From contig JBBQHF010000001.1 of the NCBI GenBank assembly GCA_038323715.1, positions 45,549 to 109,548 on the forward strand: a stretch of 64,000 nucleotides of DNA. The letters run 5' to 3'. Each line of letters starts with the position of its first letter. The stretch's first letter is position 1. Source of the stretch: Patescibacteria group bacterium. GTDB taxonomy: Bacteria > Patescibacteriota > Patescibacteriia > Patescibacteriales > UBA12465. Under the pieces are notes generated by a model that was not told where the DNA came from, made no database searches, and saw nothing but the letters and a program-made list of their open reading frames with translations. Positions 1 through 64,000 of the stretch are shown here, in pieces. The position numbers and the translations under genes are program-made.

Positions 1-41
1 AATTGTTTATCTATTATTATAGGTAATAGTTCGTCAGAATA

Positions 42-64
42 CGCGACTAACGGTCGCGTTTTCT
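42..64 (+). terminator. Rho-independent terminator of a gene lying upstream of the window
   Basis: Perfect 6-bp GC-rich stem cgcgac/gtcgcg with loop taacg, followed by a T-run. GC-rich hairpin in an AT-rich background. Confidence 0.4.
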
Positions 65-106
65 ATTGGCCGGATAACGGTCATTTTTATTTATTTTTAT
101 TAATAT

Positions 107-1891
107 ATGGACATAAGAAACATTGCCATTATTGCTCACGTTGACCACGGAAAAACGACTCTAACCGATTCTTTATTGCGTCAAACTGGAATGGTTACCG
201 ATAGTAGTAGCATGGATAGCAATTCAATAGAACAGGAAAGAGGCATTACTATTTATGCTAAAAACTGTAGCCTTTTTTATAAAGATTCTAAAATTAATAT
301 TGTTGACACTCCGGGCCACGCTGATTTTAGTTCTGAGGTAGAGCGTGTTTTGCGTTCCATAGATTCTGTCTTATTAGTGGTTGATGCTCAAGAGGGACCG
401 ATGCCACAAACTAAATTTGTTTTAAAAAAATCTTTAGAGCTAGGACTTAGGCCGATTGTTGTTATTAATAAAGTTGATAAGCCCGCCGCAAGGCCAGCTG
501 AGGTTGCGGAAATGGTGTATGAGTTATTTTTAGACCTAGGCGCTAGTGATGAGCAATTAGACTTCCCAGTTATATACGCGATTAGTAAGGGCGGAAAAGC
601 TGGTTTAGAAGCTGATAAGTTGGCTGATAACTTAGACCCACTATTAGATTTAATTATAGAAAAGGTCGCTCCGGCGGCTACTTTAGAAATGACAAACTTA
701 CCTCTAACTGCTCAACCTTTTAATTTAGCTTATGATAATTTTTTGGGTCGTTGCGCCGTTGCCCGTATTTATAACGGAAAAGTGAAGACTGGTCAAAATG
801 TATTCATTGAAAACTTAAGTGGAGAAACTCGTTCTGGAAAAATTACTAAATTATTTACTTTCCATGGGTTAATGAGAAAGGAAATTACCGAGGCTACCGC
901 AGGAGACATCGTTTTGATTGCCGGTTTATCCGATATCTATATTGGAGAAACAATTTCTGAAAATGCCAACCAAGAAGCTTTGCCAGCGATTTCTATTGAT
1001 GAACCGACTATTTGTTTAAATTTCTTAATCAATAATTCTCCTTTTGCAGGGCGTGAAGGTAAGTATGTTACTAATCGCCAACTTAAAGAACGTTTAGAAA
1101 AAGAATTAGAAGTTAATGTTGGTTTAAAGATAGATTTTTCTGATACTAATTTTTATAAAGTTTATGGACGCGGTGAACTTCATATCGCAGTTTTATTAGA
1201 AAACATGAGACGTGAAGGATATGAAGTCCAGGTATCTCAACCCCAGGTTATCATTAAAGAGGAAAATGGTAAGAAGATGGAGCCTTACGAAGAGGCTAGT
1301 ATTGATATTCCAGAAGCAGCTGCCGGAGTCGTAATTGAGAAAATGTCCAAGAGAAAGGGGCAAATCACAGATTTAAAGACGCACAATGGTCAAACTAGAA
1401 TTATTTTTTCTATCCCGACCAGAGGCTTGCTTGGTTATCGTGAAGAATTTGTGGTTGATACTAGAGGAGAGGGAATTTTATGCACTCATTTTTTAGGCTT
1501 TCAGGAATGGGCCGGAGACATTGAAAGAAGTGCGCTTGGTTCTATGGTCTCTATGGTTGGCGGTAAGGTACTTGCTTATTCTTTGTGGAGTTTACAAGAA
1601 AGAGGAGTTTTATATATTCAACCAAACATTGAAGTTTATGAAGGAATGGTGTTGGGTAATGTCTCTAAAGGAAATGATTTAGCCGTTAATCCAATTAAGG
1701 GTAAAAAGCTAACTAACGTTAGAGCTTCAGGAACTGACGAAGCAATTAACCTCACTCCACCTTGGGCCTTAAGTTTAGAAAGAGGACTAAGTATTATTAA
1801 TGATGATGAATATTTAGAAGTAACTCCACACAATATCAGATTACGTAAAAAATATTTAACAGAAACGGAGAGAGTCAGAGCAAAAAGATAA
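107..1891 (+). CDS. typA: Translational GTPase TypA/BipA
   Basis: N-terminus IAIIAHVDHGKTTLTD (G1 P-loop) and DTPGHADF (G3). Length of about 594 aa and EF-G-like domain layout are typical of BipA. Confidence 0.85.
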   Translation: MDIRNIAIIAHVDHGKTTLTDSLLRQTGMVTDSSSMDSNSIEQERGITIYAKNCSLFYKDSKINIVDTPGHADFSSEVERVLRSIDSVLLVVDAQEGPMPQTKFVLKKSLELGLRPIVVINKVDKPAARPAEVAEMVYELFLDLGASDEQLDFPVIYAISKGGKAGLEADKLADNLDPLLDLIIEKVAPAATLEMTNLPLTAQPFNLAYDNFLGRCAVARIYNGKVKTGQNVFIENLSGETRSGKITKLFTFHGLMRKEITEATAGDIVLIAGLSDIYIGETISENANQEALPAISIDEPTICLNFLINNSPFAGREGKYVTNRQLKERLEKELEVNVGLKIDFSDTNFYKVYGRGELHIAVLLENMRREGYEVQVSQPQVIIKEENGKKMEPYEEASIDIPEAAAGVVIEKMSKRKGQITDLKTHNGQTRIIFSIPTRGLLGYREEFVVDTRGEGILCTHFLGFQEWAGDIERSALGSMVSMVGGKVLAYSLWSLQERGVLYIQPNIEVYEGMVLGNVSKGNDLAVNPIKGKKLTNVRASGTDEAINLTPPWALSLERGLSIINDDEYLEVTPHNIRLRKKYLTETERVRAKR

Positions 1892-1919
1892 TTTTTAAGT
1901 CAAGCAATAAAAAAAGGGG

Positions 1920-2552
1920 CTAAGGCCTCTTTTTTGTTTTTATTCTTATTGGGGCGAAAGAAAAGCGGTGAATGGCACAGGGTCCGTATTCTTTAATTTT
2001 TTCTAGATGATCTTTAGTGCCATAGCCTTTATGTTTGGCGAATAAATATTGAGGATAGGTTTTATCAAATTCACTCATCATCCAGTCTCGACTCACTTTA
2101 GCAATTATAGAGGCAGCGGCTATTACCCAGACTTTCGTGTCCCCCTTTATGATAGCCGTTTGCGGTGTATCAAGTTTTGGTATCTTAAAGCCGCCATCTA
2201 CGAGAATATAATCAGGCTGAATCTTTAGTTTTTTGATAGCCCTTCTCATCGCCAGAAAGCTAGCCTGTAAAATGTTTATTTTATCAATATCTTCATTATT
2301 CACAATTCCGATTTCAACCGCCAAGGCTTTTTCCCTGATGGCTTTAAATATCTTTTCTCTATTTTTGGCCGATAATTTTTTAGAATCAGCCACTAATTCT
2401 AAATCTCCAGGCTCTATTTCAAAGTCAGGCCCGATAACAACGCAGGCGGCCACTACGGGGCCAGCCAAAGGCCCTCGTCCGGCTTCATCAACCCCGCCGA
2501 TTAATTTGTAATTTAACTCAAAAAATTTTTTCTCTGTTTCTAAATTTAACAT
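1920..2552 (-). CDS. rnhB: Ribonuclease HII
   Basis: Motif GVDEAGRGPLAGPVV near the N-terminus and an RNase HII-sized 210 aa product. Confidence 0.85.
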   Translation of the reverse strand: MLNLETEKKFFELNYKLIGGVDEAGRGPLAGPVVAACVVIGPDFEIEPGDLELVADSKKLSAKNREKIFKAIREKALAVEIGIVNNEDIDKINILQASFLAMRRAIKKLKIQPDYILVDGGFKIPKLDTPQTAIIKGDTKVWVIAAASIIAKVSRDWMMSEFDKTYPQYLFAKHKGYGTKDHLEKIKEYGPCAIHRFSFAPIRIKTKKRP

Positions 2553-2634
2553 ATGAAATATTATACCATATTTGGCTTATTTTAGGTATTATTTACTAAA
2601 TATGGCAGTAATACCATAAAATGCCTTTTTGCTA

Positions 2635-2663
2635 TTGACATATATTTTTATTTGTATTATAAT
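2635..2663 (+). promoter_or_regulatory. Consensus sigma70-type promoter (TTGACA-17-TATAAT)
   Basis: TTGACA at 2635-2640, a 17-nt spacer, and TATAAT at 2658-2663. Confidence 0.5.
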
Positions 2664-2669
2664 TATTTA

Positions 2670-2816
2670 GCGATTAGTTGTGCTTTGTGTTCATTAGAGG
2701 TAAGTTAGTCTATCTACGAGAGGGACTTAAAGTTTAAGATGATTGACTTACGGGGACGATGTCCCCAACTTGTTTAGGGTTAAGGATGTTTTTTACGTTC
2801 TTAACCCTTTTTTATT
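2670..2816 (+). ncRNA. Candidate structured small RNA or riboswitch-like 5' leader of unknown class (about 147 nt)
   Basis: Lies between a consensus promoter and a strong intrinsic terminator and holds no ORF. Contains an internal hairpin ggggac-gat-gtcccc (2752-2766). Ends 53 nt before the start codon of the 2869 gene. Confidence 0.3.
2776..2816 (+). terminator. Rho-independent terminator
   Basis: A 9-bp stem agggttaag/cttaaccct (2776-2784 / 2800-2808) followed by tttttt. Confidence 0.65.
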
Positions 2817-2868
2817 GACTTTATGAAATAAAAATGTTAATAAGTAATCAGTACCAAAACAATTTATC

Positions 2869-3321
2869 ATGGGAAAACAAGAGTATGTTTATGTTTTTCA
2901 AGCCGGAAAGCATAAAGGCGAATTATTGCACGAGGTTTTTTTAAAAGACCCAATCTTTATTGCTGGACTCTACCAAAATTCTTTTAGCGATAAGTTCGCT
3001 ATTAAGAATAAAAACAAATTGCAATTAGCAATGGAGAATCTTCTACAAAAAATTAAGGAGATTGATGCGACCAGAGAATGCCCTTATTGTCGGCGGAGAA
3101 AGGTGGAATATTTCCTTTTTCCCGATTTTGGTTCTATTGACAATAATTTTTGCTGTAGCAATGAAGTCTGCCGGGAAGAGCTAAAATCAGCTCGATCGGG
3201 AGACTTACATTTAATTAGCGATTTTATGTTGTTAATAAGTTTTGTGCCAAAACAGCAGGCACAAAAAATTTTTTCTATCTTCAAGAGAACTCATAAACAT
3301 TACGCCGAAGTATTTAACTAA
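2869..3321 (+). CDS. Hypothetical small protein with a CxxC...C...C zinc-ribbon-like motif
   Basis: ORF of 150 aa. CPYCRRRK ... CCSNEVC cysteine cluster. No family recognised. Confidence 0.45.
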   Translation: MGKQEYVYVFQAGKHKGELLHEVFLKDPIFIAGLYQNSFSDKFAIKNKNKLQLAMENLLQKIKEIDATRECPYCRRRKVEYFLFPDFGSIDNNFCCSNEVCREELKSARSGDLHLISDFMLLISFVPKQQAQKIFSIFKRTHKHYAEVFN

Positions 3322-3363
3322 TCCCCCTTGGTTAAGCTCGGTATTTTGAATTAAACAGTGCCA

Positions 3364-3395
3364 AGCTCGTTTCCTTTTGGAGACGGGCTTTTTTC
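3364..3395 (+). terminator. Rho-independent terminator
   Basis: An 11-bp stem agcucguuucc/ggagacgggcu containing two G-U wobbles, a uuuu loop, then a T-run. Confidence 0.6.
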
Positions 3396-3478
3396 TGGGT
3401 TAATTTTAAAATTTAGTGATTATTTATGCATTATATGTTAAAATATATAAGTAAAAATTAATTTTAAAAGATAATTAT

Positions 3479-4009
3479 ATGAAAAAAGAACATTATTTAT
3501 TTATCATTTTTTTAGTCATTGTTGTATCGGCAGTCATTTTACGTTTAACATCTTTCGGTAATAAAAAAATAATTGAAAAACCAGTAATTAACAATAATGT
3601 AAGCGAGGCTAGTACTAGCCCGATTAGCGTTGATGCGGCCACTAACACAACCGCGACTCCTACTCCCGTAAATGATGCCACCCTTGTAGTTTTTGAGGTC
3701 CAATTATTGAATCCGATTCCGAGTCAAATTATTAGCTCGCCTTTAGAAGTTGAAGGACGGGCTTTAGGGGGCTGGTTTTTTGAGGCAACTTTACCTATTA
3801 AATTAATTTCTGAAAATGGTGATTTAATTACCCAGGGTTATGGTCAGGCACAGAGCGATTGGATGACTAGTGATTTTGTAGATTTTAAATCAACTTTAGA
3901 GTTTACCACTACCTCAACGAGCGGCTATTTAATTATTTCTAAAGACAACCCCTCTGGTTTGCCCGAGAATGATAATTCGGTAGCCTTCCCAGTTTTATTT
4001 AGCAACTAA
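3479..4009 (+). CDS. Membrane-anchored secreted protein with a C-terminal Gmad2-like Ig-fold domain (hypothetical)
   Basis: N-terminal TM/signal anchor, a Thr/Pro-rich linker, and a C-terminal region (LEVEGRALGGWFFEA...) resembling the GerM/Gmad2 Ig-like domain. Confidence 0.4.
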   Translation: MKKEHYLFIIFLVIVVSAVILRLTSFGNKKIIEKPVINNNVSEASTSPISVDAATNTTATPTPVNDATLVVFEVQLLNPIPSQIISSPLEVEGRALGGWFFEATLPIKLISENGDLITQGYGQAQSDWMTSDFVDFKSTLEFTTTSTSGYLIISKDNPSGLPENDNSVAFPVLFSN

Positions 4010-4012
4010 TAT

Positions 4013-5431
4013 ATGATTAAACTTTATTTATATAACACCCTTAATCGTAAAAAGGAGATATTTAAATCAATAAATAATAAATTGGTTGGTTTATATACTT
4101 GCGGGCCGACTGTTTATAATTTTGCGCATATTGGTAATTTGCGTTCTTATTTGTTTGAAGACTTTTTAAAAAGAACTCTAGAATATAATGGTTATCAGGT
4201 TAAACATATAATGAATATTACCGATGTTGGGCACTTAACTGGCGACATGGATATGGGAGAGGATAAAATGGAGAAGGGGGCGAAACGTGAGGGTCGGAGC
4301 GCTTGGGAAATTGCTGATTTATATACTCAAGCTTTTAAAATAGATTTACAGGCTTTAAATATTGAATCTCCAACCAAGTGGTGCAAGGTTACTGACAATA
4401 TTCCCGAACAAATTGCTTTGATAAAAAAATTAGAGAAAAAAGGATTTACTTATAAGACAAGCGACGGAGTATATTTTAATACGGCAAAAGTTAAAACTTA
4501 TAATAAATTAAGTCATTTATCTCTAGATACGCTCAAGGAGGGCGCGCGCGTAGAAAAAAATCCTGAAAAGCAAAATGCCACTGATTTTGCTCTTTGGAAA
4601 TTTTCTCCAGTTGGCACAAGGAGACAGATGGAATGGGATTCGCCTTGGGGGGTTGGCTTTCCTGGATGGCATATAGAATGCTCGGCAATTAGTTTAAAAT
4701 ATTTATCTAAAAATTTAGATATTCATTGCGGCGGGGCTGATCATATTAATGTTCATCATACTAATGAGATTGCTCAGTCAGAAGCGGCCACTGGCCATCA
4801 GTTTTTTAATTACTGGCTTCATGGGGCCTTTCTTAATATTAAAGGAGGGAAGAAAATGGCTAAGAGCGAAGATGGTTTTTTAACTTTGAATAGAGCGCTG
4901 ATTGATAAGAGCCTGAGCCCGCTTGTTTATCGTTTTGCTGCTTGCCAGGTCCATTATCGTAAGCCAATGGAATATAGTGATGATAATTTAAAACAAGCCC
5001 AGCAAGGCCTTAATCGGTTGTGGGAACAGGTTGCGCTACTTGGAGATAAAAAGGGTAAGGTTAATAAAATTTTTAAGGATAAATTTTTGCTTGCCATAAA
5101 TGATGATTTAAATATGCCCAAGGCTTTAGCAGTTTTAGCCTCAGTCTTTAAATCAAAAATGACATTGGGAGATAAGTTGGCAACTGTTTTGGATTTTGAT
5201 AAAGTTCTCGGGTTAGGCTTTGATAAGAAACATTATTTTATAAAAGTGGAGACTGGAAAATTTGCCTTAAAAGGTTTGGGCGTTGATATGGTTCTTGAAT
5301 CATTAAAAAAACGAGAAATTGCTAGAAAAAATAAAGATTGGGTTTTAGCTGATAAATTACGTTTAGAAATTGAAGCGGCGGGATATTTAATTGAAGACAC
5401 GGCCGCTGGTTCAAAGATAAAGAAAATATAA
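4013..5431 (+). CDS. cysS: Cysteinyl-tRNA synthetase
   Basis: Class I motifs CGPTVYNFAHIGN (HIGH) and KMAKS (KMSKS). Cys-tRNA-synthetase-typical WHIECS zinc-site region. Confidence 0.9.
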   Translation: MIKLYLYNTLNRKKEIFKSINNKLVGLYTCGPTVYNFAHIGNLRSYLFEDFLKRTLEYNGYQVKHIMNITDVGHLTGDMDMGEDKMEKGAKREGRSAWEIADLYTQAFKIDLQALNIESPTKWCKVTDNIPEQIALIKKLEKKGFTYKTSDGVYFNTAKVKTYNKLSHLSLDTLKEGARVEKNPEKQNATDFALWKFSPVGTRRQMEWDSPWGVGFPGWHIECSAISLKYLSKNLDIHCGGADHINVHHTNEIAQSEAATGHQFFNYWLHGAFLNIKGGKKMAKSEDGFLTLNRALIDKSLSPLVYRFAACQVHYRKPMEYSDDNLKQAQQGLNRLWEQVALLGDKKGKVNKIFKDKFLLAINDDLNMPKALAVLASVFKSKMTLGDKLATVLDFDKVLGLGFDKKHYFIKVETGKFALKGLGVDMVLESLKKREIARKNKDWVLADKLRLEIEAAGYLIEDTAAGSKIKKI

Positions 5432-5433
5432 CA

Positions 5434-6432
5434 ATGAGGGAAAATAATTTTTGGAAAAAATTAAAGAAATCTGGTAAACCTATTTTGGCTTTGGCACCAA
5501 TGGCCGGATTTACTGATTCAATTTTCCGTCGTATATGTAAAAAATATGGGGCGGATGTTGTGTATAGTGAAATGGCTTCCGCTACCGCATTATATTACGG
5601 CTCACAGGCAAAAAATAAGCCTCAACGTATAGGAGGCGAAAATGCAACCTTGCGACTTCTTAAATTTAATAGTCGTCTGGAAAAGTATTACGTTGTTCAG
5701 TTGTTTGGTTCTGACCCGGAGCATTTTGCGGTGGCTACTCGTATTATAACTGAAAAAGTAAAACCGGATGGAATTGATATTAACTTTGGTTGCCCCGTGA
5801 GTAAAATTGTAAAACAGGGTGCGGGCGCTGATTTAATGAAAGATTTAACTCGGGCTCGAGAAGTAATTAAGGCTGTATTAGATTCCACAAATCTCCCGGT
5901 TTCAATCAAGATAAGAGCTAAGTCGGGTGAGGTGGATGCCCTAACATTTTTAAAAAACATTTCCGATTTACCGATATCGGCCGTGATGATACATGGGAGA
6001 ACACTGAGCCAGGGATTCGCTGGTGGTCCCGACTTTGAGTTAATAAGAGCAGCGCGTCAATATTTCCCGGGAGTGATTTTGGCTAATGGTGGAATAAATA
6101 ATTTGGAAGAAGCGAGACAAATGCTGGATAAGACTGGCGCTGATGGTTTAGGTTTAGCGCGTGGTATCCTGGGTCGTCCTTGGTTATTTAAAGAAATAAA
6201 AAATAACAGGCAAATAGATTTCACTTTGAAACAGATTCTAAAATTAATGCTGGAGCAGGCGATAATGACTAAAAAAATAAAAAATGAAAACGCCTTAGTA
6301 GATTTGCGCAAACATTTAGTTTGGTATGTGCAAGGTTTGACGGGTGCCGCCAAATTAAGAGAAAGGCTTGTGACTATTAGTACGGTGAAAGAAATAAAAA
6401 ATATTATCAAAGATTATCAGACAAAAATATGA
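5434..6432 (+). CDS. tRNA-dihydrouridine synthase
   Basis: LAPMAGFTDSIFRRICKKYGADVVYSEM and the FMN-binding TIM-barrel motifs of the Dus family. Confidence 0.8.
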   Translation: MRENNFWKKLKKSGKPILALAPMAGFTDSIFRRICKKYGADVVYSEMASATALYYGSQAKNKPQRIGGENATLRLLKFNSRLEKYYVVQLFGSDPEHFAVATRIITEKVKPDGIDINFGCPVSKIVKQGAGADLMKDLTRAREVIKAVLDSTNLPVSIKIRAKSGEVDALTFLKNISDLPISAVMIHGRTLSQGFAGGPDFELIRAARQYFPGVILANGGINNLEEARQMLDKTGADGLGLARGILGRPWLFKEIKNNRQIDFTLKQILKLMLEQAIMTKKIKNENALVDLRKHLVWYVQGLTGAAKLRERLVTISTVKEIKNIIKDYQTKI

Positions 6433-6809
6433 TCTTACTTATTAATACCGCTTCAAATAAGGAAATTGTTATTGGCCTTCAGAACGCGAAAGGAAAAATT
6501 ATAATAAAAAAAATCAAAGTAGATAGAAATCAATCAGAAAAATTATTATCAGCGATTAATAAACTGCTCATAAAAGAAAAAATCAAATTAAATAATTTGA
6601 AAAAAATAATTGTGAACAATCAGGGTGGTAGTTTTACTTCTTTACGAATTGGGGTCGTAACGGCTAACGCCCTAGCTTATGCTTTGGGCATTCCGATTGA
6701 ATCGGAAAATGGTAAAAAAACTAAAAAAATATTTTCTGGATACTCTATTATAGAGCCCATATATGACACTGCCCCTAATATTGGTAAGGCAAAAATGCCT
6801 GTGCACTAG
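6429..6809 (+). CDS. tsaB: Truncated TsaB/YeaZ-like protein (N-terminal half only)
   Basis: ILLINTAS...GGSFTSLRIGVVTANALAYALGIP matches the N-terminal actin-like fold of TsaB (GPGSFTGLRIG motif) but the product is only 126 aa. Overlaps the dus stop by 4 nt (ATGA). Confidence 0.45.
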   Translation: MILLINTASNKEIVIGLQNAKGKIIIKKIKVDRNQSEKLLSAINKLLIKEKIKLNNLKKIIVNNQGGSFTSLRIGVVTANALAYALGIPIESENGKKTKKIFSGYSIIEPIYDTAPNIGKAKMPVH

Positions 6810-6920
6810 TTGTTGAAAACTTTTTACAAATTTGGCAAAAAATATTATATAAAAAAAGCTACTTGTTGATAAGTAGTTTTTTTTGTAGCTTTTTCTCTTA
6901 TTTTACATTAAATAAAGGTG

Positions 6921-6949
6921 TTGACCGTAGGGGGTTGGTGGTGTATAAT
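6921..6949 (+). promoter_or_regulatory. Consensus sigma70-type promoter upstream of mraZ (TTGACC-17-TATAAT)
   Basis: TTGACC at 6921-6926, a 17-nt spacer, and TATAAT at 6944-6949. Confidence 0.55.
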
Positions 6950-7016
6950 TAAACTTGTAAGGTGAATTGTGGGGAAGATAGGTGATTCTTTCGGAATTAG
7001 CTCTCCCCTTAATCCT

Positions 7017-7448
7017 ATGTTTATCGGAGAATACAATCATAATCTTGACGAAAAAGGACGCTTAGCGGTACCAGTAAAATTTCGTGCGATTTTGAAAAAG
7101 GGAGCAGTTGCTACCAAGGGATTGGATAACTGTCTTTTTGTATATTCTAAGGAACAGTTTGAAATCATTGCTAAAAAATTTGCCGCCTTACCTCTGAGTC
7201 AATCTAAGGCTAGAGCCTTTGCTAGACACATGTTAGCTGGGGCGATGGAGGTTGAATTCGATAATCAGGGAAGAATAACTTTACCAGAGTATCTGAGAAA
7301 ATTTTCCAGCTTGAAGAAAAAAGTAATTATTGCTGGCTTGTATAACCATTTAGAAATTTGGGATGAAGGCGCTTGGAATAAATATAAACTAGAGTCGGAA
7401 AAGAATAGTAATGCTATCGCGGAGGAACTGGGAGATTTAGGAATTTAA
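7017..7448 (+). CDS. mraZ: Transcriptional regulator MraZ
   Basis: MFIGEYNHNLDEKGRLAVPVKFR and a second GRITLP repeat (duplicated MraZ/SpoVT-AbrB fold). The ORF track extends to a GTG at 6969, but the ATG at 7017 gives the canonical N-terminus. Confidence 0.8.
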   Translation: MFIGEYNHNLDEKGRLAVPVKFRAILKKGAVATKGLDNCLFVYSKEQFEIIAKKFAALPLSQSKARAFARHMLAGAMEVEFDNQGRITLPEYLRKFSSLKKKVIIAGLYNHLEIWDEGAWNKYKLESEKNSNAIAEELGDLGI

Positions 7449-7449
7449 T

Positions 7450-8337
7450 ATGGAATTCAAGCATATCCCAGTAATGCTGGATGAAGTACTGGAATCTTTA
7501 AAGCCTGAGCCGGGAGAAATTTTTATAGATTGTACTCTCGGTGGCGCGGGTTATACCATGGCGATTGCCGATGCTGTCGGAGCCAAAGGCCAAGTGTTGG
7601 GAATCGATCTTGATAAGAATGCGCTGAATCACGCTAATAAAAAAATTAAAGAAAGGAAATTTAAAAATATACAGTTAGTGCAGGGTAATTTTAAAAATTT
7701 ACAAAGTATTGCCGCTAAGGCTTTTGGAGAAAAACAAAAGGTTGATGGGATTGTCTTTGATTTAGGGCTTTCCTCTTTCCAACTTGATGATGAGACTCGC
7801 GGATTTTCTTTTAAGGGAGAAAGACCACTAGATATGTCGTTTGGCCCGGAGATTGAAGAAACTACCGTTGATATTATAAATAATTACTCTTTGTTAGAGC
7901 TTACTAGAATATTTAGAGAATATGGCGAAGAGCAGCGTGCTTATCAGATTGCTAAAGCGATTGTTGAATCAAGAAAGATAAACAAAATTGAAAAAAATTC
8001 AGATTTAGTGAAAATAATAGAAGCTAAAGTCCCAATCCGTTTTAGAACAAAAATCCATCCCGCCACTAGAATATTTCAGGCCTTGCGCATGGAAACTAAC
8101 GGTGAATTAAAAAATTTAGCTAGCGCTTTACCCCAAGCAAAAAATCTTTTAAAACCTGGAGGTCGGTTGGTACTGGTATCTTTTCATAGCGGCGAGGACA
8201 GGATAGTAAAATGGTTTTTAAGAAATGATAATGATTTTGAAATCATAACCAAGCGGCCGCTTATCCCGTGTGCTCAAGAAGCAGCTGAGAATCCTAGGGC
8301 GCGCAGTGCTAAATTACGATTTGCCAAAAAAATATAA
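7450..8337 (+). CDS. rsmH: 16S rRNA (cytosine1402-N4)-methyltransferase RsmH
   Basis: HIPVMLDEVLESL...FIDCTLGGAGYT and FHSGEDR motifs. Sits immediately after mraZ. Confidence 0.9.
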   Translation: MEFKHIPVMLDEVLESLKPEPGEIFIDCTLGGAGYTMAIADAVGAKGQVLGIDLDKNALNHANKKIKERKFKNIQLVQGNFKNLQSIAAKAFGEKQKVDGIVFDLGLSSFQLDDETRGFSFKGERPLDMSFGPEIEETTVDIINNYSLLELTRIFREYGEEQRAYQIAKAIVESRKINKIEKNSDLVKIIEAKVPIRFRTKIHPATRIFQALRMETNGELKNLASALPQAKNLLKPGGRLVLVSFHSGEDRIVKWFLRNDNDFEIITKRPLIPCAQEAAENPRARSAKLRFAKKI

Positions 8338-8412
8338 GTTTATTTTACAGAATTACGGTCAAATTAAAATTCAATAATTTTTAAATTATTTATATCTTAG
8401 TTAAGAAGTCTT

Positions 8413-8754
8413 ATGACCAAGATCGTCAATTGCTATAATTCGCAATTAAAACCAAAAACAGAAAAAAAATCTTTGAATCTGAAGATTGTTAACACTTTTC
8501 TTTGTTTGGGGGTTTTTGCTTTAGGGTTTGCTTATTTGATAGGAATTAGCGATCTAACCGTCAAAGGGTTTGTTTTACAAGAACTCAAAGGACAAGCCTC
8601 TAGTTTAGTGGCTGAGAAATTGGATAATGAGCAAAAAGTTGATGCTTTGCAATCATATTATGCTTTGAATTCCAGGGCGCAGAATTTGGACATGGTTCTA
8701 ATTAGTGATATTGAATATTTATCTCTTGGAGGCCACGTAGTTGCTAAGAAATAA
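8413..8754 (+). CDS. FtsL/DivIC-like bitopic cell-division protein (putative)
   Basis: A 113-aa protein with one TM helix then a coiled-coil-like segment. It sits at the canonical ftsL slot between rsmH and ftsI. Confidence 0.4.
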   Translation: MTKIVNCYNSQLKPKTEKKSLNLKIVNTFLCLGVFALGFAYLIGISDLTVKGFVLQELKGQASSLVAEKLDNEQKVDALQSYYALNSRAQNLDMVLISDIEYLSLGGHVVAKK

Positions 8755-8779
8755 CACCTTATAAACTCTATCAGTTTTT

Positions 8780-10738
8780 ATGTGGCGAGATTCTAACAAA
8801 CAAAGGCACTCTGTTAAAGATGCGGTCAATAGTAGCCGTTTACGTCTTATCGTAGCGGTTGTTTTTTTATTGATGGGTTCTTTGCTCTACAAATTATATA
8901 GCGTTCAAATAGGTCAATTTGATCTGTACACGGCGATGGCCTCGTCTCAACATCAAGTTTATAGCAAGTTAAAACCAGAGAGAGGGAAAATATTTTTAAG
9001 TGAAAATAAGAATGGTGTTGAAAAATTATATCCTTTAGCCACAAATAAAGACTTCGCGGAAGTTTTTATTGTTCCTAAAGATGTTGCCTATCCGCAGGTA
9101 ATGGCCGAGAAACTTTTTAATTTTTTTGATAAACCAAAATTAGAGGCAGATTTGAAGGCAAAATCAGCCACGGGGACGACAATGAATATTGCGACCTCTA
9201 CTAAAAATGAAATCATTGGAAAATATTTAAGCAAACTAGATAAACCGGGCGATCCCTATGAGCCTTTAGTTGCTAAATTATCAGGTGAAGAGTTAGTTAA
9301 ACTTTATTCTTATTTATCTTCAGCCGACCAGTCCTCAGCTTCATCGCCTATTTTGCTTCAACCCGAAGAGTTGGAGTTAAAATTAGGGCAGATTGTTTAT
9401 GCTAATAATCCTGAAGAAGAGTTTACTATTAAGGGCATTGGTTTTGATTTGCAGCCATATCGTTATTATCCCGAAAATGAAATTGGGTCTAATCTTTTAG
9501 GTTTCGTTTCTTATGTAGATGGTGAGGGGCAGGGGCGTTATGGTTTGGAAGAATTTTTTAATGAAGAATTGTTTGGTAAATATGGGTCTTTAAAATCTGA
9601 GAGAGGCGGTAAAAGTGATATGATGATTGTCAATGACCGAGAATATATTAAACCAGAAGCAGGCGATGATTTAATTCTGACGGTAGATAGAAATATAGAA
9701 TTTGCTGCTTGTGAAAAGTTAAAACAATCAGTGGAAAAACATGGGGCTACTGGGGGGTCGGTTATTGTGATGAACCCAAAAACAGGCGCAATAATCGCCA
9801 TGTGCTCTTACCCTGATTTTGATCCTAACAATTATCGTGACGTGAAAGATATTTCCTATTATAATAATCCGGCGGTTTATTATCAGTATGAGCCCGGTTC
9901 AGTATTTAAGACCGTTACCATGGCGATTGCCATTGATCAGGGCAAAGTTTCTCCTACTACTACATATAAAGATGAGGGGCAGATAATGATTAAAGGTTGG
10001 CCAAAACCGATTAAAAATTCTGATTTTTCCACTCATGGTCCTCATGGGGTAGTTGACATGACGGTTGTTTTGGATAATTCTCTTAATACCGGAGCAATAT
10101 TTGCTATGAATCAAGTAGGCCCTAAAATCTTTTCCGATTATGTAAAAAAATTTGGTTTTGGAGAAAGGACGGGGATTGAACTTGGTTCTGAAAGTGCTGG
10201 TAATATAGACAATCTTTTGAAAACCAAGGTTAGAGATATTGATGCTGCGACTGCTTCTTTTGGTCAAGGATTAGCGGCCACCCCTTTGCAAATGATTATG
10301 CCTTATCAGGCACTAGCCAATAAGGGGATGATGATGAAACCATATATTATTAAAAGTATCGTTTATCCTAATGGAAAAAAAGATGAGACCATTCCGAAGC
10401 AATCTGGTCGAGTGGTTTCAGAAAAAACCGCCGCTACCGTGGACGCTATGTTAGTTAATGTTGTTGAGAAGGGGCATTCAGTAAAAGCATCTGTCCCCGG
10501 ATATTATATAGGGGGAAAAACGGGGACCGCTCAAGTCGCTACTTTAGGTGGTTATAGTGCCAACAACTATATACATACTTTTATTGGCATTGCTCCGATT
10601 GAGGACCCCGCCTTTGTGATGTTAACTAAAATTGATAACCCTAAGGATGTCCAATATGCTGAAGGCTCAGCCCTCCCTCTGTGGAGAGATATTGCTGAAT
10701 TTATTTTAAATTATTACGCCGTTCCAAAAACCAGATAA
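8780..10738 (+). CDS. ftsI: Penicillin-binding protein 2 / FtsI-type peptidoglycan transpeptidase
   Basis: N-terminal TM and PBP dimerisation domain. Transpeptidase motifs SVFK (EPGSVFKTV), SxN-like, and KTG (GGKTGTAQV). Confidence 0.85.
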   Translation: MWRDSNKQRHSVKDAVNSSRLRLIVAVVFLLMGSLLYKLYSVQIGQFDLYTAMASSQHQVYSKLKPERGKIFLSENKNGVEKLYPLATNKDFAEVFIVPKDVAYPQVMAEKLFNFFDKPKLEADLKAKSATGTTMNIATSTKNEIIGKYLSKLDKPGDPYEPLVAKLSGEELVKLYSYLSSADQSSASSPILLQPEELELKLGQIVYANNPEEEFTIKGIGFDLQPYRYYPENEIGSNLLGFVSYVDGEGQGRYGLEEFFNEELFGKYGSLKSERGGKSDMMIVNDREYIKPEAGDDLILTVDRNIEFAACEKLKQSVEKHGATGGSVIVMNPKTGAIIAMCSYPDFDPNNYRDVKDISYYNNPAVYYQYEPGSVFKTVTMAIAIDQGKVSPTTTYKDEGQIMIKGWPKPIKNSDFSTHGPHGVVDMTVVLDNSLNTGAIFAMNQVGPKIFSDYVKKFGFGERTGIELGSESAGNIDNLLKTKVRDIDAATASFGQGLAATPLQMIMPYQALANKGMMMKPYIIKSIVYPNGKKDETIPKQSGRVVSEKTAATVDAMLVNVVEKGHSVKASVPGYYIGGKTGTAQVATLGGYSANNYIHTFIGIAPIEDPAFVMLTKIDNPKDVQYAEGSALPLWRDIAEFILNYYAVPKTR

Positions 10739-10778
10739 ATAAATTGTTAATTGTACTCTGGAAAGCTAATGGAAATAT

Positions 10779-12062
10779 ATGAAGAAATTATTGCAATTAA
10801 AATTGAAAATCTTCGCTAAACTTATTTTAAAAAAATATAAGCCAGTTGTTGTTGGAATTACCGGATCAATTGGCAAAAGCAGCGCTAAAGAAGCAATCTA
10901 TCATGTTCTAAAAAATAAATTTAAGGTTAGAACTAGTTTTAAAAATTATAATAACGAAATCGGATTACCGCTTACGATTATTGGGGTCACGTCTCCAGGC
11001 AGAAACCTGTTCGGTTGGATAAATGTATTTTTCCGGGTAGGTTTTTTGTTGTTAATTAAAGATAAAAATTATCCCCAGGTTTTAGTTTTAGAAATGGGTG
11101 TTGATAGGCCGGGAGATATGGAGTATCTAACGTCTATTGTGCATGTTAACGTTGCCATTGTTACCTCGGTTAGTTATTCACATCTTGAATATTTCGGTAG
11201 TCTGCAAAATATAAAGAAAGAGAAGCAGGTATTAGTAGAAAAATTAGATAGTAAGGGTTTGGCAATTTTAAATTATGACAGTGAGTCAGTTAAGGAAATG
11301 GCCGAGTTCAGCAAGGCGAGGATTATAAGTTATGGATTGAAAGAGGCTGACTTAAAAGCCCAAGATATCATTTATAATTTTACTCGTGGGCGCTACGAAT
11401 TGTCGGGAATTAATTTTAAATTAAATAATGGAGAGTCTATTGTCCCGGTCTTCATGCACAACATAATGTCAGAGCCGGCTATTTATGCTGCTTTAGCAGC
11501 CGCGGCTGTTGGTTTATATTTTAAAATGAACTTAGTTGAAATCGCTTCGGCTCTTAGTGATTTCAGTTTGCCCTTGGGTAGAATGAACTTGCTACCAGGC
11601 ATAAAACACTCTTTTATTATAGACGATACCTATAATTCTTCTCCGGAAGCAGCGATATCAGCGATTAAGATTTTAGGTCTAATTAGTATTGATAAGGAGG
11701 CTAGCAAATATGCGGTTATGGGTGACATGTTAGAGATCGGAGCATATACCGAGGAAGGACATAAGCTGGTCGGCAAAGAAGTTTATAAAAATAAGATTGA
11801 TTTTCTAATTGCAGTTGGTGAAAGAGCGCGCGATTTTATTAGGGGAGCTAAGGCGGCCGGCATTAATGATGAGCATATTTTTTATTTTGACAAACCAGAA
11901 GAAGCTGGAAGATTTCTTCAAAACAGAATTAAAGAGGGCGACGTTCTCTTGATAAAAGGTTCACAAGGCGCTAGAATGGAAAAAATAGTGAAGGAGCTAA
12001 TGGCGGAGCCAGATAAGGCCGGTGAACTTTTAGTAAGACAGGGTAAAGAGTGGGAAACTTAA
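10779..12062 (+). CDS. murF: UDP-MurNAc-tripeptide--D-alanyl-D-alanine ligase MurF
   Basis: Mur-ligase P-loop VVGITGSIGKSS and the MurF domain arrangement. Located in the dcw remnant. Confidence 0.8.
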   Translation: MKKLLQLKLKIFAKLILKKYKPVVVGITGSIGKSSAKEAIYHVLKNKFKVRTSFKNYNNEIGLPLTIIGVTSPGRNLFGWINVFFRVGFLLLIKDKNYPQVLVLEMGVDRPGDMEYLTSIVHVNVAIVTSVSYSHLEYFGSLQNIKKEKQVLVEKLDSKGLAILNYDSESVKEMAEFSKARIISYGLKEADLKAQDIIYNFTRGRYELSGINFKLNNGESIVPVFMHNIMSEPAIYAALAAAAVGLYFKMNLVEIASALSDFSLPLGRMNLLPGIKHSFIIDDTYNSSPEAAISAIKILGLISIDKEASKYAVMGDMLEIGAYTEEGHKLVGKEVYKNKIDFLIAVGERARDFIRGAKAAGINDEHIFYFDKPEEAGRFLQNRIKEGDVLLIKGSQGARMEKIVKELMAEPDKAGELLVRQGKEWET

Positions 12063-12071
12063 ATAATAATT

Positions 12072-12932
12072 ATGAAAATAATAATTCTTGGTGGGCAAGG
12101 AAATCTCGGGTCTCAACTAGTTAAAGTTTTAGGGCAAGATCATGAGGTTTTTTCTTTTGATCGTTCTGATTTTAATGCGTTGGATAAAAACATTCTTTCC
12201 GGTGTTGTGCTTGATATCAAGCCCGAAGTCATTATTAATTGTGTCGCTTATAATGCGGTTGATAAATGCGAAGATAAAGATATTTATACTGAAGCATTAT
12301 CTTTAAATAGAGATTTGCCAGCTAATTTAGCGGAGCTCGCTCTACGGATTGACGCGATCCTAGTTCATTATTCAACCGATTATGTTTTTAGCGGTCTCGA
12401 GACGAAGCGGGAGTTTTCCGAAGAAGACACACCAAACCCGATTAATAAATACGGAGAAAGTAAGTTTTTAGGAGAAATGGAAATTTTGCGTCACAAGGAT
12501 CAGGGTTTAAAATATTATTTAATTAGGACCTCTAAACTTTTCGGGCCGAAAGGTGAAAGTGAGCAAGCTAAGCCAAGTTTTTTTGACATTATGCTCACTT
12601 TATCGCAAGATAAGAAAGAAGTTACTGTTGTTAACGAAGAGCTCAGTTGCTTTACTTATACCCCTGATTTAGCCTCAGCTACCGCCCGATTATTATCTTC
12701 CCGAACTCCTTATGGTATTTATCATTTAGTTAATGAGGGGGCAGTGACTTGGTACGACGGTGCCCTAGAATTATTTAGACTAGCAAAACGCGAGGTCGCT
12801 ATTAGATCTATTAGAAGTGAAAATTTAGCTAGAGCGGCTAGACGACCCAAATTTTCTGTTCTCAAAAATAATAAAACAAAAAAATTACGTCTTTATTCGG
12901 AGGCACTCAAGGACTATTTACATAATAATTAG
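12072..12932 (+). CDS. rfbD: dTDP-4-dehydrorhamnose reductase
   Basis: MKIIILGGQGNLGSQL Rossmann motif and YSTDYVF active-site region typical of RmlD. Confidence 0.8.
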   Translation: MKIIILGGQGNLGSQLVKVLGQDHEVFSFDRSDFNALDKNILSGVVLDIKPEVIINCVAYNAVDKCEDKDIYTEALSLNRDLPANLAELALRIDAILVHYSTDYVFSGLETKREFSEEDTPNPINKYGESKFLGEMEILRHKDQGLKYYLIRTSKLFGPKGESEQAKPSFFDIMLTLSQDKKEVTVVNEELSCFTYTPDLASATARLLSSRTPYGIYHLVNEGAVTWYDGALELFRLAKREVAIRSIRSENLARAARRPKFSVLKNNKTKKLRLYSEALKDYLHNN

Positions 12933-12938
12933 AAACAT

Positions 12939-13664
12939 ATGAGAGGAATAATATTATCAGGCGGAAGCGGAACTAGACTCCGCCCACTTACTAAAATTAC
13001 CAGTAAGCAACTTTTGCCAATTTACAATCGTCCGATGATTTATTATCCTCTAAATACTTTGATAAAAGCGGGAATAAAAGAAATCCTGATTATTGTTTCT
13101 CCGGAAAGAGCGGGGGATTATTTAAATTTGCTTGGTTCTGGCAAAGAATTCGGGGTAAAATTTACTTATGAAATTCAAGATAAGCCCGAGGGTTTAGCCC
13201 AGGCTTTCATCATCGGCGAAAATTTTATTGACCAGGAGAACGTCGCTATGATTTTGGGGGACAATATTTTTGAAGATGATTTTTCTGAAGATATTAAAAA
13301 TTTTAAGGGAGGCGCCAAAATATTTGCTAAACACGTGCCTGACCCTGAAAGGTTTGGGGTGGTCAAATTTAATGATGAGCTGAAAGCAGAAAAAATTGTA
13401 GAGAAACCACAAGAGTTTTTAAGTAATTATGCCGTTACCGGGTTATATGTTTATGATAAAAAAATTGTAGAAATTGCTAAGAATATGAAACCAAGCCCAC
13501 GGGGCGAGCTAGAAATTACTGATGTTAATAATTATTATTTAGAAAAAGGTGAACTAGAGGTGGCGATGGTAAATGGAGAATGGCTTGATGCGGGAACTTT
13601 TGAGAGTCTACTTAAAGCACAAAATTTTGCTAAAGAAAAATTAGATAGTAAAATGTTGATATAA
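12939..13664 (+). CDS. Sugar-phosphate nucleotidyltransferase (RmlA/glucose-1-phosphate thymidylyltransferase-like, short form)
   Basis: MRGIILSGGSGTRLRPLT signature. The 241-aa product is shorter than canonical RmlA. Confidence 0.65.
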   Translation: MRGIILSGGSGTRLRPLTKITSKQLLPIYNRPMIYYPLNTLIKAGIKEILIIVSPERAGDYLNLLGSGKEFGVKFTYEIQDKPEGLAQAFIIGENFIDQENVAMILGDNIFEDDFSEDIKNFKGGAKIFAKHVPDPERFGVVKFNDELKAEKIVEKPQEFLSNYAVTGLYVYDKKIVEIAKNMKPSPRGELEITDVNNYYLEKGELEVAMVNGEWLDAGTFESLLKAQNFAKEKLDSKMLI

Positions 13665-13669
13665 AAAAA

Positions 13670-13692
13670 CAGGATTCCGAGAAAGAATCCTG
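13670..13692. terminator. Bidirectional intrinsic terminator between convergent genes
   Basis: caggattc-cgagaaa-gaatcctg hairpin flanked by an A-run on one side and a T-rich stretch on the other. Confidence 0.5.
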
Positions 13693-13715
13693 TAGTTGTT
13701 TAAAAGCGTTTTGAG

Positions 13716-14042
13716 CTAAGCGGATGTCATAATCTGATAAATCAGGTTTTTTCTTGTAATCTTCTGATGTTCAACGATAGTTCCGTCGAACGAGAATTCC
13801 ATGAAAAAATCTGTTTCATTTTGATTAGTCCAACGTCTTTGTCTAACATCGACCTTTTTTAGGCCGAGATTACTACCGAGAAACCTTTTGAGTTCTCCCT
13901 CGGTTTCCAGTGGGCAAGCTAGATTTTTTTGGTCTAAATGACCTCTAACTTTTTCCATAACTCTGGATACTTGACTTTCCGCCATTGCGTCATACATGAC
14001 TTTTTTCTTTGCGACGCCGTTAGTTGCTGCGTTGTTGCTCAT
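13716..14042 (-). CDS. Hypothetical 108-aa protein
   Basis: ORF on the minus strand driven by a perfect consensus promoter. No family recognised. Confidence 0.5.
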   Translation of the reverse strand: MSNNAATNGVAKKKVMYDAMAESQVSRVMEKVRGHLDQKNLACPLETEGELKRFLGSNLGLKKVDVRQRRWTNQNETDFFMEFSFDGTIVEHQKITRKNLIYQIMTSA

Positions 14043-14105
14043 AATGCGATTTTTTTTGAGGCTTTTGCACCTCGGTTAAACTTATTTTAAAAAAACTATA
14101 AAATA

Positions 14106-14134
14106 ATTATAAAGTTTTTTTAAACTTTTGTCAA
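14106..14134 (-). promoter_or_regulatory. Perfect consensus sigma70 promoter (TTGACA-17-TATAAT) on the minus strand
   Basis: Reverse complement of 14106-14134 reads TTGACA-aaagtttaaaaaaactt-TATAAT. Lies about 60 nt upstream of the 108-aa ORF. Confidence 0.55.
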
Positions 14135-14136
14135 GT

Positions 14137-15093
14137 ATGAAATTAGCTGTCGGCTTTATAACTTATAACGATTCCAGCGCTAAATATTTGAGTGATTTTT
14201 TGCCTAGTCTAAAAAGGGCTTTGGATTTTCTGCCCAAGAAAGATAGACAAATTTTAGCTTGGGACAACAGCCATTCTGATTTTAATATTAATCGCTTGGC
14301 ACTAGAATATTTTACTCAGCAAAACCGGGAAGCTATCAGTATTTTCTCTTCGGAAAAAAATATCGGTTTTGGCGCTGCTTATAATGAATTAATTAAAAAA
14401 GCTAAACAAGCGGGGGCGACCTACTTCTTAACTATTAACCCGGACGTTTTATTAGAAACAGACACAATCAAAAAATTGTTTGATAAGCTGGAATTAGAAC
14501 CGACCCTGGCTTCGGTCGCTCCAAAAATTTTACGCTGGGATTTTGATAAAAAATCTAAAACCAATCAAATAGATTCCTGCGGTTTAAAGCTAAAGAATGG
14601 TTTAAAATTTATTGATTTAGGCCAGGGTGAAATTGATAATGGGCAATACGATAAGGCGGATATTCTAGGTTCTTCGGGGGCAATGGGGCTGTTTAGAATG
14701 TCTTCTTTGGATAAAGTAAAAGGTAAATTCGGCTATTATGACTCCAGGTTCTTTATGTATAAGGAGGATTGTGATCTAGCTTATAGGCTAAAATTGGCTG
14801 GCTTTAAATCATCCTTAGTCCCATGGGCCTTGGCCTATCACGATAGAACAGCCGCCTTCTACGGACAGGGAATATGGCAATTTTTAGCCAATAGACGTCA
14901 AGCTAGTCGCCTGGTTAGAGCCTGGTCATTTAAGAACCAACACCTGCTTTTTGTCAAACATTTTAAAAGTGAGGGCCTGTGGAGTCAGTTAAAAATAGTC
15001 TTCAGGGTGACTTCTTTATTATTTTTTTCTCTTATATTAGAGCAATTTAACTTAAAAGAGTATCCCGCCGTCTTTAAATTCTTAAAGTATTGA
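14137..15093 (+). CDS. Family 2 glycosyltransferase
   Basis: MKLAVGFITYNDS start typical of GT2. DxD-like region and overall GT-A layout. The ORF track start at 14128 is a TTG, so the ATG at 14137 is preferred. Confidence 0.7.
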   Translation: MKLAVGFITYNDSSAKYLSDFLPSLKRALDFLPKKDRQILAWDNSHSDFNINRLALEYFTQQNREAISIFSSEKNIGFGAAYNELIKKAKQAGATYFLTINPDVLLETDTIKKLFDKLELEPTLASVAPKILRWDFDKKSKTNQIDSCGLKLKNGLKFIDLGQGEIDNGQYDKADILGSSGAMGLFRMSSLDKVKGKFGYYDSRFFMYKEDCDLAYRLKLAGFKSSLVPWALAYHDRTAAFYGQGIWQFLANRRQASRLVRAWSFKNQHLLFVKHFKSEGLWSQLKIVFRVTSLLFFSLILEQFNLKEYPAVFKFLKY

Positions 15094-15177
15094 CTAATAT
15101 AAAATAATGTGATAAATTGATTAGAGTTCAAACAGTTGAACGCTTGTATAATAAAACTAAAGGCTTTATTTTTTTAT

Positions 15178-16215
15178 ATGGAAAACTTACTAGAAAAAAT
15201 CATTAAAGAGGAAAAAAGCGAAGAATTGGGTCGTTTAGATGCCATGAATATTGTTAATTCTCTTTTTTCTGAATTATTAGAAAGAGAACGCGATGTTTTA
15301 ACTAGAAGATTTGGTTTAAAGGGTGATAAGAATGAAACATTAGAAAAGATTGGCGGTATCCACAAGCTTACTCGTGAAAGAGTTAGGCAGATTGAAGCTG
15401 CCAGTATTAGAAAAATAAAAAAGTTAGAAAGTCTAGAAAGTTATATATATTCTTTAAAACACACTGTTTACAATCTTTTGGAGGAACACGGTGGTCTTAT
15501 TAGACGTGATTATTTGCTTGATATTTTAACTGTTATATCTCTAGAATTAAATTCTGATAAATCTGAGGTTATGAATGACGAAAAAGTTCGTCAAGCCTAT
15601 AAAAACCATTTCAATTTTTTAATTTCCAAACTAATGGCTGATGACTTGGAGCTTGTAAGTAACAACGAACAATTCACTCCGTCATTTAAATTGAAAGATT
15701 CCGAGGTTGGTTATTTAGAAGAAATTGCTAGTGACTTAATGAGCAAGGTTGAATCTTTAAACAAAACTTTAAAGACTGAAGATTTGTTGGACATTTTAAA
15801 ACAGCTTGAGTCATATGGTCGCAATCAGCAAAAAATGAACAAAGTTGACAGTGTTAATATCGAATCTATTTTTAAGAGTCAGGCTTTTCCCGATAAAGCG
15901 GCAACCATTAACGCCAATAAAGGACTTTATTCTTTAATGCAGGCTGTGAAAAATTTAGAACAGAATAAATATGGAGAATGGGGGGGCGCTAATTGGCAAG
16001 AAATTAAACCCAAAACAGTTAATGATAAGATATATTTAGTCTTAAAACATGAAGGTAAGCCTTTACATTTTACAGAAATTGCTCATAAAATTAATGATGT
16101 AAAATTTGATAAGAAGAAGGCTAATGCGGCCACTGTTCATAATGAATTGATTCTAGATAATCGGTATGTTTTGATAAGTCGTGGGACTTATGGTTTAAAA
16201 GAATGGCAGAAATAA
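15178..16215 (+). CDS. Sigma70 region-4 (HTH) domain protein with a C-terminal domain of unknown function
   Basis: RDVLTRRFGL...TLEKIGGIHKLTRERVRQIEAASIRKIKK is a canonical sigma70 region 4.2 HTH. There is no region 2 (-10 recognition), and about 260 aa of unknown domain follow. Start taken at MENLLEK. Confidence 0.5.
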   Translation: MENLLEKIIKEEKSEELGRLDAMNIVNSLFSELLERERDVLTRRFGLKGDKNETLEKIGGIHKLTRERVRQIEAASIRKIKKLESLESYIYSLKHTVYNLLEEHGGLIRRDYLLDILTVISLELNSDKSEVMNDEKVRQAYKNHFNFLISKLMADDLELVSNNEQFTPSFKLKDSEVGYLEEIASDLMSKVESLNKTLKTEDLLDILKQLESYGRNQQKMNKVDSVNIESIFKSQAFPDKAATINANKGLYSLMQAVKNLEQNKYGEWGGANWQEIKPKTVNDKIYLVLKHEGKPLHFTEIAHKINDVKFDKKKANAATVHNELILDNRYVLISRGTYGLKEWQK

Positions 16216-16240
16216 TTTTTTAGTTTACCAATAATTTCCA

Positions 16241-16277
16241 GAAACCCAATCTAATCAGATTGGGTTTCTTTTTTTTC
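16241..16277 (+). terminator. Rho-independent terminator
   Basis: gaaacccaatc-taatca-gattgggtttc 11-bp stem followed by tttttttt. Confidence 0.7.
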
Positions 16278-16319
16278 TTAAAATATGATAAAATCTTAAT
16301 ATAACTATATACTTAAAAT

Positions 16320-17768
16320 ATGAATATAGTCATTAATACTTCGGCTCTAGATAGATTCTTGGCCTTACCACCCGACCAGATGTTCTGGGTCTTTTTTGGT
16401 AATTTTGGTTGGATTGTAATCGGGGTATTTTTTATCTATGGCGTTTTACAAGTCTATCTTTTTTGGATTAGAGAAAATTGGCAAAATACTCATAAAAATG
16501 TTTTGTTAGCGATTGATATTCCTAAGGGTAATGAACAATCTCCGAAAGCCGTTGAAAACATGTTTACTTATTTAGCGGGCGCCCACGGTTCAGTTAATTT
16601 TTTTGAAAAATGGTTTGAGGGTAAATTTCAAAAATCTTTTAGTTATGAAGTTGCTAGTTTAGAAGGATATACTCAATTTTTAATTAGGACTCCGGCAGAA
16701 TATAGGAATCTAATAGAATCTTCTGTCTATTCTCAATACCCTGATGCCGAAATTTCTGAAGTTGATGATTATACTGATGCTGTGCCACAAAAATATCCTG
16801 ATGAAGAATATGATGTTTGGGGGACAGAATTCATGCAGGCTGGCCCTTGGGTTTATCCGATAAAATGTTATAAGGATTTTGAACATCAAATGGGACCTAG
16901 CGAAACTCAATTTAAAGACCCGATGGCAGCCTTAATGGATTTGTGTGGTTCGCTTCGTCAAGGAGAGCAGCTTTGGATTCAATTTATAGTTACGCCGATA
17001 GGGTTTGATTGGGTTAAAGATTCAGAAAAGGAAATTGATAAAATCTTAGGGAGAAAGGCTAAAGTAAAGCCAAGTTTGGCTATGCAAGGGCTGGAAGTGA
17101 TGGGAAATGTGAGCGAAATTTTTTATAGTATTTGGGGGGACGTAGAAGAGTCTAAACCTAAAGAGGAGAGACAAAAGACGATGATGGATTTAAATCCGTT
17201 AGAGAAAAGAAAAATTGAAGGGGTTCATGAAAAACTTTCCAAACTGTCTTTTGAAGCAAAAATTAGAGTTGTTTATGTTGCCAAAAAAGATGTTATGAAT
17301 AAAGCGAAGGTTGCTAATGGCATGGTTGGTTATATGAAACAGTTTGCCTCACTTGATTTAAACAATTTAAAACCCGATATTAAAAAGACATTTACTAAAA
17401 CCGTGTATTTTAGACAAGGCCCGAGATTAAATGTAAAAAAGAATAATATTTTTAGAGCATATGTCGGACGCTCGGATGGAATGGGAATCAATCCTGGAAT
17501 TTATAATATTGAAGAGTTGGCCACTCTCTGGCATTTCCCGGTTGAAGCAAATGTTAAAGCTTCTTTGGTCCAAAAGGCTCCTGGCAGAAAAGCGGACGCC
17601 CCCTCTTCTTTACCCCTAGCCTCAACTTTAACTGCCCCGGCGGAGAATGCTTTGAGGTCTGGTATATTTAACAGTAATTTTAATTTTGATAAACAAGTTA
17701 AGGAAGATAATCCAGGACCCCTAAATGAAATTAATTCTAACCCTCCAAGCAATTTACCTTTTGTTTAA
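16320..17768 (+). CDS. Hypothetical membrane-anchored protein (482 aa)
   Basis: One N-terminal TM helix (FWVFFGNFGWIVIGVFFIYGVL) then a large soluble domain with a Pro/Ser-rich C-terminus. No family recognised. Confidence 0.5.
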   Translation: MNIVINTSALDRFLALPPDQMFWVFFGNFGWIVIGVFFIYGVLQVYLFWIRENWQNTHKNVLLAIDIPKGNEQSPKAVENMFTYLAGAHGSVNFFEKWFEGKFQKSFSYEVASLEGYTQFLIRTPAEYRNLIESSVYSQYPDAEISEVDDYTDAVPQKYPDEEYDVWGTEFMQAGPWVYPIKCYKDFEHQMGPSETQFKDPMAALMDLCGSLRQGEQLWIQFIVTPIGFDWVKDSEKEIDKILGRKAKVKPSLAMQGLEVMGNVSEIFYSIWGDVEESKPKEERQKTMMDLNPLEKRKIEGVHEKLSKLSFEAKIRVVYVAKKDVMNKAKVANGMVGYMKQFASLDLNNLKPDIKKTFTKTVYFRQGPRLNVKKNNIFRAYVGRSDGMGINPGIYNIEELATLWHFPVEANVKASLVQKAPGRKADAPSSLPLASTLTAPAENALRSGIFNSNFNFDKQVKEDNPGPLNEINSNPPSNLPFV

Positions 17769-17784
17769 TAATATTTAAGAAGAA

Positions 17785-18978
17785 ATGAAAATAGGAATTG
17801 ACGCTCGCTTCTACGGTCCAATCGGTAAAGGGCTTGGTCGTTACACTCAGGAAGTGGTAGACAATATAATAAAAATTAATGAAAATCTAGACGTTGATAG
17901 TTTTGAATTTGTTATATTTTTAAGTCCTGATAACTACGATGAGTTTATTTCTAACAGTCCAAAGGTTAAGAAGGTCATGATTAATATTGGTTGGTATTCA
18001 TGGCGCGAACAAGTGGTAATGCCTTTTTATATCTGGCGTGAACATCTAGATTTAATTCATTTCCCTCATTTTAATATCCCCGTTTTTACACCTGTAAAAT
18101 TTGTCATGACTTTGCATGATTTAATTTTAACCCATTTTCCCACCGTAAGAGCCACAACTAAAAAAGTCTTTATTTATAAAATAAAAAATTTAGCGTATAA
18201 GCTCGTAATGATGGCGGCTATTAGTCGATCGCAAAAAATAATTACTGTTTCTGAATTTACAAAAAAAGATATTATTCATAAATTTAAAATCCCCGCCAGT
18301 AAAATCATTGTTACCTATGAGGGGGTCGCTAATTTGACTAGAGGCCGTGATTCTTTGTTTGTTTCCAAGCTTGATGTTGGCGAAACTTTAGATAAATATC
18401 ATATCGGTAAAAAGTTCTTATTGTATGTGGGGAACGCCTATCCTCATAAAAATTTAGAATTTTTAATCAGAGTATTTAGTCGTCTCCATGCTTTAAGGCC
18501 AGATTTAAAATTAGTTTTAGTAGGGAAAAATGATTATTTCTATTCTCGCATTCACGAATATGCTCGGTCTATTAATTTATGGCAAAAAGAAAATATTAAT
18601 AGCCCAATTATTTTCCCTGGCTATATCCCAGATGCGCAATTAGAAATAATGTATCAGGAAGCGCTTGTTTATGTTTTTCCTTCCCTGTATGAAGGATTTG
18701 GTTTGCCTCCGCTAGAGGCGATGGCTAAGAGTTGCCCAGTTGTTAGTTCTGATCGGGCTAGTTTGCCAGAAATTTTAGGAGCCGCCGCTTTGTATTTTAA
18801 TCCTGAAGACGAAGACGATATGTTAAAAAAAATAAACTATATTCTAGACGATAGCGCCAAAAGAGAAGACCTCAAGAGTAAGGGGTTAGAACAAATTAAA
18901 AAATATAACTGGTGGGAGTGTGCTAACCAGACATTTTCAGTCTATAGAAATATTTTATTGAATAGCAAACATGATTAA
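17785..18978 (+). CDS. Family 1 (GT4-type) glycosyltransferase
   Basis: C-terminal EGFGLPPLEAMA motif (E-x7-E region) of GT-B retaining glycosyltransferases. Confidence 0.8.
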   Translation: MKIGIDARFYGPIGKGLGRYTQEVVDNIIKINENLDVDSFEFVIFLSPDNYDEFISNSPKVKKVMINIGWYSWREQVVMPFYIWREHLDLIHFPHFNIPVFTPVKFVMTLHDLILTHFPTVRATTKKVFIYKIKNLAYKLVMMAAISRSQKIITVSEFTKKDIIHKFKIPASKIIVTYEGVANLTRGRDSLFVSKLDVGETLDKYHIGKKFLLYVGNAYPHKNLEFLIRVFSRLHALRPDLKLVLVGKNDYFYSRIHEYARSINLWQKENINSPIIFPGYIPDAQLEIMYQEALVYVFPSLYEGFGLPPLEAMAKSCPVVSSDRASLPEILGAAALYFNPEDEDDMLKKINYILDDSAKREDLKSKGLEQIKKYNWWECANQTFSVYRNILLNSKHD

Positions 18979-21472
18979 TAAAAATGCAAAAATAAATAAA
19001 GAGGCCTTAGAAAGGGAGAGACACTCTAGTTTTGTGGTTGATTTAAGACAAAAAGCTGGGGCGATTAAGGATGCTCAAAAATTAATAAACAAACCACAGT
19101 TTGCCTTGTCTTTTAATATACCTAAAAAATCAATTTTTGCCACTATAAAAAAAATATTTAGCAGACATAAAAAGGTGGGGCTTGAATTAGCTGTTCGTGA
19201 TTTGAAATTATTTTCAAAAAATAACAAAATTAATTTCCCTAAAATACATCTTAATTTTAAGTTCGGTTTCGGGAAGAAACAGAGCCTTTGGCAAAAGATA
19301 GTTTTAGATAAGCATAAGATTTTAAGTTCTAAATTTAAAATAGTCGGACGAGAACGTTTAGCGGTTGCCGAAAATACTGCTATTTGGTATAGATCAATTT
19401 TCTCATTCATGATTATGCTGGTATTAATTATAATGCCCATTAAATTATTATCTTATTTTGAGTTGTTGGATTTAAGTGGCCTGGAGGGCAAGGTAATGGA
19501 AAGATCAAAATCAGCTTTAAATAATTTAGTTTCGGCTGCCGATTCCGTTTCCGCGCTTGATTTTAAAGAAGCTGATGCCGAATTTTCTAAGGCTGGACAA
19601 GGATTTTTAGAGGCTCAAGATGACTTAAGTATTATTAGTGATTCTTTGCTTTTTCTAGCGTCTCTTTCTAATGATCCAAAAATGAAGCTAGCGGCTGAAA
19701 GTAAAAAGTTCTTAGCAGCCGGGGCGGTTAGTTCTTCGCTAGGAAAAAATTTAGTGCTCGCGACGGATAGTCTTTTTAATAGTAAGGAAATTGATTTTTT
19801 GGTAGCGCTTGAAAGTTTTTCTAAATATGGTCGTTTGGCAGTTGAAGATGCTAAGCAGCTAGATAAAATTGTTGCTGGCATTAATCCTGATAATTTGCCA
19901 GATGAGTATCGAGAAAAATTTTCTTTGTTATCTAGTCAATCTCATATCTTGAGCTCTAATTTGGAGAACTTTGTTGATGCGGCTGATAAAATGAAAGAAA
20001 TTTTAGGTCTCAGCCAGGATAAACGTTATTTATTAGTTTTTCAAAATAATTCAGAACTGAGAGCTTCCGGCGGATTCTTGGGTAGCTATGCTTTAGTTGA
20101 TTTAAGTGGTGGCAAAATTAAAAACTTAGAAGTACCTGGTGGCGGCTCTTATGATACCGAGGGAGCAATGTCGGTAAAAGTTAAAGCGCCTAAACCTTTA
20201 TGGTTAGTCAATCCGCTTTGGCATTTTTGGGATGCAAATTGGTGGCCAGATTGGACTAAGACCGCGCAAAATTTAATGTGGTTTTATGAGAAGAGTGATG
20301 GCCCCACGGTAGATGGGGTGATTAGTGTTACCCCAACGGTTGTAGAAAAACTTTTGGAAGTTACCGGCCCGATTGATTTAACTGAGGAATATGGGGTTGT
20401 TATTGATAGTGATAATTTTTGGGAAACAGTGCAAAAAATTACGGAACGTAAAAATTTGGAAAAGACTCACCCAGATGACGTTGCCAACTTAAAACAATCA
20501 AGCGAGGCAGTTCAGTCTTCTATTCCTTTAGAGCAGGGATTGGAAAATAATGTAGATAATAAGCCAAAGAAAATTATTGGAGATTTGATGACTAAGATTC
20601 TTGAGATTCTCCCTAAAAAACTTGATAGAAATAATCTTCTAAAAATTATTTCTGCTTTTGAAGATAGCCTAGCCGAAAAACAGGTGATGTTTTATTTTAC
20701 CGACCCTAAATTACAAGCTGAAGTTAGTCGTCGTAACTGGGCCGGAGAAATAAAAGACACTAGCCGTGATTACCTGATGGTTGTAAATACTAATATTGCC
20801 GGACAAAAAACTGATCGTAAAATTGAGGAAAAAATAGATCATCTTTCTCATGTTTATCCTGACGGCCACATCGTAAATACTTTAAAAATAACTCGCTCCC
20901 ATAATGGTATTAAGAATGAAGCCTTAACTGGGGTAAGAAATGTGGACTGGCTAAGGGTTTATGTTCCTGCCGGCAGTCGTCTTATTTCTGCTTCTGGGTT
21001 TAATGCTCCTGATGCAAAATATTTTGAAGAACCTGATGCCACCTGGGAAGATAGTAAATTTTTAGAAAATGAATCAAGGGCGACAGTAGATTCAAAAAGT
21101 GGATTGATGGTGTATTCAGAAAATAATAAAACTGTCTTTGCGGGCTGGGTAATGGTTGACCCTGGCCAAAGTGCTGACATCACAGTTGAGTACGAGTTGC
21201 CATTTAATTTTTTTGATAAAAATGAAAATAATGGTTTTTTAAACCGTTTAAATAAATTATTGAATCCAGAATCTGAAGATTTATGGCCATATTCGCTTTT
21301 AGTACAGAAACAGCCTGGGGCCGCCCCTAGTAGTTTCTATAGTCGCTTGGAGTCTCCAATAGGAATCAGTGCTTTTTGGAAACACCCTGATGATTTAAAT
21401 TGGCAGAGAGGTTGGGAAATATCGGATTATATAAATTCTGATAAATATTTTTCTGTTTTGTTAAAAAAATAA
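18971..21472 (+). CDS. Large membrane-anchored protein, DUF4012-like
   Basis: TM helix near residue 140. Central LVFQNNSELRASGGFLGSYALVDLSGGKI resembles the DUF4012 core found next to cell-wall polysaccharide loci. Overlaps the GT4 stop by 8 nt. Confidence 0.45.
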   Translation: MINKNAKINKEALERERHSSFVVDLRQKAGAIKDAQKLINKPQFALSFNIPKKSIFATIKKIFSRHKKVGLELAVRDLKLFSKNNKINFPKIHLNFKFGFGKKQSLWQKIVLDKHKILSSKFKIVGRERLAVAENTAIWYRSIFSFMIMLVLIIMPIKLLSYFELLDLSGLEGKVMERSKSALNNLVSAADSVSALDFKEADAEFSKAGQGFLEAQDDLSIISDSLLFLASLSNDPKMKLAAESKKFLAAGAVSSSLGKNLVLATDSLFNSKEIDFLVALESFSKYGRLAVEDAKQLDKIVAGINPDNLPDEYREKFSLLSSQSHILSSNLENFVDAADKMKEILGLSQDKRYLLVFQNNSELRASGGFLGSYALVDLSGGKIKNLEVPGGGSYDTEGAMSVKVKAPKPLWLVNPLWHFWDANWWPDWTKTAQNLMWFYEKSDGPTVDGVISVTPTVVEKLLEVTGPIDLTEEYGVVIDSDNFWETVQKITERKNLEKTHPDDVANLKQSSEAVQSSIPLEQGLENNVDNKPKKIIGDLMTKILEILPKKLDRNNLLKIISAFEDSLAEKQVMFYFTDPKLQAEVSRRNWAGEIKDTSRDYLMVVNTNIAGQKTDRKIEEKIDHLSHVYPDGHIVNTLKITRSHNGIKNEALTGVRNVDWLRVYVPAGSRLISASGFNAPDAKYFEEPDATWEDSKFLENESRATVDSKSGLMVYSENNKTVFAGWVMVDPGQSADITVEYELPFNFFDKNENNGFLNRLNKLLNPESEDLWPYSLLVQKQPGAAPSSFYSRLESPIGISAFWKHPDDLNWQRGWEISDYINSDKYFSVLLKK

Positions 21473-21482
21473 ATTAAAATAT

Positions 21483-23489
21483 ATGTTAGCAGAAAAAAAA
21501 CTAAAAAATAAAATCAAAATAGACAGAGAGCCATCATCAGGGCTTTCTGCTTTTACCGAACGCCCGATACCAACAGAAACAGAGGTTGCCAGTTTTGAGC
21601 GTGTGGTCGAACGAGAAGTTAGGCATCAGGAAATTGATTCCAATCTTTCTGAAATTTATAAGGATAATAAGGGCGACTTAATAGATGTAAAAAAAATGAG
21701 TGTTAAAAAAAGACAAGCCTGGATAATTAGAGTTTTTAAAAGAATTATCATTTTAGGACTATTATCCCTTATCGCTTACTTTTGTTATTTTTATTTTTTT
21801 GTTCGTGGTAATGACATGAGTGGCTTGGAGTTTTTAATAGCGGCCCCGGAAAAAGTAGTCGCCGGAGAAGAATTTTCTTATGCCATAAATTACACAAATC
21901 CAACAAAATTTCCTTTGTCAAATTTGTATTTAGAATTAAAATATCCCGAAAATTTTATTTTCTTAAATTCTTCCGAATCCCCAACTAATGGTAACTATGG
22001 ATTTAATTTGGCTGATTTGCCATCAGGCGCGACCAGAACGGTCACGGTTACTGGGACGCTAGTTTCTCAGACTGACTCAGTTAATGTGGTTTCCGGAAGA
22101 TTGAGTTATATCCCAATCAACTTTTCTAGTGAGTTTAAAAAAGAAAGTTCAGATGCCACAATTATTGAGGGGTTCGGTTTTCAAGCAGCGGTGGAAGCGG
22201 CAAATTCCGCTTTCGTTAATCAGGACAACGAATTAGCCCTCTCGTTGTTCGATGTGCAAAATAATCAATTCGCAGATTTTAACTTAGAAATAGTTATGCC
22301 TGAGGGGGGCACTGTGAGTCTAGCTAAAGACAATAAGAATTTAAATGCTAGTTCTACTCTAGTCACTCCCATGCCGGATGATAATTTTATAGCCATTGAA
22401 GATGGCGCAAATAATTGGAAAATATCTGGATTAAGCTTGGGGAGTGGTCCCGAGAAATTAAATTTTATTTATCAGTTTAAAGAACAGCCAAGCTCTTCCG
22501 ATATTACTATTAAGCTCAGTAAGAAATTATTAGATGGTCAGAAGTATGTATTTTGGGAAAAAACAATTTCTCCGGAACTTGTTAAAAGTGACTTAAATTT
22601 AACTCTATTTTTAAATGGCTCCAAAAATAATGGTACGGCCAATTTTGGGGATACTTTAAATTATACTCTCGCCTATAGTAATAAAGGGGATAATACTTTT
22701 AAGGATGCCGTAATTATGGTGGTACTTAATGGCTTTTTCCTTGATTGGAACTCTTTTAAAGCTGACCAAGACGGAGAAGTAAAAACTGGTAAAATGATTG
22801 TTTGGACCAAGAATGATATTTCAGCATTATCAGGAATCAAGCCAGGCGACGCGGGAGAAATTAATTTTTCTATTAAGTTAAAAGATTATTTGGATAGTGA
22901 TTTCGGCAGTAGCATGCAAATAAATTCTTATTCCCAATATGGCGTTAATAACCAAGAATCGGGAGAAGGAAAAAATAGTAGTAATATTATAGAAACAAAA
23001 ATAAATAGCGATTTATATTTAAGCGAACAAATTAGATATTTTGATGATAATAATTTGCCGGTTGGCTCTGGCCCCTTGCCTCCAAAAGTTGGCGAAAAGA
23101 GTAGTTTTAAAGTCTTTTGGACAGTAAAAAATAATTTACATGAATTGCGTAATGCGGAAGTAATTTTAAACTTACCTAATGGCATCAATTGGGATGGCAA
23201 CTCTTCGGTGGGAGCCGGAACTATTTATTATGATGAAAGTAGGCGTTTAGTTATTTGGAATATCGGTCAGTTGCCGGTATCCATATATCAGACAGATGCT
23301 TCTTTTTCTGTTTCTGTTACGCCATCTGAATCCGATCGTGATAAAATTTTAATTTTATCTCCAGGCTCAACAATTAGTGCTTCAGATAACGAAACTCAGG
23401 CGGTAATCAGTCGCAAAACTGGTCCCAAAACAACTAAATTAGAAGATGATGATATTGCGAGTTTAAATAATTCGGGCAGGGTTGAATAG
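21483..23489 (+). CDS. Large extracytoplasmic surface protein with repeated beta-rich domains (hypothetical)
   Basis: Short cytoplasmic N-terminus, one TM (IIILGLLSLIAYFCYFYFF), then about 560 aa of Ser/Thr/Asn-rich beta-type sequence with a recurring 'LNxxxxxxG...TxxG' pattern reminiscent of DUF11/CARDB-type repeats. Confidence 0.45.
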   Translation: MLAEKKLKNKIKIDREPSSGLSAFTERPIPTETEVASFERVVEREVRHQEIDSNLSEIYKDNKGDLIDVKKMSVKKRQAWIIRVFKRIIILGLLSLIAYFCYFYFFVRGNDMSGLEFLIAAPEKVVAGEEFSYAINYTNPTKFPLSNLYLELKYPENFIFLNSSESPTNGNYGFNLADLPSGATRTVTVTGTLVSQTDSVNVVSGRLSYIPINFSSEFKKESSDATIIEGFGFQAAVEAANSAFVNQDNELALSLFDVQNNQFADFNLEIVMPEGGTVSLAKDNKNLNASSTLVTPMPDDNFIAIEDGANNWKISGLSLGSGPEKLNFIYQFKEQPSSSDITIKLSKKLLDGQKYVFWEKTISPELVKSDLNLTLFLNGSKNNGTANFGDTLNYTLAYSNKGDNTFKDAVIMVVLNGFFLDWNSFKADQDGEVKTGKMIVWTKNDISALSGIKPGDAGEINFSIKLKDYLDSDFGSSMQINSYSQYGVNNQESGEGKNSSNIIETKINSDLYLSEQIRYFDDNNLPVGSGPLPPKVGEKSSFKVFWTVKNNLHELRNAEVILNLPNGINWDGNSSVGAGTIYYDESRRLVIWNIGQLPVSIYQTDASFSVSVTPSESDRDKILILSPGSTISASDNETQAVISRKTGPKTTKLEDDDIASLNNSGRVE

Positions 23490-23512
23490 AATAAATCAAT
23501 ACCAGAAATTAA

Positions 23513-24610
23513 ATGTTTAAAATAGTAAAAACTAAAAAAAATGGTTTACGCCAGGGGTTGTTGCATACCGCTCATGGAGTTTTATCGACGCCATTTTATA
23601 TGCCCGACGCAACTCGCGGTTTTGTAAAATTAACCAGTAATGACGAAATCATCAGAACGGGGACTAAGGCTCTGGTGGTAAATACCTTTCACTTATATCT
23701 TCAACCCGGTTTAAAAATTATTGAAAAAGCGGGGGGTATTCATAAATTCATGAATTGGAGCGGCCCATTATTATCTGACTCCGGTGGTTTTCAGGTCTTT
23801 TCGTTGATTCATAAAAATAGTCAGATGGGAAAAATAGGTGATGACAAGGTTATTTTTAAATCCCCAATTGATGGATCTAAACACGAGCTTACGCCAGAGA
23901 AATCAATTCAAATACAGTTTTTTCTCGGTGTCGATATGATGGTTTGTTTAGATGATTGTCCGCCTAATGAATTTGCGCGAGCTGATTTGGAAAAGGCTGT
24001 AGATAGAACTATTTCTTGGGCAAGAAGATGCAAAGTAGAATACGATAAACAATTAAAAAAAAGACGCCTCAAAGGTTTAAAGCGTCCGCTTTTATTTGCC
24101 GTTATTCAAGGTGGGGCGGAGATAGACTTAAGAGAACGTTGCGCTAAAGAACTAGTTAAAATAGGTTTTGATGGTTATGGTTTTGGCGCGCGACCAGTTG
24201 ATGAACAGGGAAATTTTTTGGAAGAAGTTTTAATTAAAACCGCAGAATTTATTCCCAAAGAATCTTTGCGTTTTGCTCTTGGTATTGGCACTCCGGAAGA
24301 TATCCAGCGTTGCGCCCTAATGGGCTGGGACATGTTTGATTGTGTTATTCCCACTAGAGAGGGCAGACATGGTAAGCTCTTTGTCAGCAAAACTGCTTCC
24401 AAATACGAAACTATTAATATTAATAATGCTAAATTTACCAATGATTTTAAGGCTATTAATAAAAATAGCGGTTTAAAGGAGCTCAAAATAAATTCTCGGG
24501 CCTATCTTCATCACCTGTTTAAATTACAAGAACCATTGGGGCATAAATTAGCCAGTTTAAATAATTTAGAATTTTATCAAAAAAATATTAAAAGCCTTGA
24601 TAAATTATAA
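23513..24610 (+). CDS. tgt: Queuine tRNA-ribosyltransferase
   Basis: LHTAHGVLSTPFYMPDATRG and the DCVIPTR zinc/active-site region. Confidence 0.85.
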   Translation: MFKIVKTKKNGLRQGLLHTAHGVLSTPFYMPDATRGFVKLTSNDEIIRTGTKALVVNTFHLYLQPGLKIIEKAGGIHKFMNWSGPLLSDSGGFQVFSLIHKNSQMGKIGDDKVIFKSPIDGSKHELTPEKSIQIQFFLGVDMMVCLDDCPPNEFARADLEKAVDRTISWARRCKVEYDKQLKKRRLKGLKRPLLFAVIQGGAEIDLRERCAKELVKIGFDGYGFGARPVDEQGNFLEEVLIKTAEFIPKESLRFALGIGTPEDIQRCALMGWDMFDCVIPTREGRHGKLFVSKTASKYETININNAKFTNDFKAINKNSGLKELKINSRAYLHHLFKLQEPLGHKLASLNNLEFYQKNIKSLDKL

Positions 24611-24653
24611 TTTTTACTTTATACTATTCTGGTAATTAATAACTATTTTCGCT

Positions 24654-25682
24654 ATGCACACAAAAATAATAGCTACTATTGGGCCTAAAAGTGAGGCGCC
24701 TGATAAATTAGAGGAGCTCTTGAAGGCCGGGGTTGATATTATCCGTGTCAATTTTTCTCATGCTAATTATGATCAATATAAGAGAATCAGAAAATTTATT
24801 TTAGAATTTAATCAAGAAAATGATAGAAAGGTCGCTATGTTGCTAGACCTTCAAGGTCCAAGAATTAGAGTTGGCAAAATGCCAGACGGAGGAATAATTT
24901 TAGAAGACGGTGATATTTATGATTTTACTTTTTCTAAAGAAGCTTACAAAAAAGGCAATCTGATTCCAATTGATAACCCGGAATTACATCTTGATATAAA
25001 AAAGAGTCAGCCTTTGTTTTTGTGTAATGGAGAAATTGAACTTATAGTCTTGTCGGTTAAAAATAAAATTATTAGCGCTAAGGTGATTCATGGTGGGCTG
25101 TTAACTTCTAATAAAGGAATCAATGTCCCTGATACGAATATGCGTAAGGGAGGGTTAACTGCCAAGGATATTAAAGATTTAAAGTTTGGGCTTAAAGCGG
25201 GCATGGAATATGTTGGCCTTTCTTTTGTGCAAACTGCGGCCGACGTTTTAAAGCTTAGAAAACTTTTAGGTAAAAATACAACTGTTAAAATAGTTTCCAA
25301 GATTGAAAGAGGTATCGCTTTAAAGAATATTGATAAAATTATAGTTGTCTCGGATGTTATTATGATTGCTCGTGGTGATTTAGGGATTGAGACTCCAATT
25401 GAAGATTTACCCATAGTACAAAAGAATTTAATTCGCCACGCTCATTGGCACAAAACTCCGGCTATTATTGCTACTCAAGTAATGACCTCAATGATTAAAA
25501 ATCCTAGTCCCACCAGAGCAGAAATAAGCGATATTGCTAACGCCGTCTTAGATGGAGCCGATGTGGTGATGCTATCTGACGAAACAGCGGTTGGGGATCA
25601 TGCCTTAAGAGCAGTAAATATGCTGGTAAAAGTGATTGTGAGAACTGAAAACTTTATCAATAAATCTTGTATTAATTTTTAA
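24654..25682 (+). CDS. pyk: Pyruvate kinase (short form lacking the C-terminal allosteric domain)
   Basis: TKIIATIGPKSEAPDKLEELLKAGVDIIRVNFSHA and MIARGDLGIE motifs. Only 342 aa versus about 470 for canonical PK. Confidence 0.8.
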   Translation: MHTKIIATIGPKSEAPDKLEELLKAGVDIIRVNFSHANYDQYKRIRKFILEFNQENDRKVAMLLDLQGPRIRVGKMPDGGIILEDGDIYDFTFSKEAYKKGNLIPIDNPELHLDIKKSQPLFLCNGEIELIVLSVKNKIISAKVIHGGLLTSNKGINVPDTNMRKGGLTAKDIKDLKFGLKAGMEYVGLSFVQTAADVLKLRKLLGKNTTVKIVSKIERGIALKNIDKIIVVSDVIMIARGDLGIETPIEDLPIVQKNLIRHAHWHKTPAIIATQVMTSMIKNPSPTRAEISDIANAVLDGADVVMLSDETAVGDHALRAVNMLVKVIVRTENFINKSCINF

Positions 25683-25692
25683 ATTATAGTTT

Positions 25693-26982
25693 ATGAAAAT
25701 AACACTAATTACTGCTAGACAAATTTTAGATTCCAGAGGTAATCCGACCATTGCTGCTAAAGTAGTTTTAGATAACGGCGCCACGGGAAGCGCTATGGTC
25801 CCTAGCGGGGCTTCTACCGGAAGTTACGAGGCGGTAGAGCTGCGTGATAATAATAAAGAATCTTATAACGGGCAAGGAGTTTTAACCGCTGTTAATAATG
25901 TAAAAGAAAAAATTGCTCCAGTTTTAATTGGGCTAAATCCAGAAAATCAAACTGAAATAGATAGATTAATGTTAGAGCTTGATGGCACCGAAAATAAATC
26001 TAATTTAGGCGCTAATGCTATATTAGCCGTGTCACTGGCAGTCGCTCGTGCGGCGGCTAACGGTTTGAACATTCCTTTGTATGAATATTTAACAAAGTTG
26101 AACCCTGATTTTTCTGGTAAATATTTTTTACCAATGCCGATGATGAATGTTTTAAACGGCGGCAAACACGCTGATTGGGCAACTGATATCCAAGAATACA
26201 TGATTCTACCTATTGGCGCTAAAACTATGAATGAGGCTGTTAGAATGTGCGCCGAAACATATCAAGCTTTGAAAAAAGTTTTAAAAATAAAGAAATATAG
26301 CATTTCTGTTGGTGACGAAGGCGGGTTCGCTCCAGCAGTTAAAAGTAATGAAGAGGCGTTTGAATTATTGACCGAAGCGGTAATCATGGCTGGTTATAAA
26401 TTAGGGGTTGATATTATTTTTGGTATTGACGCGGCGGCTACTGAATTTTATACTGATGGGAAATATAATTTAAATAAGGAAGGGAAGTCTTTAAATAGTT
26501 CTGAGTTGGCTAGTTTTTATATAGATTTAGCGGCCAAACATCCGATTTATTCTTTTGAGGACATTTTTGCCGAAGACGATTGGGATGGTTTCCAAAATTT
26601 TTTACAAGCCAATAAACAATTTCAGTTAGTTGGGGATGATTTATATGTTACTAATGTTAAACGTTTAGAAAAGGGGATTGATAATCATGCTTCTAATTCT
26701 ATTTTGATTAAACTAAATCAAATTGGGACCTTATCAGAAACAATTGCGACTATATTATTGGCGAGAAAAAATAATCTGACTGCTGTCATTTCTCATCGTA
26801 GTGGAGAAACAGAAGACACTTTTATCGCGGATCTGGCAGTCGCTATGGGTACAGGCCAAATAAAAACAGGTGCTCCAGCGCGTTCTGAGAGAACGGCTAA
26901 GTATAATCGTTTGATGGAAATAGAAGAGGAACTTGGTGATAAATCTAGTTTTTCTACTTTCCCTTTTTCTCCTATAAATTAA
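25693..26982 (+). CDS. eno: Enolase
   Basis: ARQILDSRGNPTIAAKV, SGASTGSYEAVELRD, SHRSGETED motifs. Confidence 0.9.
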   Translation: MKITLITARQILDSRGNPTIAAKVVLDNGATGSAMVPSGASTGSYEAVELRDNNKESYNGQGVLTAVNNVKEKIAPVLIGLNPENQTEIDRLMLELDGTENKSNLGANAILAVSLAVARAAANGLNIPLYEYLTKLNPDFSGKYFLPMPMMNVLNGGKHADWATDIQEYMILPIGAKTMNEAVRMCAETYQALKKVLKIKKYSISVGDEGGFAPAVKSNEEAFELLTEAVIMAGYKLGVDIIFGIDAAATEFYTDGKYNLNKEGKSLNSSELASFYIDLAAKHPIYSFEDIFAEDDWDGFQNFLQANKQFQLVGDDLYVTNVKRLEKGIDNHASNSILIKLNQIGTLSETIATILLARKNNLTAVISHRSGETEDTFIADLAVAMGTGQIKTGAPARSERTAKYNRLMEIEEELGDKSSFSTFPFSPIN

Positions 26983-27016
26983 ATTAATCAATCTTTTTTA
27001 AGGTGATTTTAATTAT

Positions 27017-28126
27017 ATGATGCAATTATTATTTTTTGCGGTTTCTGCCCTTGTTCTATTTTTAGGCCATGTGATAGCTTGGCTGGCGGCGGTAAAATTT
27101 TTTGGTTTAACAACTTTTAATTCAAAAATAATTGCTGCTTTGGTTATTTTGTTCTTTTTCATATCCGCTTTAGTTGCTTCCTATATGATACATCAATGGG
27201 ACAACGTCGCCACTCGCTGGTATTATATGTTAGCCGGTTTTTGGATTGGCGCTTTGCTAAATTTTGGGTTAATGGCACTTTTGGTTATTATAATAAAATT
27301 TATTGGAAGTTATGTTGGGTTCACCTTGGAGCCAAATATTATAAAAATAATTTTAATTTCGGGAACAATTTTAATATCGGCGCTAGGATTGTTTAATGCC
27401 TTTACCCCTAAAGTTAAAGAATACGAGATAAAAATTAAAGATTTGCCGGAATCTTGGTATGGAAAGTCTATCGTGCAAATTTCCGACGTTCATCTTGGTC
27501 CCGTTTATAGAAAAAATTTCTTTTATCGTGTTATGGCTAGGGTTAATAAATTAGAACCGGAGGCGGTGGTTATTACTGGCGATTTATTTGATGGCATGGA
27601 ATCTGATTTTTCTTGGATGAATACTCCATTTGCGAGGTTAAATGTAAAAAGGGGAATTTATTATTCTTTTGGTAACCATGACTTATATCTAGGCTTTGAC
27701 CGGGTAACTGATTTGTTAAAAAGTAATCCAGTAGAAATTTTGGATAATCGCTTAGTGATAGTTGACGGCCTACAAATTATTGGTATAAACTACTCTTTCA
27801 ATAAAGATTTTGATTTATACGAAGAAATTTTAAAACAATCGGGGTATGATGAAAGCAAGCCAAGTATTCTTTTGTATCATGAACCAAAAAATATTGAATT
27901 AGCAGAAAAAGCCGGAATTGACTTGCAGCTATCCGGGCACACACATAGGGGGCAATTATTTCCATTTGGCTTTCTGGCTAAATGGGCTTATAAGGGTTAT
28001 GGTTATGGTTTATTCCAAAAAGGTCCGTTTTCTTTAATTGTTAATAGTGGGTTGGGTACTTGGGGTCCTCCGATGCGCACCACCAGTCGTAGCGAGATAG
28101 TTAAAATTACTTTGCAACCGCTTTAA
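27017..28126 (+). CDS. Membrane-anchored calcineurin-like metallophosphoesterase
   Basis: Several N-terminal TM helices then DVHLG, GDLFDG, GNHD, GHTHRGQ metallophosphatase motifs. Confidence 0.75.
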   Translation: MMQLLFFAVSALVLFLGHVIAWLAAVKFFGLTTFNSKIIAALVILFFFISALVASYMIHQWDNVATRWYYMLAGFWIGALLNFGLMALLVIIIKFIGSYVGFTLEPNIIKIILISGTILISALGLFNAFTPKVKEYEIKIKDLPESWYGKSIVQISDVHLGPVYRKNFFYRVMARVNKLEPEAVVITGDLFDGMESDFSWMNTPFARLNVKRGIYYSFGNHDLYLGFDRVTDLLKSNPVEILDNRLVIVDGLQIIGINYSFNKDFDLYEEILKQSGYDESKPSILLYHEPKNIELAEKAGIDLQLSGHTHRGQLFPFGFLAKWAYKGYGYGLFQKGPFSLIVNSGLGTWGPPMRTTSRSEIVKITLQPL

Positions 28127-28152
28127 ATAATGTTTTATAATTTTTTATCAAG

Positions 28153-29226
28153 ATGAAACTCAATAATTTATCAAAAGTTTTAAAAGACCAACCTAAATAT
28201 CGTTACGTCCAGGTTAATAAATGCTTGTTTCAAGATTATATTTCAAATTGGGATGAGGCCTCTAGTTTGCCAAAGATATTAAGAGAGGAACTGGCGATAG
28301 CCTGTCCCTTAGAAATTAAGGCAAATATTTTTGAAGAGTCTGGTCGTAAATTAACTAAAAAAGCACTGATTGAATTAGAAGATGGCGAAACGGTAGAAAC
28401 TGTTTTAATACGTCAGAAAGTAGACAAAAAGGATTGGGAAGAAAAAGACACATTAGTAAAAGATGGTCGCGCCCACCGTAATACTATTTGTATTTCCAGC
28501 CAAATAGGTTGTGCTTTGGATTGTTCATTTTGTGCAACGGGGCAGGCCGGTTTTAAGCGAAATTTATTATCTGAAGAAATAGTTGAGCAGGTAGTATTTT
28601 GGCAGAGAGAATTAAAAAAAGAAAATATTCTTGAAAAGGTTGATAATATAGTTTTTATGGGTATGGGTGAGCCGTTTTTAAATTATTCAGAGTTTATTAA
28701 AGCGGCAAAATTTATTAATAATCCTGAGACTTTAAATATTGGGGCCCGTCGAATGTCGGTCTCCACCGCTGGTATTATAGAAGGTATAAAAAGATTTGCT
28801 GGTGAAAAATTGCAAATGAATTTGGCAGTTTCTTTGCACGCGGCGACTGATAATCTTCGCCGTAAGTTAATGCCAATTGCTAAAAAATATGAACTCAGTG
28901 ATTTGTTTAAATCGGTTGATGATTATATAAAAAAAACTGGTCGTCGCGTTATGTTTGAATACTTAATGATAAGGGGGGTTAATGATTCTCAGTCTGATGC
29001 CGAGGAACTATCAGTTATCATGAGAAAACCTCTTTACCTGTTGAATTTAATTCCTTACAACGAAACTGGACGTTTTCAAGCTTCTTCGCGTGAAACGATT
29101 GAAAATTTTAAGAAGACTTTAGAAAAAAATGGCATTCCGGTTACTATCAGGCTTAGTTTTGGTTCTGATATCTCTGCTGCTTGTGGACAATTAAAAAGAA
29201 AAGTAACCGGAAATAAGAAAATATAA
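28153..29226 (+). CDS. rlmN: 23S rRNA/tRNA adenine-C2 methyltransferase RlmN (radical SAM)
   Basis: CISSQIGCALDCSFCATG radical-SAM CxxxCxxC motif plus the conserved upstream Cys and the C-terminal Cys of RlmN/Cfr. Confidence 0.85.
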   Translation: MKLNNLSKVLKDQPKYRYVQVNKCLFQDYISNWDEASSLPKILREELAIACPLEIKANIFEESGRKLTKKALIELEDGETVETVLIRQKVDKKDWEEKDTLVKDGRAHRNTICISSQIGCALDCSFCATGQAGFKRNLLSEEIVEQVVFWQRELKKENILEKVDNIVFMGMGEPFLNYSEFIKAAKFINNPETLNIGARRMSVSTAGIIEGIKRFAGEKLQMNLAVSLHAATDNLRRKLMPIAKKYELSDLFKSVDDYIKKTGRRVMFEYLMIRGVNDSQSDAEELSVIMRKPLYLLNLIPYNETGRFQASSRETIENFKKTLEKNGIPVTIRLSFGSDISAACGQLKRKVTGNKKI

Positions 29227-29242
29227 AAAATTAGATAATTTA

Positions 29243-29268
29243 AAACCCGGCTTGTTAGTCGGGTTTTT
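29243..29268. terminator. Bidirectional intrinsic terminator between convergent genes
   Basis: aaacccg-gcttgttagt-cgggttt stem-loop with A/T runs on both sides. Confidence 0.55.
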
Positions 29269-29275
29269 GTTAGGG

Positions 29276-30124
29276 CTATAATAATTTGTTTGCTGCTTTA
29301 ATTCTGGTAAATTGTTTGCCTATTCTGTCTGAGTACGAACTTCTAACCATTATATCTTTTCTAAAATAAAGATAATGGATTTTACCGCGACAATTATATT
29401 CTAATATGAATTTAAATGTTTTAGTTTTTAGAAGCTGTATTAAGGGCGCCAAGTCTATAAACGGATCCAGTTCTTTTTCTTCTTCTAACTTTATGAGAGA
29501 AATTTTTTGGAATGGGTAAGCTTTGAGCGCCTGCCCTCTAATACTAGTAGTACTCCAAAATCGTAGTAAGCCATTCATCTTTTTCTCGGCAACTTTTTGA
29601 ATTTCGGCTAAAGCATTAATTTCAGCATTTTCTTTTCCAGAAATTAATTCACTAATCATTTCTTTTAGAATTCTGTTAATTCCTTTTGGATGATCTGTAT
29701 TAAAATCTAAAGAAATTTGTGCCTGATATGCCCTTAGGATTCTTTCGGCCGCTTTGTTTGAGGTAGCAAAATCTTTTTTCGTTATTTCTTTAATCGTGGA
29801 GCGCCCATCTGGAGAGATTTTGTAACCCATTCCGATTAAAGTTGTTAAAGAATGTGTATTTTGACCCTCTTTTTCGTTAATCCATAATTGAATTTTGTTT
29901 TTGTTTTTAATTTCAAAATCAATTAATTTTTTAAGTTCGCCTTCTGTTTCTGGTCCAATATCTATGATGTATATTTCATCATCATCGTTGAGTTCGTGCT
30001 CAACCATGGCGTTTACATCGGAGGGCTCTATTTGAACATGACCTCCAAGTTGTAAAAAAAGAGTTGCGGCGGGGAAGATGAGATAGGGCTCATTTCTGTT
30101 AAAAAAAACAATTTTTCTTTTCAT
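29276..30124 (-). CDS. Hypothetical protein (282 aa), lone minus-strand gene in a + strand block
   Basis: ORF only. No recognisable motifs. Confidence 0.45.
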   Translation of the reverse strand: MKRKIVFFNRNEPYLIFPAATLFLQLGGHVQIEPSDVNAMVEHELNDDDEIYIIDIGPETEGELKKLIDFEIKNKNKIQLWINEKEGQNTHSLTTLIGMGYKISPDGRSTIKEITKKDFATSNKAAERILRAYQAQISLDFNTDHPKGINRILKEMISELISGKENAEINALAEIQKVAEKKMNGLLRFWSTTSIRGQALKAYPFQKISLIKLEEEKELDPFIDLAPLIQLLKTKTFKFILEYNCRGKIHYLYFRKDIMVRSSYSDRIGKQFTRIKAANKLL

Positions 30125-30250
30125 GATGCGATTAGTTTTTAAAGTTCAACTTATATTTATTTAGCATTTATGCTTTTTATACTAAAACCTTTTTAATTAT
30201 TTGTCAATTATCGGTTTAAACAGGTATAATGATTTTATACTAAAAATAAA

Positions 30251-30814
30251 ATGTTAACTAAACAAAGAAAAATTATTTTAAATGGGCAAGAAATAGCTTA
30301 TTCGCTTAAATCTTATCGTACCTCTAGACGTTTGCGTCTTATGATTTATGGTAATGGGGAGATTTCTGTTACTAAGCCCACCTTTGTAAACGAAAAAGCA
30401 GTTGTCGATTTTTTACAAAGCCGGGCGGCCTGGATTACTGGCAAGATAAATAATACCAAATTTGTTCCCGGAAACCCAGTTACCGAAGATACGCTGGCTA
30501 ATTATAAACGCCATAAAGACAGGGCGGAGGCGATGATTAACGATCGCTTGGTTTATTTTAATAGATTCTATGGTTTTAAGTATCAAGCTGTGAGGATAAG
30601 ACGTCAAAAAACTAGGTGGGGCAGCTGTTCTAAAAATGGTAATCTAAGTTTTAACTATCGCATTTTATTTCTTACTCCGGCTGAGGCCGATTATATTATT
30701 GTCCATGAACTTTGTCATCTTAAAGAGTTTAACCATTCTCCTAATTTTTGGGCCTTAGTCGCTCAAACAATTCCAGATTATCGTGCCTTGCGGGGCAAGC
30801 TAAAAGTGGTCTAA
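30251..30814 (+). CDS. YgjP/DUF45-family (WLM/SprT-like) metal-dependent hydrolase
   Basis: IIVHELCHLKEFNHSPNFWALV contains the HExxH zincin motif in the conserved DUF45 context. Confidence 0.7.
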   Translation: MLTKQRKIILNGQEIAYSLKSYRTSRRLRLMIYGNGEISVTKPTFVNEKAVVDFLQSRAAWITGKINNTKFVPGNPVTEDTLANYKRHKDRAEAMINDRLVYFNRFYGFKYQAVRIRRQKTRWGSCSKNGNLSFNYRILFLTPAEADYIIVHELCHLKEFNHSPNFWALVAQTIPDYRALRGKLKVV

Positions 30815-30865
30815 TAATGATAAATTTGCTATAATAATGGCATCTAATAAATTAATTTTAAATAT

Positions 30866-31459
30866 ATGTTCACTTTAAAATCTTTGCCGTTTGCTAAAAA
30901 TGCGCTTGAGCCGTATATGTCTGAAAAAACTCTTGATTTCCATTATGGTAAACATCATCAGGCCTATGTAGATAATTTAAATAAACTGATTGAGGGGACC
31001 GAGTTAGCTAATCTTTCTTTGGAGGAAATAGTGCTTAAATCTTTTGAGAAAAATGAGATGACGGCTATTTTTAATAATGCTGCTCAAGTTTTCAATCACA
31101 ATATCTTTTGGGACTCATTAAGTAGCAAGGCTGAAGATAGAATAATTCCCGAAGAGGTTCTGAGTCTAATTAACTCATCTTTTGGTTCGTTGGAAAATTT
31201 CTATACTCAATTTAAAACAGTTGCCTTGAGTCAGTTTGGCAGCGGTTGGACTTGGCTAGTTAAGAGCGACAAAGGTTTAGAAATTATTAAAACTCCAAAT
31301 GCGGAAAACCCTCTAGTAAGAAGTTTGAAACCAATTTTAGCACTTGATGTTTGGGAACATTCTTATTATTTAGATTATCAAAATAGACGCGCTGACTTTG
31401 TTGACGCAATCATGATGAACTTATTCAATTGGAGTTTTGCTCTTGCTAATATTTCCTAA
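30866..31459 (+). CDS. sod: Fe/Mn superoxide dismutase
   Basis: LPFAKNALEPYMSEKTLDFHYGKHHQAYV and DVWEHSYYLDYQNRR metal-ligand motifs. Confidence 0.85.
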   Translation: MFTLKSLPFAKNALEPYMSEKTLDFHYGKHHQAYVDNLNKLIEGTELANLSLEEIVLKSFEKNEMTAIFNNAAQVFNHNIFWDSLSSKAEDRIIPEEVLSLINSSFGSLENFYTQFKTVALSQFGSGWTWLVKSDKGLEIIKTPNAENPLVRSLKPILALDVWEHSYYLDYQNRRADFVDAIMMNLFNWSFALANIS

Positions 31460-31464
31460 AATTC

Positions 31465-32148
31465 ATGTATAAAAATCCCTACATAAAAATACAACCAAAA
31501 ACTAAGCGACCATATACCGAAATTTTATTAATTAGGCATTGCCATCCAAATTATAAAATGGCTAAAAAAATGGGCGACATGGATATGCCTCTTTCAGTTG
31601 TCGGCTTAAAGCAGAGACGATACTTAACCAAGCGTTTATTGAATTCCAAGGTGGATATTGTTTGCTCCAGCGAATTTGCCAGAGCCAAGGAAACAGCTGC
31701 TGATTTTATTAAAAAATCAGGAAAGAAACTAATAGTAAATAACAGGCTCAATGAATTTGATTGGAAGGATTGGTATAGAATAAAATATTTTAACATGACC
31801 GAGAAAGAACGCGAAAAACGTTTGAAGCGTCATGAGGTTCTTGATAAAGAGTTGGATAAAATGCAAACTGCCGCCAGAAGAGCGGTCGCGGAGATATTTC
31901 GTGAGTTCAAGGGAAAAAAAATTGCCATCTTCTGCCATGGTAATTTTATCAAATCAATTTTAACGGGAATTTTAAATGCTGATATTATTGGGTTTTTATC
32001 TTTAGAAATATTTCAATCTTCTATTAGTAAAATAATAGTTGATCGTGATGGTTATATAAAAATAGTTTATATAAATGATGTTCATCACTTACCGGCCCCA
32101 CCGAATAAAGACGTATTCGTAACATTATTAGATTATGAGGAAAAATAG
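31465..32148 (+). CDS. Histidine phosphatase superfamily protein (phosphoglycerate-mutase-like)
   Basis: ILLIRHCHPNY (RHG-type catalytic His motif variant) and a later CHGNFIKS His region. Confidence 0.55.
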   Translation: MYKNPYIKIQPKTKRPYTEILLIRHCHPNYKMAKKMGDMDMPLSVVGLKQRRYLTKRLLNSKVDIVCSSEFARAKETAADFIKKSGKKLIVNNRLNEFDWKDWYRIKYFNMTEKEREKRLKRHEVLDKELDKMQTAARRAVAEIFREFKGKKIAIFCHGNFIKSILTGILNADIIGFLSLEIFQSSISKIIVDRDGYIKIVYINDVHHLPAPPNKDVFVTLLDYEEK

Positions 32149-33469
32149 ATTACAACTATTATCTTTTGCACTTGGTTTAATAGTATTTTGTTTGAGTTTT
32201 TTAATTAGCCAAACAGTTGAGGCCGCTAGTTTAAGTGGCCGTATTTTATTACAAGTACAAGATAAGGGCCAGGCTTGGTATGTCGACCCGGTAAGCGTTA
32301 CCAGATATTACCTTGGTCGCCCTGATGATGCTTTTAAAATAATGCGTGATTTTGGTCTCGGCGTTTCTAATAATGATTTGAGCTCGTTTATTTCTACGAA
32401 GGCCCCCACTCGCTTAGCTGGTCGCATAGTTTTAAAGGTCCAAGATAAAGGGCAAGCTTATTATGTTAATCCTTTAAATTTAAAATTATATTATTTAGGA
32501 AGACCTGATGATGCCTTTGCCGTTATTAGAAGTTTAGGACTCGGGATTACTAATAGTGACCTTAATAAAATTGCTATTGGGACTACTTCAGCTAGTCAAA
32601 CGGCTAATTTAGCCCCAACGAGCCAAACTGTTTATAGTGAGACTAAGACCTTTACTTTTAAATATAAAAACACTAGTCAAAGCCTCTCATTGCAGTTATC
32701 GCCGACTATATATAAAAGCTATCAAGCCGCTCCGAAAGTGTATAGCTACCCCGCTAATAACCCACCAGCTAACTTGAGTGAGTCTTTTTATGGTTTATTT
32801 TTGCAAATTAAAAAGGATGATTTATCAATTTCCGATATAGTGTCCAGTCTTTCAAATAAAGCAAAAAATAATAACTGGTCAGATGATGAGTTAGCAGAAA
32901 GTGCCTTGGCGCTTGTCCAATACATTACCTATGATAAGGCTAAGGCAGATTCTAGTGTTAATAATCCTTATTATCCTTATGAAACCCTATATCTAAAGAC
33001 TGGCGTTTGTTCGGACAAAACTTTCTTAGCGGTTTCTATTTTGCGTAAATTGGGGTATGGAGCAGCAATAATGAATTTTCCAGATATTAATCATAGCGCT
33101 GCGGGAATCGCCTGCCCAGTTGAATATTCTATCTCCGGCTCTGGTTATTGCTATGTTGAAGTTACAAATTATTTTCCCATTAGCGTAGTCCCTAATAGTA
33201 TTCAGGGGCAAGCTCAGGTTGATGATTATAGTTTTGATACGCTTTTTGATGAATCAAAATTGGGTAGTATAGAAATAGTACAAAAAAGTTCCGGCAAAAT
33301 ATATTATGGCGCTAGTATCGTTCACCAAAAAGTAGCGGAAATGTCTTTGCTGTATAATGAAATAAAATCCTTGCGCGCTGGAGGGAGCTTTGATTATCAG
33401 GGAGCGGTTGATTATAATCAAAAGGTAAGCACCTTTAACGACCTGGTGCGTAAATTTTATCAACAATAG
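32135..33469 (+). CDS. Secreted protein with two N-terminal about 60-aa tandem repeats and a C-terminal transglutaminase-like cysteine-protease core
   Basis: Signal/TM at the N-terminus. Repeats GRILLQVQDKGQAWYVDP...YYLGRPDDAFKIMRDFGLGVSNNDLS and GRIVLKVQDKGQAYYVNP...YYLGRPDDAFAVIRSLGLGITNSDLN. Later KTGVCSDKTFLAVSILRKLGY with downstream His and Asp, consistent with a transglutaminase-like Cys-His-Asp core. Confidence 0.5.
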   Translation: MRKNRLQLLSFALGLIVFCLSFLISQTVEAASLSGRILLQVQDKGQAWYVDPVSVTRYYLGRPDDAFKIMRDFGLGVSNNDLSSFISTKAPTRLAGRIVLKVQDKGQAYYVNPLNLKLYYLGRPDDAFAVIRSLGLGITNSDLNKIAIGTTSASQTANLAPTSQTVYSETKTFTFKYKNTSQSLSLQLSPTIYKSYQAAPKVYSYPANNPPANLSESFYGLFLQIKKDDLSISDIVSSLSNKAKNNNWSDDELAESALALVQYITYDKAKADSSVNNPYYPYETLYLKTGVCSDKTFLAVSILRKLGYGAAIMNFPDINHSAAGIACPVEYSISGSGYCYVEVTNYFPISVVPNSIQGQAQVDDYSFDTLFDESKLGSIEIVQKSSGKIYYGASIVHQKVAEMSLLYNEIKSLRAGGSFDYQGAVDYNQKVSTFNDLVRKFYQQ

Positions 33470-33472
33470 TGT

Positions 33473-33934
33473 ATGTTGGATATTACCGTGGTAGCATTTG
33501 GTAAAATAAAAACTAAATATTTTGATTTAGCGGCTGGTGAGTATCTAAAAAGACTTAAGCCATACGCTAGAATCAGAATTGAAGAATTAAAACTTGAATC
33601 TTTTTCGCAATCCAGTCAAGAAGTTGCTAAGAAAGAAGAGGGAAATCGTCTGCAGGATTATTTAAACCGCAAATCAGGTTCAGCGGTTTTTTTGTTAGCG
33701 GAAAAAGGGGAAGAATGTGACTCTATTAAGTTTTCTAAAAAATTATTTAATTTAAATCAGCCAATCATTTTAATTATTGGTGGGACTTTAGGCTTCACTG
33801 AAGAAATATTTAACAAGTATAATAAAATTTCTTTATCAAAATTAACTTTTCCGCATGAGCTGGCGCGAGTTATTCTGCTTGAGCAAATTTATCGCGCCGT
33901 TACAATTTTTAATAACAAAAGTTATCATTATTAA
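33473..33934 (+). CDS. rlmH: 23S rRNA (pseudouridine1915-N3)-methyltransferase RlmH (SPOUT)
   Basis: MLDITVVAFGKIKTKYFDLAAGEYLKRL start and C-terminal IILIIGGTLGF...LTFPHELARVIL SPOUT knot motifs. Confidence 0.8.
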   Translation: MLDITVVAFGKIKTKYFDLAAGEYLKRLKPYARIRIEELKLESFSQSSQEVAKKEEGNRLQDYLNRKSGSAVFLLAEKGEECDSIKFSKKLFNLNQPIILIIGGTLGFTEEIFNKYNKISLSKLTFPHELARVILLEQIYRAVTIFNNKSYHY

Positions 33935-33935
33935 T

Positions 33936-34664
33936 ATGTCTGTTTTTCCTGATATTTCTAGAGAGCTTAATATCTTAGCCGATAAACAACAAGCGCTTAT
34001 TTTGCAGCGCTTTTTTAAAACTGGAAAAGGTCAGTATGGAGAAGGGGATATTTTTTTAGGAATTAGAGTCCCAGTTGCTCGCCAGGTTGCTTTAAAATAT
34101 AAAATAGCGACCATGACCGACGTTTCTAAATTATTAAAAAGTAAATTTCATGAATATCGCCTAGTCGGGCTTTTTATTTTAATTAAAAAATATGAAGACT
34201 CTAAAAATATTATTGAAAGAAAAACAATATTTAATTTTTATTTAAAAAATACCCGCTATATTAATAATTGGGACTTAGTAGATTTAAGCGCCCCTAAAAT
34301 AGTAGGTAATTTTTTATTTAATTATATTAATCAGAAAGAGATTAAGAATATTCTCGGTGAGATGGCGCACTCCAATAACTTATGGGAAAAAAGAATTGCC
34401 ATTGTCGCCACCTTCTATTTTATTCGCCAAGGGAGCACGAAGGAGGTTTTTTATATATCTGAAATTTTATTATCTGATAAACATGACTTAATTCATAAGG
34501 CGGTTGGTTGGATGTTGAGGGAGGCGGGTAAGAGAATTGGGACAAGGGAATTACTAGATTTCTTAAAAAAATATGGTAAAGTGATGCCTAGAACGGCGTT
34601 GCGGTATTCTATAGAGCGTTTTCCCGAAAAGCAACGGAAATCCCTTCTGGATTGTCGTTTCTAG
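33936..34664 (+). CDS. DNA alkylation repair protein (AlkD/AlkC-like HEAT-repeat glycosylase family)
   Basis: FFKTGKGQYGEGDIFLGIRVPVARQVA, NNWDLVD, and HDLIHKAVGWMLRE match the DNA_alkylation family. The ORF-track start at 33855 would overlap rlmH, so the ATG at 33936 is preferred. Confidence 0.7.
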   Translation: MSVFPDISRELNILADKQQALILQRFFKTGKGQYGEGDIFLGIRVPVARQVALKYKIATMTDVSKLLKSKFHEYRLVGLFILIKKYEDSKNIIERKTIFNFYLKNTRYINNWDLVDLSAPKIVGNFLFNYINQKEIKNILGEMAHSNNLWEKRIAIVATFYFIRQGSTKEVFYISEILLSDKHDLIHKAVGWMLREAGKRIGTRELLDFLKKYGKVMPRTALRYSIERFPEKQRKSLLDCRF

Positions 34665-34710
34665 TGCTTGTGCTATAATTTCATTACTTATTAAGTTAAT
34701 AAATAATTAT

Positions 34711-35490
34711 ATGTCAGACAATAATTTACAGTCATTATCATGGAAGAGCCCAAAAAGTTGGCTTATGCTAATTGGTATTATTTTGTTAGCTGGCGTCATC
34801 GTGATTTCTATCTTAAGAGACCGAATCGTCAATCAAACATTTAAGCAAGTTACCGTTACTGGGCAAGGTAGAGTTTCTTATAGTCCAGATTTAGCGATTG
34901 TTACCCTGGGGGTCCAAATTGACAAAGTAGCAAAAGCCGAGGATGCTTTAAATCAACTTAACGCCAAAATGGAAAATATTATTAAAGCTGTCAAAATTTA
35001 TGATATTTCAGATAGTGATATCCAAACTCAGAATTATTCTTTATATCCCCAGTATGATTATAAAGATAACATTTCAAGCGTTACTGGCTATAATGCCAAT
35101 GAACAGTTGGTTATTAAGGTTTCTAATTATGATAAAGACCCCAGCCGTTTAAATAAGGTTATCGCTGATGCTTCAAAAGCGGGGGCTAATCAAGTTGCCG
35201 GGTTAACTTTTGATTCCTCTTATTTAAATGATTTGAAGCAACAGGCTAGAGTGGCCGCCATTAAGGATGCTAAAAATAAAAGTGGAGAATTGGCGGATGC
35301 GGCTGGTGTGGAGCTAAAGAATGTTGGTGGTTGGTGGGAAAATATTGTTCAACCTTTGCCGTATTCTTCTTATGGTTATGAAAAAGGAGGAATGGGCGCT
35401 GGTGGAGCTGGGGGTGTGGTTGATCCCCAGATTAATTCCGGAAGTAGAGAAGTGGTAGTAGAGGTTGGCGTCACTTATAATCTTAAATAA
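34711..35490 (+). CDS. SIMPL-domain (DUF541, '26 kDa periplasmic immunogenic protein') family protein
   Basis: N-terminal TM, VTVTGQGRVSYSPDLAIVTLGVQ start of the SIMPL fold, and a Gly-rich C-terminus. Confidence 0.7.
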   Translation: MSDNNLQSLSWKSPKSWLMLIGIILLAGVIVISILRDRIVNQTFKQVTVTGQGRVSYSPDLAIVTLGVQIDKVAKAEDALNQLNAKMENIIKAVKIYDISDSDIQTQNYSLYPQYDYKDNISSVTGYNANEQLVIKVSNYDKDPSRLNKVIADASKAGANQVAGLTFDSSYLNDLKQQARVAAIKDAKNKSGELADAAGVELKNVGGWWENIVQPLPYSSYGYEKGGMGAGGAGGVVDPQINSGSREVVVEVGVTYNLK

Positions 35491-35525
35491 TCTATATTTT
35501 TAATAATTCATAAACTTTTATTAAT

Positions 35526-37994
35526 ATGAACGGGCAAGAAACTCTAGATCAAAGGAAGCGTTCTCTGTTTGGCAAAACAATTTTGATAGTTAATAGTAAT
35601 TCGGCCAATGACCCCCTTCATTCAAAAAAAAGTTTTATCAGAAAAGCTAAAACTCTTGGTCTAAAGATTATTGTTTTAGGAAGTGAGGCAACAACTTTCC
35701 AGCCATACGCTGATTATTGCATTAAGGCTAATACTGCAAATTATGCGGAGGCACTTACAGTTTTAGAATCTTTCTTGCAAAATCAACCAGAAATTAAGCT
35801 AGATGGCGTGGCTACATTTTTAGAAGATGATGTTTTATTAGTGTCTAAAATTGTTGATAAATATAAATTAATCGGGGTGCCATTTCGGGTCGCCAATCAA
35901 GCCAGAAACAAATATCTTTTTCGTGAATTCTGTTTGAATAACAGTTTGCCGGTTGTTAAGTTTAGAGAACTAAAAAATAATAAGGATTTAGAGGATGTAA
36001 TCAAGAATTTTTCATTCCCTTTGGTTGTTAAGCCCGCTTACGGTGCCGGGAGCGCTTTCGTGATGAGAGTTAATGATGCTGAAGAGTTAAGGGAAAGTTA
36101 TGATTATATTAAGAAAGAGATATCTCCCAAAGTTGAATCAGCTCTTACCGATGGGTTAGGAGTATTTATAGAAGAATATATAGATGGGGATGAGGTTGAT
36201 TTAGATATTTTGGTGCAAAATGGAAAAATAAAATTTTGCGCCATTTCTGATAACGGGCAAACTAAAGAACCTTTTTTTATTGAGACCACCAGGATGACTC
36301 CCTCTAACTTGCCGGCCAAGCATCAGGCGCAACTCCTTACCATGGTTGATGAGATGTTGGAAAAATTGGGAGTTTTAAATGGTTGTATTCATTTTGAAGC
36401 TAAAGCTACTTCTCAGGGGCCAATGCCGATAGAAATAAATTTAAGATTAGGTGGGGATGAAGTTTATGCTAGTGTTAAAGCGGCTTGGCGAATTGATTTG
36501 ATAGAAAATTATTTAAAAATAGTTTGCGGGGTTTATATTCCTAAATTTGAATTTCCATCAGGGCCGTATGCTTATTTGGTTGCTCAGACTTTTTCTTCAG
36601 AGCATTCCGGTATCTTAGTTAATTTGGAAATAAGTGATAACTTAAAGAAGTTACCATTTGTAGAAGAGTTCCAGTTTGAAAAGAAAATTGGAGACTCGGT
36701 AATGGCTCCACCCGATGGGTATGAGTACTTGGGTTGGATCTTGGTTTCCGGACATAACCCCCTTGATGCTCAAGACAATCTTCATTTAGCGGCGGATATG
36801 GTGAGCTATGATGTGGCCAAATTTCATCCAGCTTCTTCCATTGGGAAGACGGCTCGTAAAACGCCTTTTTCAATTTCAGCGGTTAATCGCGAGATGTTAA
36901 AAAGAGGGTCTAAGATAGAAAAAATCAGGCGCATGGCCATCTCCAATCAACGCAATTTACACATCGGGATAGCGTGTAATCTCTATAATGAGGGAAATCA
37001 AGATCAAGAAACCATGGTTGAAAATGATTTAACGGTCATTGGCAAAGAGATAGAAATTTCTCTGAAGGCGCGTGGCTATAAAGTAGATTTTTTTGATTTT
37101 AATGATTTGCCAAAAGTTTTTGATGAATTAAAAAATAGTGATGTTGATTTAGTGTTTAATGTTTGTGAACGTATTAATAATTCTAGTTTATTAGAGCCAC
37201 ACGTTGCCTCTATTTTTGATGTTTTGCAAATTCCTTATACCGGGTCAAATCCTTTTACGCTTGGTTTGTGTATTGATAAAATTAGAGTCAAAAAACTTTT
37301 AAATTATCATAAGATACCAACCCCAGAATGGGATTATATTTATTCTTTGGATGATGACATCAGAGATGATTTGCGTTATCCACTCATAGTTAAGCCGGCT
37401 AATACTGATAATTCAATTGGGATTACTAATGATTCGGTCGTTAAAAATGAAAAAGAATTACGTCGCCAATTAGAAAAGGTAATTGGCGAAATCGGTCGCC
37501 CGGCTTTAATAGAAGAATATATAGAAGGAGACGAATACGATGTCCCAGTAATTGGCCGCGATGATGATGATTTACGAGTTTTACCGTTATCGCGTTCTAT
37601 ATTTGATAATCTCCCGGCCGATAAGTGGCACATTTATCCTTTTGAGGCCAAATATACCGATGATCCGGTTTATAAAAAAATTATTGTACAACGCCCACCA
37701 AAAAATATCAGTAAAAAATTAGAAACTTTATTGGGAGAAATAGCGCTTGATACTTATCGCATCCTTGATTGTCATGATTACGGACGAATTGAAATAAGAG
37801 TTGATAAAAATAATAATCCTTACGTTCTAGAGCTAAACCCTAATCCTTCGTTAAATGAGGATGGCTGTTTTTCTATTTGTGCCAAAGTAGTTGGGATGGA
37901 TTACGGCGACTTCTTAGAGGAAATAATTAGATTGGCTATTAAGCGTTATAAAGATAATCCTCCTTATTATCATTTACAGCCGAACATTCTCTAA
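35526..37994 (+). CDS. Fusion of two ATP-grasp ligase modules (N-terminal generic ATP-grasp, C-terminal D-Ala-D-Ala-ligase-like)
   Basis: Module 1: PLVVKPAYGAGSAFVMRV, GVFIEEYIDGDEVDLDIL, HFEAK...IEINLRLGGDE. Module 2: PLIVKPANTDNSIGI, ALIEEYIEGDEYDVPVIG, GRIEIRVDKNNNPYVLELNPNPSL, which are classic Ddl-family motifs. 822 aa in total. Confidence 0.65.
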   Translation: MNGQETLDQRKRSLFGKTILIVNSNSANDPLHSKKSFIRKAKTLGLKIIVLGSEATTFQPYADYCIKANTANYAEALTVLESFLQNQPEIKLDGVATFLEDDVLLVSKIVDKYKLIGVPFRVANQARNKYLFREFCLNNSLPVVKFRELKNNKDLEDVIKNFSFPLVVKPAYGAGSAFVMRVNDAEELRESYDYIKKEISPKVESALTDGLGVFIEEYIDGDEVDLDILVQNGKIKFCAISDNGQTKEPFFIETTRMTPSNLPAKHQAQLLTMVDEMLEKLGVLNGCIHFEAKATSQGPMPIEINLRLGGDEVYASVKAAWRIDLIENYLKIVCGVYIPKFEFPSGPYAYLVAQTFSSEHSGILVNLEISDNLKKLPFVEEFQFEKKIGDSVMAPPDGYEYLGWILVSGHNPLDAQDNLHLAADMVSYDVAKFHPASSIGKTARKTPFSISAVNREMLKRGSKIEKIRRMAISNQRNLHIGIACNLYNEGNQDQETMVENDLTVIGKEIEISLKARGYKVDFFDFNDLPKVFDELKNSDVDLVFNVCERINNSSLLEPHVASIFDVLQIPYTGSNPFTLGLCIDKIRVKKLLNYHKIPTPEWDYIYSLDDDIRDDLRYPLIVKPANTDNSIGITNDSVVKNEKELRRQLEKVIGEIGRPALIEEYIEGDEYDVPVIGRDDDDLRVLPLSRSIFDNLPADKWHIYPFEAKYTDDPVYKKIIVQRPPKNISKKLETLLGEIALDTYRILDCHDYGRIEIRVDKNNNPYVLELNPNPSLNEDGCFSICAKVVGMDYGDFLEEIIRLAIKRYKDNPPYYHLQPNIL

Positions 37995-38000
37995 AACAAT

Positions 38001-38900
38001 ATGATTGATATCAGGCTAGTTAATGATTTAGAAACAGCTAAAAAAATTTGGGAAAAATTATCGCTTCAAGAATCTCTGTATGATTTATGGGATGTTCGGT
38101 ATTGCTTGTATAAAAAAAATCCTCATCCATTTTATTTTTATGTTGCTTACGATAACGAGCAGCCCGTTGCTTTATTGCCCTTAACGTACAATGAGAAAAA
38201 AAATTATTTAGAATTCATGGCGGAAAGTTTTATTGAAGATAATCGCTTATTTTTTTCTCCCGGGTATGAATATTTGTTGGCTGATTTCTTTAAAATTAAT
38301 TTTCCCCATCCGGTAAGAGTCTACGACTTAATGGGAGATAGCAATTTGATAACCGATTTACCGCTGGAGGATTATGTTTATGTCGCCGATGTAAGCGACT
38401 GTTCTAATTTTGATGAATATTTGATAAAATATTTTCCCGATAGACATCGTCGCCACAATTTTAAAGCAATATTTAAAAATTTAGAGAAAAGGCATGAATT
38501 AAAAATAGTTTATGATGATTTTTCTGATTTAGGCAACCTGTTTGATTTAAATGTTAAAAATTTTGCGGGCGAGTCTTATCTAAGAACAAAAGCCGAACGA
38601 CAAAGCTTTACTGATTTAATTGCTCTAGAATTAGATTGGAGTATGGTCACAATTTTGGTTGATGGGTCTAAGTTGGCCATTTCTCTGTCGGTAACTTATC
38701 AAAACGTTTATTATTATTTCATTTCCGGAGCTGACAATTCTGAAGTAAAAGATATCTTTAAATATTTAACCAAGGTTAATATTGAACAGGCGATAGAGAA
38801 GGGGGTTAAAGTATTCAACTCATCTCTTGGTGATTGTAATTGGAAGCAGTATTGGCATTTTGATAAATTATCTAGGTATAAGTTCGAAAAAAATACCTAA
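38001..38900 (+). CDS. FemAB/BioF2-like (Acetyltransf_6, CelD-type) GNAT-fold protein (putative aminoacyl/peptidyl transferase)
   Basis: 299 aa. Resembles the FemAB-like GNAT family in size and in its C-terminal YYYFISGAD segment. Starts 6 nt after the ATP-grasp fusion gene. Confidence 0.4.
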   Translation: MIDIRLVNDLETAKKIWEKLSLQESLYDLWDVRYCLYKKNPHPFYFYVAYDNEQPVALLPLTYNEKKNYLEFMAESFIEDNRLFFSPGYEYLLADFFKINFPHPVRVYDLMGDSNLITDLPLEDYVYVADVSDCSNFDEYLIKYFPDRHRRHNFKAIFKNLEKRHELKIVYDDFSDLGNLFDLNVKNFAGESYLRTKAERQSFTDLIALELDWSMVTILVDGSKLAISLSVTYQNVYYYFISGADNSEVKDIFKYLTKVNIEQAIEKGVKVFNSSLGDCNWKQYWHFDKLSRYKFEKNT

Positions 38901-38964
38901 TATTAAATAAGATAATTATGCTAATTAAACAATTCTAATCAGAGCCTGGTTCTTTGTTTATTGC

Positions 38965-38993
38965 TTGACATTTGACCAAAAATAGTATATTTT
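38965..38993 (+). promoter_or_regulatory. Putative promoter of the rpsB-tsf operon
   Basis: TTGACA at 38965-38970 with a weak -10 (TATTTT) after 17 nt. About 120 nt of leader precede the rpsB start. Confidence 0.3.
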
Positions 38994-39118
38994 ATTAGTA
39001 ATAGACCCTGCCTCCTATGGCTGAGTCATTTTTAATTAATTATCATGCTCCTATAGCGAATAGCTATTATTTTCTTCCTCTTTTAGAGGCAAGGGGGCAG
39101 ACGTAACAAAGAAAAAAT

Positions 39119-39814
39119 ATGTCAAAAACACCAAGTATTGAAGAAATGCTGAAAGCCGGCATGCACTTCGGCCATCGTACTAATCGCTGGCACCCAAAAA
39201 TGAAGCAATTTATTTTTACTTCAAAGAATGGGATTTACATCATTAACTTAAAGAAGACTCAAGAAAAGTTAACCGAAGCTTTAGACTTTATGTCTAAATT
39301 AGTTTCCGAAGGGAAAAGTATTTTATTTGTTGGAACTAAAAATCAAGTTGCTGGTCCTTTACAGAAAATGGCCATTGAAATTGAACAACCTTACATTGTT
39401 GGTAAATGGTTGGGTGGTTATCTTACAAATTTTACAGTTGTTAAAAAATCAGTTAAAAAATATCTAGATTTATTAGAGAAGAAAGATTCTGGTAAATTGG
39501 AAAAATATACTAAAAAAGAAAGATTAGACTTTGATCGTGAAATTGGTAAATTAAAGGTTCGGGTTGGTGGTCTAACTACTTTAAATAAACTTCCTGACGC
39601 ACTTTTTGTTTGGGACATTAAAGAAGAAGAAACGGCCATCAAAGAAGCGCAGCAAAAGAATATCCCTATTATTGCTATTTGTGATACTAACGTTAATCCA
39701 GATGAAGTAAATTATCCGATTCCGGCTAATGATGATGCCACAAAAACAATTGCTTTAACTTTAAATGCTATTAAAGAATCTCTACTTGAAGCGAAAAAGA
39801 ACTTAAAAAATTAA
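39119..39814 (+). CDS. rpsB: 30S ribosomal protein S2
   Basis: MLKAGMHFGHRTNRWHPKMKQFIFTSKNGIYIINL. Confidence 0.9.
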   Translation: MSKTPSIEEMLKAGMHFGHRTNRWHPKMKQFIFTSKNGIYIINLKKTQEKLTEALDFMSKLVSEGKSILFVGTKNQVAGPLQKMAIEIEQPYIVGKWLGGYLTNFTVVKKSVKKYLDLLEKKDSGKLEKYTKKERLDFDREIGKLKVRVGGLTTLNKLPDALFVWDIKEEETAIKEAQQKNIPIIAICDTNVNPDEVNYPIPANDDATKTIALTLNAIKESLLEAKKNLKN

Positions 39815-39863
39815 TTGCATTAATAAAAGCGGTTATTGAACCATTTTTAATGCTTATATCAAT

Positions 39864-40658
39864 ATGGAGCTTATAAAAAAATTACGCGACCTGACTGGCG
39901 CGGGCATGGTTGATTGTCAAAAGGCTTTAAAAGAAGCTGATAATGATTTAGAAAAGGCAATTGAAATCTTAAGAAAAAAAGGAATTGCTAAGGCCGCTAA
40001 ACGCACTGATCGTGAAGCTAATGAAGGCGTTGTTAAAGTTGCGGTTAATGCGGAAAATAATGAAGGTTATATATTAGAGCTTAATTCTGAGACAGATTTT
40101 GTTTCTAGAAATGAAAAATTTCAAGTATTTGCCGAACAGGCTTTGGGGATTGTTCAGAAGAATAAACCCGAGAGTTTAGAGGCTTTGTTGGCCGCTCCAT
40201 ATGATGGGGTTACCGTTTCCGAAGCACTCGATGCCTTAAGCGGAACTATTGGAGAAAAAATGAGTATTAAACGTTTTGAAATATTGAGCGCCCCAACTGT
40301 GGCCGCCTATTCTCATTTAGGAGGCAGAATTGGAGTTTTGGTTTCTTTAGATCAACCCGGAAAAAGTGAATTAGCGGCTGACATTGCGATGCAAGTTGCA
40401 GCGGCTAATCCAAAATATTTATATCCAGAAGAAGTTTCTCCTGTAGAAATGGCAAAGGAGAAAGAAATTTATAAGGCACAGTTATTAAAAGAAGGAAAAC
40501 CGGAAGCGATGGTTGAAAAGATTGTTGAGGGTAAAATGGGTAAGTATTATTCTGAAGTTTGCTTAAATGAACAAGAATATATCAAAGAAGACAAGAAAAA
40601 GATTAAGGACATCTTGGGAGGAGCCAAAATTCTCAAGTTTGTTCGCTACGCTCTTTAG
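39864..40658 (+). CDS. tsf: Elongation factor Ts
   Basis: LIKKLRDLTGAGMVDCQKALKEADNDLEKAIEILRKKG (UBA-like N-terminus of EF-Ts). Lies downstream of rpsB. Confidence 0.85.
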   Translation: MELIKKLRDLTGAGMVDCQKALKEADNDLEKAIEILRKKGIAKAAKRTDREANEGVVKVAVNAENNEGYILELNSETDFVSRNEKFQVFAEQALGIVQKNKPESLEALLAAPYDGVTVSEALDALSGTIGEKMSIKRFEILSAPTVAAYSHLGGRIGVLVSLDQPGKSELAADIAMQVAAANPKYLYPEEVSPVEMAKEKEIYKAQLLKEGKPEAMVEKIVEGKMGKYYSEVCLNEQEYIKEDKKKIKDILGGAKILKFVRYAL

Positions 40659-40673
40659 CGGTAATTTATACAA

Positions 40674-41501
40674 GTGTTCATGCAAATAGCTCAAGTACAA
40701 TTTGCGCCTTGGGATAAGGTTTATAATTTTACCACTGCTGGATTAAATCTAGCTGTTGGGGATTATGTAATTGTGGAAACGGAAATGGGCAAGGAGCTCG
40801 GTAAAATCATTACCTTTTGTGAGTATAAAGAAGAAATTGAAAATGGCGTGGTTAAGGAAATAAAGCCAATTGTAAGAAAGGCTGATTACGAAGATGTTGT
40901 TAGGTCGGCCGATCAAGATAGAAAAAATGAGGCTTTAGAGTTTTGTCGCGCGGCAATTGAACGCGCCGGTTTGCCAATGAAATTAATCGATGTTCATTTT
41001 TCGTTTGATGGTAATAGAATAAATTTTGCTTTTATCTCTGATGGTCGGGTTGATTTTCGTGAGCTAGTAAAGGAATTGGCCGCTAAGTTTAGTGCCAATA
41101 TTCGTTTAACTCAGATTGGAACTCGTGATGAGGCTAAGGCTACCGGTGATTGCGGTCCTTGCGGACGTGGTTTATGTTGTCGAGAATTTCTGTGTGAGTT
41201 TTCTTCCATAACCTCTGAAATGGCCGAAACACAACAAGTAGTTCATCGGGGCTCTGAAAGAATTTCCGGTATGTGTGGACGTTTGATGTGCTGTTTGTCT
41301 TATGAATATGAAGGCTATAAAGAATTAGCTGGCAAGTTGCCGCCAATTGGGACTAAGGTTAATGTTGACGGTTTGAGAGGTACGGTTTGTGGTCATCATG
41401 TTTTAAAGCAGACCGTAGATGTTAAAATACCACCCGAGAAACATGACGAGAGAGACATTACAATTGAAGTTGATATTAATAGAAAGAATAAGAAAAAATA
41501 A
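40674..41501 (+). CDS. PSP1 C-terminal domain protein (RicT/YaaT-like)
   Basis: PSP1-type N-terminal region and a Cys-rich segment GDCGPCGRGLCCREFLC...MCGRLMCCLSYE typical of YaaT/RicT. Confidence 0.65.
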   Translation: MFMQIAQVQFAPWDKVYNFTTAGLNLAVGDYVIVETEMGKELGKIITFCEYKEEIENGVVKEIKPIVRKADYEDVVRSADQDRKNEALEFCRAAIERAGLPMKLIDVHFSFDGNRINFAFISDGRVDFRELVKELAAKFSANIRLTQIGTRDEAKATGDCGPCGRGLCCREFLCEFSSITSEMAETQQVVHRGSERISGMCGRLMCCLSYEYEGYKELAGKLPPIGTKVNVDGLRGTVCGHHVLKQTVDVKIPPEKHDERDITIEVDINRKNKKK

Positions 41502-41612
41502 ATATTTTTAAATAAACCAGAAATCGTCATAAAAAAGGCGATTTTTTGTTTTTATTAATTTATATTTATGTGTTATAATATAATAAATTAATAAATATAA
41601 AATATTTTATTT

Positions 41613-42623
41613 ATGAAAAAGATAAACATCGCTATTAATGGTTTTGGCCGTATTGGTCGGGCTGCTTTTAAAATTATTCACGACAGTTTTCCTAACCTAA
41701 ACGTGGTTGCGGTTAATGATTTAACTGACGCGGGGACGCTCGCGCATTTGCTGAAGGTAGATTCTTGCTACGGGCAATATGATCATAAAATAAGTACTAT
41801 TAAGGACTCTATTATTATTGATGGCGTAAAGATTCCAGTATTAGCGATTAAAGATCCGGCCGAACTTCCTTGGGCAGAAATGAAAGTTGATATTGTGTTG
41901 GAATGTACTGGGCGCTTCAGAACCAAAGAAGATTTAGGGTTGCATTTAGCAGCGGGAGCTAAAAAAGTTATTATTTCTGCTCCAGCTAAGGGCGGAGTAA
42001 AAACTATTGTTCTTGGGGTTAATGAAAATAAAGTTGGTCGCTCGGATGATATTGTCTCATGCGCATCTTGTACTACTAATTGTTTGGCTCCAGCGACTGC
42101 GGTTATCAAGAGTAATTTTGGTATTAAAAATGCTTTAATGACCACTATCCATTCTTATACCGCTGATCAAAATTTAGTAGATGGCCCTCATAAAGATTTA
42201 CGTCGTGCTCGTGCGGCTGCTTTAAATATTATTCCGACTACAACCGGAGCGGCAACCGCTACCACAGAAGCTATTCCATCGTTAAAAGACAAATTTGATG
42301 GTTTGGCAGTTAGGGTCCCGACCCCAGTTGGTTCTTTATGCGACACAGTTTATTTATTGGATAAAAAAACAACCGTGGAGGCTGTTAATAAAGCTTTTAA
42401 AAAAGCGGCGAGCGGTAAACTTAAGGGGATTATTGAAGCTTCGGAAGAGGAATTAGTTTCTACGGATATAATTGGCAACCCTCACAGCGCCGTAATTGAT
42501 TTATTGTCCACCAAAATTGTTGGTGGTAATTTACTGAAAGTCATTTCTTGGTATGATAACGAATGGGGGTACTCTAATCGTTTAGTAGAGTTGGCAGCTT
42601 ATTTAGGAAAATTTATTAAATAA
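41613..42623 (+). CDS. gap: Glyceraldehyde-3-phosphate dehydrogenase
   Basis: INGFGRIGRAAFK and ASCTTNCLAP active-site motifs. Confidence 0.9.
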   Translation: MKKINIAINGFGRIGRAAFKIIHDSFPNLNVVAVNDLTDAGTLAHLLKVDSCYGQYDHKISTIKDSIIIDGVKIPVLAIKDPAELPWAEMKVDIVLECTGRFRTKEDLGLHLAAGAKKVIISAPAKGGVKTIVLGVNENKVGRSDDIVSCASCTTNCLAPATAVIKSNFGIKNALMTTIHSYTADQNLVDGPHKDLRRARAAALNIIPTTTGAATATTEAIPSLKDKFDGLAVRVPTPVGSLCDTVYLLDKKTTVEAVNKAFKKAASGKLKGIIEASEEELVSTDIIGNPHSAVIDLLSTKIVGGNLLKVISWYDNEWGYSNRLVELAAYLGKFIK

Positions 42624-42633
42624 TTTTAAATAT

Positions 42634-43371
42634 ATGAGATTGGAAAATAAAGTTGCTATTGTTACCGGAGCTGCATCTGGTTTGGGTAAGGCCACGGCCG
42701 ATTTATTTGTAGCCGAGGGAGCTAAAGTTGTTTATTCAGATGTTTATGAATCACCAGCAGAGCTAGTTATTGACTCTGAAAAAGCGGTCTATGTTAAATG
42801 TGATGTTTCCAAACGCGAAGAAGTTGCCCAATTGATTAAAACTGCGGTGGAAAAATTTGGGACTTTGGATATTATGGTTAATAATGCCGGGGTTGGAACT
42901 ATGGGCGGGATTTTAGATGTTAGTGATGAAGTTTGGGATAAGACTATTAAAATAAATTTATACGGGGTGTTCTATGGTTCTCAGTTAGCGGCTCAGTTTA
43001 TGAAAGAAAAGGGAATTAAGGGCTCTATTGTAAATTTAAGTTCTATTTTGGGCACAGTTGGGATGCCAAGCACGGTTTCTTATTGTACTTCTAAGGGGGG
43101 AGTTGTTCAACTGACTCACGCCTCTTCTCTGGATTTAGCTCCGAGCGGAATTAGAATTAATGCGGTTGCTCCTGGTTTTATAATGACCAATATGACGAAA
43201 GACATGTTAGCCAACCCTAGCACCAATAAGATGGTTAAAGATAGCACCCCGCTGGGATATGCTGGCGAGCCTAATGATATTGCTTACGCTGCTTTATATT
43301 TAGCAAGTGATGAGGCTAAGTATGTAACTGGCACGGTTTTGCATGTTGATGGAGGTTGGACCGCTAGATAA
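42634..43371 (+). CDS. Short-chain dehydrogenase/reductase (3-oxoacyl-ACP-reductase-like)
   Basis: KVAIVTGAASGLGKA (TGxxxGxG), NNAG, and the S...YxxxK catalytic triad spacing. Confidence 0.8.
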   Translation: MRLENKVAIVTGAASGLGKATADLFVAEGAKVVYSDVYESPAELVIDSEKAVYVKCDVSKREEVAQLIKTAVEKFGTLDIMVNNAGVGTMGGILDVSDEVWDKTIKINLYGVFYGSQLAAQFMKEKGIKGSIVNLSSILGTVGMPSTVSYCTSKGGVVQLTHASSLDLAPSGIRINAVAPGFIMTNMTKDMLANPSTNKMVKDSTPLGYAGEPNDIAYAALYLASDEAKYVTGTVLHVDGGWTAR

Positions 43372-43393
43372 TTCTAGTTAGGCTATTTGTCAA

Positions 43394-44410
43394 ATGTCTA
43401 ATGATATAATTACAAAAATAGAAGAATTCGGGCTCACTGGACGTGGTGGGGCCGCTTTTCCGACAGCACAAAAGTGGTTAGCTGTTAAAAAAGCTTTAGA
43501 TACTCAAGATTTGGGTTATATTATTGTTAATGGGGCCGAAGGGGAGCCGGGGGTAAAAAAAGATGAATATATATTAGCTCATAAATCTGAGGATTTGATA
43601 AATGGGGTATATTTGGCTTATAAATTTCTAGGAAGTAAGAAAATTAAAAAGGTTTATTTTTTCTTAAAACATGAATATTATAAAAAATATTTATCAAGTA
43701 TTAAAAAAATATTAATAGACAAAAAATATAAGTCTCTAGCCGCTAAGGTTGAATTTGTGATGAAGCCGGAAACCCCTTCCTATATTTGCGGGGAAGAAAC
43801 AGCAATCTTAAATATTATTGAAGGCAAAAGACCAGAGCCAAGATTAAAACCGCCATTTCCTTCTCAAAAAGGGTTATTTGGCAAGCCGACTCTAATAAAT
43901 AACGTTGAAACGCTTTTTGATGTTAGCCTGATTGATAAAGGAGTTTATCAGGGAGAACGTTTATATACTTTATCCGGGGCAGTTGCTCATCGTGGAGTTT
44001 TTTCCTTATCACCGACTATGAGCGCCGAAGAGATATTAAGGGCGACTAATAATTACCCTAGTTTTGATTTTTTTGTCATAACTGGCGGCGAGGTTTGTGG
44101 AGAGCTGTTGCGTTCAGACCAACTACAATCCCCAGTTGAAGGTTCCTGCTTACTTATGGTTTTAGATAAAAAAAATACTGACCAGAAAAAACTTTTAGAT
44201 TATTGGTTGAAATTTTATGAAACAGAAAGTTGCGGGTATTGCTCTGCTTGTAGAGAAGGAAGCTATCGTTTGCGAGAACTATCACAACAAAAGAATTATG
44301 ACAAACAATTGTTTTCGGATTTGTTAGATAATATGGAGGAATCAAGCGTGTGTGCCCTAGGTTCGTCATTGCCACAAACTGTTAAAAGTTTTTTTGAGAA
44401 TATAAAATAA
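43394..44410 (+). CDS. Minimal NuoF-like (51-kDa-type) FMN/NAD(H)-binding flavoprotein subunit
   Basis: GRGGAAFPTAQKW (NuoF GRGGAGFPTGLKW motif) and ESCGYCSACREG....C 4Fe-4S (N3-type) ligands. 338 aa, lacking the extra ferredoxin and thioredoxin domains of HydB. Confidence 0.65.
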   Translation: MSNDIITKIEEFGLTGRGGAAFPTAQKWLAVKKALDTQDLGYIIVNGAEGEPGVKKDEYILAHKSEDLINGVYLAYKFLGSKKIKKVYFFLKHEYYKKYLSSIKKILIDKKYKSLAAKVEFVMKPETPSYICGEETAILNIIEGKRPEPRLKPPFPSQKGLFGKPTLINNVETLFDVSLIDKGVYQGERLYTLSGAVAHRGVFSLSPTMSAEEILRATNNYPSFDFFVITGGEVCGELLRSDQLQSPVEGSCLLMVLDKKNTDQKKLLDYWLKFYETESCGYCSACREGSYRLRELSQQKNYDKQLFSDLLDNMEESSVCALGSSLPQTVKSFFENIK

Positions 44411-44423
44411 ATTAAACAAAACT

Positions 44424-45248
44424 ATGGAAAACATTAATCAGCCGGAAGAACAAAAAGATATTTCGGCAAAAATTAAAACAGAAGATGTTCAAGGTAATCC
44501 CGTTGCGCCAACTTATAATAAACCAAAATTAACTCCAGTTTTTAAGATGACTGAAGACGCTCTTAAAACTTGGTGGCAAAATTTAGATAAAATTTTAAAA
44601 ATTTATTGGGAGGGGATAAAGCCAACTATAATTCCTTTAGCTGTGTCTTTCGTTTTAGCAATATTGGGTTTTGCCGTTATTAAGACGGGGTTTATTTCGA
44701 CTGCCTTAAAAGTAACCGCTACTGTTAGCGCAGTGATTACTATGGTTTTAGCGATTTATTTTTGGACAAGAGCTTATATAGGAGTATTTTTATTGATTAA
44801 AAAAAATTATACTGATGAAGCCGAGCAAACATTCAAAGAAACGAAAGAACTTTTTTGGCCCTATCTTGGTTTATCTTTTTTGACTGTTATTCTAGTTTTA
44901 TTATGGTGCTTGTTATTAATTATTCCTGGCATTATATTTGGGATTTTATATAGTTTTGCTATTTATGCTTTTTTCTTTGAAGGCAAAAAAAATATGGCCG
45001 CCATTCACCGTAGCCTAGAGTTAGCTAAGGGATATTTTTGGCCAATATTTGGTAGATTTAGTTTTTTAATGCTTCTTACTTGGTTGCTGATGATGATTAT
45101 TGCTATTCCACTAACGTTTATGCCGAAAAATGGTACTGGCGCTCAGATTTGGAATTTTATTACCCAGGTTATTAGTTGGTTAATCGGTCCGATTGCGTTG
45201 TTTTTCACTTACAATATGTATTTAGATTTAGTTAAAGTAAAGAAATAA
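44424..45248 (+). CDS. Polytopic membrane protein of unknown function, embedded in the hydrogenase module
   Basis: At least 5 predicted TM helices. Its stop overlaps the hydA start (ATAATG). Confidence 0.5.
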   Translation: MENINQPEEQKDISAKIKTEDVQGNPVAPTYNKPKLTPVFKMTEDALKTWWQNLDKILKIYWEGIKPTIIPLAVSFVLAILGFAVIKTGFISTALKVTATVSAVITMVLAIYFWTRAYIGVFLLIKKNYTDEAEQTFKETKELFWPYLGLSFLTVILVLLWCLLLIIPGIIFGILYSFAIYAFFFEGKKNMAAIHRSLELAKGYFWPIFGRFSFLMLLTWLLMMIIAIPLTFMPKNGTGAQIWNFITQVISWLIGPIALFFTYNMYLDLVKVKK

Positions 45249-46942
45249 TGACTCTCAAAATTAATAAAAAACAATTTTCTTTTATAGCCGGGCAAACCAT
45301 TTTGGATGTTGCTAAGGTAAACGGAATAAAAATACCGACTCTTTGCCACCACCCCGACCTAGATGTTAGGGCGAGTTGTCGGGTTTGCGTTGTGGAAGTA
45401 AAAGGCCAACATAAATTATGTACGGCCTGTTCTACTTTGGCAACTGAGGGGATGGATATCCAGACCGACTCACTGCGCGTGAAAAAATCACGTAATCTTA
45501 ATATTGAATTGATATTTGCCTCTCATATTGAAAAATGCGGAGATTGCATCTCGCGGTTTAATTGTGATCTTTTGAATCTAGCGCGTGATTACGGCATTAA
45601 AATAACCACCTTTAAGGATAGAAAAGAAAAGCGCAAGACTTACAAGTTCGCTAATGCTGTCGAAATAGATGGCACCCAGTGTATCGATTGTAATAATTGT
45701 GTGACCGCTTGCCACCATCAAGGAATTGATTTTTTAAAGGTGGAGGGGAGTGGTTTTAGTCAAGAAATTAAACCCGTGCGCGATAAAAACCATGCTTGTA
45801 TTTATTGCGGTCAATGTGCCAATGTTTGTCCGGTGGCCGCCGCTCAAGAGCAAGGAGAATGGCAACAGGTGGAGCGCGTTTTAAAAGATAAAAACAAAAT
45901 TGTCGTGGCGCAATTTGCGCCCTCGGTTAGAGTTTCTTTGGGCGAAGAATTCGGGATGCCTTACGGAATTAATGTGGCCAAGAAAATAAATACCGCTTTA
46001 AAAATTTTGGGATTCTCTCATGTATTTGATGTTAATTTTGGAGCAGATATTACCACGATGACTGAAGCGGATGAACTCATGGAAAGGCTGAACGATAAAA
46101 ACGCAGTTTTCCCAATGACCACTTCTTGCTGCCCGGCTTGGGTCGCTTATGCCGAATTTTACCATCCTGAATTATTGCCTCATTTAACAAGCGCCCGTTC
46201 ACCACATATTCATAGTGCCGGCGCGATTAAAAGTTATTTTGCTAAGAAGCATAAAATAGATTCTAAGAAAATTGTGGTGGTTTCTATAATGCCTTGTACT
46301 TCCAAGAAGTATGAAGCTACAAGGCCGGAGTTAAAGTATCAAGGGCGACAATTAGTAGATAATGTTATTACCACGCGTGAGCTAGCTTTTATTTTAAAAA
46401 AGAATAGAATTGATTTTAAGAGTTTAGCGGAGAGTGAAACGGAGCCAACTTTTAATGACGGCTCTGGCGCGGGAGCTATTTATGGCGCTTCTGGTGGGGT
46501 AATGGAATCAGCTCTAAGAACAGCGATTTCTTTAGCCTGTAAAGATAGTCAGGATAAACTTTGCTCTAGTCGTTTAGAATTTAAAGAAGTTAGAGGGTTA
46601 AAAGGATTTAAAGAGGCGGAGGTTGTGTTGGCGGGACATAAATTAAAAGTTGGAGTTGTTAATGGAATTGGGAATTTTGAAAAAGTCTTGCCAAAACTTA
46701 AAAAATACCATTATATAGAAGTTATGGCCTGTCCTGGCGGTTGTCTTGGTGGTGGCGGTCAGCCCATCCCCACAACTAATGCGATTAGAAAAAAGAGGTT
46801 GGAAGGCATGTATAATATAGATTCCGGTAAAAGCGTTAGAAGGGCGCATGAAAATAAATCAATGATGGCTTATTATGCTTGGGTTAAGGATAATAAATTA
46901 TCAGCTAAATTATTGCATACCAAATTTTCATCTAAAAGATAA
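45248..46942 (+). CDS. hydA: [FeFe]-hydrogenase catalytic subunit (M3-type: 2Fe-2S + His-ligated 4Fe-4S + 2x4Fe-4S + H-cluster)
   Basis: H-cluster motifs TSCCPAW (L1), MPCTSKKYE (L2), EVMACPGGCLGGGGQP (L3). N-terminal ferredoxin-type Cys clusters CIDCNNCVTAC and CIYCGQCANVCP. Confidence 0.85.
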   Translation: MTLKINKKQFSFIAGQTILDVAKVNGIKIPTLCHHPDLDVRASCRVCVVEVKGQHKLCTACSTLATEGMDIQTDSLRVKKSRNLNIELIFASHIEKCGDCISRFNCDLLNLARDYGIKITTFKDRKEKRKTYKFANAVEIDGTQCIDCNNCVTACHHQGIDFLKVEGSGFSQEIKPVRDKNHACIYCGQCANVCPVAAAQEQGEWQQVERVLKDKNKIVVAQFAPSVRVSLGEEFGMPYGINVAKKINTALKILGFSHVFDVNFGADITTMTEADELMERLNDKNAVFPMTTSCCPAWVAYAEFYHPELLPHLTSARSPHIHSAGAIKSYFAKKHKIDSKKIVVVSIMPCTSKKYEATRPELKYQGRQLVDNVITTRELAFILKKNRIDFKSLAESETEPTFNDGSGAGAIYGASGGVMESALRTAISLACKDSQDKLCSSRLEFKEVRGLKGFKEAEVVLAGHKLKVGVVNGIGNFEKVLPKLKKYHYIEVMACPGGCLGGGGQPIPTTNAIRKKRLEGMYNIDSGKSVRRAHENKSMMAYYAWVKDNKLSAKLLHTKFSSKR

Positions 46943-46944
46943 TT

Positions 46945-48381
46945 ATGAATATTCCAGATTACGTAAAAAATACAGTTAGCGCCCTCAAAGAAGGGCGCTT
47001 TGAAGCTTATATAGTCGGTGGTTGCGTGCGCGATTTTTTAATGGGGAAAGAGCCAAAGGATTGGGATATTACCACTAATGCTAAACCGGAGGAAGTATTA
47101 AAAATATTTGCTGATGCTAAATATGAAAATGATTTTGGCACCGTGTTGCTTCCAATTAGAGCAGACGGAAAAGTGAAGGATGTTTTAGAAATTACTACTT
47201 ACCGTAGCGAACAAGGGTATTCTGATAGGCGCCATCCCGATATTGTTTTATTTGAAGACAAGCTTGATAAAGATTTGGAGCGTCGTGATTTTACAATTAA
47301 TGCTCTAGCGCTTGACCCGTCTCATCCAGAAGATATTGTAGATTTTTTTGGTGGGCGTAAAGATATTAAAGCAAAAATTATTCGCGCTGTCGGCGAACCG
47401 TCTGATAGATTTAAAGAAGATGCCTTGCGGATGTTAAGGGCGATTCGTTTTAGTTCTCAGCTAGACTTTGAACTAGAACCAAAAACTCAAAGAGGAATTT
47501 TAAAGTTAGCTGGAAGTTTAAAATTTGTTTCTAAAGAAAGAATAAAAGATGAGCTTATAAAAATATTAGCCTCCCCTCGACCGGCAGAAGGGATTATGCT
47601 TTTACATGATTGTAAATTATTACAATATATTATCCCAGAATTAGAACAAGGAGTTGATGTTAAACAAGATAGACACCATATTTATAATGTTTTTAAGCAT
47701 AATGTTTTAGCTTTAAAAAATTGTCCTAGTTCCGATTGGCAGGTTAGATTTGCCGCTTTGCTTCATGATGTTGCTAAGCCAAAAACCAGAAAGATAATAG
47801 ATAATATTGCTACTTTTTATAATCATGAATATTTAGGGGCAAAAATGGTGGAGAAAATAATGTCTCGTCTCAAATTTTCTAATGAAGATAGAATTCGGGT
47901 TGTAAATCTTGTTAAGAACCACATGTTTTATTATAATGTGGGAGAGGTTACTGCCGCTTCAGTGAGGCGTTTGATTGTTAAAGTGGGACGTGAGAATTTA
48001 AAAGATTTGATAGATTTACGTATAGCTGATAGACTTGGTTCGGGCACCCCTAAAGCGATGCCCTATAAATTGCGCCATTTACAATATATGATGGAAAAGG
48101 TGCAAAATGATCCCGTGTCTGTTAAAATGTTAAAAATTAACGGCGATGATTTAATAGAGGTTTTGGGAGTTAATCCAGGACCGAAGATTGGCGCTATCTT
48201 AGACGTATTATTAGGTGACGTCTTAGAGAATCCAGATTTAAATGAAAGTGTAGAATTAATTAAGCGCGCTAAGGAATTAGATAAATTAAATTTAGAAGAG
48301 TTGCGTATTAAAGCCAAAGAGGTGATAGCAGAAAAAAGACAAGCAGAAGATACGCATATTAAAAGACAATATAAAGTATAA
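46945..48381 (+). CDS. cca: CCA-adding tRNA nucleotidyltransferase with HD domain
   Basis: GGCVRDFLMG...DWDITT nucleotidyltransferase head and a downstream HD motif (LLHDVAK). Confidence 0.8.
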   Translation: MNIPDYVKNTVSALKEGRFEAYIVGGCVRDFLMGKEPKDWDITTNAKPEEVLKIFADAKYENDFGTVLLPIRADGKVKDVLEITTYRSEQGYSDRRHPDIVLFEDKLDKDLERRDFTINALALDPSHPEDIVDFFGGRKDIKAKIIRAVGEPSDRFKEDALRMLRAIRFSSQLDFELEPKTQRGILKLAGSLKFVSKERIKDELIKILASPRPAEGIMLLHDCKLLQYIIPELEQGVDVKQDRHHIYNVFKHNVLALKNCPSSDWQVRFAALLHDVAKPKTRKIIDNIATFYNHEYLGAKMVEKIMSRLKFSNEDRIRVVNLVKNHMFYYNVGEVTAASVRRLIVKVGRENLKDLIDLRIADRLGSGTPKAMPYKLRHLQYMMEKVQNDPVSVKMLKINGDDLIEVLGVNPGPKIGAILDVLLGDVLENPDLNESVELIKRAKELDKLNLEELRIKAKEVIAEKRQAEDTHIKRQYKV

Positions 48382-48407
48382 TTAATAATTTAAATAAAGT
48401 TTAAAGT

Positions 48408-49175
48408 ATGAAGAAAGTTTTGTTTTTTTTGGCCCTAATCATTGTGGCCGGAAGTTTGTCTGCTTGTACAGCGGAGACTAATGAAAGTGTAAAAAATAAT
48501 GCCGAGGTTGATAATTATAAAATCAATTCTTTGGAAAGTGCTAATAATAATTTAGAAAATAATAATGTCGGCTTAATCTCAAATGAGACCCCAATTGTTT
48601 CTAACGAAACAAACGCAACAGCTGCGGGTCAAGGTGATTCTGTCGCTAATAACCCTATGAGAACCTTAGACAATCAAACCGATTTAGTTAAGGAATATTC
48701 CCAAGCAATTTTTAAAACCAGCTTAGGAAATATTACGGTTAAATTTTACGGGGAAGACTCCCCCATCACGGTTAATAATTTCATGAATTTAGCCCAAAGT
48801 GGATTTTATAACGGTACCAAATTTCACCGCATTATTACCGATTTTATGATTCAAGGTGGAGACCCAAATAGTAAAGAGGCTGATACTAGTATGTATGGCA
48901 CTGGTGGCCCTGGTTATAAATTTGCCGATGAATTTAACAATCATAAATTAGTCGCTGGTTCTTTGGCAATGGCTAATGCTGGGCCAGGGACTAATGGTTC
49001 TCAGTTCTTTATTGTAACTGCCACTGAGACGCCATGGTTGGATGGTCATCACACTAACTTCGGAGAAGTGACCAAAGGGATGGATATTGTTAAAAAGATT
49101 GAAGGGGTGGGGACTGACGCTCGAGATGTTCCAACTACTCCAGTGGTCGTTAATTCTATTGAATTAGTAAAATAA
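48408..49175 (+). CDS. Cyclophilin-type peptidyl-prolyl cis-trans isomerase, lipoprotein
   Basis: Lipobox LSAC after a signal peptide. FHRIITDFMIQGGDP and GSQFFI cyclophilin motifs. Confidence 0.85.
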   Translation: MKKVLFFLALIIVAGSLSACTAETNESVKNNAEVDNYKINSLESANNNLENNNVGLISNETPIVSNETNATAAGQGDSVANNPMRTLDNQTDLVKEYSQAIFKTSLGNITVKFYGEDSPITVNNFMNLAQSGFYNGTKFHRIITDFMIQGGDPNSKEADTSMYGTGGPGYKFADEFNNHKLVAGSLAMANAGPGTNGSQFFIVTATETPWLDGHHTNFGEVTKGMDIVKKIEGVGTDARDVPTTPVVVNSIELVK

Positions 49176-49203
49176 TCAAACAATAGCTAGTTTTAAATAC
49201 GAA

Positions 49204-49234
49204 GTCACGAAATTATTTCGTGGCTTTTTGTTTT
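49204..49234 (+). terminator. Rho-independent terminator
   Basis: gtcacgaaat-t-atttcgtggc stem followed by tttttgtttt. Confidence 0.55.
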
Positions 49235-49244
49235 AGCTTTTTGT

Positions 49245-49273
49245 TTGACTTTGAAGTCTTTTTCTGTTAATAT
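49245..49273 (+). promoter_or_regulatory. Putative promoter of guaB (TTGACT-17-TAATAT)
   Basis: TTGACT at 49245-49250, a 17-nt spacer, and TAATAT at 49268-49273. Confidence 0.45.
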
Positions 49274-49279
49274 TTTTTG

Positions 49280-49297
49280 AATTGAAAAAATTCAATT
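49280..49297. promoter_or_regulatory. Perfect 7-4-7 palindrome AATTGAA-AAAA-TTCAATT, a candidate operator
   Basis: Inverted repeat starting 7 nt after the predicted -10 and upstream of the guaB RBS. Confidence 0.3.
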
Positions 49298-49338
49298 TTT
49301 ACAGTTATTTAACAATATAAATCTTAAAATCACAGATT

Positions 49339-50871
49339 ATGAATCAGACAGGTAAGTTTAAGGCAACAAGAAAATGTGACGCCTTCTTCAAAAAACAAAA
49401 TGATCAAGGCCTAGCCTTGGGTTTTGGAGATATTCGGCTTAGAACCGGATATTCAGACGTTCTTCCAGCAGAGACAGATTTGTCTTGCTCATTCTCTCGG
49501 AATATTCACTTGAATGTTCCAATTATTAGCTCACCAATGGATACGGTGACTGAGGCTAAGATGGCCATTGCTATGGCTAAGGTCGGTGGCCTCGGAATTA
49601 TTCATAAAAATTTGACTCCCGAGGAACAGGCCGCTCAAGTGGCTAAAGTTAAACATCATCTTAACGGTTTTATTGGCGACCCGATTTGTGTGAAGGGGAC
49701 TGATAAGGTCGGGGACATTTTAAGAATGAAGGAAAGAAAAGACTATGGGTTTTCTTCATTTCCAGTTGTTGATAAGGATAATCGTTTAGTCGGAATTGTT
49801 ACTAGTAATGATTTTGAGTTTTGCGATGACCCGGAAAACAAAACTATTTTTGAAATTATGTCATCAGACGTCACTACTTCTGAGCAGGTTGATGTGCGCG
49901 GTGCTTACCAAACTATGCAAGAAAAGCATAAGAAGATTTTACCTATTACAGATAGGAGCGGTCTTCTTTCTGGTATTTATACCTGGAAAGATGTGAAGCG
50001 TATTATCACAAATAACTCTTCTAATTTCAGCCTTGATAAAAACGGCAGCTTATTAGTTGGCGCTTCGATTGGCGTTAGTGATGAGGAAAAATTAAGGGCT
50101 GAATTATTAGCTGAAAAGGGCGTTGATGTTTTTGTAATTGATACCGCTCACGGAGATTCTAAGCGCGTAATGAAAATGGTAAAATTTCTTAATAAGAGAT
50201 TTTCTGGAATTGACATTGTCGCGGGAAATATCTCTGAAGGAGAATCTGCTAAACGATTATTGGATGCCGGAGTACATGGAATCAGGGTCGGTCAAGGACC
50301 GGGCTCAATCTGTACTACCAGAATTATTTCTGGGATTGGCCATCCTCAAGTTTCGGCTATTTACGAATGCGCTTTGGCTGTTCGTGGCTACGACATTCCA
50401 ATTTGTGCTGATGGCGGGATTGAATATCCGGGGGACATAACTGTTGCTTTGGGAGCAGGAGCTAATACGGTCATGTTGGGAAAGTTACTTGCCGGGACAA
50501 CAGAATCGCCCGGCTCAGTGATTTACCGAAATGGCAAAGCCGTGAAAGTTTACCGGGGTATGGGCTCTTTAGGCGCTATGCTGGACAACAAAGCTTCGCG
50601 CGAAAGGTACGGTCAGATTGGAAATACCAGCGACAAACTCGTGCCCGAGGGCGTCGAGGCCGAAATTGCTTTTAAAGGTGAAGTCGGAAATGTGCTTTTT
50701 CAACTTATTGGTGGTTTGCGCAGCGGCATGGGATATGTTGGCGCTCACTCATTACTTGAACTGAAAGAAAAGGCGGATTTTTGCCGCATGTCTACCTCCG
50801 GCTTAGCGGAGTCTCATCCTCACGGATTGGATTATGTAAAAGATGCGCCTAACTATACTTATACGCGCTAA
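49339..50871 (+). CDS. guaB: IMP dehydrogenase (with CBS pair)
   Basis: [30 protein letters not shown] (catalytic Cys loop), and a CBS-domain insertion. Confidence 0.85.
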
Positions 50872-50897
50872 AATAAAAACCAAAAAAAAGTTAAGAA

Positions 50898-52454
50898 ATG
50901 AAAAATCTGTATGAAAGAATTAGGTTATTTTTAACCTTTATTATTAATGAATTCTGGCTGCTCTCTGTTAACTGTCTCCAGTTCGGTGATACCGGAAAGG
51001 GAAAGTTCGTTGATTTGTTGGCTAGACTAGCGAACATAATTGTTCGTTGTACTGGCGGTGATAATGCTGGGCACACCGTAATCTGCAAAGGTCAGGAAAA
51101 AGTTTTCCACCTTATTCCTTCGGGAATTATTCATGATGTTGATGGTAAAATAAATATTATTGCTACCGGAGCAGTCATTTACCCAAAAACGTTAATAGAT
51201 GAAGTTAAAACTCTTCAGGCTAGTGGCATACCATGTAAAAACTTAAGGATTTCTTTAAAAGCTAAACTGATTATGCCTTACCATATTGTTTTAGACAGGA
51301 TTAGTGAAGCTAAAGCAGGTTCTAGTAAAATTGGTACAACGGGGAAAGGCATCGGTCCTACCTATGAGTATCATGTTGCCCGACGTGGCTTGATTATGAA
51401 CGATCTCTTAAACCCTGAGGTTTTTAAAAGAAAACTTAAAAAGGCCGTTGAGCATGCTAAAAAAGTTTTAGCTTCATATGATCCGTCTTTGGTCAAAGAA
51501 ATAATGGTCCATGAACATTTAGAGTTCGGTGCTTATTACCAAGAGCAAAATTTATTTGATCTTGATGCTATTGCTGAAAAGTATTTAGCCTACGGAGACT
51601 TTTTGAGTCCCTATATTCTGGATACCGATAAATTTTTGCAAGAAAGTGTTGGAAAAAAGAGGATTCTTTTGGAGGGCGCTCAAGGCTATTTGTTGAGCGT
51701 TGATAATGGAACATATCCTTATGTAACATCTTCCGACTGTTCGCACACCGGTCTTTTGAAAGGAGCTGGCTTGGAAAATTATCAAGTTGATGCTGCATTC
51801 GGGATTATAAAAGGTTTCTATATGACCAGAGTCGGTGGCGGGCCTTTCCCTACTGAAATGGGCGGGGAAGAATCTGATAAGTGGTGTAATGGCGGAGTCG
51901 CTACTCGTCAGTTGGAATTAGAAAAATATCCCAATGCGGATATTAATGATGAAGATCCAATGAATCAAGGAGTGGCCTTACGACGCGTTGCCAATGAGTA
52001 TGGCGCCACTACAGGTCGTCCTCGAAGAACTGGTTGGCTAGATTTACCGTTACTTCGTTATTCTCTTCGCTCTGGGGCTAATGAGATAATCATGACAAAA
52101 CTTGATGTTCTAACGGGCATTGAAAAAATAAAAATTTGTTATGCTTATGAATACCAGCCAGCTACTCTTTATCCTGTTTACCAGTTCGGAAACAAACTAT
52201 TAAGTTCTGGGGTTATTCTCTATGAAGCTATTATTGACCCTGAAGTTCTCCAATATTGCAAACCACTTTATCGGGAATTTCCTGGTTGGACTGAAGACAT
52301 TAGCAAGGTGAGGGATGTGAAGAGTTTGCCGCAAAATTTGATTGATATTCTGAAATACATTTTTTGGGAAAATAATCTTAATTGTAATTTAAGAATTATA
52401 TCAGTCGGACCAGCGCCAGACGACACAATCTTCGTTGGTGATGATGAAATTTAA
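50898..52454 (+). CDS. purA: Adenylosuccinate synthetase
   Basis: QFGDTGKGK (P-loop GDEGKGK variant), GTTGKGIGP, GTTGRP motifs. The N-terminal roughly 20 aa are atypical, so the start is uncertain. Confidence 0.8.
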   Translation: MKNLYERIRLFLTFIINEFWLLSVNCLQFGDTGKGKFVDLLARLANIIVRCTGGDNAGHTVICKGQEKVFHLIPSGIIHDVDGKINIIATGAVIYPKTLIDEVKTLQASGIPCKNLRISLKAKLIMPYHIVLDRISEAKAGSSKIGTTGKGIGPTYEYHVARRGLIMNDLLNPEVFKRKLKKAVEHAKKVLASYDPSLVKEIMVHEHLEFGAYYQEQNLFDLDAIAEKYLAYGDFLSPYILDTDKFLQESVGKKRILLEGAQGYLLSVDNGTYPYVTSSDCSHTGLLKGAGLENYQVDAAFGIIKGFYMTRVGGGPFPTEMGGEESDKWCNGGVATRQLELEKYPNADINDEDPMNQGVALRRVANEYGATTGRPRRTGWLDLPLLRYSLRSGANEIIMTKLDVLTGIEKIKICYAYEYQPATLYPVYQFGNKLLSSGVILYEAIIDPEVLQYCKPLYREFPGWTEDISKVRDVKSLPQNLIDILKYIFWENNLNCNLRIISVGPAPDDTIFVGDDEI

Positions 52455-52478
52455 ATAAAGTTCATTTAACATTGTAGA

Positions 52479-52510
52479 GCCGGTAGCTAACATGCTGCCG
52501 GTTTTTTCTT
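52479..52510 (+). terminator. Rho-independent terminator after purA
   Basis: gccggtagc-taacat-gctgccggt stem with one G-U, followed by ttttttctt. Confidence 0.55.
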
Positions 52511-52540
52511 GTCCAAATTATGTTATTTAGGCTCACCAGC

Positions 52541-52568
52541 TTGAAATTATACCTAAAAACGTTATAAT
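52541..52568 (+). promoter_or_regulatory. Putative promoter of the nifS-nifU operon (TTGAAA-16-TATAAT)
   Basis: TTGAAA at 52541-52546 and TATAAT at 52563-52568. Leaves a roughly 135-nt leader before the nifS start. Confidence 0.45.
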
Positions 52569-52707
52569 TAGATTACTTATAAATTAACTGAGTAGTAATA
52601 ATAATTTTGGAGTGAATATGATTTCGTACAGCAAAAACGAATAAAAAGAGTTTTTGCGCCAGAAATCATCCTGAACGGAAAAATATCATTACTACGCAAA
52701 TTTACAT

Positions 52708-53862
52708 ATGCAAGTATATTTAGATAATGCCGCTACAACCAAAGTAGACCCGCGGGTATTCAGTAAAATGGAGCCCTATTTTACCAAAGATTATGGTAAT
52801 CCCTCATCTATCCATAATCTCGGCCAAAGTGCCTTCAGTGCCCTTATGAAGGCCAAAGAAAGGGTCGCAAAAATCATAGGCGGAGAAGCAAATGGTGTTA
52901 TTTTTACCTCCGGGGCAACTGAATCAAATAACTTAATAATTAAGGGAGTCGCCCTGGCTAACAGGACAGATAAAAAAAATAAAATTATAGTTTCCGGGAT
53001 TGAGCATCCTTGTGTGATGGAATCAGCTAAGTTTTTGGCGCGCGAAGGGTTTAAGGTTGAGTTTATTCCAGTGAGTAAAGAGGGAATAATTGAGCCAGGG
53101 GAGTTGGAAAAAATTATAGATAAAGAAACAATTCTAGTTTCCGTTATGGCGGTTAATAATGAGATTGGGACCATTCAAGATATTGCAGCGCTCGCAAAAA
53201 TTGCTCATGCTCATGGCGCTTATTTCCATACTGACGCCGTGCAGGCCGTGCCATATTTAAAGCTGGATATAAAAAAAATGGGCATTGATTTTATGAGTTT
53301 ATCGGCTCATAAATTTTATGGACCTAAAGGCGTGGGGATGGCTTATATAAATCGTAAAGTAAAAGTTAACCCGATGATTATTGGCGGCGGGCAAGAGGAT
53401 AATTTACGCTCCGGAACTTATAATATGCCGGGCATAATTGGTTTTACAGAAGCTTTAGAATTAGCTTACAAAGATAGAGATATTTATTTAAAGAAAGTTA
53501 CTGGTTTGCGTGATTATTTTTGGAAAAAAATTCAAACAGAAATTCCCGAAGTTCGTCTTAATGGAAGCCTGAAAAAAAGAGTTCCGGCTAATTTAAATAT
53601 TATGTTCGGTTATATTGAGGGCGAAGCGATTTTAATGGATTTATCGCAAAAGGGAATTCAGGTATCTACTGGCTCAGCTTGTTCCGCTTCTGATTTACGG
53701 GCGTCTTACGTTTTAAAATCAATGGGGCTAGATAAAAATTTCTTAAATAGTAATATTCGTTTTTCTTTTGGGAGGTTTAATAATAAAGAAGGGTTAGACT
53801 ACACTATCAAATCTTTGAAGGCCACGGTTAAAAGACTAAGAAGCTTCTCGCCAATTGTTTAA
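52708..53862 (+). CDS. nifS: Cysteine desulfurase (NifS/IscS class)
   Basis: MQVYLDNAATTKVDP start, PLP-lysine region SAHKFYGPKG, and the SGSACSS active-site Cys loop. Confidence 0.85.
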   Translation: MQVYLDNAATTKVDPRVFSKMEPYFTKDYGNPSSIHNLGQSAFSALMKAKERVAKIIGGEANGVIFTSGATESNNLIIKGVALANRTDKKNKIIVSGIEHPCVMESAKFLAREGFKVEFIPVSKEGIIEPGELEKIIDKETILVSVMAVNNEIGTIQDIAALAKIAHAHGAYFHTDAVQAVPYLKLDIKKMGIDFMSLSAHKFYGPKGVGMAYINRKVKVNPMIIGGGQEDNLRSGTYNMPGIIGFTEALELAYKDRDIYLKKVTGLRDYFWKKIQTEIPEVRLNGSLKKRVPANLNIMFGYIEGEAILMDLSQKGIQVSTGSACSASDLRASYVLKSMGLDKNFLNSNIRFSFGRFNNKEGLDYTIKSLKATVKRLRSFSPIV

Positions 53863-53928
53863 TAGTCTAGACAAAATCTTATTTTTTAATTATAATAGTT
53901 TAATAATTTATTTTAATTTGTATTATAT

Positions 53929-54426
53929 ATGGCACTTAATTATACTAAGAAAACTTTAGATAATTTTTTGAAGCCGAAAAATATCGGCAAGATAGCTAAC
54001 CCTGATGGTTATGCTCAAATTGGAAATATGGTTTGCGGTGACCAGCTTGATTTTTTTCTGAAAGTTGAAAAAGGGAAGATTAAAGATGTAAAATTTTTAT
54101 CTTTTGGTTGTGCTTCTAATATTGCCACTGCTTCGGTTATGACCGAGAAGGTAAAGGGGATGACTATTGCAGAAGCTAAAGCATATCCTTGGCAGAAAAT
54201 TGTTGATGATTTAGGCGGCTTGCCCCATCAGAAGGTCCATTGTTCAGTCATGGCAGTTGATGGGTTAAGAAAAGCGATTGCTGATTATGAAAAAAGATTA
54301 GAAACCGAGCCAGCCAAGAAAAGTGTTGCTAAAAAAACGGTCGCCAAAAAGGTAGTCTCAAAAAAGATTATGAAAAAAGCGCCTATTAAAAAAGTAGTTA
54401 AAACTAAAAAGGCAATTAAAAAATAA
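53929..54426 (+). CDS. nifU: Fe-S cluster scaffold NifU/IscU-like with a lysine-rich C-terminal tail
   Basis: GNMVCGDQLDF...FLSFGCASNIATAS...HCSVMAV (three scaffold Cys). The C-terminal about 36 aa is a KKxxAKK repeat tail. Confidence 0.8.
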   Translation: MALNYTKKTLDNFLKPKNIGKIANPDGYAQIGNMVCGDQLDFFLKVEKGKIKDVKFLSFGCASNIATASVMTEKVKGMTIAEAKAYPWQKIVDDLGGLPHQKVHCSVMAVDGLRKAIADYEKRLETEPAKKSVAKKTVAKKVVSKKIMKKAPIKKVVKTKKAIKK

Positions 54427-54435
54427 ACACAAACT

Positions 54436-54467
54436 AAAAACACTCCCGATTAGGGGAGTGTTTTTTT
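54436..54467. terminator. Bidirectional intrinsic terminator between convergent nifU and RRM genes
   Basis: aaaaa-cactccc-gattag-gggagtg-ttttttt: a perfect 7-bp GC-rich stem with an A-run and a T-run on either side. Confidence 0.7.
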
Positions 54468-54490
54468 GTATTTTCAATCTGTTGATTTTA

Positions 54491-54748
54491 TTAGAATCTT
54501 TTTTCTAGAGGACGAGCTTCATTAACAACTACTCTACGTCCGTCTAACTCTTGATTGTTGTACATCGCAATTGCATTGTCTGCATCTGCGTCATCTTCCA
54601 TTTCTACAAAACCAAAGCCTTTTGAGCGATGAGTCATGCGGTCGGAAATGATAACGGCTGAGAGCACTTTTCCCGCTTTTGAAAAAGCTTCAGAAAGTCC
54701 CTCGTCGGTAGTCTTGAAAGACAAGCCGCCGATAAATAATTTTTTCAT
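54491..54748 (-). CDS. RRM-type RNA-binding protein
   Basis: RNP2 KLFIGGLSF and RNP1 KGFGFVEM motifs. 85 aa. Confidence 0.8.
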   Translation of the reverse strand: MKKLFIGGLSFKTTDEGLSEAFSKAGKVLSAVIISDRMTHRSKGFGFVEMEDDADADNAIAMYNNQELDGRRVVVNEARPLEKRF

Positions 54749-54852
54749 CTTGTGTGTGACTAAACTTTTTTATAAATGTAAGACGACCTTTAATTAAAGA
54801 AAAAGGCAGATTAGAACCCGCATTTTCTTTAAAAATTGCTTACCTGTAAAGC

Positions 54853-54881
54853 ATTATATCCGATTTTTAAAAATAAGTCAA
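54853..54881 (-). promoter_or_regulatory. Consensus sigma70 promoter (TTGACT-17-TATAAT) driving the RRM protein gene
   Basis: Reverse complement reads TTGACT-tatttttaaaaatcgga-TATAAT. Leaves a roughly 100-nt 5' UTR. Confidence 0.55.
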
Positions 54882-54914
54882 TATTGGGATTTAACTAATA
54901 AAATTACGAAATCG

Positions 54915-54944
54915 CAAAAAAACAGAGCCTCTAAGGCCCTGTTT
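54915..54944 (-). terminator. Rho-independent terminator after rplA
   Basis: aacagagcc-tctaa-ggccctgtt stem with one mismatch, followed on the minus strand by a U-run (the A7 run at 54915-54921). Confidence 0.5.
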
Positions 54945-54964
54945 TCGTATATTTTGGTAAGGTA

Positions 54965-55705
54965 TTAAAGAGAAACTTTTACACCAGCGCTCATAGAAGA
55001 GGCAATGCTAACGTTTTTAATGAAAGTGCCCTTTGATGATGTCGGCTTTGTTTTTCTGATAGTATCAATTAATGATTGATAGTTTTCTACTAATTTAGGA
55101 TTTTCAAAACTAACCTTTCCGATAACAGCATGTAAATTTCCCGTGTCGTCATTTTTGAAACTAATTTTACCTTTTTTTAGCTCGGCGATTGTTTTAACGG
55201 GGTTCATCGTTACGGTATCATTTTTTGGAGAAGGCATTAAGCCTCTGGTTCCTAAAATTTTAGCGATAACAGCTAGATTTTTCATCATTCCTGGTTCAGC
55301 AATAGCAACTTGAAAATCAGTTTTTTCAGTCTTTTTAATTTCAGCAATTAAGTCTTCGCCCCCAACGATATCTGCACCCGCGTCTTTAGCAGCCTTTTCA
55401 TTCTCGGAAGAAACAAAAGCAGCAATTTTCACAGTCTTTCCAGTTCCGTGTGGTAGACTAACCGCTCCACGTACTTGTTGATCACCCTTCTTAGTATTAA
55501 TTCCTAAGCGAACATGAATTTCTACAGAAGCGTCAAATTTAGTTTTAGTTAATTTCTTAACAATTTCCAAAGCCTCTTCAATAGAATAGCTTTTATTCTT
55601 ATCGTAAATTGCTGAGTTATCAGCGACCTTCTTAACGGTTTTAACAACCACCTTTTTAGTAGATGTTTTTTTAGGCTTTTCAACGATTTCTTTGTCTTTT
55701 TTCAT
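54965..55705 (-). CDS. rplA: 50S ribosomal protein L1 (with a lysine-rich N-terminal extension)
   Basis: L1 core including GTGKTVKIAAF. An extra Lys-rich segment of about 30 aa precedes the conserved L1 N-terminus. Confidence 0.9.
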   Translation of the reverse strand: MKKDKEIVEKPKKTSTKKVVVKTVKKVADNSAIYDKNKSYSIEEALEIVKKLTKTKFDASVEIHVRLGINTKKGDQQVRGAVSLPHGTGKTVKIAAFVSSENEKAAKDAGADIVGGEDLIAEIKKTEKTDFQVAIAEPGMMKNLAVIAKILGTRGLMPSPKNDTVTMNPVKTIAELKKGKISFKNDDTGNLHAVIGKVSFENPKLVENYQSLIDTIRKTKPTSSKGTFIKNVSIASSMSAGVKVSL

Positions 55706-55764
55706 ATTGTTTTTTCGTGGTCAAACGTCTTTTTGTAAAAAAGAGACTTCCACAATTAAATTAA

Positions 55765-56190
55765 TTATTTTTTTATTTCTACGCCCATTTGTCTGGCTGT
55801 GCCCGCAATAATATTTTTTGCCGCTTCAATGTCATTAGCATTTAAATCAGGCATCTTTACTAAAGCGATTTCTTCCAATTGTTTTTCAGTAATAGAACCA
55901 ATTTTTTCGGTTAATGGTTTGCCTGAACCTTTTTTGATTCCGGCCGCTTTTTTGATTAATTCGCTCGCTGGTGATGTTTTTAGAATGAAATCATAACTTC
56001 TATCCTCATAAACAGTAATTTCAACTGGGATAACTTCTCCCATCTTGTCCTTAGTTTTATCATTGAACTGTCTGCAAAATTCAGCAATATTTAGACCATG
56101 TTGGCCTAAAGCTGGACCGACTGGAGGAGCTGGGTTAGCTTGTCCGCCGGCAATCTGCAATTTAATCTTTGTCTTTATTTTCTTTGCCAT
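55765..56190 (-). CDS. rplK: 50S ribosomal protein L11
   Basis: [28 protein letters not shown]. Confidence 0.9.
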
Positions 56191-56241
56191 ATTAATTGAT
56201 TATTTTCTGACGTAGAAGCATCGCCAGTATTTGTAAATTTT

Positions 56242-56787
56242 TTAAACTTTTTTAATCTGTAAGAAATCAAGTTCTACCGGAGTTTCACGGCCAAAGAGGG
56301 AAACAGAAACTTTAACTTTTCCTTTGGCTTCGTCAACGGAAGTAACTTTACCTTCCATGTTTTTAAACGGACCTTCGTTGATTTTAACCGGAGAACCAAT
56401 AATAACATCAATTTGGAATTTAGGATCTTCAACGCCCATTCTTTTCTGTAGGGCCTTTACCTCAGCCTCGCCAATCGGGGTAGGGATGGTACCAGTGCCA
56501 ATAAATCCAGTAACATTTGGAGTATTTCTAACAATATACCAAGATTCATCGGTCACCATCATTTCTACTAAAATATATCCAGGAAAGATTTTCTCTTCAA
56601 CGACCTTACGTTTACCATTTTTAATTTTAATTTTTTTCTCAGTTGGAATTAAAATATTAAATATTTTATCTTCCATGTCCAAGGACTCAACCCTTTGCTT
56701 AAGGTTTTGAGCGACATTTTCTTCGTAGCCGGAATAAGTATGAATAACATACCAGCGACGGCCTTGGTTTAAAAGTTGCTTGGCCAT
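56242..56787 (-). CDS. nusG: Transcription antitermination factor NusG
   Basis: RWYVIHTYSGYEENV (NGN domain) and C-terminal KOW motif GKVKVSVSLFGRETPVELDF. Confidence 0.85.
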   Translation of the reverse strand: MAKQLLNQGRRWYVIHTYSGYEENVAQNLKQRVESLDMEDKIFNILIPTEKKIKIKNGKRKVVEEKIFPGYILVEMMVTDESWYIVRNTPNVTGFIGTGTIPTPIGEAEVKALQKRMGVEDPKFQIDVIIGSPVKINEGPFKNMEGKVTSVDEAKGKVKVSVSLFGRETPVELDFLQIKKV

Positions 56788-56793
56788 ATTGTT

Positions 56794-56973
56794 TTAAATT
56801 AAAAATTGAAGACCTAAATTAAATATAAAGTCTAAGGCACCTAAAAAAGCGGCGACCGCTAGACTAATGCCGATAACGAGAATTGTATAATTGTAGGTTT
56901 CTTTCTTGGTCGGCCAGGTTACTTTTTTCATTTCAGAGATAGACTCCTTAATGTAGTTGATTAATTTGTTCAT
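56794..56973 (-). CDS. secE: Preprotein translocase subunit SecE (59 aa, absent from the ORF track)
   Basis: Minus-strand translation MNKLINYIKESISEMKKVTWPTKKETYNYTILVIGISLAVAAFLGALDFIFNLGLQFLI: amphipathic N-terminus, the conserved KKVTWP motif, and a single C-terminal TM. Sits in the canonical position immediately upstream of nusG. Confidence 0.7.
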   Translation of the reverse strand: MNKLINYIKESISEMKKVTWPTKKETYNYTILVIGISLAVAAFLGALDFIFNLGLQFLI

Positions 56974-57030
56974 ATAAGCTAAAAATGGGTAATTAAAAAT
57001 AGCCTTTTGGCCACTTTTTTATCTACTAAA

Positions 57031-57059
57031 ATAATACAAAATAGTGAGGAGCTTGTCAA
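57031..57059 (-). promoter_or_regulatory. Promoter of the secE-nusG-rplK-rplA operon (TTGACA-17-TATTAT)
   Basis: Reverse complement reads TTGACA-agctcctcactattttg-TATTAT. About 55 nt upstream of secE. Confidence 0.5.
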
Positions 57060-57125
57060 GAGCCTCCTGCTTCTAAAAACAGCTGTTTATTGATACGATG
57101 AAAATATCAATTTCTGTCAAATAAA

Positions 57126-57170
57126 AAACCGGTCCTATTAATCAATAAATGATTACATTGGAACCGGTTT
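57126..57170 (-). terminator. Possible terminator after the 57179-57643 minus-strand gene
   Basis: aaccggt ... accggtt 7-bp stem with a long (about 27-nt) loop and T-runs on both strands. A weak call. Confidence 0.3.
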
Positions 57171-57178
57171 CTATTTTT

Positions 57179-57643
57179 TCATGCCATTTGTTTGGCTTTT
57201 TCAAATGATTTCAGGATGTCTTTTATTTCTTCTAGATTACTTTCTATTATTGATATTTCTTCCTCTTTTTCGGAAATTTTATCTTTATAATAATCTATGT
57301 AATCATAAGCTTTCATCCTCTTTGTTTTAAGCTCGTCTCTGGTTGTTGTAATGAGCCCGGGGAAACAGGAATTAATTTCTGTTTGGCTAACCTTAACCCT
57401 TACTTTAGGCAATGGTTTAATGATCAAGGCGACAAGCAGAAACATTCCCGATACGGACGATATAAATTTGACCTCCTCGTCCTCAAGCCCCAATTTTGGT
57501 AGTGAGTGATAAAGAAAGATTGAAAACATTATAATTAGGGCAACTAGAACAATACTAATCGCAATGTTTATTGGTTGCCTTTTCCTGTTTTCTAAAAGTT
57601 CACGAGCCCTAATCTCCAGAGTTTTAAAAGTTACTTTTTCCAT
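57179..57643 (-). CDS. Hypothetical small membrane protein with a C-terminal coiled coil
   Basis: Two predicted TM helices (residues about 25-45 and 65-80) and a Glu/Lys-rich helical C-terminus. No family recognised. Confidence 0.45.
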   Translation of the reverse strand: MEKVTFKTLEIRARELLENRKRQPINIAISIVLVALIIMFSIFLYHSLPKLGLEDEEVKFISSVSGMFLLVALIIKPLPKVRVKVSQTEINSCFPGLITTTRDELKTKRMKAYDYIDYYKDKISEKEEEISIIESNLEEIKDILKSFEKAKQMA

Positions 57644-57865
57644 GATTTCAAATTTTATTGTTTATACTATGAGAAATTTTCAATGAACATAATCATTTTA
57701 TGCTAGTATTATTCTTTATTTTTGTCAATATTACCCCGCTTTGAGTCTTTTTTCGGGCTATTTAATAGTCTGCTTGATTTATTGCCTTTTAAGGCTAAAC
57801 AATATACAATAATAAAGTAAAGTAGGGCCATACCCATGGTTTTGTTATAAGCTAAATATTTCAAT

Positions 57866-59593
57866 ATGGTTAGTCCAAATTTAATTAGGCGCCAATCTGC
57901 GGAGGAGCCAGTAGAGATAAACAGTAATACTAAAAAACTCTTTCAGATTATTTATAGCGAAGGGGAAAAGAAAGAGGAGCAAGATAGTAATACCTCGGTT
58001 ATAAGGGTTTCGGCCCTTATTTCGCGTTTAGCATTTTTTTATGAAAAAGTAAGAAATGCGGTTGATTATGATGAAGACCATCTTTTGCGTAAAAATGCTA
58101 TTTCTAGAATATTACGCCGTCAAGTTGTAATTGAAGGAGTTATTAAAGATGTGGATAGTGAAAGGCTCTCTAATCATTTATTGGTTGAGCTTATTCGTGG
58201 TGGTTATTTGCCTAATAATAAAATTCCAGAAACTAAAATTCAAGAAGTCGCCGTGCTGCTGGAAAAATATATTCGTTTAAAAAATCAGGTAATTTTAAAA
58301 ATACATTCCTCGTTGGGTCTAAAGTCTGATATTTCTGAAACCAAAAATTTTTTAAATGAAAAAAATAATATTATTCGTTGGTTGTTAGATTTGGCCGCCT
58401 GTGAGATTGAAGACAACTTAGCGCCTAACAGGATTAAACAAGTTATTGTTAATAACATGTTTGACGTTCTTTCTGGCGATATTGCTTTGCCTAAAGAATT
58501 ACCTTATGAAAATGATTTAGAAATTCAAATCTATTTAAGCATTGGGCGTAAATTTTTAAAATTAGACGAGCAGATGTTAAGCTTTGTCTTATTTAAATAT
58601 TATAATGATGAGTGGCTCGAGATTGGCAAAAATTCTAATTTATCTAGTGAGGACGATGTTAAGCTTGGAGAAATTGCTGATAATATTAGAAATTTAAGAA
58701 ATACAATTAGCCAGCAACTAGTCCACCCTTTGAGTAAGCAATTAGATAAGGTTGTCCGACGTTATTCTTTATACTTTAACGTTTTAGCTGAAACAATAGA
58801 AGAAGACCCAAGCAAGGTTTACGGGGAAATTCAGAAAGGTCCAAAGGGGTTTTTAAATTTAATTAGAAAAACTTGCGAAAAGAAATACAATAAAGCTAAA
58901 TCAAGATTATGGCGTGCGGCGCTCAGAAGTATTATTTATATATTTTTAACCAAGTCTGTGTTTGTTTTTTTAATTGAAGTTCCGGCAATAAATTGGTTTC
59001 ACGAACCGCTTAACCCTTTATCATTAGCAATTAATGTTGCTTTTCCGGCCGTACTATTGTTTTTTATAGTTCTAATGACCCAGAGGCCAAAAGAAGATAA
59101 TACGAATAGTATTATTGAAGGCATTAAAGAGGTCTCCTTTTTAGGCAAGGGGAAGACTCAACCGTTAATGATTAGACCAAATAAAAAACGTAATTTTTTG
59201 GTTAGCTCTGTTTTTAATTTAATTTATTTTGCTTCTTTTTTGTTTTCTATTTATTTAATTATTAGGCTACTAACCTTTATCGGTTTCAATTGGGTTAGCA
59301 TTATTATCTTCTTGTTCTTCTTGGCTTTTGTCAGTTTCTTTAGCATTATAGTTTCCCGTGGGGTTAAAGATTTGATGATTATTGAGCGCAAAGAAAATTT
59401 AGGCACTTTTGTGATTGACTTGTTTTATATGCCTATTATTTTAGTTGGGCGCTGGCTATCAAATAATATGTCTAGAGTAAATATTTTTATTTTTATTTTT
59501 GATTTCATTATTGAGGCTCCTTTTAAAATTTTAGTTGAGGTGGCCGAAGATTGGACAAAATATGTCCGTGAAAGAAGGGATAATATGGAATAA
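57866..59593 (+). CDS. Hypothetical large membrane protein (about 340-aa cytoplasmic domain plus a C-terminal 4-TM domain)
   Basis: ORF of 575 aa. A hydrophilic N-terminal domain and a hydrophobic C-terminal third (IYIFLTKSVFVFLIEV..., LIYFASFLFSIYLIIRLL..., IIIFLFFLAFVSFFSII...). Confidence 0.5.
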   Translation: MVSPNLIRRQSAEEPVEINSNTKKLFQIIYSEGEKKEEQDSNTSVIRVSALISRLAFFYEKVRNAVDYDEDHLLRKNAISRILRRQVVIEGVIKDVDSERLSNHLLVELIRGGYLPNNKIPETKIQEVAVLLEKYIRLKNQVILKIHSSLGLKSDISETKNFLNEKNNIIRWLLDLAACEIEDNLAPNRIKQVIVNNMFDVLSGDIALPKELPYENDLEIQIYLSIGRKFLKLDEQMLSFVLFKYYNDEWLEIGKNSNLSSEDDVKLGEIADNIRNLRNTISQQLVHPLSKQLDKVVRRYSLYFNVLAETIEEDPSKVYGEIQKGPKGFLNLIRKTCEKKYNKAKSRLWRAALRSIIYIFLTKSVFVFLIEVPAINWFHEPLNPLSLAINVAFPAVLLFFIVLMTQRPKEDNTNSIIEGIKEVSFLGKGKTQPLMIRPNKKRNFLVSSVFNLIYFASFLFSIYLIIRLLTFIGFNWVSIIIFLFFLAFVSFFSIIVSRGVKDLMIIERKENLGTFVIDLFYMPIILVGRWLSNNMSRVNIFIFIFDFIIEAPFKILVEVAEDWTKYVRERRDNME

Positions 59594-59595
59594 CT

Positions 59596-60285
59596 ATGGG
59601 ATTCTTAAAAGTTGTTGGAACGCCAATAGGCAATTTAGAAGATATAAGTTTAAGGGCTCTGAGAACTTTCAAGGAGGCAGATTTTGTTTTGTGTGAAGAC
59701 ACTAGGGTTACCAGAAAGTTGCTTGATCACTATGAAATAAAAACACCTACTATTTCCTACCATCAACACTCGGGTGATTTAAAGGTTGATAAAATAATTT
59801 CTCTTTTAAGGGACGGAAAGGATTTGGCGCTAGTAACTGATGCCGGCACTCCGGGGATTTCTGACCCAGGCGGGAAGCTAGTATCTATCGTGAGAAAAGA
59901 ATTTTCGGATGAGAGCGTTATCATAGAAAGTATTCCCGGGCCCGCCGCTTTAACAACCGCTGTTTCTATCGCGGGGGCGGGTTTTGATAGATTTTTATTT
60001 TTAGGATTTTTACCACATAAAAAAGGGAGACAAACAATGTTAAAAGAAATAATGGCTAGCAAATATCCGGTTATTGTATATGAATCAAAACATCGCGCCG
60101 TAAAATTAATTGAAGAAATCATTGAATTGGAAAAAAGTTTAAAAATAAAAAAAGAATTAATTGTCGCCAGAGAATTAACGAAAATGTTTGAAAGTATGTA
60201 TTTCGGAGAAGCGCAGGGAATTCTGGAAAAATTAAATTCAGATAACAATAATTTAAAAGGAGAGTTTGTTGTTTTAATAAAATAG
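59596..60285 (+). CDS. rsmI: 16S rRNA (cytidine1402-2'-O)-methyltransferase RsmI
   Basis: LKVVGTPIGNLEDISLRALRTFKEADFVLCEDTR, characteristic of the RsmI tetrapyrrole-methylase fold. Confidence 0.8.
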   Translation: MGFLKVVGTPIGNLEDISLRALRTFKEADFVLCEDTRVTRKLLDHYEIKTPTISYHQHSGDLKVDKIISLLRDGKDLALVTDAGTPGISDPGGKLVSIVRKEFSDESVIIESIPGPAALTTAVSIAGAGFDRFLFLGFLPHKKGRQTMLKEIMASKYPVIVYESKHRAVKLIEEIIELEKSLKIKKELIVARELTKMFESMYFGEAQGILEKLNSDNNNLKGEFVVLIK

Positions 60286-60297
60286 AAAAAGAGAAAT

Positions 60298-61740
60298 ATG
60301 GAGAATAAAAACTTTTATTTAACTACCACCTTGCCATACATAAATTCCGAGCCGCACATTGGTTTTGCGGCCGAAATAATTAAGGCGGATGTCATTGCTA
60401 GGTATAATAGACAATTAGGCAATAATGTTTTTTTTAACACGGGGACGGATGAGCATGGTTTAAAAATTTACACGAAAGCCAAGTCTCTAAATTTGGATGT
60501 TCAAGAATATTGTGATATCTATTCGGCCAAGTTTAGCCCTTTAAAGGAGGCGCTTAATTTGAGTTATGATAAATTTATTAGAACGACCGAAAAACACCAT
60601 CTGATGGCCGCCCAGGAGTTTTGGCGTCGTTGTGAGGCGAGCGGAGATATTTATAAGAAAAATTATCAAGTTAAATATTGCGTTGGTTGTGAAATGGAAA
60701 AAACTGATTCCGATTTGGAAAATGGACGTTGTCCATTCCATCCTAAGATGGACTTAGAAATAATTGACGAAGAAAATTATTTTTTTCGTTTTTCTAAATA
60801 TCAAGATAAACTATTGGATTTGTATAAAGCTAATTCTAAATTTGTTTTGCCCGCTGGAAGGCTAAAAGAAATAAGCACTTTTGTTGCTTCCGGTTTACAA
60901 GATTTTAGTATTTCGCGTCAAAAAGAAAAAATGCCCCATGGGGTTCCTGTTCCGGGAGATGAAAGCCAGGTGATGTATGTTTGGTTTGATGCTTTAGTTA
61001 ATTATATTTCTACGCTTGGTTGGCCAGAGAATGAAATCAATTTTAAAGATTTTTGGCCTGGTTTACAAGTATGCGGCAAAGATAACTTACGCCCTCAAGC
61101 GGCGATGTGGCAAGCGATGCTGATGTCGGCCGGTTTGCCAAATTCTAATCAGGTTTTAGTCTTTGGATTTTTAACAGTGAACGGAGAAAAAATAAGTAAA
61201 AGTTCAGGCAATTCCGTTGATCCCTTTGAATTATCAGAAAAATATGGCAGTGATGCAGTCAGATATTACCTTTTGGCTGAGATGTCTCCTTTTGAAGACG
61301 GAGATTATTCAGAGGATAAATTCCGTTTGAGATATAACGCTGATTTAGCAAATGGTTTAGGTAATTTAGCGGCGAGAGTTTCTAATTTGTTAGAAAAAAA
61401 CGAAATTGTGACTGATTTATCGGTCAACCTTGAGGTTGATAATATTAAAAAAGAGGTGGTTGCTTTTCGCGAAATAATGGCAGAATATAAATTTAATGAA
61501 GCTTTGCAAATCATTTGGGAAAAAATAAAAGAGATTGATGAAATACTTAGTCGTGAAGCTCCTTGGAAAATGACCGACAAAGCACAAATAGCCAAAATTT
61601 TAGAGCCTTTAGCTCAAAATATATTAAACCTAGCTTATTTACTTGAGCCCTTTATTCCTCTGTCTGCTCAAAAAATTGAAACCCAATTTTTAGCCAGTCA
61701 GGTTAAAAAAGGATCAATCTTATTCCCTAGGCTAACTTAA
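60298..61740 (+). CDS. metG: Methionyl-tRNA synthetase (core form without the C-terminal tRNA-binding domain)
   Basis: LPYINSEPHIGF (HIGH region), KISKSSGN (KMSKS), and a CVGCEMEK...CPFH zinc knuckle. Confidence 0.85.
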   Translation: MENKNFYLTTTLPYINSEPHIGFAAEIIKADVIARYNRQLGNNVFFNTGTDEHGLKIYTKAKSLNLDVQEYCDIYSAKFSPLKEALNLSYDKFIRTTEKHHLMAAQEFWRRCEASGDIYKKNYQVKYCVGCEMEKTDSDLENGRCPFHPKMDLEIIDEENYFFRFSKYQDKLLDLYKANSKFVLPAGRLKEISTFVASGLQDFSISRQKEKMPHGVPVPGDESQVMYVWFDALVNYISTLGWPENEINFKDFWPGLQVCGKDNLRPQAAMWQAMLMSAGLPNSNQVLVFGFLTVNGEKISKSSGNSVDPFELSEKYGSDAVRYYLLAEMSPFEDGDYSEDKFRLRYNADLANGLGNLAARVSNLLEKNEIVTDLSVNLEVDNIKKEVVAFREIMAEYKFNEALQIIWEKIKEIDEILSREAPWKMTDKAQIAKILEPLAQNILNLAYLLEPFIPLSAQKIETQFLASQVKKGSILFPRLT

Positions 61741-61745
61741 AAAAT

Positions 61746-62267
61746 ATGTCAATTTTTGACTTAGTTTTAGCAATCATCTTAGTTATTACTACTTTTGGAG
61801 GCTTGAGAAAAGGTTTAATCCGTTCTCTGGGCCATATTGTCGGCTTAATAATCGGTGCTTATGTCGCCAGTCATTTTTATAAGATTTTTCTGGAGTGGGG
61901 AAGTTCTTGGACTTGGGTAGCGGAACATCAGGCCGTGAGTAATATTTTAGCTTTTATAATTTTATTTATAGTGGCTACGCAGGCGATTAATTTAATTTTC
62001 TTTCTAATTGAAAAATTATTTAATCTACTAGCTTTTATACCGGGTAGTAAATATATTAATAATATTTTGGGCGCCGTCTTAGGATTATTAGAAGGCGCTT
62101 TGTTTCTTGGTTTGATTATTTTTGTTGCCTCGCGTTACGCTATTATCGGTAATTTTTTTGGCAATAATATCGCTAATTCTCTTATCGCCCCCTGGCTTTT
62201 AAAGGTGGTAAATATTGTTTTGCCGATTCTCCCTGAAGCGCTTAAAGGCCTAACGTCTATTATCTAA
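61746..62267 (+). CDS. cvpA: CvpA-family (colicin V production) membrane protein
   Basis: MSIFDLVLAIILVITTFGGLRKGLIRSLGHIVGLIIGAYVA is typical of the CvpA N-terminus. Four TM helices. Confidence 0.65.
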   Translation: MSIFDLVLAIILVITTFGGLRKGLIRSLGHIVGLIIGAYVASHFYKIFLEWGSSWTWVAEHQAVSNILAFIILFIVATQAINLIFFLIEKLFNLLAFIPGSKYINNILGAVLGLLEGALFLGLIIFVASRYAIIGNFFGNNIANSLIAPWLLKVVNIVLPILPEALKGLTSII

Positions 62268-62274
62268 AATATCA

Positions 62275-62877
62275 ATGATTTACTTACATAAAAAAATATC
62301 GGATTTTAAATCTTCCGATTTTGGTTTGATTTCGGTTTACCTACATGCTGGGAAAGTAGTCGTTTTACCGACTGATACTATTTATGGTTTGAGTTGTTTA
62401 GCGCTGGACAAAGAGGCGGTAAAAAATATTTTTCGTTTAAAGAAACGGGACACAAACAAACCGATGATTACTCTGATTTCTAGCCTGGCGATGGCCAAGC
62501 GCTATGCTTATATTGAAAAGGCCCAAGAAAAAACTTTAAATAATTTGTGGTTTTTAAATCCCAGACCGACTACGGTAATTTTAAAGGCAAAAAATAATTT
62601 ACCTAAAGAATTAGTAAGTAAAACGGGAGGAGTTTCTTTGCGTTTGCCTAAATCGGATTTTTTAATTAAAATAATAAAGAAAGTGAAGGCGCCAATTATC
62701 TCCACAAGTTTGAACTTGAGTGGCGCAAGTCCTGTGAATAATGTTAACGACTTGAATCTAATCTTTCCCGGAAAAAATAAACCAGATTTAATTATTAATA
62801 TTGGAAAAGCAAAAAGAAAAATCCCCTCACGTTTAGTCGACTTAAGGGATGGTGATTTAAAAATTATTAGAAAATAA
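62275..62877 (+). CDS. tsaC: L-threonylcarbamoyladenylate synthase (YrdC/TsaC domain)
   Basis: GKVVVLPTDTIYGLSCLA and PMITLISS...ISTSLNLSG motifs of the YrdC fold. Confidence 0.8.
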   Translation: MIYLHKKISDFKSSDFGLISVYLHAGKVVVLPTDTIYGLSCLALDKEAVKNIFRLKKRDTNKPMITLISSLAMAKRYAYIEKAQEKTLNNLWFLNPRPTTVILKAKNNLPKELVSKTGGVSLRLPKSDFLIKIIKKVKAPIISTSLNLSGASPVNNVNDLNLIFPGKNKPDLIINIGKAKRKIPSRLVDLRDGDLKIIRK

Positions 62878-62878
62878 T

Positions 62879-64000
62879 ATGATAAGAAGTAAATATAAGA
62901 AAGGCGCTGTTATTACTGCCGCAATTTTAATGATTGGTGGCATATTTTCTCTGGGCTTCTATTTTGGTAATTCGGGATTAAGTAATAATCAAAAAAAGAT
63001 AATTGCTTATTCTCAAGAGGCTAAAAATGCCACCGTTGATGGAACCGATGATTCTTTTGATTTTAATTTGTATTTTGAAGTATGGGACAGTTTAAAAACA
63101 AATTATGTTGATAAGAATAAATTAAAGGATAAAGATCTTTTTTATGGTTCTTTGGAGGGAATGGCGGCGGCGACAAAGGACCCATATACAGTCTTTATGA
63201 GCCCAACGCTCACAAAAGAATTTTATGATGATTTGTCTGGAACTTTTGAAGGGATAGGCGCGGAAATAGGAATGCGAGATGAAATGGTTACCGTAATTGC
63301 CCCGCTTGATGGTATGCCTGCTCAAAAGGCTGGTTTACGTTCAGGAGATAGAATATACGCTATTAATGGCGAATCGGCCTTGGGGATGACTGTTAACGGT
63401 GCAGTTAAAAAAATTAGGGGACCAAAGGGAACCGAGGTAGTTTTGACTGTTATTAGAGGAGAGGCAAAGCCAATGGACATTAAAATTGTCAGAGATAAAA
63501 TTTTTGTTGCCAGTGTTAAAACGGAAATGCGTTCCGATGGTCTTTATGTTATCAAAGTGAGCAGTTTTAATGAAGACACCACCCAACTATTTAATAAAGC
63601 GGTTGAAGATATCTTAGTCAAAAAACCAAAGGGAATTATTTTGGACTTAAGAAATAACCCGGGCGGTTATTTGGATGCGGCCGTTGAATTAGCTAGTGAG
63701 TGGGTGGAGGCTGGGCCGATTGTTGCCGAACAGTTTGGCGAAAATCGTCGCTCCGAACATGCTTCTAATGGAAAGGCAAGGTTGAAAGACTTTAAAACTG
63801 TTGTTTTAATTAATGAGGGGAGCGCTTCGGCTTCCGAAATTCTAGCAGGCGCTTTAAGGGATTATAAGAAAGCCACTCTTATGGGCGCTCAAAGCTTTGG
63901 CAAAGGCTCGGTTCAAACTGTCCAAGATTTGAGTGATGGTTCATCACTTAAAGTTACGATTGCCAAATGGCTAACTCCGGCTGGAGATTTTATTAACGAT
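62879..64000 (+). CDS. ctpA: C-terminal processing (S41, tail-specific) peptidase, partial (runs off the window end)
   Basis: N-terminal TM. PDZ domain GMPAQKAGLRSGDRIYAING. S41 catalytic region ILDLRNNPGG and NEGSASASEILAGALRD. Open to the end of the window, so the ORF track did not list it. Confidence 0.8.
   Translation, partial: MIRSKYKKGAVITAAILMIGGIFSLGFYFGNSGLSNNQKKIIAYSQEAKNATVDGTDDSFDFNLYFEVWDSLKTNYVDKNKLKDKDLFYGSLEGMAAATKDPYTVFMSPTLTKEFYDDLSGTFEGIGAEIGMRDEMVTVIAPLDGMPAQKAGLRSGDRIYAINGESALGMTVNGAVKKIRGPKGTEVVLTVIRGEAKPMDIKIVRDKIFVASVKTEMRSDGLYVIKVSSFNEDTTQLFNKAVEDILVKKPKGIILDLRNNPGGYLDAAVELASEWVEAGPIVAEQFGENRRSEHASNGKARLKDFKTVVLINEGSASASEILAGALRDYKKATLMGAQSFGKGSVQTVQDLSDGSSLKVTIAKWLTPAGDFIND

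Follow-up and report, generated by a model that had tools for sequence, protein, structure and literature searches.

The 64-kb window, meaning the whole stretch of DNA analysed, carries 51 of its 58 genes on the plus strand, at a coding density of about 92% and a median same-strand gap of 15.5 nt, and housekeeping genes are scattered all through it. Six plus-strand genes fill a 9.4-kb stretch and encode a GT2, an HTH protein, a DUF8128 protein, a GT4, a DUF4012 protein, and a DUF11/CLIPPER-like protein (Table 1). Their positions and Pfam domains agree with those given in an earlier, sequence-only reading, as do the 8 nt by which the GT4 stop and the DUF4012 start overlap, an overlap or near-abutment which is conserved among close relatives. 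The same reading described a tight, co-directional block; the co-direction and short spacing are real, but they are the norm for this window. Equally tight packing runs on unbroken into tgt, pyk, and eno, and tgt starts 23 nt past the 668-aa protein gene (1-43 nt in 20 of the 21 clade loci introduced below) with no terminator between the two. Given this short gap to a housekeeping gene, tight spacing marks no functional boundary here. The two largest gaps within the block (84 and 104 nt) lie one on each side of the HTH gene, where the larger gaps of the clade loci are always found.

Table 1. Genes and signals in and around the 9.4-kb stretch (window coordinates).
Feature	Position	Strand	Evidence
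rmlD	12072-12932	+	Pfam RmlD_sub_bind 1e-67
rmlA	12939-13664	+	Pfam NTP_transferase 1.5e-66
Bidirectional hairpin terminator, rmlA/small minus-strand gene	13669..13693	.	Terminator scan, both strands
Lineage-specific 108-aa gene	13716..14042	-	ORF and promoter scan
GT2, soluble	14137..15093 (ORF also from 14128)	+	Pfam Glycos_transf_2 3e-9
HTH gene promoter	15090..15118	+	Promoter scan; -35 TTGACT, 17-nt spacer, extended -10 TGaTAAATT
HTH gene, 345 aa, sigma-70 region 4 (N-terminal) and HARE-HTH (C-terminal)	15178..16215 (ORF also from 15136)	+	Pfam Sigma70_r4 3.5e-11, HARE-HTH 1.4e-7
HTH gene intrinsic terminator	16240..16279	+	13-bp stem 16240-16269, 4-nt loop, T-run
Putative DUF8128 promoter, extended -10 (TATGATAAAAT)	16284..16294	+	Intergenic comparison, 14 clade loci
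DUF8128 gene, 482 aa	16320..17768	+	PF26449 (precomputed matches)
GT4, soluble	17785..18978	+	Pfam Glycos_transf_1 1e-34; also Glyco_transf_4
DUF4012 gene, 833 aa, bitopic membrane protein	18971..21472	+	Pfam DUF4012, 101.6 bits
DUF11/CLIPPER-like gene, 668 aa, bitopic surface protein	21483..23489	+	Pfam DUF11/CLIPPER, 43 bits
tgt (queuine tRNA-ribosyltransferase)	23513..24610	+	Pfam TGT 7e-100

The dTDP-rhamnose pathway genes rmlD and rmlA lie directly upstream of the GT2 stretch, and rmlA adjoins GT2 in most clade relatives (gaps of -4 to 42 nt). Here the two are separated by the 108-aa minus-strand gene, which has a 12/12 consensus promoter (14134-14106), matches nothing in Pfam or NCBIfam, and is confined to the nearest relatives (L001/L002, L033, and L084). 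The GT2, called as 318 aa in L084, has no TM segment and is weakly rhamnosyltransferase-like (NCBIfam TIGR01556 1.5e-6, under its cut-off). No priming transferase, flippase/ABC transporter, polymerase, ligase, rmlB, or rmlC was found in the window.

From hydrophobicity and charge, the DUF4012 and CLIPPER-like proteins have an N-in/C-out topology with large ectodomains. In the DUF4012 protein, the cytoplasmic tail (residues 1-140) is disordered and basic, carries a net charge of +23, and contains the conserved motif FVVDLR. A TM segment spans residues 142-160; outside the membrane come a helical bundle, the alpha/beta core of DUF4012, and, at the C-terminus, a beta-sandwich. Fold searches returned weak partial matches only, sequence relatives were absent from the PDB, and neither search produced a recognisable catalytic homologue. 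The 668-aa protein starts with an N-in tail (about 80 aa), which leads into a TM segment (83-106) and an ectodomain made of one DUF11/CLIPPER-type domain and further divergent beta-rich regions. Its description as repeat-containing is not supported by the sequence, where internal repeats do not reach significance (z ≤ 1.3) and DUF11 is matched significantly only once, and to call proteins of 833 and 668 aa giant is an overstatement.

Translation of the HTH gene most likely begins at ATG 15178, giving a length like that of its 345-346-aa homologues; more than 5298 homologues were found in all. Among sigma factor regions, region 4 alone is matched; region 4.2 aligns with its counterpart in primary sigma factors (SigA: E 7e-10), and its TRERVRQIE motif, the sigma-4.2 helix, is at least 95% conserved among 57 orthologues. 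In primary sigma factors, this helix recognises the -35 element and contacts the beta flap. The middle of the protein is helical, about 190 aa long, and matches no known family. The family (fam21714, Sigma70_r4, 346 aa) occurs in 1250 CPR genomes versus 2 non-CPR genomes and comprises 1320 proteins in those 1250, thus being roughly single-copy (Meheust 2019 supplement).

The HTH promoter is near-consensus, its -35 element overlaps the GT2 stop codon, and the motif CTTGACTAATATAAAATAATrTGATArATT is conserved throughout the clade, with TTGACA/T-N17-TGnTAnnnT as its equivalent in distant loci. The strong terminator reported after the gene is there, with its 13-bp stem and T-run; terminator-like matches across the region are otherwise not above chance (14 found versus 9.6 ± 3.6 expected), the one at 16240 being the only strong one. 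At this position, a hairpin and T-run, differing in stem sequence, recur in 21 of 21 clade loci, and most distant loci have them too. Judged by this conservation, the HTH gene is a predicted transcription unit of its own, insulated by promoter and terminator, and the conserved extended -10 that follows is the putative start of the DUF8128 transcription unit. Co-transcription of all six genes is unlikely because both genes have such signals. In the close clade, a single transcript probably covers DUF8128, GT4, DUF4012, and the CLIPPER-like gene. A shared transcript would allow a functional link among these four genes.

The names of homologues point to a patescibacterium like Candidatus Falkowbacteria as the source. 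Gene order was compared across 80 related genomes, including a close clade of Falkowbacteria-type Patescibacteria (21 loci, sharing at least about 49% identity in DUF8128). The full order rmlD-rmlA-GT2-HTH-DUF8128-GT4-DUF4012-DUF11-tgt is found only in the 21 close-clade loci, and the six-gene order is kept in 19-21 clade genomes. Distant Patescibacteria retain the HTH gene, then DUF8128, then a TrwB/VirD4-like zinc-finger ATPase: the ATPase lies directly 3' of DUF8128 in 44 of 47 loci with enough flank, the HTH gene precedes DUF8128 in 29/48, and secDF lies at most 4 genes before DUF8128 in 24/48. Outside the close clade, neither GT2 nor GT4, DUF4012, or DUF11 ever lay closer than 10 kb to HTH-DUF8128; for the last three, a profile HMM likewise found none at this distance in the distant loci. 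In the close clade, GT4 takes the place of the ATPase directly 3' of DUF8128 in 19/20 loci, with gaps mostly below 35 nt, and the ATPase is found neither in the window nor within ±10 kb at the clade loci. The block is thus not one syntenic unit, as its order is lost outside the close clade.

The 482-aa protein, previously regarded as having no recognisable function, was assigned to the family DUF8128, which has 1726 cluster representatives at 50% identity. It had also been called a membrane protein, which is correct for one N-terminal hydrophobic helix; the remainder is probably cytoplasmic. Behind this N-terminal anchor the protein has an alpha/beta domain (probably cytoplasmic) and a variable linker, with the motif PPxNLPFV conserved at the C-terminus; no Walker A motif or P-loop is present. 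PPxNLPFV and the columns invariant in distant DUF8128 proteins are unchanged in the window protein.

By sequence, DUF8128 matched nothing in the PDB. In a Foldseek search of the PDB with its AF2 model (pLDDT 73), TrwK/VirB4 chains took all of the top 14 places, 11 with E ≤ 0.001, and were the only significant matches; the best reached 1e-4 with probability 1.0, yet TM-scores were low (about 0.3). BFVD gave far stronger matches, to proteins from Bacillus phages (551-913 aa; E from 8e-16 to 1e-14), with phage G gp156 as the best (8e-16). The downstream ATPase of distant loci (~520-760 aa) matches TrwB_AAD_bind, TraG-D_C, DUF87, and zf_Tbcl_2, and a C-terminal treble-clef zinc finger is present in both sequences read (L022 and L046). 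One 852-aa paralogue (L062:1065-3623) fuses the two halves: residues 36-403 align with the window DUF8128 (BLASTP 2e-20) and residues 412-839 with the split ATPase (7e-113). The homology of DUF8128 lies with the N-terminal half of ATPases of the VirB4/T4CP-like type, machines without link to glycosylation. This homology and the loss of gene order outside the clade speak in part against the envelope locus first proposed.

We consider it rather likely that the 9.4-kb stretch is not one system but a lineage-specific juxtaposition of a glycan module, a monocistronic HTH gene, and a DUF8128 translocase half. The earlier proposal of surface-glycan machinery can be upheld for GT2, GT4, DUF4012, and the CLIPPER-like protein, which plausibly form a surface-glycan/envelope module with rmlD-rmlA upstream, but not for HTH and DUF8128. 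The soluble GT2 and GT4 would build a glycan, presumably containing rhamnose, from dTDP-rhamnose at the cytoplasmic face. The two bitopic proteins would act outside the membrane after glycan assembly, the DUF4012 protein as a putative assembly or attachment factor and the CLIPPER-like protein as a stalk-like surface protein that may be the glycan's carrier or partner.

DUF8128 would be the N-terminal half, anchored in the membrane, of an ATPase machine of the VirB4/TrwB class, whose other half, elsewhere in Patescibacteria, would be the cytoplasmic ATPase encoded directly downstream. In the close clade, the GT4-DUF4012-CLIPPER genes sit in the ATPase position, and the ATPase would be encoded elsewhere in the genome. 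The ATPase family (fam06764, TrwB_AAD_bind) is found in 2083 CPR genomes versus 30 non-CPR genomes (Meheust 2019 supplement), so that it is probably still encoded elsewhere in close-clade genomes. From this near-universality in CPR, we infer that the source genome has the partner ATPase, and DUF8128 presumably still works with the distant gene.

The HTH protein had been seen as a regulator embedded in a glycosylation locus. Because its family occurs in ~1250 CPR genomes, it is not a local regulator of glycosylation, and since the protein keeps the -35-recognition and beta-flap-binding helix, is a CPR hallmark, and has its own unit, it is most likely a general RNA-polymerase- or promoter-associated factor which would bind RNA polymerase, and not a regulator of its neighbours. 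The HTH gene and DUF8128 are conserved across the tiny-celled Patescibacteria, and the sugar-polymer gene set beside them is ordinary.

Alternatively, DUF8128 may have been uncoupled from its ATPase in the close clade and may now work with GT4-DUF4012-CLIPPER, for instance by providing a scaffold at the cytoplasmic membrane where the glycan is assembled or exported. The closely spaced GT4 in the ATPase's place and the single conserved promoter before all four genes would fit such co-option, which nevertheless seems unlikely to us: the invariant columns and PPxNLPFV are intact in the window protein, the ATPase family, widespread in CPR, is probably still encoded elsewhere in these genomes, and tgt belongs to that transcription unit as well. 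Still more doubtful is one co-regulated cell-envelope or host-attachment locus with HTH as local regulator and the 482-aa protein as envelope component. The six genes are indeed co-directional, ordered alike within the clade, and include GTs, DUF4012, and a surface protein. However, HTH-DUF8128 persists elsewhere without GT or DUF4012, the HTH gene is insulated and its family CPR-wide and roughly single-copy, DUF8128 belongs to an ATPase machine, and the same tightness reaches tgt, pyk, and eno. That there are no functional modules, just inherited gene order in a tiny dense genome in which even GT4, DUF4012, and the CLIPPER-like gene are unrelated in function, agrees with the coding density, shared strand, and interleaved housekeeping genes but is equally improbable, as DUF4012 adjoins GT4 and rhamnose genes in unrelated Actinomycetota, DUF8128-ATPase adjacency is the rule in distant loci and extends to fusion, and the GT4/DUF4012 start-stop overlap is conserved.

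Among known systems, the juxtaposed DUF8128 half resembles VirB4 (TrwK) and TrwB/VirD4 coupling proteins in its fold match and in the TrwB_AAD_bind/TraG-D_C/DUF87 domains of its partner, and the fused protein is arranged in a VirB4-like way, with an N-terminal domain first and a RecA-like ATPase behind it. It differs in being split into two genes, in the missing P-loop of DUF8128, and in the C-terminal zinc finger of the ATPase. Its usual neighbours, secDF and the sigma-4/HARE-HTH gene, are unlike those of a T4SS, and no other T4SS genes (VirB3, VirB6, VirB8, pilins, or relaxase) were among the frequent neighbours read and identified. VirD4-like T4CPs number 5713 in 2918 Patescibacteria genomes, 148 of them near virB4 (Quinonero-Coronel 2025), and "orphan" ones have been reported (PMC12102498).

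Bacillus phages and phage-plasmids encode proteins (phage G gp156, SP-10 ORF203, and 0105phi7-2 gp033) like the fused DUF8128-ATPase by sequence and like DUF8128 by fold. Six records from these three phages (G, SP-10, and 0105phi7-2) cover 81-85% of the fused protein (8e-32 for phage G gp156 to 4e-10), at an identity of only about 20%. They are single polypeptides of ~800-900 aa in replication or partition modules, with functions given by annotation only; one, in a replication/partition module, carries the annotation "DNA helicase or translocase" and matches TrwK 7O43 in HHpred, its C-terminal domain having been tied to that structure by an independent annotator.

The HTH protein is like sigma-70 in its region 4.2 alignment and retained TRERVRQIE, but it cannot be a sigma factor, as regions 2 and 3 are missing. 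It is like the RNA polymerase delta subunit (RpoE) in that its C-terminal domain matches HARE-HTH and delta-subunit models, and unlike it in the C-terminal placement of HARE-HTH, a score below the cut-off (36.8 versus 42 bits), and the lack of an acidic tail.

DUF11 is now named CLIPPER, a CnaA-like isopeptide domain (PMC12617251). The 668-aa protein is like the CLIPPER stalks of fibrillar adhesins described there in its extracytoplasmic location and its domain, which scores well above the Pfam cut-off (24.6 bits); it has a single significant domain in place of tandem arrays with sequence repeats, and an N-terminal TM anchor, unlike the sortase or OmpA anchoring of those adhesins.

DUF4012 (fam04012) is known from 1300 CPR versus 8 non-CPR genomes (Meheust 2019 supplement). 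Outside CPR, its association with GT4 comes from two plasmid loci, in Rhodococcus and Streptomyces, where it lies among GT4, priming transferase, rfbA/B/C, and Wzc-type genes; a third locus, in Lachnospira, is not clearly polysaccharide-related. DUF4012 is also mentioned for the EPS locus of Bifidobacterium longum 105-A (PMC5412050 as cited in PMC6744442). Unlike these Gram-positive EPS, CPS, and cell-wall glycopolymer loci, the window has no priming transferase, flippase/ABC transporter, Wzy, Wzc, or ligase, and its DUF4012 protein is longer (833 versus about 610 aa), carries the 140-aa basic cytoplasmic tail, and is paired with a CLIPPER-like protein of a kind not seen in the actinobacterial loci. 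Shared by both are a bitopic DUF4012 protein and the adjoining GT4, other GT, and dTDP-rhamnose genes.

The six forward-strand ORFs that the sequence-only reading had grouped into one tight cell-envelope locus are largely confirmed by coordinates and Pfam (see table), and both the 8-nt overlap of the GT4 and DUF4012 genes and the terminator after the HTH gene are real. The tight co-directional packing is real as well but not distinctive, as 51 of the 58 genes in the window lie on the + strand and same-strand gaps have a median of 15.5 nt. Packing is therefore uninformative here, and in such compact genomes short gaps and co-directionality do not delimit functional loci. Coding density is about 92% and GC skew is positive across the entire window, the remainder of which is devoted to housekeeping (dcw genes, cysS, metG, tgt, pyk, eno, gap, ribosomal proteins, nusG, guaB, purA, and an [FeFe]-hydrogenase). 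The two widest gaps within the block (84 and 104 nt) bracket the HTH gene. Downstream, tgt begins 23 nt past the block with no terminator in that gap, and coordinate 23489 is no unit boundary.

Genes and transcription-related elements of the block, with positions in the window
Feature	Position	Strand	Annotation
GT2	14137-15093	+	Pfam Glycos_transf_2
HTH promoter	15090-15118	+	TTGACT, 17-nt spacer, TGaTAAATT; -35 overlaps GT2 stop codon
HTH	15178-16215	+	Pfam Sigma70_r4 and HARE-HTH
HTH terminator	16240-16269		13-bp stem followed by T-run
17-nt direct repeat	16277-16328		CTTAAAATATGAWA...; TRF score 46, 65% matches
DUF8128 extended -10	16284-16294	+	Conserved TATGATAAAAT; predicted start of DUF8128 gene transcription
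482-aa protein	16320-17768	+	Local Pfam copy: none; precomputed: PF26449, DUF8128
GT4	17785-18978	+	Pfam Glycos_transf_1 / Glyco_transf_4
DUF4012 protein	18971-21472	+	Pfam DUF4012, 101.6 bits
668-aa protein	21483-23489	+	Pfam DUF11, 43 bits; DUF7619 below threshold

Gene order among relatives was surveyed with one genome per species, giving 80 loci with DUF8128 identities from 84% down to 37%, in which ORFs were called and then labelled by phmmer and clustering. The organisms from which homologues come point to Candidatus Falkowbacteria / Patescibacteria. Close relatives (DUF8128 82% and 68% identical) show identical gene order from mraZ through eno. The full rmlD-rmlA-GT2-HTH-DUF8128-GT4-DUF4012-DUF11-tgt order is limited to the 21 loci of the close, Falkowbacteria-type clade and is lost in the distant loci (Kerfeld-, Uhr-, Buchanan-, and Magasanikbacteria and Paceibacter among them). 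Outside the close clade, no locus carries GT2, GT4, DUF4012, or DUF11 beside the DUF8128 anchor, and a DUF4012 profile HMM gave zero matches over the distant loci. Within the clade, wider gaps bracket the HTH gene in every genome, and DUF8128-GT4-DUF4012-DUF11-tgt are closely packed. The claim that all six genes form a single unit is thus unsupported, since their order is clade-limited and the HTH gene has its own conserved promoter and terminator. The reading as envelope or surface-glycan genes has partial support for GT2, GT4, DUF4012, and the CLIPPER-like 668-aa protein and none for the HTH and 482-aa genes.

Among distant loci with enough flank, a protein of ~520-760 aa directly follows DUF8128 in 44 of 47. 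The HTH gene precedes DUF8128 in 29/48, and secD-secF lie at most four genes upstream in half (24/48). This recurrent HTH-DUF8128 adjacency possibly reflects a functional link, to which we give less than even credence, or it may be mere inherited gene order. Frequent neighbor clusters that could be identified in the distant loci were SecD, SecF, SecA, MurB, DUF1361, membrane GT2, MnmA, and AlaRS; the type IV secretion (T4SS) components VirB3, VirB6, VirB8, pilin, and relaxase were unrecognized among them, many smaller clusters having been left unannotated, and Pfam scans found none of these components in the window. In a sister lineage (loci L020-L038), genes for a DUF1361 membrane protein and for a membrane GT2 of 510-530 aa (Glyco_trans_2_3) lie downstream of the ATPase that follows DUF8128, so the HTH-DUF8128-ATPase set there also has a glycosyltransferase neighbor, a different one.

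The HTH gene most likely starts at ATG 15178, giving 345 aa in agreement with its homologues and an independent gene call. The protein consists of a sigma region 4 (Sigma70_r4, 42.9 bits against a 24.1-bit cut-off), a middle part of ~190 aa that matches no known family, and HARE-HTH at the C-terminus. Its LTRERVRQIEA stretch aligns with the -35-contacting region 4.2 helix of SigA/RpoS, and both this helix (TRERVRQIE) and the HARE-HTH motif HNELI are at least 95% conserved across 57 orthologues from the fetched loci. Sigma region 2 is absent from the protein, as NCBIfam and PDB sigma matches span only residues ~11-98, and the delta model TIGR04567 scores 36.8 bits, under its 42-bit cut-off. Its counterpart in Meheust et al. 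(2019) is fam21714, with 1320 proteins of median length 346 aa in 1250 CPR genomes versus 2 non-CPR genomes. We found no literature on a sigma-4/HARE-HTH fusion in CPR.

The HTH promoter is kept nearly base for base in the clade and is still recognizable in distant lineages, and the terminator has the same position and shape across relatives with a variable stem sequence. Equivalent promoters with a -35 (TTGACT/A) and an extended -10 were seen in loci L002-L031, L046, L056, and L076. The earlier notion of a glycosylation operon with an internal regulator does not stand, given this conserved promoter and terminator and a CPR-wide family; together with the gap pattern, they thus point to a monocistronic gene for a putative general factor. 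The gene is probably well expressed. Autoregulation is conceivable, as the gene would present a consensus -35 to a region 4 that reads -35 elements. A leaderless DUF8128 mRNA was considered and dropped, because a conserved extended -10 was found ~25 nt upstream of the ATG. The sole result of a tandem-repeat scan, a weak imperfect repeat, covers the DUF8128 promoter and start codon and may have arisen by chance, the DNA being AT-rich. Rfam searches (whole window at gathering thresholds; 13600-23600 at E ≤ 1) returned zero RNA families, and a tRNA scan gave zero matches.

The 482-aa protein had zero matches even at E = 1 in a local Pfam-A scan, possibly because that copy of the database does not include PF26449, which the precomputed Pfam results assign to its identical copy P0001 and to almost every homologue. 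This family, DUF8128, has 1726 cluster representatives at 50% identity and occurs almost always as a stand-alone protein of about 430-690 aa; no literature mention of it was found. Modeled by AlphaFold (pLDDT 73), the window protein has one long N-terminal helix at residues 18-57 with a weak charge bias (-1 before, +1 after). The soluble domain probably lies in the cytoplasm, which is consistent with a cytoplasmic ATPase partner. The motifs GRKADAPSSLPL and the C-terminal PPxNLPFV are kept down to ~35% identity. The places concerned are the C-terminus (17700-17768) and residues 422-432. PPxNLPFV comes after a variable low-complexity linker and looks like a docking peptide for a partner.

The best 14 Foldseek matches of the DUF8128 model in the PDB are all TrwK/VirB4 chains, 11 of them at E ≤ 0.001, the top one with E 1e-4 and probability 1.0 but with low TM-scores throughout (0.28-0.32); sequence and profile searches against the PDB gave nothing significant. 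Matches of the model to Bacillus phage proteins of 551-913 aa are much stronger (8e-16 to 1e-14). No Walker A motif ([AG]xxxxGK[ST]) is present in the DUF8128 protein. The protein encoded directly downstream of DUF8128 in distant relatives is a P-loop ATPase with TrwB_AAD_bind, TraG-D_C, and DUF87 matches; in the two sequences inspected (L022, L046) it ends C-terminally in a treble-clef zinc finger. One Uhrbacteria locus (L062:1065-3623) encodes an additional, fused DUF8128-ATPase paralogue of 852 aa, of which residues 36-403 align with the window DUF8128 (E 2e-20) and residues 412-839 with the split ATPase (E 7e-113, 42% identity). This fusion is genuine, though its ATPase domain holds a short masked stretch. 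A 1016-aa "fusion" in another locus (L078) was discarded, since a masked N-run had created it artificially.

At the sequence level, 81-85% of the length of the fused paralogue is covered by matches to phage G gp156, SP-10 ORF203, and 0105phi7-2 gp033. The last is annotated as "DNA helicase or translocase", has TrwK 7O43 as the HHpred match of its C-terminal domain, and is encoded next to ParA/RepA and RepB-primase genes. DUF8128 can be read as the N-terminal, membrane-anchored module of an ATPase machine of the VirB4/TrwB class that has become a separate gene. The L062 contig carries the fused paralogue and a split HTH-DUF8128-ATPase set (9920-12562) within 10 kb, which suggests two paralogous machines per genome, in line with the published count of about two copies.

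By tblastn, neither the window nor the close-clade loci (within 10 kb) yielded the partner ATPase or secD. The TrwB_AAD_bind family fam06764 occurs in 2083 CPR genomes with about two copies each (Meheust et al. 2019), so the partner is very probably encoded elsewhere in this genome. Quinonero-Coronel et al. (2025) reported 5713 VirD4-like type IV coupling proteins (T4CPs) in 2918 Patescibacteria genomes, of which only 148 lie near virB4, and suspected exaptation.

The glycan module is of an ordinary, already known kind. The rmlD and rmlA genes lie directly upstream and adjoin GT2 in most clade genomes; GT2 has a weak rhamnosyltransferase likeness, and GT4 and DUF4012 overlap or almost abut throughout the clade. 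A 108-aa gene on the - strand (13716-14042), restricted to the nearest relatives and without a family match, separates rmlA and GT2, which abut elsewhere; it has a perfect 12/12 consensus sigma-70 promoter (14134-14106) and a hairpin at 13669-13693 that acts as a bidirectional terminator. GT2, GT4, and the HTH protein are free of hydrophobic segments. PDB sequence searches gave only generic GT4 matches for GT4, and sequence and profile searches with GT2 and DUF4012 gave nothing significant. According to Pfam, the polysaccharide genes among the 58 ORFs of 108 aa or longer in the window are limited to GT2, GT4, rmlA, and rmlD, without a priming transferase, flippase or ABC transporter, polymerase, ligase, rmlB, or rmlC, which leaves the module locally incomplete.

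The DUF4012 protein matches PF13196 at residues 349-488 (28-bit cut-off). Its basic tail of 140 aa (net charge +23) is modeled as disordered and contains a conserved FVVDLR; a single TM segment (142-160) and an ectodomain of ~670 aa follow. The model (pLDDT 72) shows a helical bundle at 168-344, an alpha/beta core at 350-600 in which many polar residues are invariant, and a beta-sandwich at 600-833. Foldseek against the PDB gave only partial matches of low TM-score, of this C-terminal beta domain to ribophorin I and M1 peptidase N-domains, which were not taken as functional evidence. Polysaccharide loci on one Rhodococcus and one Streptomyces plasmid harbor DUF4012 relatives alongside GT4 and rfbA/B/C, and also code for a priming sugar transferase, an ABC transporter, a Wzc-like kinase, and an O-antigen-ligase-family protein; a Lachnospira example was uninformative. 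Meheust et al. found DUF4012 enriched in CPR and Gram-positive bacteria and cited a Bifidobacterium EPS locus.

In the 668-aa protein, a tail of 80 aa leads into a TM segment (83-106) and then an ectodomain of ~560 aa, with DUF11 at residues 122-203 (24.6-bit cut-off). DUF11 has been renamed CLIPPER and is an adhesin stalk domain of the CnaA-like isopeptide type (PMC12617251). The protein had been called repeat-containing, but segment-against-segment alignment found no significant internal sequence repeats (z ≤ 1.3); a PDB search gave nothing significant. Charge distribution would place the large domains of this and the DUF4012 protein outside the cell. Their cytoplasmic tails carry the conserved short motifs S-x-FVVDLR (DUF4012, 18971-19390) and F-x-ERPVP and L-x-EIY-x-D-x-x-G-x-x-x-DV (CLIPPER-like, 21483-21730), a hint that they may share one cytoplasmic partner.

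Elsewhere in the window, 35526-38900 encodes an 822-aa protein resembling a fusion of two ATP-grasp/D-Ala-D-Ala-ligase-like halves and then a FemAB-like Acetyltransf_6 protein, a pair that may represent an uncommon route to peptidoglycan side chains or cross-bridges. Genes for a NuoF-like flavoprotein, a membrane protein of UPF0259 type, and the [FeFe]-hydrogenase large subunit follow one another at 43394-46942 and constitute a fermentative hydrogen metabolism module. ORFs without a Pfam family at E ≤ 0.001 are 57866-59593 (575 aa, the largest), 2869-3321, 29276-30124 (-), and 57179-57643 (-).

The main yield is the reassignment of two proteins that the sequence-only reading had left as unknowns. 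Read as a module detached from the near-universal TrwB-like ATPase of CPR, DUF8128, with its conserved sigma-4/HARE-HTH neighbor and its phage relatives, offers the "orphan" coupling proteins of Patescibacteria a partner set, for which complex formation and binding of DNA and RNAP are hypotheses. Patescibacteria make up a large share of the diversity of bacteria, and most of the protein families that are their hallmark lack an explanation. HTH, DUF8128, and the ATPase belong to the CPR-enriched families of unknown function, and the window holds the first two genes of an arrangement for which we found no literature description. A broader reading, which we consider unlikely as a whole, is that the three form a Patescibacteria-wide membrane-tethered nucleic-acid translocase, kin to the VirB4-like translocases of phages and plasmids, with HTH as its DNA-recognition or RNAP-coupling subunit, and that a surface-glycan module has split the operon in the Falkowbacteria-type clade. 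If true, this would account for the thousands of "orphan T4CPs" in Patescibacteria.

Compared with known systems, CLIPPER/DUF11 fibrillar adhesins carry tandem arrays as a stalk, whereas the 668-aa protein has one clear copy. Wzx/Wzy- or ABC-dependent polysaccharide loci contain priming, transport, and polymerase/ligase genes, unlike the window. Sigma-70 factors combine region 2, for core binding and -10 recognition, with region 4, whereas the HTH protein has region 4 alone; the RpoE delta subunit has an N-terminal HARE-HTH and an acidic tail, whereas here the domain is C-terminal (280-345) and the tail is absent. VirB4 and T4CP ATPases possess a Walker A/B P-loop domain, which the 482-aa protein does not contain and which in its relatives resides on a separate protein.
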